64,000 nucleotides of DNA from Heterodontus francisci (Eukaryota). Positions 1 to 64,000 of this stretch are shown one piece after another. Below the pieces are notes generated by a model that was not told where the DNA came from, made no database searches, and saw only the letters and a list, made by a program, of their open reading frames with translations. The stretch is from positions 121,589,191 to 121,653,190 of the forward strand of contig NC_090374.1 of the NCBI RefSeq assembly GCF_036365525.1, read 5' to 3'. Within the stretch, counting starts at the first letter, position 1, and every line of letters starts with the position of its first letter. The position numbers and the translations under genes are program-made.

Positions 1-490
1 CCACAGCTCCAACAATTTGCTCAGTACCACTACCCCAGTGATTGTAATTTTCTTGAGTTCCTCCCTCCCTTCCATTTCCTGATATACAGCTATTTCTGGG
101 ATGTTACTTGTATCCTCTATCGTGAAGACTGATGTAAAATACCTGTTCAATTCATCCTTATTTTCCCTTATTCATTCCCCAGACTCACTTTCTATAGGAC
201 TGCGCTCACTTTGTTAACTCTCTTGTAAATATCTATAGAAACTCTTACTATCTGTCTTTATATTTATAGCCAGCTTTCTCTCATACTCTAATTTTTCCCT
301 CCGTATTAATCTTTTAGTCATTCTTTGTTTTTTAGATTCTGTCCAATCTTCTGACCTGCCTCCCACCTTTGTGCAATTATATGCTTTTTCTTTAAGTTTG
401 ATACTATCTTTAAATTATTTAATTAACCACGGGTGGTGGATTATCCCTTTGGAATTTTTCTTTCTAATTGGAATGTATTTATTCTGTGTA
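1..490 (-). mobile_element. Degenerate CR1 LINE fragment (ORF2 region), cut by the window edge
   Basis: Resembles the other minus-strand CR1 copies in the window (e.g. 57700-58200); no intact ORF. Confidence 0.6.
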
Positions 491-496
491 TTCTGA

Positions 497-2190
497 TAGA
501 TAGAGCTAAGCGATCCCAGAAGCAATGGATCAGATCAAAGCTCTGCAGTCCTGCCACATCCAGTCATGAATGGTGGTGGACAATTAAACAACTAACAGGG
601 GGAGGAGGCTCCACAAATATTCCCACCCTCAACAATGGAGGAGCCCAGCAATTCAGTGCAAAAGACAAGGCTGAAACATTTGCAACCATCTTCAGCCAGA
701 AGTGCCAAGTGGATGATCCATCTTGGCCTCCTCTTGCATCACAGATGCCAGTCTTCAGCCAATTCAGTTCACTCTCGTTGATATCAAGAAATGGCTGAAG
801 GCACCGGATGCAGCAAAGGCTATGGGCCCTGACAATATACTGGCTGTAGGACTGAAGACTTGTGCTCCAGAACTGGCTATGCCCGTATCCAAGCTGTTCC
901 ATAACAGCTACAACACTGGCATCTATCTGACAATGTGGAAAATTGCCCAGATATGTCCTGTCCGCAAAAAGCAGGATAAATTCAATTTGACCAATTACTC
1001 AATCATTAGCTAAGTGATGAAAGATGTAATCGACAGTGCTATCAAGCAGCCCTTACACAACAATAACCTGCTCACCGATGCTCAGTTTGGGTTCCACCAG
1101 GGCCACTTGACTCCAGACCTCATTACAGCTTTGGTCCAAACATGGACAAACAGCTGAATTCAAGAGGAGAGGTGAGAGCGACTCCCTTTGCCATCAAGGC
1201 AGCATTTGACCAAGTGTAGCATCAAGGAGCCCTAGCAAAATTGAAGTCAATGGGAAAAGGGGAAAACTCTCCACTGGTTACAGTTATAACTAGCACAAAG
1301 GAAGATGGTTGTGGTTATTGGAGGCCAATCATCTCAGTCCCAGGACATCACTTCATCATAAGGTTAGAAATGGGGATGTTCATTGATGTTTGTACAATGT
1401 TCAGCACCATTCGCGACTCCTCAGATACTGAAGCAGTCTGTGCCCGCATGCAGCAAGACTTGAACAATGTTCAGGCTTGGGCTGATAAGTGGCAAGTAAC
1501 ACTCGTGCACACAAGTATCAGGCAATGACTATCTCCAACAAGTAAGAATCTAACCATTTCCTCTTGACATTCTGGAGGTCACCATTGCCATGTAAATACT
1601 GTGGCTACAAGGGCAGGTCAGGGCTGGGAATTCTGTATTGAGTAACTTACCACCTGGCTCCCCAAAGCCTGTCCACTATCTACAAGGCACAAGTCAGAAG
1701 TGTGATGGAATACGCTCCACTTGCCTGGATGGGTGCAGCTCCAACAACACTCAAGAAGCTTGACACCATCCAGGACAAAGCAGCCCACTTGATCTGCACC
1801 CCATTCACCACTTTAAACATTCACTCCCTCCACCACTGGCGCATAGTGGTAGCAGTGTGTACCATCTGCAAGATGCACTACCATAACTTGTCAAGCCTCC
1901 TTCGACAGCACCTTCCAAACCCGCGATCTCTACCACCTAGGACAAGGGCAGCAGATGTATGGGAACACCACCATCTGCAAGTTCCCCTCCCAGCCACACA
2001 CCATTCTGACTTGGAACTATATCGCCTTTCCTCCACTGTTGGGTCAAAATCCTGGAACTCGCTTCCTACCCCAAATGGACTGCAGAGGTTCAAGAAGCCA
2101 GCTCAAGCCACCACCTTCTCAAGGACAATTAGGGATGGGCAATAAATGCTAGCCTAGCCAGCAATGCCCACATGCCGTGAAAGAATAAAA
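497..2190 (+). mobile_element. LINE-A copy (CR1-group APE-RT LINE), 5'-truncated with internal deletions
   Basis: ORF pieces KAMGPDNIL..KTCAPELA and MMEYAPLAWMGAAPTTLKKLDTIQDKAA; family tail ..caattagggatgggcaataaatgct..gcccacat..gaataaaa. Confidence 0.9.
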
Positions 2191-2305
2191 ACACACAATT
2201 AGCTGTATAACTTCAAATGTTGAATAAATACAAGTGGGGAACACACCCAAATTGTTCCTTCCGTTCACTGGCCCATCACATACTCTTGTATTTCACAGTT
2301 CTCGG

Positions 2306-2323
2306 CCACCGCCCTCTGGTGGG
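2306..2323 (-). promoter_or_regulatory. CTCF-like motif in the putative AOPEP promoter
   Basis: The reverse complement of accgccctctggtgg is CCACCAGAGGGCGGT, matching the CTCF core CCASYAGRKGGCRS; it sits in a locally CpG-rich patch. Confidence 0.6.
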
Positions 2324-2339
2324 ATAAAGAATCATCGCA

Positions 2340-2549
2340 GGCATTTTCCTCGACGGACGCGGAGTGATGACGCAACACAGGCGGCTTTGTTGCTGTCGGG
2401 AGCAGTGGAATGTGGAACTGGAATTTAGAATGAGAAGGTGGCGGGAGAGTGGGTTTGGCGGGACTGACCATTTCTTGGTGACAGTGCATTGCAGCGTGTT
2501 GACATTAATTTTGCATTAAGAGCTGCAGAGACAGTAGCAGTTGGATAAG
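2340..2549 (+). promoter_or_regulatory. Putative promoter / non-coding exon 1 of AOPEP
   Basis: CpG-enriched unique sequence, TGATGACGCAA (CRE/ATF-like) at ~2365, candidate donor AAG|GTCAGT at 2549/2550; the TSS cannot be placed. Confidence 0.45.
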
Positions 2550-4441
2550 GTCAGTGGCTGAGTTAACGCCAGTTTGTAGAGTAGTGTCACTTTGTGCGGG
2601 GTCCAGGGATTTTTGTATGTCAGTGGACAATGGGCAACTCAGAGTTTTGTCCTTATTACTTCTCATTTAAAATGTGAAGGAGTGGGACAGATGCTCCAAA
2701 TTCACCACTCAATTCGGAATGTTTTGTAGGAGACATTGTTAGTTACCCTTTGTTACATTCTCAGTAATTACCGTACTACTGTGTGTTTTGCACAAAAAAT
2801 TACAACTTAAGAAAAAAACAGTTTATGCATAAATGTCTACTGGAATGGGTAACAAACATTTCCGTGTCTGGAAATGTGTACGGACCACTCGTTACCACAT
2901 TGTGGCGCTGCCTGTAATTGTTTCCCTTCTGTGCTAAATTCAAGCTTACGTCGCAGAGGCACCGGAGAATAGTAATTGTGTGTTTAGGCAACTTTATTGT
3001 TTTCAGTGAAAGGTCTTGAAAACAATTAACTCGTCGAACGGCTGCCCAGATTTAAAACCAAATGCAATTATTAGAAAGTTTTCGCTAGTTGACCTCAATA
3101 TTATATGGGCCAAAATAGTTATGTTTAGAATTGCCGGCTGTTTCCTTCATCTAAGTTGCACATTTTGAAATGATGAAAGCTCTGTAGATATATAAAACAC
3201 ATTTGTAATTTAAGGCAGCTGTTGCACCATGTGGCAGAAACATGAAATATTTGCACTGTGTATTGTACAAAATGTTTCTTATTCTTCCAATTTTTTGTTA
3301 GCCATTTTATTTGCTACTTTGCGCAGTTAATTCATCGACCTTTCGGATGAATTAAATGAGTTTATGACCAGCACAGTTAAATTTTAAAGGTCATTGAAAG
3401 CATTATTTTAAAGATTCCATTAAAGGTTCCAAATGTTTTCAATTAACAGTATTTTAAATTATATGCCCTCTTTGCCAGCTAAATATAGTTTCATGTTTAT
3501 GGTATTAAAACAGTGGACTTAACATGTTTCCAGTATTACAGTGGTACAGATTTTTTCTGTACAGTTAATTTTTCCTGTCTTGTTTTAAATGTTTGTTTTA
3601 ATGTACATGCAAATAATGTACATATAAAACTTATTGCTGCTTTATTCTGCTTTTTGTTTTTCTTTTTTTTAAGTGTTTTTCATTCTCTTTGCTGCGGCTT
3701 TTGGTTCTTTTCATTATCTGTATTTCAGCCGGGAATTCTGTAAATTTAAAAAATGGAACATTTGAAGGGTGTACTTCTAGCTTTATTATACCAATAAAAT
3801 ATTCCACTGAATTCAAATTGTGACTTGATTAATATTAGTTCTTTGCTATTGCCCAAATCTCTCTCATCCCATATTATCTGATGTAACACTGTCACTCATA
3901 ACCTGCTTATTCTGACAGACAGGGTGGAGTAGAACAAACTTTTGACTAAACTTGACCTCTATTGGAAAATATAAATGTGCATATTTCTGCAGCCTGAATC
4001 TGTCTTAGCATGACATAAACCTACCTCTCCAGGTACATTTTCTGCCAGTACCAACTCCGAGGCTGTAAAGTGTAACCTCTCGGGGGATTTGCTGTCAGAT
4101 TAACCCTCACTGCAACCTCCACATTTTAATGTGTTCAAGATGTGCTTTCCTGCCCCTGCTCCCAAAACAAATGTGTCTTTTTGGAAGAATCCTGCTGAGA
4201 GTCAGCAACATAAACAACACAGTTCCATACAGTCCAACATTGTGGATTTAACCGACAAGCTCTTGTAAAAGCACTGGGACTCTGTATAAGCATTGTAATG
4301 CAGGGAAACGTAAAAGTAGAATTCTCTGCCTAGCATAACTTTACACAGCAAAGGGCAGTTTCAGAGATGACTGTCAGATTAGTTGCACAATTGGTAATTT
4401 TTTTTTGTACGCAGGTTTCAACAAAGAAAAAGCAAATAGCT

Positions 4442-4600
4442 ATGAAGATAGAAGACACAGGACCAGCTTGCAGAAGCCTGGGGTGTTTTTTTAAAAAAAA
4501 ATCAAAGCAGTACTCAAGGAATGCTTATAGCACTGGAACACTACTGCTATTTACATTTATGATTTTTGGGTTTTGTTTGACAATAACTTCCTTGTTCTAA
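4442..4600 (+). other. Candidate 52-codon uORF in the AOPEP 5'UTR
   Basis: ATG at 4442 (MKIEDTGPAC..TITSLF) and TAA at 4598-4600, two nt before the main ATG; depends on the 4415 acceptor being used. Confidence 0.4.
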
Positions 4601-4602
4601 CT

Positions 4603-5420
4603 ATGAATGAAAATACAGAGCCAGCTCTCAACCCCAATGAAGATGACCTTCCTCTCTTGGCCAATGCTGGTTACATACTTGTTAGACACTATGTGCTGGA
4701 TCTGGCAGTGAATTTTGACAGAAAAGTCATCAACGGTACCATTGTCCTCTTCCTAGAAACCAACAAATCACACGAAAAAGTATCTGACTCTGTGGGAACA
4801 GGTTTGTGCCCTTACTCACAAGCATTCTTTGAAACTGAGCAAGCTGGACCTTCATGCAATCCGACTGCAAGAGTTGCTGCTTGTGCGTCTGAAGATAAGA
4901 TAAGCAATCTATCTCACCATAGTGATGGCAGAGTTACCACTGTTAATAGTTGTAACCATAGCAACAAAAAGTGGGCTAGTGGGATTTCTGATACAAGGGA
5001 ACACTGCAGTAATGGGGAGGATTTTGTGTTGGTGCTGGATTGTTGTGATCTTGTGGTGAATAAGGTAGAAGAAGTGAATGTCATTGCTGCAGCAGGTATT
5101 GAAAAACTGATCCGAATGGACATGCCCAAGCCAGAAGATGGCATTTATTCTCAAAGACAGCAGAGTGATGTCCAGAGTAGCATCGTGGATGATATTCTAG
5201 GTTTAGAAGCAGAATGCTGGCAGGAACAGCATTATTACTACCTCCAGTGCAGTCAAGCGCCTGGCTGTGGAGAACTCCTATTCCAGACTGACATGTGGAG
5301 CTTGAAAATAAAAAAACGAGGAATACAAACTCCTAAAGACTTCCCTCGTGTACTGCGGATCTGCTATGAAACAAAGCCGGAGGGTGGTTCGGTGAGATGG
5401 ACTAAGGACCAAAGTGGCAG
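4603..5420 (+). CDS. AOPEP: Aminopeptidase O (M1 family), first coding exon (exon probably starts at 4415 after tgtacgcag)
   Basis: DDLPLLANAGYILVRHYVLDLAVNF..DFVLVLDCCDL..CSQAPGCGELLF..KPEGGSVRWTKDQSG matches the recalled human AOPEP N-terminus; ATG at 4603; donor AG|GTTGGT at 5420/5421, phase 2. Confidence 0.95.
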
Positions 5421-6159
5421 GTTGGTTACTTTTGAATACGTTATGTTTTTTGTGTGTAATCGGGTATTTTATTCTGTGACATATGGAGCTGTCAGGTGCA
5501 TTTGTTAATCAGTTATGCAAGCTGTTTATTTTAAAAATAATGTATGGAAGATGATATGTGAATGACAATTTTAACAAAGCATTTATTTTCATCAAATAAT
5601 CTTCAGGGTCTAGTTACCTTTTTTCTTTAGAACATATTTTTGTTAAGGAGCTTTCAAAATTATGATAGCTTGATTAACCCATTTGGTTACACTGATGTGC
5701 AATAGGCTTGAACATAGGGTATTTTCTATAACAGTCATCAGCAAGTACTGGTTTCAGTGGTAATTAAAGTACATAACATTGACACTTACAATATCAGTAA
5801 CAATATTAGCTTGTTTGGATGGCAGATGCGCCAAAATCTTCCATGCTTTGCTTTCTGTGCTTGTAAAAAGCTGGTGTATATAAGCGTACAATGACTTGGA
5901 GCTAATTGTAATAGAATGTTTATCAGCAAACCTTATTTAAAATCGTGGCATAGTCATTAACTATGACTGCACTCCATTTTGGGAATCCTCAATACCAGAT
6001 TTTTCTAATAACTTACAACTTGAAGCTTCATCAAGGTGAGGGATGTTAATGATAGAAAATTAAACACTTTCCATTTTGTGCAGCCGGTGTTAGTTTAGCA
6101 TGGTTGGAAGCAGAATAAAGCTCCTCGAATGTATCTCAGCCCTATCCTTAGATGAGCTC

Positions 6160-6415
6160 CCCTTTCTGCACTAGTGTAACATATTTTCCGTTTCCCACAC
6201 AGCTATTCTGTGATGACTCTGAATGAGCTTGCCAATTAAAAATGAATATGGGATGGTTTATGCGCTGGCTGCGTGCCTACCAGAAACTGGCTTCAGATTA
6301 TTCATACACATTTCACATATGGTCCTGCTATCTGGCAGCAAGAGGATGCTTTCATCCTCAGCTCCAGAGGTGAAAGACCAATGTCTAACTTGCTGCAGCA
6401 CTCAATCGTTGCAAA
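6160..6415 (-). mobile_element. Old tRNA-derived SINE, LF-SINE-like
   Basis: Minus strand has ..tctttcacctctgg.. in the head, then catatgtgaaatg..ccagtttctggtaggca, resembling the recalled LF-SINE core (ctatgtgaaatg..ccagttcctagtggaca). Confidence 0.4.
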
Positions 6416-6646
6416 ACACGATGTTTGCTATTTGTTATATGGTACTAAAATGCAAAGTTAAAAACAATGCTGCTTTACTTAATTATCTTCATTGGCCAAT
6501 CGTTGCGCTTGGATGAAAAATATTCATAATATTTTTATTGAAGTATTTGAACAGTAAGTGTATTAATTTTAGCATGTTAGCTATTTTAATCTTGCTGTGT
6601 TACTGAATATCAACTCACTACTTTTGGTTCTGGCCAATTTAGGGGA

Positions 6647-9600
6647 GGGGGAGGCGGTGGAATAGTGTTAATGTCACTAGGCTAGTAACCCAGAGCCCTG
6701 GGCTAATGCTCTGGCACATGGACTTGAATCCCACCATGGCAAATGTTGGAGTTTGAATTCAATTAATAAATCTGGAATTAAAAAGTTAGTCTAGTGGGCA
6801 TGAAACCATTGTCGATTGTTGTAAAAACCCATCTGGTTCAGTAATGTCCTTTAGGGAAGGAAATCTGCCATCCTTACCTGGTCTGGTCTACATGTGACTC
6901 CAGACCCACAGGAATGTGGTTGACTCTTAAATGCCCGCTGAAATGGCCTAGTAAGCCACTCAGTTGTATCAAACCGTTACAAAGTCAAAGAGAAGGAATG
7001 AAACTGGACAGACCACCTGGCATCGACCTTAGCAAACTCAGCCCTGTTGACCCTGCAAAGTCCTCCTTACTAATATCTGGGGGCTTGAGCCAAAATTGGG
7101 AGAGCTGCCCTGCAGACTAGTCAAGCCACAGCCTGACATATCATACTCACGTAATCATACCTTGCAGACAATATCTCAGACACCATCATCACCATCCCTG
7201 GGTATGTCCTGTCCCATTGGCAGGACAGACCCACCAAAGGTAGCGGCACTGTGGTATACAATTGGGGGGATGTTACACTGAGAGTCCTCAATATTGACTC
7301 CGGACCCCATGAAGTCTCATGGCATCAGGTCAAACATGGGCCAGAAAACCTCCTGGTGATTACCACCTATTGTCCCCCCTCAGCTGATGAATCAGTGCTT
7401 CTCCATGTTGAACACCAATTGGAAGAAACACTGAAGGTAGCAAGGGAACAAAATGTACTCTGGGTGGGGGGAACTTCAATGTCCATCACCAAGCGTTGCT
7501 CGGTAGCACCATTACTGACCGAGCTGGCTGAGTCAGGCTGCTAGACTGGATCTGCGGCAGGTGATGAAGGAATCAACAAGAGGGAAATACCCACTTGACC
7601 TCGTCCTCACCAATTTGTTTTTCCAAAAATATACTTTATTCATAAGAATTTGCAAAAAATACCTAACAGAACAGTTCAAATTTCACATTTTGGAACATGG
7701 GGTGCCTCGCAACTCTTGCCATTCAATTTTATATGCAATGTATATTTGCATTATACAGCAAAAACATTTTTGGCGCATACAGCCCGAGGGGTTTTACACT
7801 GGTTCCAGCCCCTTGGTTCACTATGGCGGGAGATCTAGCAACTCAAAACTGGGCATCCATGAGGCACTGTGGGCCATCAGCAACTGCAGAGTTGTATTCA
7901 ACCACAGTCTGTAACCTCATGGGTGGTATATCCCCCACTCTACCATTACCATCAAGCCAGGGGACCAACCCTTGTTCAATAAAGAGTGTAGGAGGGCATG
8001 CCATGAGCAGCACTATGTTTACCTAAAAATGATGTCTCAGCCTGGTGAAGCTACAACACAGGACTACTTGCATGCCAAACAGCAGAAGCAACATGCAATA
8101 GACAGGGCTAAGCAATCCCACAATCAATGGATCAGATCGAAGCTCTGCAGTCCTGCCACATTCAGTCGTGAATGGTGGTGGACAGTTAAACAATTGACAG
8201 GAGGAGGTGGCTCCACAAACATTCCCATCCTCTATGATGGGGGAACCCAGCATATCAGTGTGAAAGACAAGGCTGAAGCATTTGTATCTATCTTCATCCA
8301 GAAGTGTTAAGCGGATTATCCATCTCGGCCTCCTCCTGAGTTCCCCAGCATCACAGATGCCAGTCTTCAGCCAATGTGATTCAAGAAAAGGCACTGGATA
8401 CTGCAAAAGCTATGGGTCCTGACAACATTCCGTCAATAGTACTGAAGACTTGTGCTCCAGAACTAGCTGTGCCCCTAGCAATGCTGCACCAGTACAGCTA
8501 TAACATTGGCATCTACCTGGCAATCTGGAAATTTTCCCAGGTATGTTCTGTGCACAAAAAGCAGGACAAATCCAACCCAGCCAATTACTGCCCTCTCAGA
8601 CTACTCATGATCATCAGCAAAGTGATGGAAGGAGTCGTTGACAGTGCTATCAAGTGGCACATGTTCAGCAATAACCTGCTCACTGATGCTCAGTTTGGGT
8701 TCCGTCAGGGCCACTCAGATCCTGACCTCATTACAGCCTTGGTCCAAACATGGACAAAAGAGCTGGACTCCAGAGGTGAGGTGAAAGTGATTGCCTTGAC
8801 ATTGAGGCAGCATTTGACCGAGTATGGCATCAAGGAGCCCTAGCAAAATTGGAGTCAATGGGAATCGGGGGAAAACTCTCTGCTGGTTGGAGTCATACCT
8901 AACACAAAAGAAGGTAGTTGTGGTTGTTGTAGGTCAATCAATCATCTCAGTGCCAGGATATCACTGCAGGAGTTCCTCAGGGTAGTGTCCTAGGCCCAAC
9001 TGTCTTCAGCTGCTTTATCAAATACTTTCTCTCCATCATAAGGTCAGAAGTTGGGATGTTCGCTGATAGTGCAACGTTCAGTACTGTTCACAACTGCTCA
9101 GGTACTGAAGCAGTCCATGTCCATATGCAGCAAGATCTGGACAACATTCAAGCTTGGGCTGATAATTGGCAAGTAACATTGGTGCCACACAAGTGTCAGG
9201 CAATGACTATCTCCAACATGAGAGAATCTCACCATCTCCCCCTTGATGTTCAATGGCATTCCCATCACTAAAACCCCCATGATTAGCATCCTGGGTGTCA
9301 CCATTGACCAGAAACTGAACTGGACCAGCCACATAAATGCTGTGGCCATACGAGCATGTCAGAGGCTGGGAATTCTGTGGTGAGTATCTCACTTCCTGTC
9401 TCCCCAATGCCTGTCCACCATCCACAAGGCACAAGTCAGGAGTGTGATGGAATACTCTCCACTTGCCTGGATGAGTGCAGCTCCAGCAACACTCAAGAAG
9501 CTCGACACCATCCAGGACAAAGCAGCCCTCTTGATTGGCACACCATCTACCACCCTCAACATTCACTCTGTTCACCACAGATGCACAGTGGCAGCAGTGT

Positions 9601-9957
9601 GTACCATCTACAAGATGCACTGCAGCAACTCACCAAGGCTCCTTCGACAGCACCTTCCAAACCTGCGACGTCTATCACCTAGAAGGACAAGGGCAGCAGA
9701 TGCATGGGAACACCACCACCTACAAGTTCCCCTCCAAGTCACATGTCATCCTGACTGCGACATATGTTGCTGTTCCTCCACTGCTGCTGGGTCAAGATTC
9801 TTGAACTCCCTTCCTAACAGCACTGTTGGTGTATCTACCCCACGTGGACTGCAGCGGTTCAAGAAGGCAGCTCATCTCCACCACCTCAGGGGCAATTAGG
9901 GATGGGAAATAAAGGCTGGCCTAGTCAACGACTCCCACATCCCCCGAACAAAAAAAA
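6647..9957 (+). mobile_element. Near full-length LINE-A with tRNA/SINE head, frameshifted APE + RT and A-rich tail
   Basis: Head with box A-like tggaatagtgt (~6658) and box B-like gacttgaatcc (6721); APE fragments (TNIWGL, TYCPPSADE) and RT fragments (KAMGPDNIP, QFGFRQGHS, PQGSVLGP); family tail. Confidence 0.92.
7615..7830 (-). mobile_element. 3' end of an unrelated retroelement replacing part of LINE-A
   Basis: AT-rich block absent from the other LINE-A copies; minus strand ends ..gaataaagtatatttttggaaaaa (polyA signal plus A tail). Confidence 0.55.
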
Positions 9958-10811
9958 GGGTTATGGCCCTGACATTATATGTGTTGGTTATTTAGTTTTG
10001 AATATTTAACAGCTTAATTGTATTAGAGTATCCAAGTGTATATAGTTGTTAAAATACACTACACCCAAATTCAACTGCTTCATTACATCTATGTTCTATG
10101 ATAACTCAACACATGGTACTTGAACATTGAAGGATAAACTGACACAGATTGATGCTGCTTGGCAGTGTGCTCAGTTACATAATGAACTGCATTAGGCTAG
10201 ATTCGGGTTAATTTTGAATTCAGTGTGGCCTATTTTTCCGTCCCTTTTGGGATCAGTGATCCCTAGAGTTTGGATCAAAGTAGGTTGAGGATACTGCAGT
10301 TAACTCATTATAAATATTGCAGGTATGCTGATTTAACTGATATTGTGGATTCCTCCCAGATAATGAATGCAGAAGATCAATAATGAGGATGTGTTTTTCC
10401 ACAGCCACTGACGTGAGAAAGTTGTATCATATTAAGCATTCTATTTATACTGTGAATATACTGACAAATATTTATGTAAGATGTCACTATTCTGTTTCTC
10501 TTTATAGTCCAAAGATTATGCCAGTTTTTGTTGGCTTTAAAATTTTTATTTACTCTGTATGTGCCGATCATACCATGGGTCTATTAACTTGAACATGGTA
10601 CTGAGGCTGATCGTATTAGTAGAAATAGTCATTAAGCAAAGGTGTGCCTCAGCATCAGATTTGTAGATTTATTCAGCTTCTTCACCTCCTCAGACTAAGT
10701 AAATATTCATCTTCTTGCTGGTTAACCAAAATAATCAGCGGCTCTGTGGACTATTACACTACCCAATGTGGAATTGCGTCATCGAAAAAACGGAACAAGG
10801 AAAAGAAAGAA

Positions 10812-11215
10812 CAAACTTGCATTTAAATGGTGCCTTTCACATCCTTTCATGTCCTAAAGCATTTCACAGTCAATTAAACGTAGTTGCAATTCTTATCTAG
10901 ACAATTAAAACAATTCTGCTCAGATTATATAAATAACCAGATAATCTGTTTCCATATTATTAGTTGAAAGGTAAATGTTGGTACAGACACTTGGAGAACT
11001 CCCTTTTGTCCTTTGAATAGTGTGGTGGCTCATTGCATCCACCTGAACAAGCAGGCAGGACCTCAGGTTAACAATTCATTGGAAAGAGAACATTTCCAAC
11101 AATGCAGCTCTCACTGCGTGCTGCACTGAAGTGTCAGCTTTGATTTTGTGTTCAAGTCCTGGAAACCATAGCTGTTTAACGTGAGTGCAAGGGTGCTACC
11201 TCTTTGCCAAGCTGG
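10812..11215 (-). mobile_element. Deu-domain tRNA SINE (SacSINE1/AmnSINE1-like), old copy
   Basis: Reverse complement aligns by eye with 12960-13365, including the Deu domain and the L2-type tail. Confidence 0.65.
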
Positions 11216-12959
11216 AAGGTCCCAAAATTAGATCCCTGGCTTGTACTGAACATAGTCTGAACAATGGTGTGGGCACTGCAGTTGGCTTTGGGGTTTTTTT
11301 TTGGAGATGGAGGTGGCTGCGGGGAAAGATAAAGGAGGTGAACCAGCTCCTGATACTATTCAGTGATTCCGGCTGGAAAATTCTTATTTGTTGATGGGTG
11401 GCATCAGATCCACCCTTGACTGTCTTGGCCTGCCCTTGTGTGGTTACACATCCTACTGATATGTACTACTTAGCCTTGTGCAAGAAGAATGTTTTCTTTG
11501 GTAATGCATAAGAGAACGAGCAACACTGCATAGTTATACTTCATTATAAGGGTCCTTTTAACTTAGTCATAATTCTTTGTAATACCGGTAATCAGATTTT
11601 TAATGCCGGATCCTAATGTTGAAGGACTTGGCAATAAATTTAATATTAAAAGCATATATTTCCATTATAATAAATGTTTCCTTCTGAGGGATTTTTAAAA
11701 ATCCCTTGTCTTTATTCTGCACTTTTATGCTTTGTTTCTGAGAACTAATTTAAACCACATGCAATCATTTTCAGATCCCACATTTCTCTCTCCTAGGGTA
11801 GGTGGATGAGAACGTGGGCTGGGAAAAAAATAAGTGATAAATATTTTATAACAGGCTCTCACTGCATCAAAGTTGAAATCAAGTTTCTTGTAAGCACTGG
11901 CTCTTAAATCATTCTATTGCTGGATTGCAAAACTGTGGCAATCCTTAGCTTCTCTGTCTTTCCTTCCTTCTACAATCTTCAACATTTTAAAATCTAAGCA
12001 TATGCACGACTTCACAATTTACCCACACCCCTTTTACTGGCTTCACACTGGTCCCTGACCATTCTCCATGGTTACACAATCTGCTTATTAAAATTACTGA
12101 GTGGGTTGCACATTCCATTTGAAAATACATTGAAAAGTCTTGTGTCTTGCTATCTGAGTGAGAAAACCCATAATAAATTTGTCAACATTTAACTGCATTA
12201 CCTGTTAACTGCAGATTGTCATACCCTGTGCCAGGTGGATTCTTCCTGTCTGAACCAGTGGATGTCAACACAGTAGATGTTAACTGTAATGAGCTTTTCA
12301 CTTGCCTGTCTGCTTGGCCATACATTCATCTGCTGGCCTGTTCTACCTCCTGCAATCACTCTAAACAGGAATTCTGCCATGGCTCCCTCACCATTTACTC
12401 TGAATGTCGAGAGAGTATTATTTCAGCCATTGTCAACCTCATTCCCAGTGAGTATCCTTGTAACTGCTGTCCTCAAGATTTCGATCCCACTATCCCCTTT
12501 CGCCAACCAACTGGTTTCACCCAACTGAAAATTTTGGAACTCTGTTGTTGTGTTACTCTCCCCACCCCTCCCCACCTGGCAGCACTTTGACTTCTGTAAC
12601 TTCCTTTACCCCACATTGACTAGTCTTTTAGCCTCCCTCCTCACTTGCCAAGCACAGCATTTATGTTGCCGCTACCCCTCCCCAAGGAGTAGGGAAATAG
12701 TTTCCCCCCCCTCTCCACAGAACATCAAAATAGGCCCTTGGAAACTGTTAACCTCCCTCCCCATCCCCCGACCATCACTGATTTTTCAAACATCCTTCTC
12801 CCTTCCCATGTTCTCCTTTTTCCCCCATCCTCCTCCGCCCCATTCTTCTATTCCTCTGTTGTCCCCTCTCCATACATCTTATCTCCATTTCTCCCTTCCA
12901 TCTTCCCACCTGTGTTCACCTCTTAGTAGAGCCCAAAACTCTGAATAGTACTCAAACTG

Positions 12960-13365
12960 TCAGCCATGGTTCAGTTGGTAGTAGTCTCACCTCTGAGTTA
13001 GGAGGTTCTGTGTTCAAGTCTAATTTCAGAATTTGAGCACAAACGTCATGACTGATGCTTCAGTGCAGTGCTGAAGGAATGCTCCACTGTTGGAGGTGCT
13101 GTCTTTCAGTTGAAACGTTAAACCGAAGCCCCATCTTACCCCTCAAGTAGGCGTAAAAGATCCCACTATTTTGAAGAAGAGCAGGGACGTTATCCCTGGT
13201 TGTCCTGGTCAGTATTTATTCTACAGTTAACATTGGAGCTTGCTGTGTGTTTCCTACATTACAACAATGACTACATTTCAAAAGCTATTTCATTGGCTGT
13301 AAAGCACTTTGAGATGCCTCTTGGAGGTGAAAGGCACTATATAAATGCAAGTATTTAAAAAAAAA
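12960..13365 (+). mobile_element. Deu-domain tRNA SINE (SacSINE1-like)
   Basis: tRNA head (tggttcagttgg..gttcaagtc), Deu domain (ggaggtgctgtctttcag..acgttaaaccga..gtaaaagatccca), L2-type tail aaggcactatataaatgcaagt and A-run. Confidence 0.8.
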
Positions 13366-13399
13366 AACTTCGGTCTTAGTAAAGTTTTACATAGATTCA

Positions 13400-14100
13400 C
13401 TATTGCAATCCTATTTATATACTTTATACCTTGTACCATAAAACCCAGTATACCATTAGCTTATAACCTTGTCTGTTTGAAATGCTGATTTTAATGCCTC
13501 TTAATCCTTCTGCTGTTTCACTTTATCCAGCTGTCCCCAAATCAGAATTGATATATCTTTTACATTTTTTTAAGTGCCTCATGCTTACTGACCTGGAATT
13601 CCATCTGCTACTGTCTAGATTTGTACCATTTTGTCAGTGATCTCCTTGAGGCTTCCTTTGATTCTCAGAACTGTTTACTATGCCTCCTATTTTATTGTCT
13701 TCAAATTTGGCCACCACTCCCTCCAGCCCTATATTGAAGTCATTCATGTATACAGTGAGTAGAAGAAATCCAAGGGCAGGACAATGAGACACTGCGACCC
13801 GATTTTATCCACTTGGAGAAATTGCCCTTTACTCTAACTCTCTCTCCTCCCTTCTAACCAGCTTTTAATCCAGTTTGCTATTTTTCCTCCAATTCCATAC
13901 GTTTTAATCTTTCCCAAAGGTCTTCTGTGTGGTATATGTCATTCTGCAAGTCCATGTAGACCAGTCCATTGTAGTTTTCTCATCCACCATCTCTATCACC
14001 TCCTGAACGAACTCTCATCAGGTTTGCTAAACGCGAGCTTCCTTTCTGAAACCTGTGTTGGCTGCTTTTAATTATTTTATCTTTACCTAGATATTTAGTA
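13400..14100 (-). mobile_element. Highly degenerate CR1 LINE fragment (RT region)
   Basis: Colinear by eye with the minus-strand CR1 RT regions at 37000-37700 and 57000-57400. Confidence 0.55.
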
Positions 14101-14193
14101 ACTTCACTTTATTAAAAGTGGGGGGGCTGGGAAAGTAGCGGGAAACCCCGTTGGGATGGCTCCCTAATGCTGACTGTTCTGACCGACTACTCC

Positions 14194-15027
14194 TGTCAAA
14201 GCCCCCAATCAAAATATACGATGCTGATTGTTAATTCAATCCCGTCGTTCCACAGATCGGCTAACATATTATTTTAAAACTTTCCAAATTAAAGAAAGAC
14301 TCAGCCAAATTGTACCATCTACTAACCCCTGAATGAGGCTAACCAAATCAGGTGCCTTTAAATCAACAAATTAACTCTAATTAGAAGAACTAAATTCTTA
14401 AACACTATGAAGATATAAACAACATTTAAAATAGAAAAAGTTGGAGTCCTTGCAAATTTACAGTCCAATGTTGCTCGAAGTCTTCATGGAATGTTGCTTT
14501 CCATCTCCAGCGAATTTCAACAGTTAACGACTTGCAAATACTTTCAATAGAATCAATCTGACTTCAGAGTTTTCGAGAGATAAAAGATTGTTGCAGTCTA
14601 ACTTCCCTTCCTTCAATTTAAATTACCAGAGATCTCTGTTTTGGCTTGACGTTTTCTTAAAATTTGGAGAGATAATTAAACAGACTAAAAATCCTCTTCC
14701 TTCAGTTTAAGTGGCTGAGAGTTCTTTTTCAGGTGTGCTCATCACAGCTGTCTTGTGTCTTCTGTCTGTTGGAACAAACTGTCTTCCACTAACAGCCAGT
14801 TCAAAACTGAATTGTAACAAATGTATCGCATGAGACTCTCCCAGTGGCTCAATCTATGGTAATGAGAATGCACCCTTTGAATCGCAGTCTCCAAATGGCT
14901 GTTTCTAAGGCAAAGAAAATGTACCTTCCTATAAATCCTAAGGCTTGCTGCCTCTTAAAGCAATACTGATCCTCTGCAAACTTAAAGGCAAACCACATAT
15001 GCCTAAAAAAACTACAGGACCATGACA
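14194..15027. mobile_element. Probable solo LTR
   Basis: TGTCA..TGACA inverted termini, ~830 bp non-coding; TSD not clean. Confidence 0.45.
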
Positions 15028-16072
15028 CTGACCCACCTCCAGTTGACTTTCCCAGGGGCAAGCTGCCATGGGAATCAGCAGCCCGCTTCATGGAGGCAAC
15101 CGATCAATGGCTCCAATTAAGGGCACAATAAAGGGCCATTATCCCACGATGATAGACCTTTATCGGCATCGAACGAGCTCCCCCAACGCCCCGCCTCTCT
15201 TCCCCCCCCCCCCCCCAAAATCTGGAGCCGGTAAACTGCATGGAGGCGGCCTCCCAGCAGAGGTTTGGAGGGTCATCGGAGACTCCCCTCAAACATCCAG
15301 TGATTGAGGCTCTAACACCACTGGGACTTTTTTTAAGCATGTTCAGCAAACATCCAAGAGCACAAAGTTTGACATGTCCTGGTGCTCTCCTATTACTCTC
15401 AGCAGTGCCTGGTGGGGCTGCTGGCTGTCCAGTGCTGTGGGCCCTCTTGTTGAGCCTTCTGCATTGAGATCCTGCTCACCATCTTTAATTGGATGCTTCC
15501 ACTCCTGCGTTTCGCTTGCACTTTCTCACTGCCATGCTCTCTCATGCTGGTGTGATCCTGTTCGCTCTCGCACTCTGGTATGCGCTGGTTTTTTCCCTCT
15601 TGCCCCCATGCGTGCTCGCCCTATTTCCTGCTCCCCCACCACCTCTCGCCCTCTTGCCCACTCTCCCGCCTACATGTTTGACCTGTGCCCGCCCGCTCGC
15701 TCGCCTGACTGCCCACCTGCCTGCATCTGCATATGGCCATGATGTCAGCGTCTTGATACCTGTGGGAAAATTCAGCTCTCTCTCCTCCCCAGCTGCCAGC
15801 CCTCTCTCCCCTCCCGACCTGCCAGCCCTCTTTCTCTCTCCCTGCCAGCCTTCTTTCTTTCTCTCTCCTTCCTTCCAGCTGTCCCCGCTTGCTTTCTTTT
15901 CCCCAAAGCTCGCTGTTGAAAATGGAGTGCACGTGGCTGGAATTTGAATTTGGACCCCCTAACTGAGAGTCTGGTGCTTTCCAGGCTAAATAAGTGATGC
16001 TTTGGTAACACTAAAGTGCTTTTTAAAAAAATATATATTTTGTATTGATTTTGTTCCTTTTGTATATTTCAG

Positions 16073-16236
16073 GCCGTGTGTGTATACAGTGGGATCTCCT
16101 ATAAACAACAGAGCACTATTTCCATGTCAGGAGCCCCCAGTAGCCATGGCAACATGGCAGGCTTCAGTTTGGGCCCCAAAAGGATCTGTGGTTCTCATGA
16201 GTGGTGAAAATTGTGCTGAACCTCACCACGATGGAG
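16073..16236 (+). CDS. AOPEP: AOPEP coding exon 2
   Basis: RPCVYTVGSPINNRALFPCQEPPVAMATWQASV..VVLMSGEN, nearly identical to recalled human AOPEP; acceptor tttcag|G, donor GAG|GTAAAA; phase 2 in, phase 1 out. Confidence 0.95.
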
Positions 16237-16489
16237 GTAAAAAAAGAGAAACTCAGAAGAATTTTGTATTCCTATACTTTGTTAGCAACATTTACTATGA
16301 ATGAGAGAATGTAGAACAATGATTATTATAAGCGAATAATTACTAAAAGATGAAAACTTTTAAATTAAAGTAAATTTGATATTTATAAACTTTGAAATAG
16401 GTTCAAGGATTTATGCTGAAAGTTCTCTAACACATCAAATTTATGACTTTGACTGTCATCAGAGGACTTCCTTGACCACCATCTGAGCC

Positions 16490-18165
16490 AGACTGTTGTG
16501 TTTGACCCCGATTTGAGCTTCCGACCGCATATCCGGTCCATCACTAAGACCGCCTACTTCCACCTCCGGAACATCGTCCGACTCTGAACTTGCCTCAGTT
16601 CATCTGTTTCTGAAACTCTTCTCCATGCCTTTTCGTTACCTCTAGACTTGGCTATTCCAAACACTCCTGGCCGGCCTCCCCTTTTCCATCAGAAATGAAC
16701 ATCCAAAACTCTGCTGCCCATATATTAACTTGACCAAGTTTTGCTCGCCCAACACCCCTGTGCTCTTTGACTTACTCTGATTCCTGGTCTGACCTGCCTC
16801 AATTTTGAAATCCTCATCCTTGGTTTGATTTCCCTCCATGGCCTTGCCCCTCTCCATCTCTGTAAACTCCTGCAGCTCCACAACCCTCCAGATATCTGTA
16901 CTCTTTTAATTCTGGCCTCTTGAGCAACCCCAATTTGAACCACTCCATCATTGGTGGCCATGCTTCAGCTGCCAAGGCCCTCAACTCTGCAATTCCCTCC
17001 CTACACCTCTGACTCTCTAGCTCTCTTTCCTCCTTTAAGTCATTCCTTAAAACCTACCTTTTTGACCAAGTTTTTGGTCATCTGTCATGATATCTCTTTA
17101 TGTGGCTCAGCGTCATACTTTGCTTTATAATGTTCCTGTGAAGACCTTTGAGACGTTTCATTATGTTGTTACAGACAGGTATCCACTGTTCACCTCCAAA
17201 CTGACCACAACCGTGTTTTGTTTAAAATGATGAGTTAACCCCTGAGTGTTTTTAGGATCAAATAAACAGACGACCGACAGGTTTTGTCATGGGTTAAACA
17301 AAAGAGAACTCTTTTATTTTTACACAATTCCCGAAATGTTTGCAACACCACTCACGTACACAATCACGCACTCATGCATACGCAAGAATAGATAAATAGA
17401 GAGGGGAAAGAGTAAGTGGTTTAAGGTAAACCTGTTGAATCTTTGAAAGACAGTCATTTTAAAGGTGCAGGTTTGGGTGTTTGTAGTCTTAAACTTGTTG
17501 AGGTGTTGTAAATTTCTGGTGGTTAAGACTTTGGACTGGAGGTAGTGGTAACTTTCAGTTCTCTGCTGCAGCAAGTTGTAGTGTAGAATTAGCAGCAGGG
17601 CTTCTTCCTTGTTTTGACTTGGATCTCTTTCCACAGCCTGTCACTGGACTGCCTCCTGTGATGTTGTGATCTCTCCAGAGGGTTGACTTTTAAGATAAAA
17701 ATTCACAACATTAGCATTTCTGTTAGTTGACACATGGCCTTCTCCCCTGGTGTGACCACGCAATGGAACAGGATGTGGAATCCATGGCTATCTATCTATC
17801 TGGCCGAGTACTATTCTGTCCAAATGTGGCAACTTCACACCTTCTTTGTCACAGAGGAAAACTGTTCAATTCTGGAATGTCTCTTTATGGTTTCGGGATG
17901 GGTGTAGTTGACTCCTCTTAGTCTGGAATGTATCCTTTTGTCTTTTCGAGACAGTGAGGCTGTTTTTGAATACACAGGCCAGGTCATTTGATCTTCGGCG
18001 GCCATCTTTGCAGCACATTGTCCATTTTTTCTTTAAAGGAGAAGTCAATTTCAAAGAGTCTTCATTGAATAAAGCTTGTATCTTAAAAATAGGAGGAATA
18101 TGATATGTCTTTACATGGCATGGCAATGTTAAAAGTGCTATATAAATGCAAATTGTTGTTGCTCT
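16490..18165 (+). mobile_element. L2 LINE 3' fragment, its tail split by a solo LTR
   Basis: L2-type C-terminal motifs ([17 protein letters not shown]) and tail gacgtttcattatgt|..|atgttaaaagtgctatataaatgcaaattgttgttg. Confidence 0.75.
17167..18125 (-). mobile_element. Solo LTR with 4-bp TSD
   Basis: TG..CA termini flanked by an exact ATGT duplication (17163-66 and 18126-29); removing it restores the L2 tail. Strand is inferred only from a minus-strand AATAAA near 17315. Confidence 0.8.
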
Positions 18166-18192
18166 GCACCACTGCTCTGTGTCACCAAGGGG

Positions 18193-18495
18193 TAAATGCC
18201 TGCTACCCGACCCAGACCCGATGGGACCTGATGACCTGGGTCGGGTCGGGTTGCACTTCCGGGTCCGGCATTCGGGCTCGGGTTGGGCCGGGTCCAACAC
18301 GCTCTATCACAGGTAAATTTGTGTTAATTTAATTTTTGGCCTAGAAAGGTGGTTTGGTTACAGTTATGCTTGTGCAGATCAGCAACAAAGTGAAAATTGG
18401 AAGGTAGTTAACTGACGGTTGGGTCGGGAGTGGGAAAAAATGGAAGGACTTGGGCTCGGGTCGGGTTCTTTTTTGCAGACCTGAGCAGGCCTTTA
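18193..18495. mobile_element. Non-autonomous DNA transposon (MITE), hAT-like
   Basis: TIRs taaatgcctgct / agcaggccttta, many subterminal (t)cgggt / acccga repeats, flanking duplication caagggg(t) of 7-8 bp. Confidence 0.75.
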
Positions 18496-20733
18496 CAAGG
18501 GGTAGGAAGCAAGTTTGCATCCTCTTTTTCACAGGTTAATTTCATGTTGGTTGAGGCAGAATGCTTTCCATAAGGAGGGAAAATTTTAGTGTGAGTCAAT
18601 CCATGCTACTCTTGCTCACTGCTTAGGGGCATATACCTTCTGGTTTCTGTGTTTGAAAATGTTATGCATCTATGTTTCATATATCAAAATTTATAGAGAT
18701 GTGCGAAATATCAGGCTGTAACTTCAAGGTTCAGAAGATATCTAAGAAGAGTTGAGATTCATTCAAATAGCTTATGAACCGTTTAATTAAATTACAATCT
18801 TACTGCTAACCATCATAATTCTAAAAATAGTGAATGATCTCTCAGTCCATATGCAGTATTAAGTGGACATTGCTGTTCTCCTTTTCAATGACCACTTGGC
18901 TTGCAAGCCTGAATTTCTGCATCTAAAATGGGACCATTTTGAGGTTATTGTACGTGTAGGACTCCTGTAATTTTCCTTCTTTAGTCCTTCCTGATTAGGC
19001 TGTTCAAAGATGCACATGATTAGAATTGCATTGGACTTGGGTTATCCACCTTCTATATTATATATTGAAAATGGCCTTGTCTTACCTGCTAAGCTTGGTA
19101 CACAAATACAGTTAATGAAGCTGAAAAACTGCTGCTTTCTTGGCTTTGGAGGATTGGCTCAAGTGGGCCTGCATCATATATTGTAAAAGACATAGTTTTT
19201 TAAACACAGTTACTGCAATCATGTAGGGTGGATTTTTGTTTTGTCACTTTTTCCCCGAGTTTTGTTAATACTAACTTGGTGCTCAAAAGTAATTGGATTG
19301 ACTGATGCCTCTGTATTGGTTTACTGCATAAAATCTTTCAACCTAAAACCTTAATAGCGTTGACTAGGGATACATATATCGATTGTAAAGCTAGCTTTTC
19401 TTGTGTTTAGTGCAGTATCCTCAAGTTTTTCTCTCCCTCTATCTCTTGTTTTCCTGTCTTTGCTTCTGTTCACAGCACAGCTGTTGGATGTTGCCTGTGC
19501 TGGGGGCCTGTTGCCTCTCAGTCAAATGACAGAAAGAGACGGCTTGTCCCACCATCCATGGCACAAGTAAAAATACAGTTTTCCTGCAGCCCTTTCACTT
19601 CTGCAGTGATGGTTGGGTAGCCCTGGCTCTTTATGATGTTCTGTTGCTTGTCTCATTGAAGAGACACTGTGCAGTGGTATTGTGGTGCTTAATGACAGTC
19701 GGTCTTTTTCTAAGGCACTCATGCAAAAAGATGGTTCAAAGTTTCTAAAGAGATATTTTCCATTTGTAACGCAAGGTTAAAAAAAAAAATTGACTTACAA
19801 AAAGTAGAAATTAGATCAAATAGATTTGGGCTGTACTTGAAAAAGCTTTCAAATCAAATTGGGCAAGGTAATTTTTCTCAACACTGAAACTGCATCAGTG
19901 GTGATAAAGAATGATTTGAGTGCACTTAGGATTATGGTTCCTGTGATGCCCAAATTCAGTAAATACCTTTTGTTAGGAAATGGCAAGTCAAAGGATATTG
20001 ATCTAAATTTACTGGAAAGGTCAAAATCAATTATCATTCAACTATTTTAGAATCTCTTCAGTTCTCTGTACGCAGGTACGTGCATTTACAAATCAAAATG
20101 AATACTAGAAATAGCTGTATAATAGTTTTTACTGTTGTAAATTATATTAACAAAAGGCAAATAGTTGTTAATGCTCTACCATATTAGTTTCCAAAGATTG
20201 CCGCACAAAATGTTGAGATATTAGTTTGTACAGGATTCCTTGCACAGCAAGTTCTTGATGTATGCTGTGTAGAAAGTTGCCAACCAGAGACCAGGTATTT
20301 CCTCACAAGAGTGTAATGGTATGTGAGTCATCGCAGGCATTCTTATGGACAGATATTTTCTGGTATTAAGTATATACTTCTTCAAAGCCAGTGGCAGTCA
20401 ACTATTCAGCAGGAGATCTGCTTCTTTGGTGCTGTTGACCTTGTTCCTTGCATCTGTAATGCCCTGCTTTCTCATCTAGTCCCATCTAGCAGCAACAAGA
20501 ACTAATTACACCCCAAGTGAGAAAATGTTGATATTTTACATGTGACTATAAGGTAATATATGTACTTTTATTGAAAGTAACAACAACTGTACCAATTTTG
20601 CTCCAGTGGGCAGCCTTAGTACTGCTTATTTTGTGTGCTCCCTGTGCAAATCTCAATGCCATCTGTGTGTATTACTTTTGAATCTTGAGAGGACCTGTGC
20701 TCTTGATTTCCATCATACTTTGCTGATATCCAT

Positions 20734-23212
20734 GGGTGGCAAGGGCACAAAATGTACTCTGGGTGGGGGACTTCAATGTCCATCACCAAGAGAGGCTCAG
20801 GCACCACTACTGACCCAGCTGGCCAAGTCCTAAAGGACATAGCTGCTAGACTGGGTCTGTGGCAGGTGGTGGGGGAACCAACAAGGGGGAAAGACATACT
20901 TGACCTCGTCCTCGCCAATCTGCCTGCCGCAGATGCTTCTGTCCATGACAGTATTGGTAGGAGAGACCACTGCGCAGTCCTTATGGAGACGAAGTCCCGC
21001 CTTTAGATTGAGGATACCGTCCATCGTGTTGTGTGGCACTATCACCGTACTAAATGGGATAGATTTTGAACAGATCTAGCAAAGCAAAACTGGGCATCTA
21101 TGAGGCGCTGTGGGCCATCAGCAGCAGCAGAATTGTACTCTACCACAATCTGTAACCTTATGGCCTGGCATATCCCCCACTCTACCATTACCATCAAGCC
21201 AGGAGACCAACCCTGGTTCAATGAAGAGTGCAGGAGGGCATGTCAGGAGCAGCACCAGGCATAGCTCAAAATGAGGTGTGAACCTGGTGAAGCTACAACC
21301 CAGGACTACTTGCATGCCAAACTGCGTAAGCAGCATGCGATAGACAGAGCTAAGCGATCCCATAACCAACGGATCAGATTGAAGCTCTGCATTCATGCCA
21401 CATCCAGCCGTGAATGGTGGTGGACAATTAAACAACTAACTGGAGGAGGTGGCTCCACAAATATCCCCATCCTCAATGATGGGGAAGACCAGCACATCAG
21501 TGCGAAAGATAAGGCTGAAGCATTTGCAACAATCTTCAGCCAGAAGTGCCAAGTTGATGATCCATCTTGGCCTCCTCCTGAAGTCCCCAGCATCACAGAT
21601 GTCAGCCAATTCGATTCACTCCGCGTGATATCAAGAAACGACTGAAGGCACTGGAAACTGCAAAAGCTATGGGCCCTGACAATATTCCGGCAATAGTACT
21701 GAAGACCTGTGCTCCAGAACTTGCCGCGCCCCCAGCCAAGCTGTTCCAGTACAGCTACAACACTGGCATCTACCCTGCAATGTGGAAAATTTCCCAGGTA
21801 TGTCCTGTACACACAAAAGCAGGACAAGTCCAACTCGGCCAATTACCGCCCCATCAGCCTACTCTCAACCATCAGTAAAGTGATGGAAGGTGTCATCATC
21901 AGTGCTAACAAGCGGCACTTGCTTAGCAATAACCTGCTCAGTGACGCTCAGTTTGGGTTCCTCCAGGGCCACTCAACTCCTGACCTCATTACAGCCTTGG
22001 TTCAAACATGGACAAAAGAGCTGAACTCAAGAGGTGAGGTGAGAGTGACTGCCCTTGACATCAAGGTAGCATTTGACCGAGTATGGCATCAAGGAGCCCT
22101 AGCAAAACTGAGGTCAATGGGAATCGGGGGAAAACCCTCCGCTGGCTGGAGTCATACCTAGCGCAAAGGAAGATGGTTGTGGTTGTTGGAGGTCAATCAT
22201 CTGAGCTCCAGGACATCACTGCAGGAGTTCCTCAGGGTAGTGTCCTGGGCCCAACCATCTTCAGCTGCTTCATCAATGACCTTCCTTCAATCATAAGGTC
22301 AGAAGTGGGGATGTTTGCTGATGATTGCACAATGTTCAGCACCATTCGTGACTCCTCAGATACTGAAACAGTCCATGTAGAAATGCAGCAAGACCTGGAC
22401 AATATCCAGGCTTGGGCTGATAGGTGGCAAGTAACATTCATGCCACACAAGTGGCAGGCAATGACCATCTCCAACAAGAGAGAATCTAACCATCTCCCCT
22501 TGACATTCAATGGCATTACCATCGCTGAATCCCCCACTATCAACATCCTAGGGGCTACCATTGACCAGAAACTGAACTGGAGTAGCCATATAAATACCGT
22601 GGCTACAAGAGCAAGTCAGAGACTAGGAATCCTGAGGCGAGTAACTCACCTCCTGACTCCTCAAAGCCTGTCCACCATCTATAATGCACGGGTCAGGAGT
22701 GTGATGGAATACTCTCCACTTGCCTGGATGGGTGCAGCTCCAACAACACTCAAGAAGCTCGACACCATCCAGGACAAAGCAGCCTGCTTGATTGGCACCC
22801 CATCTACAAACATTCACTCCCTCCACCACCGACGCACAGTGGCAGCAGTGTGTACCATCTACAAGATGCACTGCAGCAATGCACCAAGGCTCCTCAGACA
22901 GCACCTTCCAAACCCGCAACCTCTACCAACTAGAAGGACAAGGGCAGCAAATACATGGGAATACCACCACCTGCAAGTTCCCCTCCAAGTCACACACCAT
23001 TCTGACTTGGAACTATATCGCCATTCCTTCACTGTCGCTCGGTCAAAATCCTGGAACTCCCTTCCTAACAGCACTGCGGGTGTACCTACCCCAAATGGAC
23101 TGCAGCAGTTCAAGAAGGCAGCTCACCACCACCTTCTCGAGGGCAATTAGGGATGGGCAATAAATGCTGGCCTGGCCAGTGATGCCTACGTCCCATGAAT
23201 GAATAAAAAAAA
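20734..23212 (+). mobile_element. LINE-A copy, 5'-truncated within APE, young (355-aa RT ORF 22083-23150)
   Basis: VPQGSVLGP..FINDL..MFADD RT motifs; family tail; TSD atatccat / atattcat. Confidence 0.93.
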
Positions 23213-24169
23213 ATATTCATATAGTAGCTTTTCTGTGGAACCAGATTAGTCTTTGCTGCACTGCTTTCACCAAGTTTCAAGGGATTATTTTGTTGTGTGT
23301 TAATCACGGTGCCATTTCTGGCATGACAAATGTTGATAGAGAAATTGGAATTTGCTATCCTTGACACTTTGGTAGGTGAGGAGGACAGCAGTTTGCAGTA
23401 GAGGGGACTGTTACCATGGAGCTCTGTGGCAGGAGTTACTCCAAGGGTGTTGGCAGTTTGTGGCCTATCATCACCAAGTACTGATCAAATACATCTAGGT
23501 TACAGTGGAGGAAGGGGTGATTCAGGTCAAGGATGTGTTGCTCAGTGAAGGTAATGCGCTGCTGACTGCCATTCAGATCATTGATTCTTTGGAGGTTCCC
23601 TGATTTTGGTGAGTATGGCAAACTTGCCTCCAATGACGCAGAAACTGGAGAGTATTGTAGTCAAGTCCATTGTCAGTTTTATCTATGTGGAGCCAATTTT
23701 CGTGAAGGCACAGAGCAAATCTTGGAGAAGCATCAATGACTGGTGAACTGTTAGTGATCAAAAGGGACTGGTGAGAGGTGGGGAAGGGAGAGACAGAGAG
23801 ATAAAGAACCACTCACTCAAGTTACAGCAACATCTTGGCTCGACCTTGGTGGGGTCCGCTAATATGTATGGGCCACAAAATTGGACAGGGCCTGAAAACT
23901 GATGCTGGGATCGTGATGTGGATTAGTCCACGCCCATTGCTTCCAGTGCAGGCGGCACACAAACTTTGTGCTGCCTGCTAATTTCAATGATTATAGCACG
24001 CAGCCTGTGCTAGACAAGCTGTTGAGTATGACAATTAGTGCAAAAATGGTGAGAGGCTAGAATGAGTTAAAGCTAGCCTGCAGTACTTAAAAGCAGCCTG
24101 CATCTCTTAAAGGGAACGTACATTGTGACTGGAGCAGGAGCTGGAAATCATTGTAAAAGTGATTTTGAC

Positions 24170-24412
24170 ATGGGGAACACTCTGCACAACATGGCAGAGT
24201 GTGAACTCTAAGATTTTCTGATGCTGCACTGGAGGGCTTGGTGCAGGAGGTGGAGAAATTTGATCTAATCACAGGGGGCCAGGAGGCCCTCCAGGCAAGC
24301 TTTGTGAAGGCAGTGGGACCAAATAGCCATTGCAGGCAATGCTGGGAGTCTATACCTGAGGACCTGGATGCAGTGCCGCAAGAAGGTCCATGACCTCCTA
24401 CAAGTGGTCAAA
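24170..24412 (+). pseudogene. Harbinger Myb/SANT-like DNA-binding protein remnant (NAIF1/MSANTD-like)
   Basis: Manual translation RFSDAALEGLVQEVE../WDQIAIAGNA..RTWMQCRKKVHDL, followed by an apparent intron to ctcttgcag at ~24671. Confidence 0.7.
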
Positions 24413-24774
24413 GTTGGTGAATGTGTCTTAAAATGCCATATCCTATGAACTGCACCACTAGCCTCATGCACTGCTCTGAGCACAACATCCCCATCACTCA
24501 CGAACAATCTCTATCAATCACTAATCATACATAACATTCCTGGCTTCACCTCACCCTCACGCACTTAACAGTGCTGCAAGCCTTGTACACGCTGCCAGCT
24601 CCTCGACTATTGACAGTCATATCACCAAACATATTGCACCACACTCACAGGTACACTTTCCTCTCTTGCAGGACAAGATGGTGCATAGCTGGAGGCAGCA
24701 GTACCTAACAGGCAGAGAACAGGCATGGCTGCACGCCCTTACCCTGAGGAAGGAGACTGATCGCCATCATCTCG

Positions 24775-25060
24775 TGGGGGAGACGAGAACTAGGAGATAC
24801 AATTTAAGAATATGAGTCTCCCTTTTAAGATGGAGATGAGGAGAATTTTTTTCTCTAAGGGTTGTTGGTCTGTGGAATTCTCTTCCCCAGGGCAGGCTGG
24901 GTCATTGAATTTATTCAACGCTGAGTTAGATAGATTTTTGATAGACAAGGGAGTCAAGGGTTATGGGGGGCAGACAGGAAAGTGGATGAGACCACAACCA
25001 GATCAGCCGTAATCTTATTGAATGGTGGGACAGGCTCATAGGGCCTATGTTTCTATGTTG
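24775..25060 (+). mobile_element. CR1 LINE 3' end
   Basis: PFKMEMRRIFF..LNLFNAELDRFLIDKGVKGYG plus CR1 tail. Confidence 0.75.
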
Positions 25061-25134
25061 CTATTGGAGCAGCCATGACTGAGGCTGTAGCTAGTGGTGG
25101 GGCTGAAACCATTGAAGATGGTGGTGTATGTATT

Positions 25135-26365
25135 TTTTGTTCTTCATGGGATGTGGGCATCACTGGCAATGCCAGCATTCATTGCCCATCTCTAATTGGC
25201 CTTGAGAAGGTGGTGAGCCGCCTTGAACTGCTGTAGTGCATGTGATGTAGGTAAACCCACAATGCTGCTCGTGAGGGAGTTGCAGGATTTTCAGCACGAT
25301 TCATGACTCCTCAAATACTGAAGTAGTCCGTGTAGAAATGCAGCAAGACCTGGACAATATCCAGGCTTGGGCTGATAAGTGACCAGTAACATTTGCGCCA
25401 CATAAGTGCCAGGCAATGACCATCTCCAACAAGAGAGAATATAACCATCTCCCCTTGACATTCAATGGCATTACCATCGCTGAATCCCCCACTATCAACA
25501 TCCTAGGGGCTACCATTGACCAGAAACTGAACTGGAGTAGCCATATAAATACCGTGGCTACAAGAGCAGGTCAGAGCTAGGAATCCTGAGGCGAGTAACT
25601 CACCTCCTGACTCCCCAAAGCCTGTTCACCATCTACAAGGCACAAGTCAGGAGTGTGATGGAATACTCTCCACTTGCCTGGATGGGTGCAGCTTCAACAA
25701 CACTCAAGAAGCTCGACACCATCCAGGACAAAGCAGCCCGCTTGATTGGCACCCCATCCACAAACATTCACTCCCTCCACCACCAACGCACAATGGCAGC
25801 AGTGTGTACCATCTACAAGATGCACTGCAGCAACGCACCAAGACTCCTTAGACAGCACCTTCCAAACCTGCAACCTCTACCACCTCGAAGGACAAGAGCA
25901 GCAGATGCATGGGAACATCACCACCAAGTTCCCGTCCAAGTCACACACCATCCTGACTTGGAACTATATTGCCATTCCTTCACTGTCGCTGGGTCAAAAT
26001 CCTGGAACTCCCTTCCGAACAGCACTGTGGGTGTACCTACCTCACATGGACTGCAGCGGTTCAAGAAGGCAGCTCACCACCACCTTCTCGAGGGCAATTA
26101 GGAAGGATGGGCAATAAATGCTGGCATAGCCAGTGACACCCACAACCCATGAATGAATTAAAAAAAATTTTTTTTGACCGTGTCAGTGAAAGAATGGCGA
26201 TGTATTTCCACAGGCAGGATGGTGTGTGACTTGGAGGGGAACTTGCAGATGGTGGTGTTCCCATGCGTCCCCTGCCCTTGTTCTTCTAGGCGGTAGAGGT
26301 CGCGGGTTTGGAAGATGCTGTTGAAGGGGGCTTGGCGAGTTGCTGCAGTGCATTTTGTAAATGGT
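25135..26365. mobile_element. LINE-A (+) copy 25291-26168 inserted in a LINE-A (-) 3' fragment (25135-25290 plus 26170-26365)
   Basis: The flanks rejoin as gggagttgcaggatttt|gacc..cagtgaaagaatgg, which is the minus-strand family sequence. Confidence 0.8.
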
Positions 26366-26700
26366 ACAAAAGCAAAATACTGCGGATGCTGGAAATCTGA
26401 AATAAAAACAGAAAATGCTGGAAAATGTCAGCAAGTCTCGAAGTATCTGTGGAGAGAGAGAGAAACAGTTAACATTTCAGGTCGATGACCTTTCATCAGA
26501 ACTGGAAAAATTAGAGATGTAACAAGTTTAAAGTAAATACAGAGACAGGAAAAGTGGGGAGAGGAGGAAAAGAACGAGGGAACATCTGTGATAGGGTGGA
26601 AGACAGGAGAGATTAATTGACAAAGGAGATGATAGTGCATGGAAAATTGGGACATAATGGGACAAGTAAAGAAACAAAAGATGTGTCTGAGGAGGTGTTC
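26366..26700. mobile_element. Penelope-like terminal repeat fragment
   Basis: aagcaaaatactgcggatgctggaaatctgaaataaaaacagaaaatgctgg..gatgacctttcatcagaactgg, recalled as a common shark repeat. Confidence 0.55.
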
Positions 26701-27589
26701 ATGGGAAAATGCCAATCATTCCCAGAAGCTGCCTTTCTTCTTTGTGTCTTTCCCCTTTCAGATGCCCAAGACCTGCAACTTGCCAGATAGTAGTGGAACA
26801 GCAGAAAGACAGTGTTAGAGAAGAAGCAGTGTCACTCGCTCTCATACTCGCAACCACCAGCTCAGATACTGACACTGCACGTACTTTAGAGGATAGATGA
26901 GAGGCAGGATCTGCATGTGGTGAGACACTGGGCATGAGTGGTCTGCCGTGGGGGCAGGGGACAAGGGTGGCATAGGTGCTAGCTTTCCAGAGGGTGAGGT
27001 CACACACGAGTTCTGTTGCAGAGGACTCAGATGAGGACTTCGGTGGGGTGGCTTACAGAGCAAGGCTGATGGGTATGCATTGGCAGGCCTGCCAGAAAGC
27101 TTGAGGTCCGTGTTAAGGAGCATGGAAGAGTCTAGCAAAAAATTGATACAGGGCTTTGTGCAGAGCTTGGAGCCCATACTTTCCAGTATGAAAGTAGTGG
27201 CCAACTCCGTCAACTCACTTGCAGATCCAACTATGATGCCCAGAGCTACTCAAGGGTGTCCTGCAAGGCCATCTGCAGTCTGCCCCACTGAAAGTCAGCA
27301 GCTTTCCACCAGCTATGCTGCAGCCACTGGGGTAGCACTGTGTAGGAGCACTAGGACAGACAAAGGCACACAGGGGAAGGATAAGGGTGTTTAGTTGATG
27401 CTTCTATGCAATACAGCATGGTTTGATAAATTTGGTTTGGAATATTTATTTTGTGGTAGCTTTTATTTGATTATTTTGGCAAGCAGATGTTGTGATGGTC
27501 AGTAACAGAGAGAAGGTAAGGGGTGGGATTGTTAGTGAATGGGGAATTGGGGTTGTGTTTATGGTATTGCAGTTGGATGGGTCGATTAC

Positions 27590-28625
27590 AGGCAGTCTGG
27601 CCAGAAAGGAGCTGTGTTGGTTACCTCCTCCTGGCCTCCTCCTCATCCTCCTCCTACTCAACTGGTAGCTGTATAGCTGGTGGTAAGGGCTGTGCCCTCA
27701 TGATGGTGAGGCTGTGCAGCAAACCACAAATTTTGACGTGTTCTTCCAAGTATTGCAGGGCTCATCCAGAGTGGTCTCGGCAGTGGAAGTGTTGATTCAG
27801 CACCTCAGTGGTTTTCCCGATCACATTTTGGATGGCAGCATAGCTTTTATTGTATGCAGGCTGTGCACCAGTGCCTGGGAGTCATTAGCTATGTCGTCAA
27901 AACATAACCCCGTTGCCCTGTAACCACCCTCTGGTTTGTTGTGGCTCAAATGCAAATGCACAATGGACAGCCGCAGAATGAAAGCATCGTGACTGCTACT
28001 TGGATGTGGGGCATTGACATGCATGATACTTCGGAACAGGAGTAGGCCACTTCGCCCTTTGAGATATGCTGTGTATGTTTGCACAGCAGCAGGATGTTGA
28101 GGGAGTGGAATCCATTTCGGTTGTGGTACATCACAGAATTAACGTGTGGGGCCCGCAAAGCAACATGCGTGCAGTCAATCGCACCCTGCACCATTGGGAA
28201 GCCTGTAATCTACACAAAGCCACATTCATGCTCCTTTTCTCTGACGAGAGGAATGAATTGTATTCAGCTCTCTTGGAATATGGAGCCTCAGTGACCTCCC
28301 TTGTGCAATAGTGGACAGCAAACAGGGAGATGTTGAAAATATCACCTGCTCCAGTCTGGAAGGAGCCAGATGAATAACGATTCACAGTCACTGGCAATGC
28401 TGTTATTTCCCTGTTCTGAGGTTGCAGTTGTGGCTGCAGCAGGTGGCAGATTTAATGAGGAAGTTTTTGCAGTAAAGCGGAGATGTCTGACATGTTATTC
28501 CTCGCTGAGGTTGGGGTAGGAGATTTGCTACCTGAACATCCTGGGTGGATATGGCCCCCTGCTGAGAGTCTTCCTCCCCTCATCCTCCTCCCTCCTCCAT
28601 AAGATTGTCTTGCACTGTGTCGCCT
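27590..28625 (-). pseudogene. Harbinger (HARBI1-like) DDE transposase remnant
   Basis: VQGAIDCTHVALRAP..YHNRNGFHSLN, SSHDAFILR, GSFQTGAGDIFNIS..VHYCTREVTEA; several frameshifts. Confidence 0.85.
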
Positions 28626-28629
28626 TTGC

Positions 28630-29595
28630 TCATTCTCCCTGTAATAAATGTAATGTTTCCAAATTCGCAGATGACACAAAACCCGATGGGAATGTGTATT
28701 GTGAGGAAGATGTAAAGCGGCTTCAAGGCAATTTGGACAGACTTAGTGAGTGGGCAAGAGCATGGCAGATGGAATATAATGTGGAAAAATGTGAGATTAT
28801 CCATTTTGGTAGGAGGGATAGATGTGCAGAGTATTTCTTAAATGGTAAGAGCTTAGAAAGTGGAGATGTATGAAGTGACCTGGGTTTCCTTGTCAATAAG
28901 TCACTGAAAGCTAACATGCAGGTGCAGCAAACAATTATGAAGGCTAATGGTATGTTAGTCTTTATCACAAGAGGATTTGAGCACAGGAGTAGTGAAGTCT
29001 TGCTTCAATTGTATAGAACCTTGGTTAGACCGCACCTGGAGTACTGTGTGCAGTTTTGGTCCCCTTACCTTAGGAAGGATATTATTGCCATAGAGGGAGT
29101 GCAACGAAGGTTCACCAGACTTCTTCCTGGAATGGCAGGACTGTTCTATGAAGAGAGATTGGGGAAACTGGGCCTGTATTCTCTAGAATTGCAGAGAATG
29201 AGAGGTGATCTCATTGAAACCTACAAAATACTTAAAGGGATAGACAGGGTAGATGCAGCTAAAATGTTTCCCCTGGTTGGGGAGTCTAGAACCAGGGGAC
29301 ACAATTTCAAAATAAGGGGGAAACCACTTAGGACCGAGATGAGAAGAAATTTCTTTGCTCGGAGGGTTGTGAATCTTTGGAATTCTCTACCCCAGAGGGC
29401 TGTGGAAGCTCAGTCATTGAGTATGTTTAAAGCAGAAATGGACAGATTTCTAAATTTCAATGACATAAAGGGATATGGGAGCATATTCCGTGTGGGGAAA
29501 AAGGCATTGAAGTGGATGATTAGCCATGATCGTATTGAATAGCAGAGCAGGCTCGATGGGCTGAATGGCCTACTCCTGCTCCTATATTCCTGTCA
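28630..29595 (+). mobile_element. CR1 LINE 3' part (RT C-terminus, 208-aa ORF 28916-29542)
   Basis: SKFADDTK, LYRTLVRPHLEYCVQFWSP..RGDLIETYKI..TRGH; CR1 tail ggctgaatggcctactcctgctcctat. Confidence 0.92.
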
Positions 29596-31689
29596 TGCGA
29601 TAGTCCAAGGGCAATGCCTACTTCTGCACCCATGGGAGTAAGTGGTTTGTGCCGAACTCTTGAAGTCAGGACAAATTCCTTCACTATACCACTCCCTGTA
29701 GGCTTTGGCAACTTAAAATTACTGTAGAAACCACCATACTCTTCTACAATGGCATCAGCAGTCACTTACCTGAAAGTGGTGATGGTCCCTTTAAGTGGTG
29801 GGGGGGGCTCCTTCCTATTGCTGAATACGTGTTCAACTGTTCGCGTGCTGTGCAAGGTTAAGATAGCGAGTTAGCTGGAATGTTGAGGTCCAAAATGGCA
29901 GTGCTGGTATCAAATCAGCATTACATTCTGATTGACTTCACAGTTTACCTACACTGTATATTTCTGGCTGACACTCCTGCATGCGCACCAATGACCTCAC
30001 CAAAATGGTGTCTGGCGCAGCTCACAGCACAAGTACACATACTTCAGATACAGTTTTGGAGGCAAAATGGCACTTGTAGTGCTTCATTTTGTGACCATTA
30101 ATTTTTAAAAGATATTATTGTTCCTTGGCTTGTCACAATACTGATTCACGCTAGGGATGCTCACAAGTAGATCTCTAACAAGTAGTTATTATATCATTGC
30201 TAAAATTGCCATTTCTAGCACAACCATTATTTTTTTCTCCTAGCACGAGCCAGTAACTGCTCTAATGGATCTGGTCATCAAATATTCAGTGACATCCAAT
30301 GCTGCTCTTGGCTGCCATTTGTATTAAAAGTACTTTGCTTTGATTAGAGTCCTTGTTTAAAAACTGATTTAAAACTTGTCAGTGTTTCAGTTATATTACT
30401 CGAGTTCATATTTGTTTTTAGTACTGCTGGTAAATGGTGACTCATCTGTGTGAGAACAGATTATTACAATTCCAGAGGTGAAGATAACAGGAAGTTGATA
30501 GTCGAATGCTTTGAAAGAGCCTGCTTGTGCATTTAGATCTGAAATTTGTTGCTATTGATTGATCTTAATAACATCCTCAAATTTCATCAGTAATTTCCTA
30601 TTTTCAGGCTTTGTAACACCCAGCCAATTGTTTGATGCAGCTTGCACACTCAGCTGAATGTTCTGTCCACAGCTGTCCGTTACAACCATCCTCTCTGGGA
30701 AAATTATTCATGGCTTATCGATTGCAGATTTTGTACACTTGTCAAAATATTTCTTCTCTGAGTGGGTTAAATGGAGAATGTGAATGCTGCAGTATGTAAT
30801 GTGCATGATTAGTATTTAAATCAAATAAGTGTACTTAATTTTTGTAAAAGAATTTTTACAAATCTTGGGCGTATTTTCTACCTTTACATTGGCAGGCAGA
30901 GGAAAATATTCTCTTTACAGCAATCCTTATGTACTACCATGCTAGATATGAATTTACCCCCTGGATTGTCCAGAATGTATGTTCCATCTTCCACTAGATT
31001 GCTGGAGGAAAGCAATGAGTGACATGGTAGGGTTGTCTAAATAGATTTTCCACATTCTTGATAAGCCAGCACCAGTAGAACTATAACCCAGCAAGAGATG
31101 CTACTTGCAGAAGAGAAAGATATTATGGGGAGTGGCTACTTGGTTCCAAATGGATGCTTCGCAATTCTAAAGCAAAGGAGATCCTGCATTTATGAGACTG
31201 TTCGCATTGAGATGTGTAACTCTAACTGCCATTATAAAAGTTGCAATAGGATCACATTGGAATAATATTTCAGAACACTTGGAAATAATGAAAGGACATT
31301 AGAGAGCACCATTCAGATATTTTAAGACCATCTCTAAATGCTCTCCTGCGAGCAGTAAAATGGAAGAAAATCAGGTTGTGTGAATATAATTTAAAAATGT
31401 CAATGGTCCTGCATTATGACTAAAATAGTGTAACAACTTACTGTACATACTTGGTCCATGAGACAATATTCTAACAGCTTAACCTGTCAGGAGATTAGAG
31501 TTTTGGTTTAGACTATTTAATTAGATAGTGATGAGTATCTACTGGCAGGTTGAATTATTGTCAACATTATTTTTTAGCTTCTTTAGTCAGAACTATTAGG
31601 GAATGATTGTATCTTATAATGTTAGCTAGTCTTTATTTGCATGTTTTCATATTTTTAAAGAACGTAAGTATTTTTTGGTTTAGCATGAT

Positions 31690-32185
31690 ATAGCTAAGCG
31701 CACCAAAAACTAATAATGCGAAGAAGAGTAGTAAGCCTGAGGATTCAGAGAGTTTTAGAAAACAGCAAAAGATGACCAAAAAATTGATGATGGAGAAAAT
31801 AGAACATGAGATTAAGCTAGGAAGAAATATAAAAACATATTGCAAGAGCTTCTATAAGTATGTGTAAAGGAAGAGAGTAGCAAGAGTAAATTTGGGTCTC
31901 TTTAAAGCTGAGACAGGAGAAATTATATTGGTAAATAAGGAAATCGCAGAGACATTAAACAACTATTTTGTGTCTGTCTTCACTGTAGAAGACACAAAAA
32001 CCATTCTAGAGATAGTGGAAATCAAGGATTTAATGAGAATGAGGAACTTAAAGTAACTGATATTAGTAAAGAAAAAGTACTTGAGAAATTAATGGAACTG
32101 AAAGCTGACAGATCCCCTGAACTTGAGGGCCTACATCCTAGGGTTCTAAAAGAGGTGGCTGCAGCGATAGTGGATGCATTGTTTG
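31690..32185 (+). mobile_element. CR1 LINE internal fragment
   Basis: Region between APE and RT (..LNNYFVSVFT..LHPRVLKEVA). Confidence 0.7.
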
Positions 32186-32194
32186 TGATAGTCA

Positions 32195-33000
32195 TTACAA
32201 CATAGAAGGGGGCCATCCGTCCCATTGATTCAATGTTGGCTCTCTGTAGAGCAATCCAGTCAATCCCATTCCCCCCTTCTACCCCCATAGACCTGCAAGT
32301 TTATTTCCCTCAAGCGCTTATCCAATTTTGAAATCATTAATCGTCTCAACTTCCACCACCCTCGTAGGCAGATAGTTCCAGGTCATTACCGCTTACTGCG
32401 TTTAAAAAAAAAAGTTCTTCCTCATGTCCCCTTGGCATCTCTTGCCCAAAACCTCATATCTGTGTCCCATAGTCCTTGTACCATCAGCTAATGGGAACAG
32501 CTTTTCTTTCACTACCTTATTTAAACCTGTCATAATCTTGTACTCCTCTATCAAATCTCTCCTCAATCTCCTTTGCTCCAAGGAGAACAATTCCAGCTTT
32601 TCCAGCATGACCTTGTAGCTAAAATCCCTCATTCCTGGAACCATTCTGGTAAATCTCCTCTGCACCCTCTCAAGGACCCTCACATCCTTTCCAAAGTATG
32701 ACCAGAACTGGAGACAATACTCTAGTTGTGGCCTAACCAGAGCTTTATAAAGGTTCAGCATAACTTCCTTGCTGTAACTCAGTAACTCTATGTATGAAGC
32801 TCAAGATTCTATAAACTTTAGTCACGTCTCTCTCAAGATGTCCTGCCACCTTCAAGGATCTGTGCACATGGACCAAAGGTGTCTCTGTGCCTGTGTACTC
32901 TTGATAACTGTGCCTTTAAGTCTATATTGCCTCTCCCTATCCCTTCTGTCAAAATGCATTACTTCACACTTCTCTGTATTAAATTCCATCTGCGACTTGA
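32195..33000 (-). mobile_element. CR1 LINE 3' fragment
   Basis: LYKALVRPQLEYCLQFWS..RDLIEEYKIM. Confidence 0.85.
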
Positions 33001-33828
33001 GTTGAGAAAAATATAAACATTTCATGTTACGCAGTAAGTCAAATGTTCAAATGTTTCATAATCTCCTCCGGCCTACTGATTTTTATAGTGAGATATTAAA
33101 ATTGTTTACAAACCAATGTAATGGGAAATAGCTGGTGGAGCCAACTGCTTGTTCTGAAATTCATACTTGTAATTGTCATCTTTTAAAATTCTTATTTACC
33201 CCACTATCTATAAAACATATTTCAACTATGCACCTGTAACAATGTACCTCACCAACCAGCGGGTGAGTGTTCAAAAATTTCAGTGTGCTTGTTTTCTGAT
33301 CTGTGCTGGGGCACATTGCTGCCAGACTATCTTCAAAACAACATTTAGGCTCTTGTTTTCCAACAACTTATTTTGGCTTAATTGCAAACATTCCTATTTT
33401 TCATTACTTTTCTACTGCTTTATTCTGGCTCTGTACCCTTTATGTTTGTATATACAGAGGGATTTTACAGATGTTTATATTCAAGTTTTTAAGACTCAAT
33501 TATTTATTTTGAATAGGATGTGTGTGTTCTGCAGCCTTGCACTTTTAGGTGTACATTTTAGAATGGTGGGGGTGAGTGCACAAGGGCTGCAGACAAAATA
33601 ATGAGCAAGGTGGCAGGACCAGCAGCTTAATGCAGTGGAAGGTTCAAGCAGGTGAGTATCAAGTACGAGGTAGTAGGTTCATTTGAGAGACCTGATGACT
33701 GGCAGGTTGCATGGGATGGGAAAAGAGTTAAAATAGCTGAAAGGTAAGTTCATACAAGTATGCAAAGCAATTCTAAGCATTAATAGGAACTGGGTATCAG
33801 ATGCAAGGCTTATAAATATCTCGAATAT

Positions 33829-34729
33829 TGTCATGCTGGCCCCCACCTGCCCAGAATGAGGCACATTGGTTTTGTCATATGAACATTGATTTTGAACTGT
33901 TGCTGGAACGAGGAAATGACTTGAACAGATCAGCTGTGGCTGGAAAAAACATTTGCATATTAACAGACGGTACTTGTGTAGACAAAGGACCATTTCCTGA
34001 CACATTCAACCCACAATGGAAGTTGATCACCAGACAGTGAAGGGGTGGGGAAGCACATTCCAGGGCCTGCTGGGGTGACACAATCCACAGGGGCCAGGAT
34101 TGGTTGGACCAGCTGGTCACATGACTAACTGGCTGTTCCAGGGGTTTTTGAATCAGCCACAGAGAGTTTGAACTCAAAGACTGTTTGCTCCTGGACTGAG
34201 AAGATCTCTTCTGTCTGCTCCGATCTCTTTCTCACAAGCCTCTGAATCCACTGAACAGACATAAACCCCGAGAGAAAAAAGTCTCCTACAGCAAACAAGG
34301 TTCAAGAAGAATACTGGTCCCCAATGAAAAGCAAGATCTACCTACAATCAAGAACTCTACAGTGAGCTTGAAGAACCATAACAAAAATTCTTCAGATATT
34401 GCTTCAGACTTTTCCATTTTATTTTTCTTCTGTTTTCTATCTCCATTTGCATGTGTGTATCGCATATGCAAGCTAGCGTGGGCGTGTTGTGTATCTGTGG
34501 GCGTCAACCGAATTTGAGTTTAAGTTTAATGAATTTCAACCTTTCTTCTTTAAACCGAAGAAAACCTGTTTGTGCTGGTTTCTTTGCCTTATAATTGGAA
34601 AGCGGTGAACAAGGATTCACCGAGGGGGAGTTAAAAAAAAAAAGTGTTTTAAAAATTAAACCCTGTTACGGTAAGACCAGGTGAAGGCTGAGAGGGACTC
34701 CTAGACCCTTTTCTCACCTGGTCGTAACA
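33829..34729 (+). mobile_element. Solo LTR followed by a (TA)n microsatellite
   Basis: TGTCA..TAACA termini, ~900 bp non-coding, AT-rich near-TSD (atat / aaat). Confidence 0.65.
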
Positions 34730-35204
34730 AAATATATATATATATATATATAGTATTAAAAAGATAGGTATTGCAGAAAATGTGTCATCTACATGCATCC
34801 TCATACTCTATTGTGCAATTTAACTCCGTGCTTGTGAAGTGCTAGGTAGTATGTTTTTTAAAATATTTCAGGCTCCTCCAAAATTTGATTTCTCTGTTCA
34901 CAAATATTTTCCAGTCGTCAAGTTAGTCTTACTCCAGTGGAGATAATGGATGCAGTTTGCGTAATGAGCTGAAATTCAAGACTTGAAACATTTTGCTCCA
35001 GCTGTGGCTATGTTCCAGAATACTAGAATGGGACTGTGTAAAATTCGGAGCCGTGAGGCACATCAACAGCAATGCTTTGTATTTGCTGCTGTACTGTGTT
35101 AATACTGTGTCTGGAATTTAAAAAAACACATTTAAAATTTGTTTTGATTGCAGTAGTAGATAAAAGGGAAGTGTTTCACTCAGCATAACCATTCTACATG
35201 TTAG

Positions 35205-36120
35205 AATCATAGAGAGTTTATGGCATAGAAAGAGGCCACATGGCCCATCGTTTCTGCGCCTGCCAGGAAAAAAAAAGCCACCCAGTCTAATCCCAGTTTT
35301 CAGCATTTGGTCTGCAGCCCTGCAGATTATGGCACTTCAGGTGCACATCCGGATACCTTTTAAATGAGATGAGGGTTTCTGCCTTTACCACCTTTTCAGG
35401 CAGTAAGTTCCAGACCGCCACCATTCACTGGGTGAAAAAATGTTTCCTCATTTCCCCTCTAATCCTTCTACCAATCACTTCTAATCCATGCCCCCGAGTC
35501 ACTGTCCTCTCTGCTAAGGTAAATAGGCTCTTCCCATCCATTCTAACCAGGCCTCTTACAATTTTGTATATTTCAATCAAATCTCCCCCCAGCCTTTTAT
35601 TTTCCAAGAAGAACAAACCCAGCCTATCCAATCTTTCCTCAGAGCTGCAATTTTCCAATCCTGGCAACATCCTCATAAATCTTCTCTCTAGTGCAATTAC
35701 ATCCTTTCTGTAATGAGGTGACCAGAACTGTACTCAAGTTGTGGCCTAACTAATTTATAAAGTTCCAGCATAACCTCCCTACTCTTATATTCTAAAACGT
35801 AGCTAATAAAGGAAAGGATTCCATATGCTTTCTTAACTGCTTATCGACCTGTCCTGCTACCTTCAGGGATCTGTGGACACACACTCCAAAGTCCCTCAGT
35901 TCCTCTGCACCTCTCCGTATTCTCCCATTTATTGTGTATTCCTTTGCCTTGTTTGACCTCCCCAAATGCATCACCTCACACTTCTCTGGGTTAAATTCCA
36001 TTTGTCACATTTCTGCCCACCTGAGCAGTCCATTGATACCTTCCTGCAATCTACAGTTATTCTTGCTATCAACCACATGGCCAACTTTTGTGTTGTCTGC
36101 AAACTTCTTGATTATTCCCT
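35205..36120 (-). mobile_element. CR1 LINE 3' fragment
   Basis: MEFNPEKCEVMHLG, GDLIEIYKI..TRGH. Confidence 0.85.
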
Positions 36121-36439
36121 CTTACATCTACATAGATGGTTGTAACATTGTAAAAATTCATGCCTGAAATCTACATTTTTAAATTACCAACTGTTTCCAT
36201 TTATAAGATCATCATTTTTATCCTTTCCACTGGGAAAGAGGAAAATCAGGACAAGTAGTGAGGAAATGAAAATTGCTGAGGGCGAGGCACCTGACTTGGA
36301 TGGACTGGACTGAAATAGGAGGGCAACTAATAAAAAATCAGCACAAGAGTAGAACAGCTCATTAACTTAATGTATTTGTTTCTGTTCCAACCCTGCTGAC
36401 CTTTATTAGTGGTTAAATGATTCTTTATGACAATAGCCT

Positions 36440-39400
36440 ATTCGAGTCAAAGAGTCATGTACAGCAATCCAATCAGGCCCATGCCTTGGCTGTATCCCCT
36501 TAGCCCTGCACGTTTATTCCCCTCAAGTGCCCATCCAATTTCATTTTGAAATCATTCTTCATCTCCTCTTCCACCACCCTCAGTGGCAGCGAGTTCCAGG
36601 TCATTACCACTTGCTGTGTTTTAAATAAGAAATTCTTCTCACATCCCCCTGCATTTCTTGCCAAAACCTTACATCTGTGTCTCCTAGTCCTTGTACTATC
36701 AGCGAATGAAACAGCTTTTCTTTGTCTACTTTATCTAAACCTGCCATAATCTTGTACATCTTTGTCAAATGTCCCCTTAATCTCCTTTTCTCCAAGTAGA
36801 ACAATTCCAGCTTCTCCAACCTAACCTTGCAGCTAAAATCCCTCGTCCCTGGAACCATTCTGGTAAATCTCCTCTGCACCCTCTCCAGGACCCTCATATC
36901 CTTCCTTGGGTGATCAGAGCTGGATGCAATACTCTAGTTGTAGCCTAACCAGAGCTTTATAAAGGTTCAGCATAACTTCCCTGCTTTTGTACCCAATACC
37001 TCTATTTATGAAACCCAAGATTCCATATGCTTTGCTAACTGCTCTCTCAATATCTCCTGTCACCTTCAAAGACCAATGCGCATGCACCCCCAGGGTCCCT
37101 CCGTTCCTTTGTACGTTTTAGAACTGTCATTAAGTCTAAATTGCCTCTCCCTATCCCTTCTGCCAAAATGTATCACCTCACACCTCGGTGTATTAGATTC
37201 CATCTGCCACTTGTCTGCCCATTCTGCTCGCCTATTTATGTCCTTTTGCAGTCGATTGGCAGCATCCTCACTGTTTCCCACACCTCCAAGTTTGGTATCA
37301 ACTGCAAATTTTGAAATTTTACTCTGTATTCCAATATCCAGATCATTTATATATATCAAAAAGGCAGTGGTTCTAGCACTGACCCTTGGGGAATACCACT
37401 GTCTATCATCCTCCAGTCTTAAAAACAACCATTTACGACAACTCGCTGTTTTCTGCCCTTAAACCATTTTTTAAAATCCAAGTTGACACTCGCCCTCCTA
37501 TTTCATGAGGCTCAATTCTGTTAACTAGCCTTTTATGTGGTACCATGTCAAATGCTTTCTTAAGCTCTATACGGACCACAACCATTGTATTCCCTTCATC
37601 AACCTTCTCTATTACTTCATCAAAAAATTCATTTAGATTAGTCAAGCGTGATCTGCCTTTTACAAATCTGTGTTGGCTCTTAATTAACTCACATCTCTCC
37701 AAATGCCTGTTGTCCACCACCCCCCCCAGGATAATTGTTTCGAAAACCTTATCCACCACTGATGTTGAACTGACCAGCCTGTAGTTACTAGGAATGTCCT
37801 TACATTTCTTTCTTAAATAAGTGTGTCACATTTGTCACTCTCCAATCCTCTGGCACCTCCCCCATATCTAGGGAAGATTGGAAGATTATGGCAAGCCCTT
37901 CTGCGATCTCCACTCCCACTTCCTTTAGCAACCTGGAATGAAAGCCCTCTGGACTGGATGACTTAGTCACTCTAAGCATAGCCAACCTTTCCAGGTACAT
38001 CCTGTCTATCATTTTTCACCCCATCCATTATCTCCACCATTTCCGCTTCTACTGATTATTTTGTCAGCATCTGCTTCCTTAGCAAACACCAATATACAGT
38101 ACTCAATAAGTATTCTAGCCTTGCCTTGCACCTCTAAGAATATATCACCACTGTTGTCCCGAATAGGCCACTGCCTGCCTCTTGCACCAGCAGGTAAATA
38201 GTAAGCGGGTTGTAAGATTTTTGGGTTCCCTTTTGTGTTAACTGCCATTCTGTTCTCTCTTTGCCAGTCTTATTTTCTTCTTCACTTCCCTCTTTTTGTA
38301 TTGGTCTTGTTCTCGCTTGAAGGATTCACTTGACATGCATCGTACACCCTCTTTTTGTGATTCTTCATATTCTCTATCTCCCTCATCATCCAAGAAGTCC
38401 TGGCTTTGGTTCCTCGATCTTTCAACCTACTTGTAATGTACCTGGCCTATATTTGCAACATCTCTTCCTTAAAGATCACCCACTGTTCCGTTACAGTTTT
38501 TCCCGTCAGTCTTTGGTTCCATTTTACCCTGGCTGGATCCCTTCTCATCCCTTTGAAGATGGTCCTCTTCCTATTATTTTGAATTGTTCCTTGCTCTTCT
38601 CTATTACTAATCTGAACCTTTAAGATATGATGATCACTCTTACCCAAGTGTCCCCCACAGACACTTGGTCCACTTGGCCTTCCTCATTTCCCAGCACCAG
38701 ATCCAGGAGTGCCTCCCTCCTAGTTGGACTAAGAACATACTGGGTCAAGGAGGTCGTCCTGATCACATTTCTGAAATTCCCCCCCTCTCCTCACCCTTTA
38801 CTCTAACATTATCCCAATCTATATTTGGGTTCTTAAAGTCCTTCGGTATCACCACTCTATAGTTCTTGCACACCTCTGAGATTTCCCTGCAGAAATGAAC
38901 CTCTATATCTCTTTCATGATTTGGAGGCCTATAGAATGCCCCAGTATTGTGATCATATTCTTTCTGCTTCTCAACTCTGACCAAATGGATTCTGTCCTTG
39001 ACCCCTCTCGGACAGCCTCTTTTTCCAACACTACAATGTCTGAATGGTGCTGTCTCCTCAGCTCCCTTTTTTCCTTCTCTATATTTTCTGAACACTTTGT
39101 ATCCTTGAAAATTAAGTACTCCGTCCTCACCATTTTTAAGCCATGTTTACATTCTTGCCATTACATCATATTCCTACATGGTTATTTGTGCTTGTAGTTC
39201 ATAACCTTATCCACCACGCTTTGTGTCTTTACATATATGCATTCTAAACCTGTCCTTGTATTCCTTCTTAGTCTGCTATCTAATATGGTACAACTTCCTT
39301 CTCTACTACTATCCAACACTCATTCCTTTATGCACCTTATCACAGAATCCCAGAATTGTTACAGTGTAGAAGGAGGCTATTCGGCCCATCGTGTTTGCAC

Positions 39401-40440
39401 CGGCCCTCTGAAAGAGCAATTCACTCAGTTCCATTCCCCCACCTTCTCCCTGTAACCCTGCACATTCTTCCTTTTCATATAGCTATCCAATTCCCTTTTG
39501 AATGCCTCAATTCCTCTTTTCTCCTTCTGTATGCTGGTGCCCATCCCTCAACCACACTCGTGAACCTCCCCACAAGGACATTGGTCCCAGTCCTGTTGAG
39601 GTGCAACCCATCCCTTTTGAATAGGTGCCTCCTGCTCCAGACATGGTCCCAGTGCCCCAAGAATCTGAAGTCCTCCTCTTTGCACTATGCCTCAATCCTT
39701 GTATTGATCCTCCCTAAGTTGACGATTTCTACTCTCGCTAGCGTGTGGCACTGGGAGTAATCCAGAGATTAATACCTTTGAGGTCCTACTTTCTAACTTC
39801 CTCCCTAGCTCCTGAAAGTCTGACTGTAGGACCTCAAAACCTGCCCTCTCCGTCATTGTTACTCACATGCCACAACTTCTGGCTCACTCCCTTCCGCCTG
39901 CAGAATAACTTGTATACCGTGATGTCCTTTAGCCTGGCACCAGGGAGGTAACACGCCATGCGGGACTCATGATGACGGTTACAGGAACACCTGTCTGTCC
40001 CCCTATCGAATCACCTTTCAAGACTGCATTTCTACTCTTTGCTGTTCCCGCATGTGCTGTCCTTTGTCTATTGGTGTCATTGTCTGCACTGCTTTCCTTC
40101 AAGGTGTCAGCACTCCCAGCAGTATCCAATGTTGAGTTTGAAAGTGGCATACACCCTATGGACTCCTGTACTTCCTGCCTCTTTCTATGTTTCTGGTTAT
40201 CCACCCATCTGCCCTGAACTCCCTCTGGCTGTGGGGTGACCACCTCATGGAATGTATGAACCAAGAAACTCTCATCCTCCCAGATGCTCTGCAGTGACTC
40301 CAGCTGTCTCTCCAGCTTGTAAATCCTGAGCTTGAGCTCATGCAGCTGAAGACCCTTCCTACACACCTGGTCCCCAAGACTCGTGAAGTATCCTGAAATT
40401 CCCACATGGTGCAGGAATGGTGCGCAACAGGTCTCAGCTG
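36440..40440 (-). mobile_element. Near full-length degenerate CR1 LINE (ORF1 zinc finger/leucine zipper + SGNH esterase; ORF2 APE-RT)
   Basis: ORF1 pieces MWE..CRKGLQLHELKLRIYKLERQL, KGDSI and RDGLHLN; ORF2 pieces YRPPN, GKSDH and YINDLD..SKFA. Confidence 0.85.
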
Positions 40441-40844
40441 CTATCCATGGTCTAAAAAAAATCTCTTCCCTCTTTTAGAATCTAGTTAGTATCTTGTTTA
40501 AACTATTAATTTAAATTAATGCTTCTAGATCTGCTCTGTGCTAATACCACAATTTAAATTTTTAATTTCCTGGGCTCCTAATTTAAACGAATGCCCTAGT
40601 TTAGAGAGAGAACCAGTCACTTATCTGCTTTCCTTGACATCACACTTGATTTTTCTTTTTTCAAATGCACTCATTCTGACTCCCGCTGCCACTTTTAACT
40701 GTGGGTCTCCGGCCCTTTTCACACTCAGGCTTGCTCGCTCTGTTTCCTGCTGACTCCCCGCCACTGCTTTTAACTGTGGGTCTCCTGCACTGTTTTCCCT
40801 CAGACTTGTTCTCTCTCTCTCTCTCTCTGTCTCCTGACTCCCCG

Positions 40845-43065
40845 ATTTTCCAAAATTCCCTATATTATGGAAAGCTACTAGTAGATTGGACGGTAGAAAA
40901 TGTTATGCCACTATGTAAAAAAGGAGGGAGAGAGAAAACAAGGAACTACAGGCCAGTTAGCCTGACATCAGTTGTCGGGGAATATGCTGGAATCCATTAT
41001 TAAGGAAGTGGTAACAAGGCACTTAGAAAATCATATGATGATTAGGCAGAGTCAACATGGTTTTGTAAAAGGGAAATGGTATTTGACAACTCTATTCGAG
41101 TTTATTTCAAATGTAAATGTCAATGTATATAAAGGGGATGTAGTATATTTGGTTTTTAAAAAAGCATTCTGAAAGTTGCCACATGAAAGATAGTTTCACA
41201 AGATGAAGATTCATGGAGTTTAGAGTAATATGTTAGCGTGGATGGAGGATTGGCCGTAGGGCACAAAAATAAGAGAGTAGGAATAAACAGGTCGTTTTCT
41301 AGTTGGCAGGCTGTCACTGGTGGAGTGCCGCAAGGATCAGTACTGGCATCTCAGCTGTTTACAATCTCTATTACTGACTTGGTTGAAGGTGCTGAATATA
41401 ATGTATCCACGTTTGCTGATACAGCAAAGTTAGATGGGAAAATAAGCTGGGAGGAGGATACAAAGGGCTGAATTTTACCAGCCCCTCAACATGGGGGGGG
41501 GGCTGTTAAATATTTGTGGGAGCGGCCCACCACGGCCCCCAACGCCAGGAAGACCCTGCTGCATTTTATTGCTGGCAGCGAGGCCTCGGTGCGCACCCCC
41601 CCCCCCCCACCCTCCCAAATGGCAGGGCCTTCATTTAAATGTTAAAATTAATTAAAAACAAATGCTAATTAACTTACCTGGTTCCGGCGGCCGTCCCATG
41701 CCGATTTTACGGCCACTGTTCGGAACTCTGTATGGAGTTCTGAGGCAAGACACCGGTAGGGAGAGGGGAGGAGTGAAATTATCAGGACGGGGGGGGGGGG
41801 GGGGGGGAGAGGGAGTGGGGAAAACCTTTCTTATTGGCTGTGGGGATGGTGGGAAGGGGTTGAAAGGCAAATGTGAAGAGGTTGGGGGGAAATGTTTGGG
41901 ATGCTAATAAAGTTAATTGTCTACATTTTTGCAATAAAAAACACGTTTAGAGGGGTTGGGAAAGGGCCTCCAGCTTTTTATTATTTTTAAAATGCAAATG
42001 AACGGTTATATAACTTTAAGACTTTAATTCGTTCCTTGAAGCCCTTTAAAAATGGCGCCTGTGCGGTGGCGCCGGATGCCATTGCCGGGGACGGAGCAGT
42101 CGCCCCCGCCCCGCTCCCCACCTACGTCCTCGGGGACGGCCGCTCTGTCCCCTCCATTTAAATGAGCCCCATGCAAAATATTGCGGGGGATCAGCGGCAG
42201 TGCGCTAATAAAATTCAGCCCAAAGAGTCTGCAAAGGGATATAGATAGGTTAAGTGATTGGACAAGAAGGTGGGAGATGTGAGGTGGTTCATGTCAGTTA
42301 CAAGAATAGAAAAACTGAATTTTTTAAAATGGTGAGAAATTATTAAATGTTGCTGTTCAGAGGCATTTTGGTGTCCTTGTACGCAAAATACTGGAGGTTA
42401 ACATGCAGGTACAGCCAGGAATTAGTGAAGATAAATTATAAGTTGGCCTTTATTGCAAGGGGGTTGGAGTACAAAATTAAGGAAATCTTACTGCATTTCT
42501 ACAGGGCCTTGGTGAGACCACACCTGGAGGTCGGTGTATAGTTTTGGCCTTCATACTTAAGGGAAGATGTACTTGTCTTAGAGGGGGTGCAGTGAAGTTC
42601 ACTAGATTGATTCCTGGGAACAGAGGCTCATTCTTCTAGGAAAAATTGAGTAGAATGGCCCCATACTGTCTAGCGTTTAGAAGAATGATAGGTGATCTCA
42701 TTGAAACATATAAGATTCTTAGAGGGCTTGACAGGGTAGATGCTGAGGCACTGTTTCCTCTGGCTGGAGAGTCTGCAACTAGGGGGCATAGTCTCAGGAT
42801 AAGGGGTCGGCCATTTATGACTTGGATGAGGAGAAATTTCTTCACTCAGAAGGTTATGAATCTTTGGAATTCTCTACCCCAGAGGGCTATGGATGCTCAG
42901 TTGTTGAGTATATTCAAGGCAGAGAGTGATAGATTTTTGAGCTGTTGAATCAAGAGATATGGGAATCAGGTGGCAAACTGGGGTTGAGGTCAAAGATCAG
43001 ACATTGAATGGTGAAGCGATTTCAAAGGGCTGTATGGCTGCCTCCTCCTATTTCTTATGTTCTTA
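40845..43065 (+). mobile_element. CR1 LINE RT to 3' end, interrupted by a MITE
   Basis: NYRPVSLTSVVG, GVPQGSVL, STFADT, GDLIETYKILRG..TRGH, CR1 tail. Confidence 0.88.
41465..42221. mobile_element. PIF/Harbinger-type MITE
   Basis: Perfect 13-bp TIRs gggctgaatttta / taaaattcagccc and a 3-bp TSD AAA; excision restores the CR1 sequence gaggatacaaagagtctg. Confidence 0.85.
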
Positions 43066-43237
43066 AGAAAACAGGAAACTCAATAGAGGTAGCATGCATT
43101 ATGGAATACATTTTGTTTACACTTGGAAAGCAATACAGCTTTTTAGTTCATTGGTTATTTTTCTTTCAAACAAAAGACATGAGTTAGGAGCACCGTACGC
43201 CCTCACAAAATGGGTAACCCCTGATTCACGTCTCAAA

Positions 43238-43530
43238 GAACAAAGAAAATTACAGCACAGGAAGAGGCCCTTCGGCCCTCCAAGCCTGCGCCGATCCAGA
43301 TCCTCTATCTAAACCTGTCGCCTATTTTCTAAGGGTCTGTATCTCTTTGCTTCCTGCCCATTCATGTATCTGTCTAGATACATCTTAAAAGACGCTATCA
43401 TGCCCGCGTCTACCACCTCCGCTGGCAACGCGTTCCAGGCACCCACCACCCTCTGCGTAAAGAACTTTCCACGCATATCCCCCCTAAACTTTTCCCCTCT
43501 CACTTTGAACTCGTGACCCCTAGTCTCGGT
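43238..43530 (-). mobile_element. Young CR1 (HER1-like) 3' end
   Basis: TRGHEFKVRG..FFTQRVVGAWNALP; tail ggccgaagggcc shared with the HE1 SINE. Confidence 0.8.
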
Positions 43531-45065
43531 AACCCATTGCATAAATGCACTTTGTGGTCTGGTGTACAGCCATCAAGTCCAGCAATGCCCCTTTTCATCC
43601 ATGCACTGTACTGAGTACACTGATCTCTGCTGGGGCAACTACTATTGACTTCAGTCCTTTTGGACTGGGAAGGAGGGAACAAATTACCTGGGGTTCCTAC
43701 TCCTGATTGTATGGAGCACAGTGCACAAGTTTGAATGGTGGGCCAGGACCAGATCAGCTCTAATAATCTGCCAAAATATCAATAGCCCACACAGTCCAGG
43801 CTGAAAAATGCCATTTGCTTGAGATATTAGAGAGTTGCTATTACCATATCTCAGCAGAAGCCCTATCTCTAGAAAGAAAGGGGTGAAAATAGAAAATGTT
43901 GCAAAAAATCACCCATATATGTATGTTTTCTTAATGTTTATATTTAAAGAGAAAATTCCGGGTACCAAAAACCCCTTTAAGTAATGAAGAACTGCTTTCG
44001 ATTTCCTAATTTCAGATTAATTTTTATGGTTTCAATACAGTGAAAACAAGTGAAAAGCAGATGGTTTCACTGAGTGCTTTAAAATTAGCAGCCTTTGCTC
44101 CTTACTACTTGCTGCATGGGAACTGAGTGGCAATCTGCGTAAATTTATTTTCCCCTTTGCTGTATATCATCTGTTCAGTTACTAGTAAAAGCTTGCTTTT
44201 ATAAAACCATCCTATATTGATGTTTGTTAGGCAGCTTTTCAAATCTCTATTGCTGATGGGTGAGGATCTTGACCAGAAGTGCAGACTTCTTAAATGATCT
44301 CTTGGTTTTCCATGTATTTTAACTAATAGTTATAAATCATGTGAAATTGTCTGGTGACAGGCAAAATGTTGTTAGAAATCTTTTCAAATAAATCAATGGT
44401 TGCTGTAACAGTGGAAACATGTTCACTTTGAAACTAGTTTTACTCTATCAATGAAATGAGAGAATTTTATTTGTGCATGGGTAGTATGAAGAATGTTGTG
44501 TGTTAGAACAATCTTCCAAAGTAGGACTTATAATTTGTTTATGTATTCATCCAGAAAGGAGTGTGTGTTCGTGTGTATGAATGTGCTTGTGCAGGCATAT
44601 GTGTACATGTGTGGCTTGAATCCATCTGTATTCTCTCCAGCCCTTTTTGGTCTCCCAGGTCTATGTACCATTTGAGGCTAACAGAATAAAGTGGGATAGA
44701 CAGAGGAGGTGGCCTGCTCCTATCACATTGCCAATACCACCAAGAGCTCGCTGCTTGGAGGTGTACAAAAACCCAAGTCTGAGATAAGAAAGGGGTAGTG
44801 ATGGTGGTGACTGGATGCCTGGGACATGCTGCACGGAAGGCCCAACAGCGTTCAATCCATATTGAAGCCTCTTGAGACTCTCCTTTCAAAAGTAAAATTC
44901 TGTATGACCATGACAGTGTGCATGTTTGTAGAAGAAGTTGTCCACTATAACAGAACAAGGATCTGTACTGAACCCTGCCATTGACTTCATGTCATGCTCG
45001 ATCTCAGTTGCATTGGGCAGTGCCATGACTCTCATAGCCATTTCATTGGTAGAATGTCATGGAAA

Positions 45066-48000
45066 TTTTTTTTTTATTCACTCATGGGATGTGGGCGTCG
45101 CTGGCCAGGCCAGCATTTATTGCCCATCCCTAATTGCCCTTGAGAAGGTGGTGGTGAGCTGCCTTCTTGAACCGCTGCAGTCCACGTGGGGTAGGTACAC
45201 CCACCAGTGCTGTTAGGAAGGGAGTTCCAGGGTTTTGACCCAGCAACAGTGAAGGAATGGCGATATAGTTCCAAGTCAGGATGGTGTGTGACTTGGAGGG
45301 GATCTTGCAGGTGGTGGTGTTCCCATGCATTTGCTGCCCTTGTCCTTCTAGTTGGTAGAGGTCGCGGGTTTGGAAGGTGCTGTCTGAGGAGCCTCGGTGC
45401 GTTGCTGCAGTGCATCTTGTAGATGGTACACACTGCTGCCACTGTGCGTCGGTGGTGGAGGGAGTGAATGTTTGTGGATGGGGTGTCAATCAAGCAGGCT
45501 GCTTTGTCCTGGATGGTGTTGAGCTTCTTGAGTGTTGTTGAAGCTGCACCCATCCAGGCAAGTGCAGAGTATTCCATTACATTCCTGACTTGTGCCTTGC
45601 AGATGGTGGACAGGCTTTGGGGAGTCAGGTGGTGAGTTACTCGCCTCAGGATTCCTAGCCTCTGACCTGCTCTTGTAGCCACAGTATTTATATGGCGACT
45701 CCAGTTCAGTTTCTGGTCAATGGTAGCCCCTAGGATGTTGATAGTGGGGGATTCAGCGATGGTAATGTCATTGAATGTCAAGGGGAGATGGTTAGATTCT
45801 CTCTTTTTGGAGATGGTCATTGTCTCGCACTTGTGTGGTGCGAATGTTACTTGCCACTTATCAGCTCAAGCCTGGATGTTGTCCAGGTCTTGCTGCATTT
45901 CTACACTGACTGCTTCAGTATCTGAGGAGTCACGAATGGTGCTGAGCATTGTGCAATCATCAGCGAACATCCCCACTTCTGACCTTATGATTGAAGGAAG
46001 GTCATTGCTGAAGCAGCTGAAGATGATTGGGCCTAGGACACTACCCTGAGGAACTGCTGCAGTGATGTCCTGCAGCTGAGATGATTGACCTCCAACAACC
46101 ACAACCATCTTCCTTTGCGCTAGGTATGACTCCAACCAGCGGAGGGTTTTCCCCCTGATTCCCATTGACTTCAGTTATGCTAGGGGTCCTTGATGCTGCC
46201 TTGATGTCAAGGGCAGTGACTCACACCCCTTGAATTCAGCTCTTTTGTCCATGTTTGAACCAAGGCTGTAATGAGGTCAGGAGTTGAGTGGCCCTGGCGG
46301 AACCCAAACTGAAGGTCACTGAGCAGGTTATTGCTCAGCAAGTGCCGCTTGATGGCACTGTTGATGACACCTTCCATCACTTTACTGATGATTGAGAGCA
46401 GGCCAATGGGGCGGTAATTGGCCTGGTTGGACTTGTCCTGCTTTTTGTGTATGTGACATACCTGGGCAATTCTCCACATTGCAGGGTTGATGCCACTGTT
46501 ATAGCTGTACTGGAACAGCTTGGCTGAGGTGCGGCAAGTTCTGGAGCACAGGTCTTCAGTACTATTGCCGGAATATTGTCAGGGCCCATAGCCTTTGCAG
46601 TATTCAGTGCCTTCAGTCCTTTCTTAATATCACGTGGAGTGAATCGAATTGGCTGAAGTCTGGCATCTGTGATGCTGGAGACTTCAGGAGGAGGCCGAGA
46701 TGGATCATCAACTCGGCACTTCTGGTTGAAGATTGTTGCAAATGCTTCTGCCTTATCTTTCGCACTGATGTGCTGGGTTCCCCCATCATTGAGGATGGGG
46801 ATATTTGTGGAGCCACCTCCTCCAGTTAGTTGTTTAATTGTCCACCATCATTCACAGCTGGATGTGGCAGGACTGCAGATCTTAGATCTGATCCGTTGGT
46901 TATGGGATCGCTTAGCTCTGTCTATTGCATGCTGCTTACGCAGTTTGGCATGCATATAGTCCTATGTTGTAGCTTCACCAGGTTGACGACTCATTTTGAG
47001 GTATGCCTGGTGCTGCTCCTGGCATGCCCTCCTGCACTCTTCATTGAACCAGGGTTGATCTCCTGGCTTGATGGTAATGGTAGAGTGGGGGATATGCCAG
47101 GCCATGAGGTTACAGATTGTGGTTGAGTATAATTCTGCTGCTGCTGATGGCCCACAGCACCTCATGGATGCCCAGTTTTGCATTGCTAGATCTGTTCGGA
47201 ATCTATCCCATTTAGCACGGTGGTAGTGCCGCGCAACACAATGGAGGGTATCCTCAATGCGAAGACGGGACTTCGCCTCCACAAGGACTGTGCGGTGGTC
47301 ACTCCTACCAATACTGTCATGGACAGATGCATCTGCGGCAGGCAGATTGGTGAGGACGAGGTCAAGTATGTTTTCCCTCTTGTTTGTTCCCTCTCCACCT
47401 GCCACAGACCCAGTCTAGCAGCTATGTCCTTTCGGACTCGGCCAGCTCGGTCAGTAGTGGAGCTACCAAGCCACTCTTGGTGATGAACATTGAAGTCCCC
47501 CGCTAAGAGTACATTCTGTGCCCTTGCCATCCTCAGTGCTTCCTGCAAGTGCTGTTCAACATGGAGGAGTACTGACTCATCAGCTGAGGGAGGGCAGTAG
47601 GTGGTAATCAGCAGGAGGTTTCCTTGTCCATGTTTGACCTGATGCTATGAGACTTCATGAGGTCCAGAGTCGATCTTGAGGACTCCCAGGGCAACTCCCT
47701 TCCGACTTTATACCACTGTACCGCCACCTCTGTTGGATCTGTCCTGCCAGTGGGACAGGACATACCCGAGGATGGTGGTAGTAGTGTCTGGGACATTATC
47801 TGTAAGGTATGATTCCGTGAGTATGACTGTCGGGCTGTTACTTGACTAGTCTGTGGGACAGCTCTCCCAACTTTGGCGCAAGCCCCCAGATGTTAGTAAG
47901 GAGGACTTTGCAGGGTCAAAAGGGCTGGGTTTGCGTTTGTCGTTTCCGGTGCCTAGGTTGATGCCGGGTGGTCTGTCCAGTTTGATTCTTTTTTATTGAC

Positions 48001-48320
48001 TTTGTAGCGGTTAGGTACAACTGAGTGGCTTGCTAGGCCATTTCAGAGGGCATGTAAGAATCAACCACATTGCTGTGGGTCTGGAGTCACATGTAATCCA
48101 GACCAGGTAAGGACAGCAGATTTCCTTCCCTGAAGAACATTACTGAACCAGATGGGTTTTTACAACAATTGACAATGGTTTCATGGCCATCGTTAGACTA
48201 GCTTTTTAATTCCAGATTTATTCATTGAATTCAAATTCCACTTTCTGCTGTGGTGGGATTTGAACCCATGTCCCCAGAGCAGTACCCTGGGTCTCTGGGT
48301 TACACTGGTGCAATGATGCA
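45066..48320 (-). mobile_element. Near full-length LINE-A with tRNA/SINE head
   Basis: Box B GGTTCAAATCC (complement of 48256-48266); APE (GDFNVHH, IGRSDH) and RT (PQGSVLGP, MFADD); tail and polyA at 45066-45075. Confidence 0.93.
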
Positions 48321-49109
48321 ATGCACCTTGAGGATTTTGTAGGTCTGTAGAAGGCTGGAAGTCCTTGTTCAAGATGATCAGATGCCTTGGTGAGAATTTG
48401 GTTTCTAACAGAGGCCTGCAGGCTGGCTTGTAGTGTCTTACACCTACATTTCATGTGAGTGGCACTGCAAAGCCTCTTGCATATAACATTCAGCTACCGT
48501 ACAGTAGCTGAAATGGCAGGCACATTAAGTTCCAGTGAGATCCCAGCTATTTAGAGCTGTCATCCATTCTGCAAGGAAGACTCTGTCGACCTCCCATAAT
48601 GTCTGCCTTTTCCATTTCAGATGTATTACTTTGACATAGCACTTCACAAGTACATGGGACATTAAGCCACACAATAAGAATGGAACTGCACAAATAGTTG
48701 AAACATGAATCACTGAAGTATTAGGATGACTTATTCGCACCTGGTCCTATGTCGGCTTCTGTGCGTTCATAGCAAGTTTAGTCCTTTAGTGTGTATTACA
48801 GGAAGTAAACAGCAATAGCTACAGCTATCTGTTTGTAAAGACATAATCAGTTTAATAAGATACCCGATAAAACTATTCATGACTTTATAAAAGGATAGCT
48901 GTATTGATGAAGAATGCTGAGCAGTTTAAAAATTACTTAATGGTTTTTTTGCATGGGAGGTATACTTCCAGGAGCAGTCCATGAAATTGAGAGTTTAGGC
49001 TATGTGTGAAATCCGTGTTGGAATTTTGACTTTCAGGTATGTTTGACTGTGGAAAGTACAAGTGTATTGGAGAAGCAGTATAATATGCTACTATAAACAG
49101 CTGAAGTTT

Positions 49110-49705
49110 CTTATTGCCTGTCTCTGGCCCTGTGTCAGCTCATCCATTCCTTTGTTACCTCTAGATTTGACTCTTCCAACGCTCTTCAGGCTGGCCTCCC
49201 ATCTTCTACCCATCATGAAATTGAACTCATCCAAAACTGCTTCCTGTATCCTAACTCTCAACATGTCCTGTTCACCATCATCCTTGTGCTCACTGACCTG
49301 TATTGACTCCTGGTCCAAAAACGCCTCAATTTTAAAATTCTCATCCTCGTTTTCAAACCCTTCAACGGCCTTGCCCATCCTTATCTCTGTAACCTTTTCC
49401 ATCCATACAACCCTCCACGATCTCTGTGCTTCGCCAATTCTGATCTCCTGTGCATCCCTAATTGTAATCACTCTATCATTGGTGGCTATGCCTTCAGTTG
49501 CCTGGGCCCTAAGCTCTGGAATTCCCTCTGCAGCCTGTCTGTCTCTACTTCTCCTCTACCTCCTTTAAGACACTCCTTAAGCCAAGCTTTTGCTCACCTG
49601 ACCCAGTATCATCATGTGGCTCAGTGACAGATTTTGTTTGATAATCACTCCTGTGAAGCATCTTGGGGCATTTTACTATGCTAATGGTACTATAGAAATG
49701 CAAGT
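49110..49705 (+). mobile_element. Degenerate L2 LINE 3' fragment
   Basis: Similar to 16600-17165; ends ..tatagaaatgcaagttgttt. Confidence 0.7.
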
Positions 49706-50989
49706 TGTTTTTGTTTCATGGTGTATAATTTATTGAGCATATAAATCATTGGACAAGACTTAGCCAATGGATTTTTCTTGTGCTGTACCATCATCTGCAG
49801 TTGCTTGTTTTTGTTCATTTTGTAAATGTCCTCCTCTGTGACCCTGGCGAAGTGGGGCACCTTTGCAGCATTAAGCAGCATGCAAGAGAGACCACCATGA
49901 TTTTCCTGAAAAATTAGAGGGCACTTTGTAAAACACCTCCCTGGCCAATCTGGTCATGGCTTCAGGCCCTCAAAAGTGTATGACAGCCTCACTCTGGCAT
50001 CTGCCTTGTTGTGCCTAATCTGCATCTCAGATTGAAAATTCCTTTGTGGATGCATGAACCATCTTAAGATAAAATAACCCTTATCCTCTAGGGAACTGAT
50101 TCCTGTTTTCTCCACTGAAAAGAAGGGGCTCTAGGATTACCATTGTAGACATGCAAATGCCACAAATGAAGTGTTTAAAAATATAAATTTTCTCGACAGA
50201 GCATGTCACAGACCTCACATGCTTTCAATACCTGTACCTCCCTTCAGGCTTCATTCTACGAATGAAGGAATGTTAGGAGTACCTTTAAGTTGCTGTCTTG
50301 CTGCAGTTTGTCTGATTACTTCGTTTCACATGTCCTAGGTTTCTGTTCAAAAGCATTTTGAGATACCAACTTTGTTGAGGTTCAGGTAGATTTTTTTAAT
50401 AACCAGCACTGCTGCTGGTTTCCTATGTTGACAGATGTGCTTCTATGTTACTATTAGGCTCAGAAAATCTTTGCAGGGCAGGCTTCCAGAACTGTTATGT
50501 CAAAGAAGCCTGCATTACTTTAAATGCTGGAAATTCCCCTGAAACATTAGCGGATAATAGCCCGGACTTTCTGATAGGAGTAACAGTGAGGCTAATGACG
50601 CTTACCGTTATAACGAGATAAATCGGAGAGCAATTTCTGGTGTATGCACATGCACTGTTAAATCTGGAAATGCAGACATTGCTGTCAAATATGCCCTGCT
50701 CTTCCACAGGGTGGACTGTAACAGTTCTCGTCAATAAACTTGGCATTGAAATCAATACAATAACATTATCTTCCCCATAAAAGATGCCAGGAAAGGTTAG
50801 GCCTGGCGCTTTCAGGAGCAAGTGAATTATTAATGGCTTGATAAGTGATAATTACTGCCAAACAATCTCTCTGGTCCTGAAAATTTAATTTAATGTGTGG
50901 AGTCTCATTCCTTCAGAAGTTAATTAGTGTTGCAGACTTCATAATTTTAAAAAAGATTTTCTGTCTGTATCTTCTGTCCCTTTTCCTTA

Positions 50990-51505
50990 GAACATTGAAA
51001 AATAGGAGCAGGAGTAGGCCATTCGGCCCTTCAAGCCTGTACCACCATTCAGTACGATCATGGCCCCTTATCCTTAGACTGTGACCCCTGGTCCTGGACT
51101 CCCCCGCCATCGGGAACATCCTTCCTGCATCTAGTCGGTCCAGTCCTGTTAGAATTTTGAGGATTTCTATGAGATCCCCTCTCGTTCTTCTTCTAAACCC
51201 TAGCGAATACAAGCCTAATCGACCCAATCTCTCTTCATATGTCAGTCCTGCCATCCCAGGAATCAGTCTGGTGAAACTTCGCTGCACTCCCTCCATAGCA
51301 AGAACATCCTTCCTCAGATAAGGAGACCAAAACTGCACTTCTGCAATAATACTCCAGATGTGGTCACACCAAGGCCTTGTATAATTGCAGCAAGACATCC
51401 TTGCTCCTGTACTCAAATCCTCTCGCTATGAAGGCCAACATACCATTTGCCTTCTTAACTGCCTGCTGCACCTGCATGCTTACTTTCAGCGACTGGTGCA
51501 CAAGG
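50990..51505 (-). mobile_element. CR1 LINE 3' fragment
   Basis: VQFWSPYLRKDVLAMEGVQR..GDLIEILKIL..TRGHSLRIRG. Confidence 0.85.
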
Positions 51506-52035
51506 AATATCATCTGTTTTCCCAATTTTTACTTTGCTTTCTGATCATTTAAATCTCATTTATAGCTCCTGCATTATAATTCCTGGTTTAGACTCTGCCT
51601 GTCTCTGAGGATTCTCCAATCTGATTGGTTGAAGTGCCTCGCTGTATCTTGACCAACTCATGGATGCCGCGCTGGATCAGACACTGGATTAGAGCAAGTC
51701 TCCACTCAAAAGCCATTTACAACTTTGTGGGCGGTTGTCAGAGAGGTGAACAGCAAGCATTGTTTCTTTGCCGTTGACTGCAAAACCCAGGCTAATATTT
51801 TCATGTCAGTTCAGAAATTTGGCATAAATAATTGCCTTTTACAGGAGGCCTGTCACCTTTTGTAGAAGATTTTGAATTTCTTGACTGATTTTATTCGGTG
51901 AATACACAAGGATAGGTTATGCCAGAAGGTTCCTTTCATCAAACCCGATTTAGATGTTGCAGTTTTTCTTTGTTTATTAATTCCTTGTTTCCTTGAATTA
52001 GCTATAGCAAGTAACTCGCCTCCTGTCTCTCCTAT

Positions 52036-52540
52036 GCCTGTCCACCATCTATAAAGCACAAGTCAGGAGTGTGATGGAATATTCTCCGTTTGCCTGGATG
52101 GGTGCAGCTCCATTAACACTCAAGAAGTTCAACACCATCCAGGACAAAGCAGCCAGCTTGATTGGCACCCCATCCACCACCTTCAACATTCACTGCCTTC
52201 GCCACCAATGCACAGTGGCAGCAGTATGTACCATCTACAAGATGCACTGCAGCAACTCACCATGCCTTCTTCGACATCACCTTCCAAACCCGCAACCCCT
52301 TCCACCTGGAAGGACGAGGGCAGCAGATGCATGGGAATGCCACCGCCTGCAAGTTCCCCTCCAAGCCACACACCGTCCTGTGTGGTTACTTGGAACTATA
52401 TCGCCGTTCCTTTACTGTCCCTGGATCAAAATCCTGGAACTCCCTTCCTAACAGCGCTGTGGTTTTCTACACCCCTAAGGACTGCAGCAGTTCAAGAGGG
52501 CAGCTCACCACCACCTTCTCAAGGGCAATTAGGGATGGGC
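52036..52540 (+). mobile_element. LINE-A 3' fragment
   Basis: MMEYSPFAWMGAAPLTLKKFNTIQDKAA; ends at ..caattagggatgggc. Confidence 0.88.
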
Positions 52541-52620
52541 ATGGAAGATGGCAGGATCCCCAAGGACACATTGTACAGCGAGCTTGTCACTGGTATCAGA
52601 CCCACCGGCCGTCCGTGTCC
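52541..52620 (+). mobile_element. RTE-clade LINE fragment
   Basis: MEDGRIPKDTLYSELVTGIRPTGRP matches the typical RTE C-terminal motif (RLPK.LLY.EL..G.R..GRP). Confidence 0.65.
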
Positions 52621-52752
52621 ACTAAACTACTTTAATAGAAAAATACCTGTCAAAGAAAGCCTGCAATTCAGCAAATTACAGTCACCCAGTAATTGATTTT
52701 TGTGGAGGATCACAATTGTTGCACAACCAGCTTGTGTTTTCTTCCCATGGCA

Positions 52753-53169
52753 GGGGAGATGGTGACGTCGTGGTAATGTCGCTGAACTAGTATTCCAAAG
52801 GTCCAGGCTAATGCCCAGGGACACGAGTTCAAATCCGACCATGGCAGCTGGTGGAATTTAAATTCAATTAATTAATAAAAAAAAATCTGGAATTGAAAGC
52901 TAGTTTCAGTGATGGTGCCATGAAAGTATCATCGATTGTTGTTTTAAAAGAAAACCATATGGGTTCACTAACGTCCTTTAGGGAAGGAAATCTGCCATCC
53001 TCACCTGGTCTGGCCTACATGTGACTCTAGACCCACAGCAATGTGATTGACTCTTAACTGCCCTCTGAAATGGCCTAGGAAGACACTCAGTTGTCAAGTG
53101 CAATTAGGGATGGGCCACAAATGCTGGCCTTGCCAGTGATGCCCACATCTCATGAGAGAATTAAAAAAA
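52753..53169 (+). mobile_element. tRNA-derived SINE sharing both its 5' head and 3' tail with LINE-A
   Basis: Box A-like tgacgtcgtgg and box B gttcaaatcc; body colinear with 6647-6967, then jumps to the LINE-A tail caa..caattagggatggg..gcccacatc..A-run. Confidence 0.88.
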
Positions 53170-53862
53170 TTTCCAATGTGCTAAACCTCAAAGGGTTAGC
53201 AGAGAAATTAGCAATTGGGTTAATTAAAATACACCAAATTGTTTGTTTGATAAGGTTATCCAGGGTGTACATGGAGAAGATAATTTTTCATTATTGATTC
53301 TTGGTTGTGAAAACAGTTGAGAGAATTTGGCAGAACTGTACCAGTATATTAAGACTGGAATACTCAATTGGTAGGGTGTTTGACCCATACTTAAGAGTTA
53401 GGGAGTTGAATGATGGTAAGGACCAATCATCCTTTGATGTTCTAAGGTTGGTGAATGGCATACCACTAATGGGAATGAATGGAGTCAGAAAAGTTGTATA
53501 CAAGACAGAACACATAAGCATGGAATATTACCAAATGGCACTCCTAGTTCATGGGTGAAACAGAGATGGCACTGTGCCTAACAATATGTCAAAATGTTAC
53601 AGTAAGCTGGGGAATTGTAGCCTCAGCCTAAATATACACCATTACTGGCATTCCTGGCCCTTTATATTTAATGTAAACTTATTATTGGTGTTTAGAAGAA
53701 AAAATTGAATTAATTTGTGACTCAAAGGAAGCTGGCTGTTTATAACAGTATTTGCTAATGCAATGTATTTTTCCCCAAATTTTATTGAGAAGGTAAATAT
53801 GCAAATTGGAATTTTGTAGAAAATGTCCTTTATTTAAAAAAATTATATTTCTTTGATTCCAG

Positions 53863-54013
53863 CCTTCTCTAAATGGTTTTATTATGTGACCATGCTTATG
53901 CCAGCATCTACTTTCACCATTGCAGTTGGATACTGGGTTGAAGTTAAATCTGAATGCACCCAGATGCTTAGTCCATCATCCTCATCTTCAACCTGTACAA
54001 ATAAGAGCTGCAG
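53863..54013 (+). CDS. AOPEP: AOPEP coding exon 3
   Basis: FSKWFYYVTMLMPASTFTIAVGYWVEVK (human WYYYVTMPMPASTFTIAVGCW); acceptor ttccag|CC, donor AG|GTTTGC; phase 1 in, phase 2 out. Confidence 0.93.
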
Positions 54014-54289
54014 GTTTGCATTGCTATTCTTACAATGAAATTACATTCAAAGCTCTGTAATGGAAATATGTGGTAAACTCTTTATATATTTATGTGCTGT
54101 TGCTCAAATAGTAACCCACTAATTTATGCATATTGTAGGCTACCTAATTTAAAATGTTACAATGTAAATGGATGGCGCAGTAACCCACTTTTTTTTTTCT
54201 ATACCGATGAGAATCTTAAAAACTGATATGGGGTATCAAAATTCAGTTAGGACAAGATATGAATTTAAAAAAAAGTGCCATTAAATTGG

Positions 54290-55290
54290 ATAAACTCGTC
54301 TTCCATTCATGATCTTCATCCGTTGTCTTCTCCACCCTCTCAAATTGTCTTGAATATGTCACTGCTCAACTCTGTTCACCTTTCCCACAACTCACTGTTC
54401 GAATCCCTTCAGTCTGGATTCTGAGCTGCCCAAAGCACTAAGACTGCCAGCAATGATGTTTCTGTGACCACATTATCCCTCCTTGACAATGCCACAGTGA
54501 TTGGCACAATTGATCTTTCATAACCTCTCAGCTATGGTCTACTTTTGGTGGTCTCATTCCTATCTGTTCCAATATAGCCAGCACATTTCCAGCAGAGGCT
54601 TCTCCTCCCATCCCTGTGGTGTACTCAAAAGTTGTCAACCTTGGTCCCTTCCTTCCTTCCCATTTAAATATTGATCCTCGGTGACATTATCCATAGGCAT
54701 GCAGTGGTTTTTCCATGTGCCTCTTCACCCCTTTTCTTGTCTCTACAAGTAACTTGCTGTTGCAGACTGCCTGTCCAATATCAGAATGGAACATTGTGAA
54801 GCCAAGGACGTTGCATTTGGGCCTCAGCATGAAGTCTGTACTCTTGCCACTGTTTCTAGCTCCACTCCCATGGCTTGGTCAAGCTGCACTGAACTATATG
54901 CAGTTTTGGTGAGATGCTTGTCTAGAGCTGACTTTCAAACCCCATTTCCTACTTCTCCCTCTGAAATATAATCTTCTTTGGCTGCTACCTTAACCTCAGT
55001 GCAGTAAAATCCCTTTTCGACTGTTTTGTCATTTTCTGATTTGATTTCTTGATTTGATTTCTTGAATTGATTTCTGATTTGATTTCTTGTTGACCAAGCT
55101 GCACCTTTCACAAGCTTCACAAGTCCTGTCCCACAACTTTCCCCATACTACATCCTCGTTGCTCGTTACGCCAATAATTACTGACCTACACTGACTCCTG
55201 CTCCCCCGACACATTGATTTTAAAATCCTCATTGTTGTCTACAAATTCCTTGATGACCTTGTCCCACCCAACCTCAGTGATATCTTCCAT
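54290..55290 (+). mobile_element. Old L2 LINE fragment
   Basis: Degenerate L2 RT motifs (..gaatcccttcagtctggattc..agcactaagactgc..; attgattttaaaatcctc). Confidence 0.55.
55038..55088. repeat. 13-bp minisatellite, ~4 copies
   Basis: Unit gatttgatttctt. Confidence 0.75.
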
Positions 55291-56090
55291 ATTAAATCTA
55301 ATTCCAAGCCAATCATAGAAATTTACAGCATGGAAGGAGGCCATTTGGCTCATCGTGTCCACACCGGTTGATAAGGAGCCATCCAGCCTAATCCCACTTT
55401 CCGACTCTTGGTCTGTAGACGTATAGGCTCTGGCATTTCAAGTGCATATCCAAGTACCTTTTCAATGTTATGAGGGTTTCTGTCTCTACCACCTTTTCAG
55501 GCAGTGAGTTCCAGACCCCCTACCTCCTCTGGGTGAAAAAATTTCCCCTCGAGTCCCCTCTAAGCCTCTTACCTCTTGCCCTAAATCTATGCCCCCTTGT
55601 TATGGACCCCTCAACCCAGGAAAATAAGGTCTTCCTATCCACTCTATCTAGACCCCTCATAATTTTATACACTTCAATTAGTTTTCCCCTCAGCCTCCAC
55701 TGTTCCAAAGAACACAACCGTACCCTATCCAATCTTTCCTCATAACTAATATTCTCCAGTCCAGGCAACATCCTCGTAAATCTTCTCTGTCCCCTCGCCA
55801 GAGGAATCACATCTTTCCTATAGTGCGGTGACCAGAACTGCATGTAGTACTCTAGCTGTGGTCTAACTAGTTTTTATACAGTTCTGGCATAATCTCCCTG
55901 ACCTTATATTCTGTGCCCCAGCTAATAAAGGCAAGTATCCTGTGTGCCTTCTTGACCATCTTATCTACTTGTCCAACCACCTTCAGGGATCTGTGAACGT
56001 GCACTCCAAGGTGTCTCTGTTCCTCTACACTTCTCAGTGCCTTACCATTTATTGTGTGTTCCCTTGCTTTGTTAGCCTTCGCAAATACAC

Positions 56091-56434
56091 TTTTATTTTT
56101 ATTTATTTAGAGATACAGCACTGAAACAGGCCCTTCGGCCCTCTGAGTCTGTGCCGACCATCAACCACCCATTTTATACTAATCCTACATTAATCCCATA
56201 TTCCCTACCACATCCCCACAATTCTCCTACCACCTACCTACACTAGGGGCAATTTACAATGGCCAATTTACCTATCAACCTGCAAGTCTTTGGCTGTGGG
56301 AGGAAACCGGAGCACCCGCCGGAAATCCACGCGGTCACAAGGAGAACTTGCAAACTCCACACAGGCAGTACCCAGAACTGAACCCGGGTCGCTGGAGCTG
56401 TGAGGCTGCGGTGCTAACCACTGTGCCACTGTGC
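56091..56434 (-). mobile_element. HE1-type V-SINE
   Basis: tRNA head (gtggttagcac..gggttcagttc), V-domain (gtgtggagtttgca..gctccggtttcctcccaca), CR1/HER1 tail gggccgaagggcctg and (taaa)n. Confidence 0.88.
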
Positions 56435-56487
56435 TCCGGATTGAACTCTATTTTCCACTGTTCCGTTCACCTGACTAGTCCACTGAT

Positions 56488-56935
56488 CTTTTTTTATTCC
56501 TTCAAGGGATATGGGCGTCGCTGGCTAAGCCAGCATTTATTGCCCAGCCCTAATTCCCCTTGAAAAAGTGGTGGTGAGCTGCCTCTTGAACCGCTGCAGT
56601 CCACGTCACGTAGGTACACCAATAGTGCTATTAGGAAGGGAGTTCCAGGATTTTGACTCGGTGACAGTGAAGGAACGGCGATATAGTTCCAAGTCAGGAC
56701 CGTGTGTGACTTGGAGGGGAACTTGTGTGTTCCCATGCATCTACTGCCCTTGTCCTTCTAGGCGGAAGAGGTTTGGCAGGTGCTGTCGAAGGAGCCTTGG
56801 CGAGTTGCTGCAGTGCATCTTGTAGATGGTACACACTGCTGCCACTGTGTGTCGGTGGTGGAGGGAGCGTATATTGAAAGTGGTGGATGGGGTGCCAATC
56901 AAGCGGGCTGCTTTGTCCTGGATGGTGTCAAGCTT
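56488..56935 (-). mobile_element. LINE-A 3' fragment
   Basis: KKLDTIQDKAARLIGTPST..; family tail. Confidence 0.88.
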
Positions 56936-59900
56936 CTTTCTGCAGTCTGTAGCTTTTTTCTTCATTATTAATCACATGGCCAATTTTTGTATTGCCTGCT
57001 GGACTTCTTAATCATACCCCTATATTCGAGTCCACGTCATCGATATAAGCCACTAAAAACAAGGGGCCTAGTACTAAGACCTGCGGAACCTCAGTGGAAA
57101 CAGCTTTCCAGTCACACAAAACACCAGTGACAATTACCCTTTGCTTCCTGCCTCTGAGCCAATTTTGGATCCAACTTGTCACTTTGCCTTGGTTCCAGTG
57201 GGCTTTTACTTTCGTCACCAATCTGCCATGTGGGACTTGCCCAAAAGCCTTGCTAAAATCCATATAGACTACATCAAATACACTACCCTCATCGACCCTC
57301 CTTGTTACCTCCTCAAAATATGAATCATGTTAGTCAGACATGACCTTCCCTTAACAAATCCGTGCTGACTTTTTGATTAATCTGTGTCTTTCTCAATGAA
57401 GATTTTTCCAGTCCCTCAGAATTTTTTCCAATAATTTGTCCACCACTGAGGGTAGGCTGACTGGCCTGTAACTACTTAGTCTATCCCTTTCTCCCTTTTT
57501 AAATAATGATGAATACTTAATGAATACTTTGTATCTGTTTTCACAAAAGAGAGGGGAGGTGCAGGTCCTCCATTCCTCTGGCACCACCCCTGTAGACAGG
57601 TAGGATTGAAAAATGATGGTCAGAGTCTGCTATTTCTTCTCTCGCTTTGCTTAGCCTAGGATATATTTCACCTGGGCCTTGGGATTTGTCCACTTTCAAA
57701 GATGTTAAATCCCTTAATACTCTCTGTTAATTTTATCTAATATTTCATACTCCTCCTCCCTGATTGTAATGCCTGTATCTCCCCTCTCTTTTGTGAAAAC
57801 AGATACAAAGTATTCATTAAGAACCATATCGATGTCCATTGCCTCCATGCTCAAGTTACCCTTATGGTCCTGAATAGGCCCTACTCTTTCTTTAGTTTCC
57901 TGTTGCTCTTCATGTATTTATAAAAAATCTTCGGGTTTTCCTTGATTGTACTTGTCAATATTGTTTCTTTGCTTTCCAAATGTCCTTTTTAATTTTACTC
58001 CTACACTTTTTAATACTCCTTTAGGTTTTTTTTGCAGTATTGAGCCCTCTTTATGTCATAAGCTTTCCTTTTTCTCTTCATCCTCTCCTTTAACATCCCT
58101 TGACATCCAGTGGGTTTTGGATTTGTTCGTCTTACCTTTTTTTAAGCGAACATAGTTGTTCTGAACCCTCACTATCTTTTCCTTGAATGCCCCTGGCACT
58201 GATTTACCTTCAAGTAGCTGTTTCCAGCCCACTTCAGCTAAATTGCATCTCAGCTTAGTAAAATTAGCTTTTCTCCAATTGAGAACTTTTTTCCTGGTCT
58301 ATCTTTGTCCTTTTCCATAACTACCCTAAATCTGACTGAATTATACTCACTTCTACCAAAGTGCTCCCCAACTGATACCCCTTGCACTTGCCCAGCTTCC
58401 TTCCCTAAAACTAAATCCAGAACCACCTCTTATTGAGCTTGCTATGTACTGGCTTAAAAAAAAGTTCTCCTGAATGCATTTTTAAGAAATCTGCTCCCTG
58501 TATGCCTTTCATACTAAGTTCATTCCAGTTAATATTAGGGTAGTTGAAATCCCCCACAATTACTGCCCTATTGTTTTGCACTTCTCAGAGATTTGCCTAC
58601 ATATTTGCTCTTCTAATTCCCTCTGACTGGGGGTCTATAAGTATACTCCCAGTAGTGTGATTTCCCCCTTTGTTCTTCATTTCAACCCATATGGCCTCAT
58701 TTGATGATCCTTCTGCCATATCATCCCTCCTTACATCTATAATTGTTTCTTTAATCAATATTGCGACCCCCTTCTCCTTTTTATCCCCCTCTCTATCTCA
58801 TCTGAAAATTCTGTAACCAGGAATGTTGGGCTACCATTTCTGCCCTTTCAGCCATGTCTCAGTAATATCCACATGTCAATCTGTGCTCTCTACTCAACTG
58901 CCTTACCCGCTAGAATTCTTGCATTGAAGTATATGCCATTTAGCAAGGTCAAACTCCCTTGTTGTCTATTTTTATAGCCTTTGTTTCCTCTGCCTTCCAA
59001 ACGCACTTACTAATTTGCTGCCTTCCATTTCCAATTTCTCTGCTTTCTGAATCTACTCTCATATTCCCATCTCCCTATTAAGCTAGTTTAAACCCTCCCC
59101 AACAACACCAGCGAGGATATTTATACTGGTCCGGCTGAGGTGCAATCCGTTCGGCTTGTACAGGTCAAATCTCCCCCAGAAGCAGTCCCAATGCCTCAGG
59201 AAACTAAAGCCCTCTTTCCTGCACCATCTCTCTGGCCACGTATTCATCAGCTCTATCTTCCTATTTCTGTACTCACTGGCGTGTGGCACTGGGAGAAATC
59301 CAGAGATTACTACCTTTTGAGGTCCTGCTTTTCAATTCTCTCCTAGATCACTCCTCCAACTCTGATCAGTGAATTCCCGCCACCCCACTTCATTCCACTA
59401 TCAGATGCCATGACCCCATCCTCTGAACTCCTTCCCCAAACTTGCCACCTTGCATTCTATGTTCCCATCTTTAAACACCTTCTCAAAACTCATCTCTTTG
59501 ACAATGCCTTTGGTAATCTTTCCTAACTCCTATACTATTGTGCTTGTTTCTCTTTGTGAAATGCCTTGAAATGTTTTTCCATGTTAAAGGCACAAGTCTG
59601 TTGCTGTTTACTTCAATTCTTTAGAGGTTTATTCCTCTTTTCCTTTGAGTAAATAAACCTGCACTTGGTATCTCATTAGATGGTTACAACTGACTGCAGA
59701 TTTTATAGGAATTTTGAGAAACTCCGATTTGAATGTAACATGCCCTTTACCACTCAGTGATGAAGCTTATGGGAGGAGTAATACTAAAGAAAGAAGTTGC
59801 CTTATGAAATTGTACTTGAGATGCTCTCACAAGCATATATAAAATTTCAGGCTTTATTTAGGTTATTGCTTACCTATGAGATATTGGTATGACAAACCAA

Positions 59901-60303
59901 TTTTTGAAAATTAAAACTTTAAAAACAAGTTTGAACAATTTAATCCCAATGTCAAGTCAGACTTCCATCAGACCTATATTCACGATAAAATGTTACTTCA
60001 ATCAGGGTATCTTAGATCATCCAGTAACGTGTAGATGTGAATCAAATTGCAAAATCATAAACCCTCGAATTATTGTAACTTGGATAATTGATTTTGTATG
60101 ATCTGGGATAGTAGGAAGACCTACACTATAATTGGTTTCCAAAGGTGATTTGTGAAGAATTTGACTCTGTTTAATTAAATTGTGTATCAAATCAGTGCTA
60201 TTACTTTGCTTTTGACCCATTTAAAAATATTTTTCAGTAGCTATATTTATTCCCCCAGTTCCTGCATTCTTTTACCCTGTGGTTTTGCACCCTTTTTTAC
60301 TAG

Positions 60304-60552
60304 TGTTTCCCTGCCATCCTGTGATCACCCAGCCTATCCTTGCCGTTTTCAAAACCCGATAGCTCAAGCCCAGGATTGCATTCCTCATCGCGTCTTTGCA
60401 CCTGATTGTCTGAAATTAAGGAGCCAAGAGGTTTTGCTTCCACTGGTGGCTCGGTGCCTTTCTGCAGCTTATTGTGTCCTGGGCACTCACCCTTTCTCCA
60501 GGGTTGATGTGCTAATAGTCCCAGCTAGCTTTTCTAGTCTGGGAATGGCCAG
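60304..60552 (+). CDS. AOPEP: AOPEP coding exon 4 (gene continues beyond the window; the HEXXH exon is not present)
   Basis: CDHPAYPCRFQN..IPHRVFAP..VLGTHPFSRVDVLIVPASFSSLGMA matches recalled human AOPEP; donor AG|GTAAGT at 60552/3. Acceptor ttttttactag fits the human exon length best, but in-frame alternatives exist. Confidence 0.9.
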
Positions 60553-60807
60553 GTAAGTTTGTTGCTTTCATAATGCTCTTGAAATTATGTAAATTATTGG
60601 TGCTTTGTTTACGAACATCAAAAAGGTTTCTTTTAAAGAAGCTGTTCTTTAGCATGTGAAATATATCCCAGAAAAATCTTTTAAAAATTCAACTTAAATT
60701 ATTTCCATGTTAATTCCCATCTCCAAATCAGATCATCAATTTGTTGATTTTTTTTTTTAAATTAGTAAAATTATTCTAAAATTAGCAAGTGAATTTTTGT
60801 GAATTCC

Positions 60808-61040
60808 TGTTGTCATATTATCTCGTTCCAGATCAATACAAATGAAGCTGAAGGGCAGGCATAGAGGTTGAACACAGAGCTTTAATGGATACTTGTTGCT
60901 TCAGCCTACATGTGCTAACTGTCCAAGAGAACTGAATCACATGATATTGCATCACTTCCTGTGATAACATACATATTAACAAAAACATATTGAAATGATT
61001 ATATTTAACATACTAACAAATACATACTAACATCACAACA
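60808..61040 (-). mobile_element. 3' LTR of a Gypsy element
   Basis: TGTTGT..ACAACA termini; adjacent polypurine tract (complement of tctcccttccttt, 61041-61053). Confidence 0.8.
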
Positions 61041-64000
61041 TCTCCCTTCCTTTAAATGACAACCCCATATAGTATAACATTAATATGTATATAAATAAGC
61101 AACCCTTATGAGATATAGGAAATTTGACAACTATAACACTATTTACATAAAATATTCAAGTGTAACACTCCTCTTCAAGGTGTTGTCTACGTTTGGGACA
61201 GTACTGGTTGTCAGCTGACTTGACCAGACCTTGTGACAATGACATGGGTTTGTTCTCGAACTGTCAGTCCTTTCCTCCTAAAGAGTGTGTTTGGGAGGAT
61301 TGTCCTCAGTTGCAGATTTGTCTCTTGTTATCATTTCATCTGCAAAACATACATGCGTATGCATAGGCGATGCTGGTTGTTCACCCTGTGCATGGATAGC
61401 AGAATCTCCCCTGAGGTGAGATTGATTCCTTCACAGTACCGCACCATTTGGTGTTGTTACCTCATACAGACTTGGTTCTTTGCACACGTTGGACACCTCT
61501 GCTGGGATCCATGTCTGTTCTTGCGGATATATGACCCTCACTTCTGGACAATGTATAGGGCGGTAATTCTGCACTTGCACGCACATCATGTGCGTCTTAC
61601 ATCTTGTTTTGTTTCTGACGTAACCGGTCTGTGATCAAGGACAATTTGGTGAGATGATAGCTTGGTAGTGTGGTTCTCAATGGTTGACCAAACGTAATCT
61701 CGGCAAGTGATGGCAATCTGGAGCCTATTGGCATTGTGTGAAGATGCAATATTGCAACTTGGATATCTTGCCTGGTTTCTGAACCCTTTTTGATCAGCGA
61801 TTTGACTGTACTGACCACACATTCAGCCATCCCATTTGAATGAGGATATTGGGTGATGATGTGACATGGTTGATAGACTATAATTCATCCATATCCTGGA
61901 ACAGTTTTCCCATGTATTGTGGACCGTTGACATCACGGTAGACACCACTTCCAAAGGAACAGTAAAAACACTAAAGATAGCACTAACACTGTTGGCCACA
62001 GCTGTACTCTATGCGTCTCGAAGCCTCTGCACATTAGGAAATTTGGAGTGGTGGTCAGTCACCCGCAGTTTTCTGTGCCCACAGAGCACAAATCTGTTGC
62101 TAGCTTGATCCATGGTGATGATGGTATGTCATGTGGTTGGAGAGGCTGTTTCTGTTGACCAGCCTGGTGTCCTGACCTGCATCACGAGATCTCACCATCT
62201 GGTCAGTGTCCAAGCTGATGCTGGGCCAGAATACTGATTCGCGAGCAAGTCCCCTCGTCCTTTCTATTCCCATGTGTCCTTGGTGGAGCTGTCCAAGTAT
62301 GTCAGACTGAAGTATTGCCAGGATGAGTACTTGGCGTCCTTTGAGTAGTACTCCATTGGATGTATTGATTTTTGTCTCTATATGGCCAATATGTTCTCAG
62401 ATCCATCGAGATCTCCTGAATGGTCTCTGGCCAACCTTCTACAACGATTTGCCACAGAGCTTGGAGCATGGGGTCTTGAGAAGTCTTCCTTTGGAGTCCC
62501 CCTGTCTTGTTTTGACCAAAGCACATGAGATCTACATTGCAGACATTCTCAAAGCTTGCACAGACTTCGTCCACCTAGAAATCAAGTGGTATGTCTTGCG
62601 CCTTCCCAGGGTTGAGCAGTCCACTTAGAGTGTCTGATAGGACCATCTGACTATTGGGTTTGTATCTGATATCACAGTTGTGGCCCTGAATCTGGATGCG
62701 AAACATCTGGAGTTGAGGCGGTGCACTAATGAGCGATTTTCTCCAGATCATCTCCAGCAGCTTATGATCTGTCTCGACTGTGAACTCTTTGCTGAATAGG
62801 TATGTATGGAAACTGGTGATCCTGAAGGCAGGTGAGAGTTTCTTGTTCAACATTGGAGTAATTTGCTTGTGCTGGTGTCAGACCTTTTGAACCAAATACA
62901 ACAGGCTTGACCTTTGTGATGCATCCACTTCCACTTCTGAGGGTCATAGTATTGAAAACATGATTTGGCTGATGGCGCTTGTTTCAGTGCATTGAATGCA
63001 TGTTGGTGATCTTCCTGCCATAGGAACGGTGTGTCTTTCTTCAGCAATTCTCTTAGTGGAGATGCTTTTTCTGAGAAGCTCGGTATGTACGCAACAAAGA
63101 AGTTGAATTGACCTAGATACCTTTGCAGGGGGTCCTTGTCCTGCGGTGTCAGCATTAACTGCATGTCTTCGATCTTCCTAGGTCCAGGCAGGCATCTGAG
63201 CTTGAGTAAATGGCAATGAAAATATTTATGCTATCTGCCTTAATGGAGCACTGTTTGTAGTTGAAAACTAAACTTTCGCATCAGGCAGTCTCCATTAACA
63301 AGTGCAGATTTCTGTCATGCTCTTCGTCTGCAATACACACACAGCCCAGGACTCATTCCGTTATCTGGTCCATATGCTGTTGAAATGTACCCTGGCTGAC
63401 CGTCAGCCAAAATGATAAACGGAGGAAACAGTACCTGCCAAAGGGAGTTCTAAATGTTGTTGGCTTGCAACCCTATTGACAAGTTTACATACCAATATCT
63501 TTTTTTTGCATCTAATTTAGAAAAGTGTGTTGCTGCAGAAAACGTTGGGTTTAGCTCTTCTAGCATTGGCATCTTATGAGGACATCTCTTTAAGGCTTTG
63601 TTTAGCCTCCTTGGGTCTAAACATAGTTGAATTGAATTGTCCTTCTTGATTGCGGTAGTGATGGACTTACACCAGTCCATGTGATATTGCACTCGTGGAA
63701 TGATGCCTTGTTTTTCCATTCCATCTTCAATTTTTTTCGAATGTGGTTGCATTTACGCGGCAGCTTGATTGACGGCATTGACCTTCTTTAAGGTGTAGGA
63801 CTGCTTCCCTGTGGAAATTCCCAACTGTGCCAAACCGATCCAGCTACAACCTCTGGAGGTCTTGTACCGATCCAATTGGTGTGCACCTGTTTTGACTGCT
63901 GTGATCTTCTGACTGGGTTAGCTCATGAATGGTGACCATGTTAAGTTTGTTGCACGCTGGTAGCTCTGCTACTGCTGGTCCTGACACATCCACTGTGTAG
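61041..64000 (-). mobile_element. Degenerate Ty3/Gypsy pol (RT-RNase H-integrase), cut by the window edge
   Basis: IQLCLDPRRLNKAL..FSKLDAK (RT), FTVETDHKLL (RNase H), NGMAECVVSTVKSLIKK (integrase). Confidence 0.88.

Follow-up and report, generated by a model that had tools for sequence, protein, structure and literature searches.

Two near-full-length copies of one LINE in the window

The 64-kb stretch of Heterodontus francisci DNA analyzed here (the window) contains two near-full-length copies of one LINE on opposite strands, 45066-48303 on the minus strand and 6647-9957 on the plus strand, together with truncated copies, 3' fragments and a SINE-like short form of the same family (Table 1). 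The earlier note had described two copies in opposite orientations that share a head placed before an APE-RT frame, and this description is confirmed by an 83% alignment running from the head into the endonuclease (48303-47343 on the minus strand with 6685-7617 on the plus strand) and by Pfam matches on window pieces to APE (PF14529, PF03372) and RVT_1. The span given there for the minus-strand copy, 45066-48320, is correct at its 45066 end, and the 5' start is placed here at 48303. As element nt 1-38 are missing from this copy, box A included, it carries a box B (GGTTCAAATCC at 48266-48256, as claimed) but no box A. The box A-like and box B-like motifs claimed for the plus-strand copy are present in degenerate form at 6658-6668 and 6721-6731.

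The minus-strand copy belongs to a younger layer of the family, matching the family majority at 95% with five deletions and one insertion, and the plus-strand copy belongs to an older layer, matching at 88%. Stops and frameshifts are present in both long copies, and the copy at 45066-48303 is a dead element. In the plus-strand copy, about 210 unrelated bases at 7618-7830 stand in place of element nt 1003-1151; this insert opens with a T-rich run and resembles an antisense insertion of another repeat.

Table 1. Copies and parts of the LINE family located in the window (nt numbers refer to the element)
Feature	Position	Strand	Basis or remark
Zenon LINE copy, decayed, tRNA-headed, younger layer	45066..48303	-	alignment to family majority
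Head: remaining tRNA-like part (to ~nt 95) and conserved non-coding leader (to nt 325)	48017..48303	-	also in short forms
Box B (GGTTCAAATCC)	48256..48266	-	motif
Conserved out-of-frame AUG site; ATC in minus-strand copy	47984..47986	-	ATG in 94/109 copies covering the site
Remnant of single 975-codon frame (Arg-rich leader, APE, RT, C-terminal part); stops and frameshifts	45130..48032	-	
APE endonuclease region, approximate	47295..47909	-	Pfam
Reverse transcriptase region, approximate	45709..46452	-	projected from Pfam matches on other copies
3' tail and poly(A) end, common to short forms	45066..45142	-	
Older-layer copy, head complete but degenerate; break at ~7618-7830	6647..9957	+	
Degenerate box A, plus-strand copy	6658..6668	+	
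Degenerate box B, plus-strand copy	6721..6731	+	
Out-of-frame AUG, intact in plus-strand copy	6998..7000	+	
SINE-like short form: LINE nt 1-325 and last ~70 nt of LINE	52753..53170	+	
Zenon LINE copy, 5'-truncated	20734..23213	+	
Zenon LINE copy, 5'-truncated	25280..26171	+	
Zenon LINE copy, 5'-truncated, older	496..2191	+	
Zenon LINE 3' fragment	52007..52541	+	
Zenon LINE 3' fragment	56489..56938	-	

The head as a constant component of the element

A query combining the head and the APE region returned 11,402 candidates in the 6.0-Gb genome, of which 40 were scored and 39 regions were fetched. Unbroken elements of 3.2-3.3 kb, running from the same G-rich start to a poly(A) end, were found in 27 of the 39 fetched regions, and the other 12 were interrupted, rearranged or shortened. 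The earlier note had held that the head belongs to the replicating unit and had suggested looking for full-length copies that start at the tRNA-like head, with target-site duplications spanning head to tail. The 27 elements are such copies, and an A run after GAAT ends most of them; the duplications, on the other hand, are absent from most copies, as a longest common word of at least 7 was found in 5 of the 27 compared to 44 of 702 control pairs, with about four well placed by eye.

Because a head-plus-APE query favors headed copies, a second search was conducted with an APE-only query, for which 30 of 40 matches were fetched, one being the window's own copy. The head start was reached in 17 of the 29 other copies, and the break fell inside the head in 10 and at nt 345-351, just past the head, in 2. 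No alternative leader or ORF1 was detected upstream among these 29 copies, and the 12 short ones have no common leader. A 21-nt motif across the junction of head and ORF yielded 9005 exact matches in the genome (0 for the reversed control), and an 18-nt motif at the leader end yielded 20,344. Among the first 90 motif matches along contig C1, 42 enter the frame, 42 join the LINE 3' end and the other 6 continue differently, and 28 of the 42 ORF-linked heads reach nt 1-11. The unbroken copies and these ORF-linked heads bear out the claim that the head replicates with the LINE, and a full-length element structure with a fixed head is near certain. The claimed lack of an ORF1 also stands, given that only 309 nt precede the open frame and that the APE-only copies have no other leader. 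Headed copies or fragments also lie beside or within other headed copies, in tandem or nested arrangement, at L066:4262-4798, L035:1427-1980 and L049:4685-5201.

Anatomy of the head and leader

A young majority sequence was built from 28 copies that are 94.8-97.6% alike to it, and comprises 3291 nt before the A tail. Its nt 1-95 are tRNA-like, with a box A at nt 12-22 and a box B at nt 76-86 that fit the standard A and B motifs. The best head alignment is to tRNA-Thr(TGT) of the same genome (z 6.8), an isotype resting on a comparison with four distinct tRNA sequences, all of them Thr or Lys, drawn from 30 loci, and the element starts some 4 nt ahead of the aligned tRNA +1. ARAGORN made no tRNA call on the heads of the window copies and Rfam made none on 10 young copies, in which the T-arm part alone scored, weakly; no ribozyme family in Rfam was matched. 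A CpG-rich patch is located at nt 326-440 (o/e 1.11), for which Arg codons also account, and an AATAAA occurs at nt 120 of the head as well as some 45 nt ahead of the poly(A) end.

Two candidate properties of this region were rejected. Special conservation of nt 351-470 was suggested by a 121-nt stretch free of non-CpG changes, but longer stretches of this kind occur at three other places. Identity of the leader with the Deu domain or SacSINE1 was dismissed on the absence of any likeness, by eye, to the printed Deu alignment and on the L2-2 tail described for SacSINE1.

A selected coding frame whose conserved AUG is out of frame

The young majority contains one open frame at nt 310-3237, equal to 975 codons, in which the first in-frame methionine is codon 285, past the APE domain. 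The older layer (14 of 111 copies, below 91.5% to the majority) yields a majority of its own in which the same frame is open. Outside CpG sites, the two majorities differ by 64 synonymous and 33 non-synonymous codon changes, with no stop in either. This synonymous excess places the 975-codon frame under purifying selection, and the frame, open in both layers, was in all likelihood translated and selected. Pfam recognizes APE and RT in one frame of a natural copy (L121). A natural 733-aa frame of a copy outside the window, in which Pfam finds both domains, is the longest among the fetched copies, none of which is fully open.

The reverse transcriptase is 38% identical to that of a CR1 of the same genome. 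In a quick RT tree built without a named Zenon reference, the element falls outside a starred (96) group that contains the same-genome CR1, in the open basal part of the tree near the lepidopteran-like L199/P0003; this tree separates the element from canonical CR1/L2 and places it no more closely. A metagenome scan with the shark protein gave no match. Annotated shark proteins P0001, P0021, P0032, P0042 and P0050 include pieces of the LINE frame at 55-85% identity, which are probably gene-model artefacts or exonised repeats.

An AUG is found at nt 356 in 94 of 109 copies, in the +1 frame, where it opens 46 codons. It lies about 25 codons before the APE domain, and in 89 of 109 copies there is no net frame change between the two. 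The genome holds 9005 matches to the out-of-frame form and only 7 to a form in which one more base follows the AUG, and the idea of an in-frame master lineage hidden among the copies was rejected. Four head-less invertebrate relatives (32-35% identity) have an in-frame methionine about 17-24 codons before APE, a position close to that of the AUG at nt 356. Among published elasmobranch consensuses, of which the first 400 nt were compared by eye, the ray sequence has the same out-of-frame AUG, and SquAca_Zenon-2, a shortened dogfish consensus, apparently brings the AUG into frame through a 14-nt deletion; one of the others has no AUG, and in four these 400 nt end before the frame becomes readable. 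No strong folding signal suggestive of an IRES or frameshift structure was detected in the leader (z -1.3 to +1.4; head -2.15), and no standard slippery heptamer was seen by eye.

Avoidance of T-runs on the sense strand

Vertebrate Pol III terminates at runs of four or more T. The 3291 nt of sense strand contain no TTTT in the young or the old majority, which are non-independent samples, and 14 AAAA runs are present in the young one. As the element is T-poor (20% T), this absence is a weak test when taken alone, with P values of 0.02 and 0.09 under synonymous nulls and 0.20 and 0.55 under Markov nulls. TTT gives the stronger signal: the frame has 4 such runs, where two synonymous nulls predict 18.4 and 12.7 (P<0.001), and the o/e of TTT in the headed LINE is 0.26-0.29, with no depletion of AAA. 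No 8-nt window with six T was found. The TTTT seen at nt 1144 in 21 of 111 copies is CpG decay, and cannot be the master state because the decay there also makes a stop.

Control families from the same genome, a young RTE and two CR1 families, contain 4, 11 and 9 TTTT, with TTT o/e values of 0.95-1.71, and the four head-less invertebrate relatives contain 10-24 TTTT, with values of 0.85-1.02. The exceptions are one half of a control CR1 frame (1 TTTT compared to 4.6 expected, P 0.027) and two invertebrate relatives with a slight TTT deficit under one of the nulls (P 0.019 and 0.043). In codon usage, TTA accounts for 0 of 92 Leu codons in the young frame (0 of 91 in the old layer) compared to 5 of 96 in the RTE control, which fits avoidance of TT; a scarcity of Phe relative to the same-genome RTE was not significant (P 0.16). 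The gain of the head, the loss of T-runs and the loss of the AUG occur together in one lineage and constitute a single, unreplicated evolutionary event.

The RTE control is a very young family, its 40 scored copies being about 99% identical, and is inserted in a Zenon copy (L056:2740-4620; L139-L158). A young CR1 family with copies 97-98% identical and a short T-rich repeat tail is likewise inserted in a Zenon copy (L041:2700-3790 on the minus strand; L159-L178).

Short forms derived from the LINE

The majority sequence of the SINE-like short forms consists of LINE nt 1-325 joined to the last ~70 nt, with the same 5' start as the LINE. At least 10 different junctions occur among the 48 matches that do not enter the ORF, examples being 323-3224, 325-3224, 323-3227, 324-3204, 326-3196, 337-3157, 338-3178 and 361-3143. 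At seven diagnostic head sites, 15 of 28 short forms are old-type, 5 are young-type and 8 are mixed. Because of this number of junctions and the presence of both old and young head alleles, many short forms appear to have come from the LINE by deletion, and these patterns indicate a repeated origin of short forms from the LINE, or recombination between the two. The suggestion of the earlier note that the LINE may have captured a SINE promoter gains no support, as local SINEs are largely deletion products of the LINE; the head may first have come from a tRNA or from an older SINE. In a tree of heads (flank included, bootstrap unsettled), LINE and short forms interleave with 11 changes, of which the starred branches force only two, so that no weight is placed on this tree.

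Relation to Zenon and other known systems

Stuart et al. 2026 (PMC13343379) report, in the main text, Zenon elements from elasmobranchs, coelacanth and hagfish that always lack ORF1 and carry poly(A), and state that elasmobranch Zenon was previously in no repository. Judged by eye on the first 400 nt, all seven elasmobranch consensuses of that paper, from five species (CarCar, HypSab, RhiTyp, ScyCan and SquAca_Zenon-1/2/3), begin with the same head, with the junction visible by eye, no ORF1 and poly(A), whereas the three hagfish and coelacanth consensuses do not. Five of the seven are 3.24-3.31 kb long, like the element described here, and no structural difference was noted. By this sequence comparison, the shark element is the elasmobranch Zenon of PMC13343379, a family known since 2026. 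The absence of an ORF1, which the earlier note had presented as an oddity, is therefore real but normal for Zenon as described in that text. The main text makes no mention of a tRNA, a promoter or a polymerase, and passes over the head, the T-run avoidance and the start problem.

According to the available parts of PMC6740152 and PMC4016481, lepidopteran Zenon is likewise about 3.3 kb long, ends in poly(A) and yields short internally deleted copies; its deletion derivative Persaeus lacks both tRNA homology and a Pol III promoter, unlike the shark short forms. The Zenon-like invertebrate relatives differ from the shark element in their in-frame AUG and normal T-runs, and canonical CR1 elements differ in having an esterase ORF1 and a microsatellite tail, where the shark element has no ORF1 and a poly(A) end. 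R2 and L1Tc, as presented in the part of PMC6765202 consulted, are autonomous single-frame elements translated from uncapped RNA that is released by HDV-like ribozymes from Pol I or polycistronic transcripts, without the tRNA promoter of the shark element.

The tRNA-derived or bipartite SINEs treated in parts of PMC5786205 and PMC7245038 likewise combine a box A/B head with a LINE-derived tail, in short forms made of LINE 5' and 3' sequence. In the bipartite-SINE model (PMC5786205, in part) a head is acquired once the deletion has taken place and the LINE remains a Pol II element, whereas in the shark family the head sits on the coding element. Set against the definition of SINE2, the element has the tRNA-derived box A/B head, but at 3.29 kb and with a selected frame it is neither short nor non-coding, as only its deletion forms are. 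SacSINE1 and the DeuSINEs of sharks (PMC5499810 and PMC7245038, both in part) are also tRNA-headed and differ in their Deu body and L2-2 tail. RTE-1_DAn and relatives, LINEs of the RTE clade said in PMC5786205 to hold tRNA-like sequence, may be a precedent; the other literature consulted did not link RTE-1_DAn with tRNA. Beyond that sentence, the literature consulted, in part as excerpts, yielded no Pol III-driven or tRNA-headed autonomous LINE, and Repbase, Dfam or supplements may hold one.

Proposed expression of the element and competing explanations

A head with Pol III boxes, the avoidance of T-runs and the lack of an in-frame AUG before the enzyme domains together make this a likely Pol III-made protein-coding element. 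We consider it fairly probable that the active element is transcribed by Pol III from its tRNA-derived head and translated from a non-standard start. The broader reading, that of an autonomous, Pol III-transcribed 3.3-kb mRNA found across sharks and rays, with purged terminators, no in-frame AUG and SINEs born by deletion, would have a slightly better than even chance of being correct.

Under this proposal, Pol III would start at the G-rich first bases and, because T-run terminators appear to have been purged, could read through 3.3 kb. The RNA would probably be uncapped, and its translation would either begin at a non-AUG codon or involve recoding downstream of the conserved AUG; candidate non-AUG starts are TTG at nt 322, AAG at nt 340 and AGG at nt 352, and read-through of an in-frame AUG-Ala-stop at nt 301 is a further candidate route. 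The APE-RT protein would copy this RNA by target-primed reverse transcription, the route established for LINEs. Internal deletions keep the promoter and the tail, and would therefore produce ready-made SINEs. Contigs from four runs, three of them only guessed to be RNA, cover the element; contigs cannot show start, strand, level or polymerase.

In the available text of PMC10886601 and PMC5786205, LINEs use Pol II and SINEs use Pol III, which is regarded as too poorly processive for autonomous elements, and PMC10886601 argues that its processivity limits such elements to ~1.3 kb. If true, Pol III transcription of a high-copy vertebrate LINE would break this division, would provide a natural system for the translation of a Pol III RNA and would allow SINE birth in one step, by deletion from a headed LINE instead of head capture. 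The published consensuses, combined with simple box or TTTT mutants, make the Pol III reading directly testable.

A possible, though rather unlikely, alternative is that the head is a fixed 5' UTR working as, or beside, a Pol II promoter, with its boxes kept for other reasons such as TFIIIC binding, and that T-runs are scarce either as an evolutionary relic or because U-rich splice or termination signals are selected against. The LINEs in the cited literature, as far as those texts go, are Pol II products (Pol I for R2), switching of 5' UTRs is common in LINEs, and both the CpG-rich patch, readable as a Pol II promoter, and the AATAAA close to the poly(A) end would suit such an element. However, the presumably Pol II-transcribed LINEs of the same genome and the head-less relatives do not have the TTT depletion, a capped RNA has no obvious cause to lose its in-frame AUG, the AATAAA is found in the head as well, and the 5' start is common to the LINE and the short forms.

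Transcription by Pol III is also favored over the improbable explanation that the tRNA-like head is a processing signal by which the element is cut from host RNAs, for example by RNase P, leaving an uncapped RNA with a non-standard start. Such processing would account both for a sharply defined 5' end and for the absence of the AUG, and uncapped, IRES-like translation has a precedent in R2 and L1Tc (PMC6765202, in part), but it leaves the T-run depletion unexplained. Neither ARAGORN, on the window copies, nor Rfam, on the 10 young copies, called the head a tRNA, the element begins ~4 nt ahead of the aligned tRNA +1, and no ribozyme family in Rfam was matched.

It is very improbable that another LINE moves the element as a non-autonomous passenger, in the form of a long, untranslated SINE-like RNA, even though no in-frame AUG precedes APE and no fetched copy is fully open: 975 codons are open in both layers with a 64:33 synonymous excess, APE and RT motifs are present, and the CR1 and RTE families examined differ in their 3' ends. 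Finally, the possibility that a SINE and a truncated LINE lie side by side by accident or through faulty assembly is practically negligible and is refuted by the 9005 exact junction-motif matches, the 42 of 90 consecutive head matches that enter the frame and the same head in the first 400 nt of seven published consensuses from five species.

Other repeats in the window

The ORF1 that the earlier note had ascribed to an old CR1 at 36440-40440 on the minus strand is present as an upstream esterase-like remnant, read by eye; a Pfam scan of one piece of this CR1 detected no esterase. Positions ~39280-39520 of the same CR1 look like the inserted 3' end of another CR1. A stop-free frame of 325 codons at 4531-5508 on the plus strand has no Pfam match. 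A further repeat family is located at three sites in the window (28886-29449, 42390-42936 and 50999-51507), with weak RT similarity at 28646-29125.

Follow-up and report, generated by a model that had tools for sequence, protein, structure and literature searches.

A sense-strand deficit of T runs in a tRNA-headed coding LINE of sharks and its possible origin in RNA polymerase III transcription

Within the window, the 64,000-nt stretch of Heterodontus francisci DNA analysed here, lies a 3.3-kb coding LINE whose family bears a tRNA-type head at its 5′ end, keeps its ORF under purifying selection, and lacks T runs specifically on the sense strand. The T-run deficit is confirmed as real, and selection for RNA polymerase III (Pol III) read-through is probably its best explanation; as evidence on the polymerase, the deficit is indirect and suggests Pol III. 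The full reading reaches further and is placed slightly below even odds, at about 45%: shark and ray Zenon may be an autonomous coding Pol III retrotransposon with a 3.3-kb uncapped RNA, a synonymously recoded ORF, a non-canonical translation start and a Deu body as leader, and the SacSINE1-type SINE may be its ORF-less deletion form. LINEs are held to be products of Pol II and SINEs of Pol III, whose usual output is confined to short non-coding RNAs and whose processivity is considered too low for coding ones. An abundant shark family with an ORF purged of Pol III stops would, if the reading is true, break this division of polymerases between LINEs and SINEs. It would also supply a natural long Pol III mRNA for the study of cap-independent translation, and give a function to the Deu domain, which is conserved in SINEs and long unexplained.

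Layout of the element and its copies

The element is built, from 5′ to 3′, of a tRNA-type head (A box and B box), a body of ~240 nt, an APE-RT ORF and poly(A) (Table 1). Once breaks are corrected, the ORF lies in one frame with the Pfam domains RVT_1 and Exo_endo_phos_2. There is no ORF1, the ~300 nt that separate the 5′ end and the ORF being common to the SINE. All eight inspected copies have A-rich ends, as poly(A)-tailed elements do. At 3.3 kb, and with an ORF under purifying selection, the element falls outside the SINE2 definition (non-coding, 100-700 nt), into which only 52753-53170 fits. Zenon, a very abundant shark family, contributes 20.5% of the window. The body (48017..48255) is provisionally called Deu-like, after PMC5499810.

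Table 1. Zenon-derived features and T runs in the window, numbered from its first letter
Feature	Position	Strand	Remarks
Near-full-length, decayed elasmobranch Zenon LINE (main copy)	45066..48303	-	5′ 400 nt matched by eye to published elasmobranch Zenon consensuses
B box (GGTTCAAATCC) of tRNA-type head	48256..48266	-	from the sequence
SINE-shared Deu-like body	48017..48255	-	contains family T3 at 48235 and 48134
Single APE endonuclease + RT frame	45130..48032	-	~974 codons, broken in the main copy
3′ tail common to SINE	45066..45142	-	ends AATAAA/A10; no internal T-run terminator
Private T4	47918..47921	-	family reads TGTT
Family T3, Phe codon then G	46740..46742	-	in 4/4 covering copies
Family T3, Phe codon then G (QFG)	46306..46308	-	in 4/4 covering copies
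Older head-bearing copy	6649..9957	+	A box ~6658-6668, B box ~6720-6731; broken at 7617-7831
5′-truncated copy	20734..23213	+	93% to main copy; private T4 near 21064
Older 5′-truncated copy	495..2191	+	
5′-truncated copy	25280..26171	+	
3′ fragment	52007..52541	+	
3′ fragment	56486..56938	-	
SINE (head + body + tail without ORF)	52753..53170	+	A box ~52763-52773, B box ~52826-52836

By its 5′ match to published rows, the element is identified as an elasmobranch Zenon LINE of the CR1 group, of which CarCar_Zenon-1 and relatives have been described (PMC13343379). These Zenons likewise combine absence of an ORF1, APE and RT domains, and poly(A) in ~3.29 kb, and their first 400 nt, the part of each row compared, correspond by eye to the 5′ part of the element. 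In an RT tree of 93 regions, which contains no named reference Zenon proteins and leaves out rows aligned under 330 aa, the ORF stands beside lancelet and crustacean proteins (support 82), in agreement with PMC13343379.

The head belongs to the family, because the depth of a contig pile-up, drawn from four studies with one public run each (27,724 to 833,266 contigs per run), continues unbroken across the head-ORF border. The main copy is 5′-truncated by ~35 nt and is missing the A box, which is present in the 6649 copy and in the SINE. A- and B-box motifs are found in the window copies as well as in published Zenon rows. As judged by eye over the first 400 letters, 7/7 elasmobranch Zenon rows (five species, 2886-3314 letters) begin with a tRNA-type head; over the same 400 letters, GGTTCGAATCC or GAGTTCAAATCC occurs in six of the seven and is absent from the other rows. 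ARAGORN at default settings calls no tRNA in the decayed heads and gives noisy calls only, on both strands, when relaxed, which were discarded; there is no Rfam tRNA match in the window or in the two heads.

The SINE joint, from 45142 to 48019, recurs in four of four public runs in the contig pile-up. Judged by its sequence, the SINE is the Zenon LINE minus its ORF; by its layout we take 52753..53170 to be SacSINE1-like. The older head-bearing copy, 6649..9957, is presumably one insertion despite its interruption at 7617-7831 (-), where an unrelated A-tailed 214-nt fragment, which may derive from an L1/Tx1-type element's 3′ end, stands in place of ~150 nt.

Elsewhere in the window, the 52007 fragment adjoins a piece at 52541-52620 (+) that translates as MEDGRIPKD... 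and is presumably an RTE-like C-terminus. A 325-codon frame at 4531-5508 (+) without a Pfam match is probably a host exon, and we take it to resemble aminopeptidase O. Additional 3′ fragments of CR1 type, in which T4 runs are shared, lie at 32245-33000, 35205-36020, 36440-37470 and 55311-56090 (-), and a repeat pair, 72% identical, occupies 39590-39792 and 59129-59331.

Scarcity of T runs on the sense strand

On the sense strand of 45076-48300, which is 20.5% T, runs of at least three T number four, those of A 48, those of C 44 and those of G 36; none of the 64 trimers is more depleted than TTT. The sequence-only reading had placed the four runs correctly (48235-33, 47921-18, which is the T4, 46742-40 and 46308-06) and rightly spoke of dozens of sense-strand A runs. 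Its count of four describes the main copy but not the family, which has five T3, since those at 48134 and ~46196 are also shared, the latter being deleted in the main copy. Both T4 runs that it regarded as post-insertion mutations are indeed private: the only one of the main copy reads TGTT in the 6648 copy at 47921, and that of the 20734 copy reads TTCC in the main copy. At position 47920, 97-99% of the pile-up depth carries another letter in four of four runs. In an alignment of 11 other window fragments, every T4 or longer run is confined to one copy and five T3 are shared; private T runs are frequent in old copies, and the family majority contains no T4 or longer. Of the 195 majority differences 40 are listed; at all 40 the main copy is likewise at odds with the rest of the window copies, and none of the 13 pile-up changes to sense-strand T among these 40 gives a run above 2.

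How many runs should be expected depends on the control. Base composition predicts 22.0 runs of at least three T and dinucleotide shuffles 12.6 (p 0.003); the 20-25 first guessed is too high, a fair figure being 11-14. In a majority ORF of 974 codons, built by script, four such runs (three without the private run) are found against 13.7 under synonymous permutation. That unstratified permutation was replaced, since CpG decay inflates its TA and TT deficits, by one in which codons are permuted within strata according to whether the next base is G or not; 11.1-11.2 runs are then expected against four (P 0.0002-0.0006, O/E 0.36). A third-position resampling model was dropped, as it also distorted A and G runs. 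The check proposed at the outset, shuffling with protein and codons preserved, leaves the deficit standing. The count of runs is low in all three thirds of the ORF (observed/expected 1/2.6, 3/4.6 and 0/4.0), and real, unjoined ORF pieces give 1 vs 4.6 in the main copy (P 0.011) and 1 vs 3.4 in the 20734 copy (P 0.065).

The deficit is graded and confined to T. Under CpG stratification, A, C and G runs are normal and TA occurs 105 times against 102.7 expected; in the majority ORF, TT is observed 81 times against 93.8 and TTCT once against 6.8. Third-position T is used at 85/242 sites where it is isolated, at 28/122 where it makes TT, at 0/33 where it makes TTT, and at 1/4 where it makes T4, the one use being the private case, whereas in 80 controls (the best 80 of 424) the corresponding use is flat at 0.59-0.65. 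Each of the family's three TTT codons is followed by G, which places it in a CpG-mutable context. The low Phe content of the ORF (1.95%, below 97/97 homologues) was not used as evidence, a GC-rich control (L003) being similar (21/953).

Related LINE ORFs behave differently. The controls, the best 80 of 424, are invertebrate and come from eukaryotic contamination in prokaryote bins; 37 further ORFs were obtained from 61 loci after 20 duplicates and 4 loci without an ORF were dropped. The O/E for runs of at least three T averages 1.01 in the 80 best of 424 (minimum 0.78) and again 1.01 in the 37 (minimum 0.75), so that 117/117 related ORFs, T-matched ones included, lie between 0.75 and 1.64 against 0.36 for the shark element. 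The 22 of the 37 with T<=0.25 hold 364 runs where 360 are expected (O/E 1.01). The sequence-only reading had named equal depletion in related LINEs that lack the tRNA head as fatal to its idea; no such depletion is seen in any of the 117. Nor is it seen within the same genome, where CR1 and L2-like pieces (12 vs 12.4, 4 vs 4.4, 6 vs 5.3) and host ORF pieces, short and decayed as they are, sit at expectation. In the neighbouring CR1, described earlier as rich in TTT and TTTT, the T3 count matches expectation (16 vs 13.8), and T4, at only 2 vs 3.7, is not frequent; one CR1 T4 is common to 3/3 covering CR1 copies. Over the first 400 nt, by eye, none of the seven head-bearing elasmobranch Zenon rows has a T4 and each of three headless hagfish and coelacanth rows has a T4 or longer, a weak control in that the stretch is mostly SINE-shared and the coelacanth 5′ end is of low confidence.

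Several observations accompany the control set. Intact animal LINE contigs (L002-L141) occur in many prokaryote bins, one of which (G008) alone gives 153 matches; this is host contamination in the genome collection. One control among the 80 best of 424, L045 (ORF 568-1854), has no T4 against 4.9 expected, and L052 (4827-6908) has 4 against 11.7, both with normal T3; they may be chance cases or additional candidates for Pol III transcription. ARAGORN calls no tRNA in the 47 control loci examined out of 80, many of whose contigs are without a 5′ end, so that not all of them need be headless. A metagenome scan returned one weak locus without an intact ORF, and viral-contig scans nothing useful.

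Could the deficit be a mutational or compositional by-product, of C-over-T codon bias, CpG decay or RT homopolymer slippage, with no selection on transcription at all? Half of the deficit first expected does disappear under codon- and CpG-aware controls (22 to 11), and the nearest GC-rich control, L003, which has a T5 and a T6 in its 3′ UTR, shows a milder trend in the same direction (O/E 0.88). Yet the remaining deficit survives those very controls, A runs, which are equally slippage-prone, are normal, and GC- and T-matched controls stand at 1.01, making this account very improbable. Avoidance of the endonuclease's own target, like RT slippage, was set aside on the normal A runs, and RNase L-type avoidance of UpA and UpU on the normal TA.

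Terminators, transcription and translation

TTTT and TVTTT are the shortest Pol III terminators, and TTT and TCTT cause minor termination only, according to the accessible part of PMC8466645. The family sense strand has no TTTT or TVTTT, as would be expected of a type 2 Pol III transcription unit, with 3.3 expected in the ORF (P 0.016) and 21 present on the antisense strand. T4 taken alone is expected 1.6 times and its absence is not significant (P(0) 0.16). The original logic, that T4 terminates Pol III and T4 is missing, thus agrees with a family free of T4, but at 1.6 expected it has low power. The broader claim of selection for Pol III read-through is not refuted by the controls; its strong signal, however, lies in TTT, TT and TTCT, none of them an established terminator and all short of the threshold known for termination. 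Selection on TTT and TTCT would require an additive effect, in which a small leak at each of ~11 sites would presumably sum over 3.2 kb. Beyond the 3′ end, the first T4 in the flank comes after 13-178 nt in six of eight copies and is not found within 300 nt in the other two.

A mechanism can be proposed along these lines. TFIIIC would bind the internal A and B boxes, and Pol III would copy the whole Zenon unit into the flank, so that a full-length LINE RNA would arise from an internal tRNA-type promoter, presumably by Pol III, and end at the first T run of the flank. Masters that gained an oligo-T stop, or the summed T-rich pauses over 3.2 kb, would yield shortened RNA missing the 3′ tail on which target-primed reverse transcription depends, and hence no copies; synonymous sites would in this way be purged of T runs by what we take to be selection. 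The uncapped RNA would presumably be translated from a non-canonical start. Against selection for Pol III read-through, the accessible part of PMC10886601 has LINEs use Pol II and Pol III processivity limit length.

The reading frame bears on this last step. Subfamily-diagnostic changes number 18 synonymous to 7 nonsynonymous, as opposed to 46 to 127 among private ones (513 codons, P 1.6e-5), and therefore the head-bearing lineage made its own protein. The ORF opens after ATG GCC TAG (48041-48033), its first in-frame Met comes near codon 283, and the leader contains 11 ATGs, a difficulty for the translation step. An in-frame TGA at 47918-47916 is CGA in the published rows (CpG decay). Overlapping the ORF is a short frame, MKLDRPPGID..., of ~47 codons, or 41 in the 6649 copy (48041-47830 (-); 6940-7115 (+)), whose ATG follows an A-rich stretch and is present in the 6649 copy and in six of seven published elasmobranch rows; the APE-RT frame could be joined to it through a frameshift or through re-initiation. 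The closest proteins (P0121-P0132, lancelet-type) often have no Met close to where the endonuclease begins, show a basic stretch at the N terminus and come from 3.2-4 kb contigs, and their elements might bear SINE heads. IRES and non-AUG starts are discussed for non-LTR elements, and Pol III promoters mentioned in passing, in the accessible part of PMC3894237.

Transcription might instead be by Pol II, from the head or by host read-through, with U runs purged for another RNA-level reason such as the avoidance of cryptic 3′ splice sites, of U-rich motifs for decay or immune sensing, or of pausing by Pol II at T tracts. This would accommodate the low TT and TTCT, which fall below any proven Pol III terminator, and a capped RNA would ease translation; LINEs are, moreover, described as Pol II products in the accessible parts of PMC5786205 and PMC10886601. 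The same pressure would nonetheless be expected on other intronless LINEs, and it is found in none of the 117 relatives or the same-genome CR1/L2. UpA, which RNase L avoidance usually affects together with UpU, is normal, and the retention of A and B boxes across five species would be left unexplained. On balance, Pol II transcription is unlikely to account for the deficit.

A division of labour is also conceivable, in which Pol III makes the template for reverse transcription and the protein is translated from capped Pol II transcripts, less common and issuing from the same loci or sister ones. The lack of T runs would then still point to Pol III, whose RNA, however, would be no mRNA. Such an arrangement avoids the translation problem, and this RNA is abundant in its SINE form; that the ORF was under purifying selection along the master lineage would, however, be easier to understand if the copied RNA coded in cis, and we consider the arrangement distinctly improbable.

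Relation to known systems

The family itself is known, and the head is in the published Zenon consensus; head and T-run deficit are unremarked there. The main text of PMC13343379 has no match for tRNA or polymerase III, and its supplement none for tRNA. A whale shark preprint, in its accessible part, names CR1-Zenon and no more, and that of bioRxiv 788562 has no match for polymerase III. The accessible parts of PMC5786205, PMC10886601 and PMC11481361 assign LINEs to Pol II and SINEs to Pol III, and in the literature searched (titles and abstract starts, with most subscription papers and Repbase outside) no Pol III-made autonomous LINE is described.

Among SINEs, the Deu-SINEs SacSINE1 and LmeSINE1, in the accessible part of PMC5499810, have in sharks a tRNA-like head, a Deu body and a LINE-like tail, a layout that 52753-53170 follows with its Deu-like body; they are non-coding, whereas in the present case a coding Zenon supplies these three parts from its two ends. 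The same source ties SacSINE1 to L2-2_CM by tail similarity, and tails of bivalve Deu SINEs are linked to CR1-Zenon in the accessible part of PMC11481361. Bipartite SINEs are likewise formed from the two ends of a partner LINE, as presented in the accessible part of PMC5786205; that model makes the tRNA head a later addition and the LINE a Pol II element, while here the coding LINE is itself head-bearing.

Two kinds of retroelement come close to the proposed reading from other sides. R2, like Zenon as read here, is an autonomous single-ORF non-LTR element whose RNA is not made by Pol II and is translated without a cap; unlike Zenon, it is co-transcribed with rDNA by Pol I, uses a ribozyme and has an RLE endonuclease. 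The TRIMp3 elements Cassandra, Helenus and Ajax are likewise retroelements with a small-RNA-derived Pol III promoter, and differ from Zenon in being short, non-coding and of LTR type, as given in the accessible part of PMC10886601.
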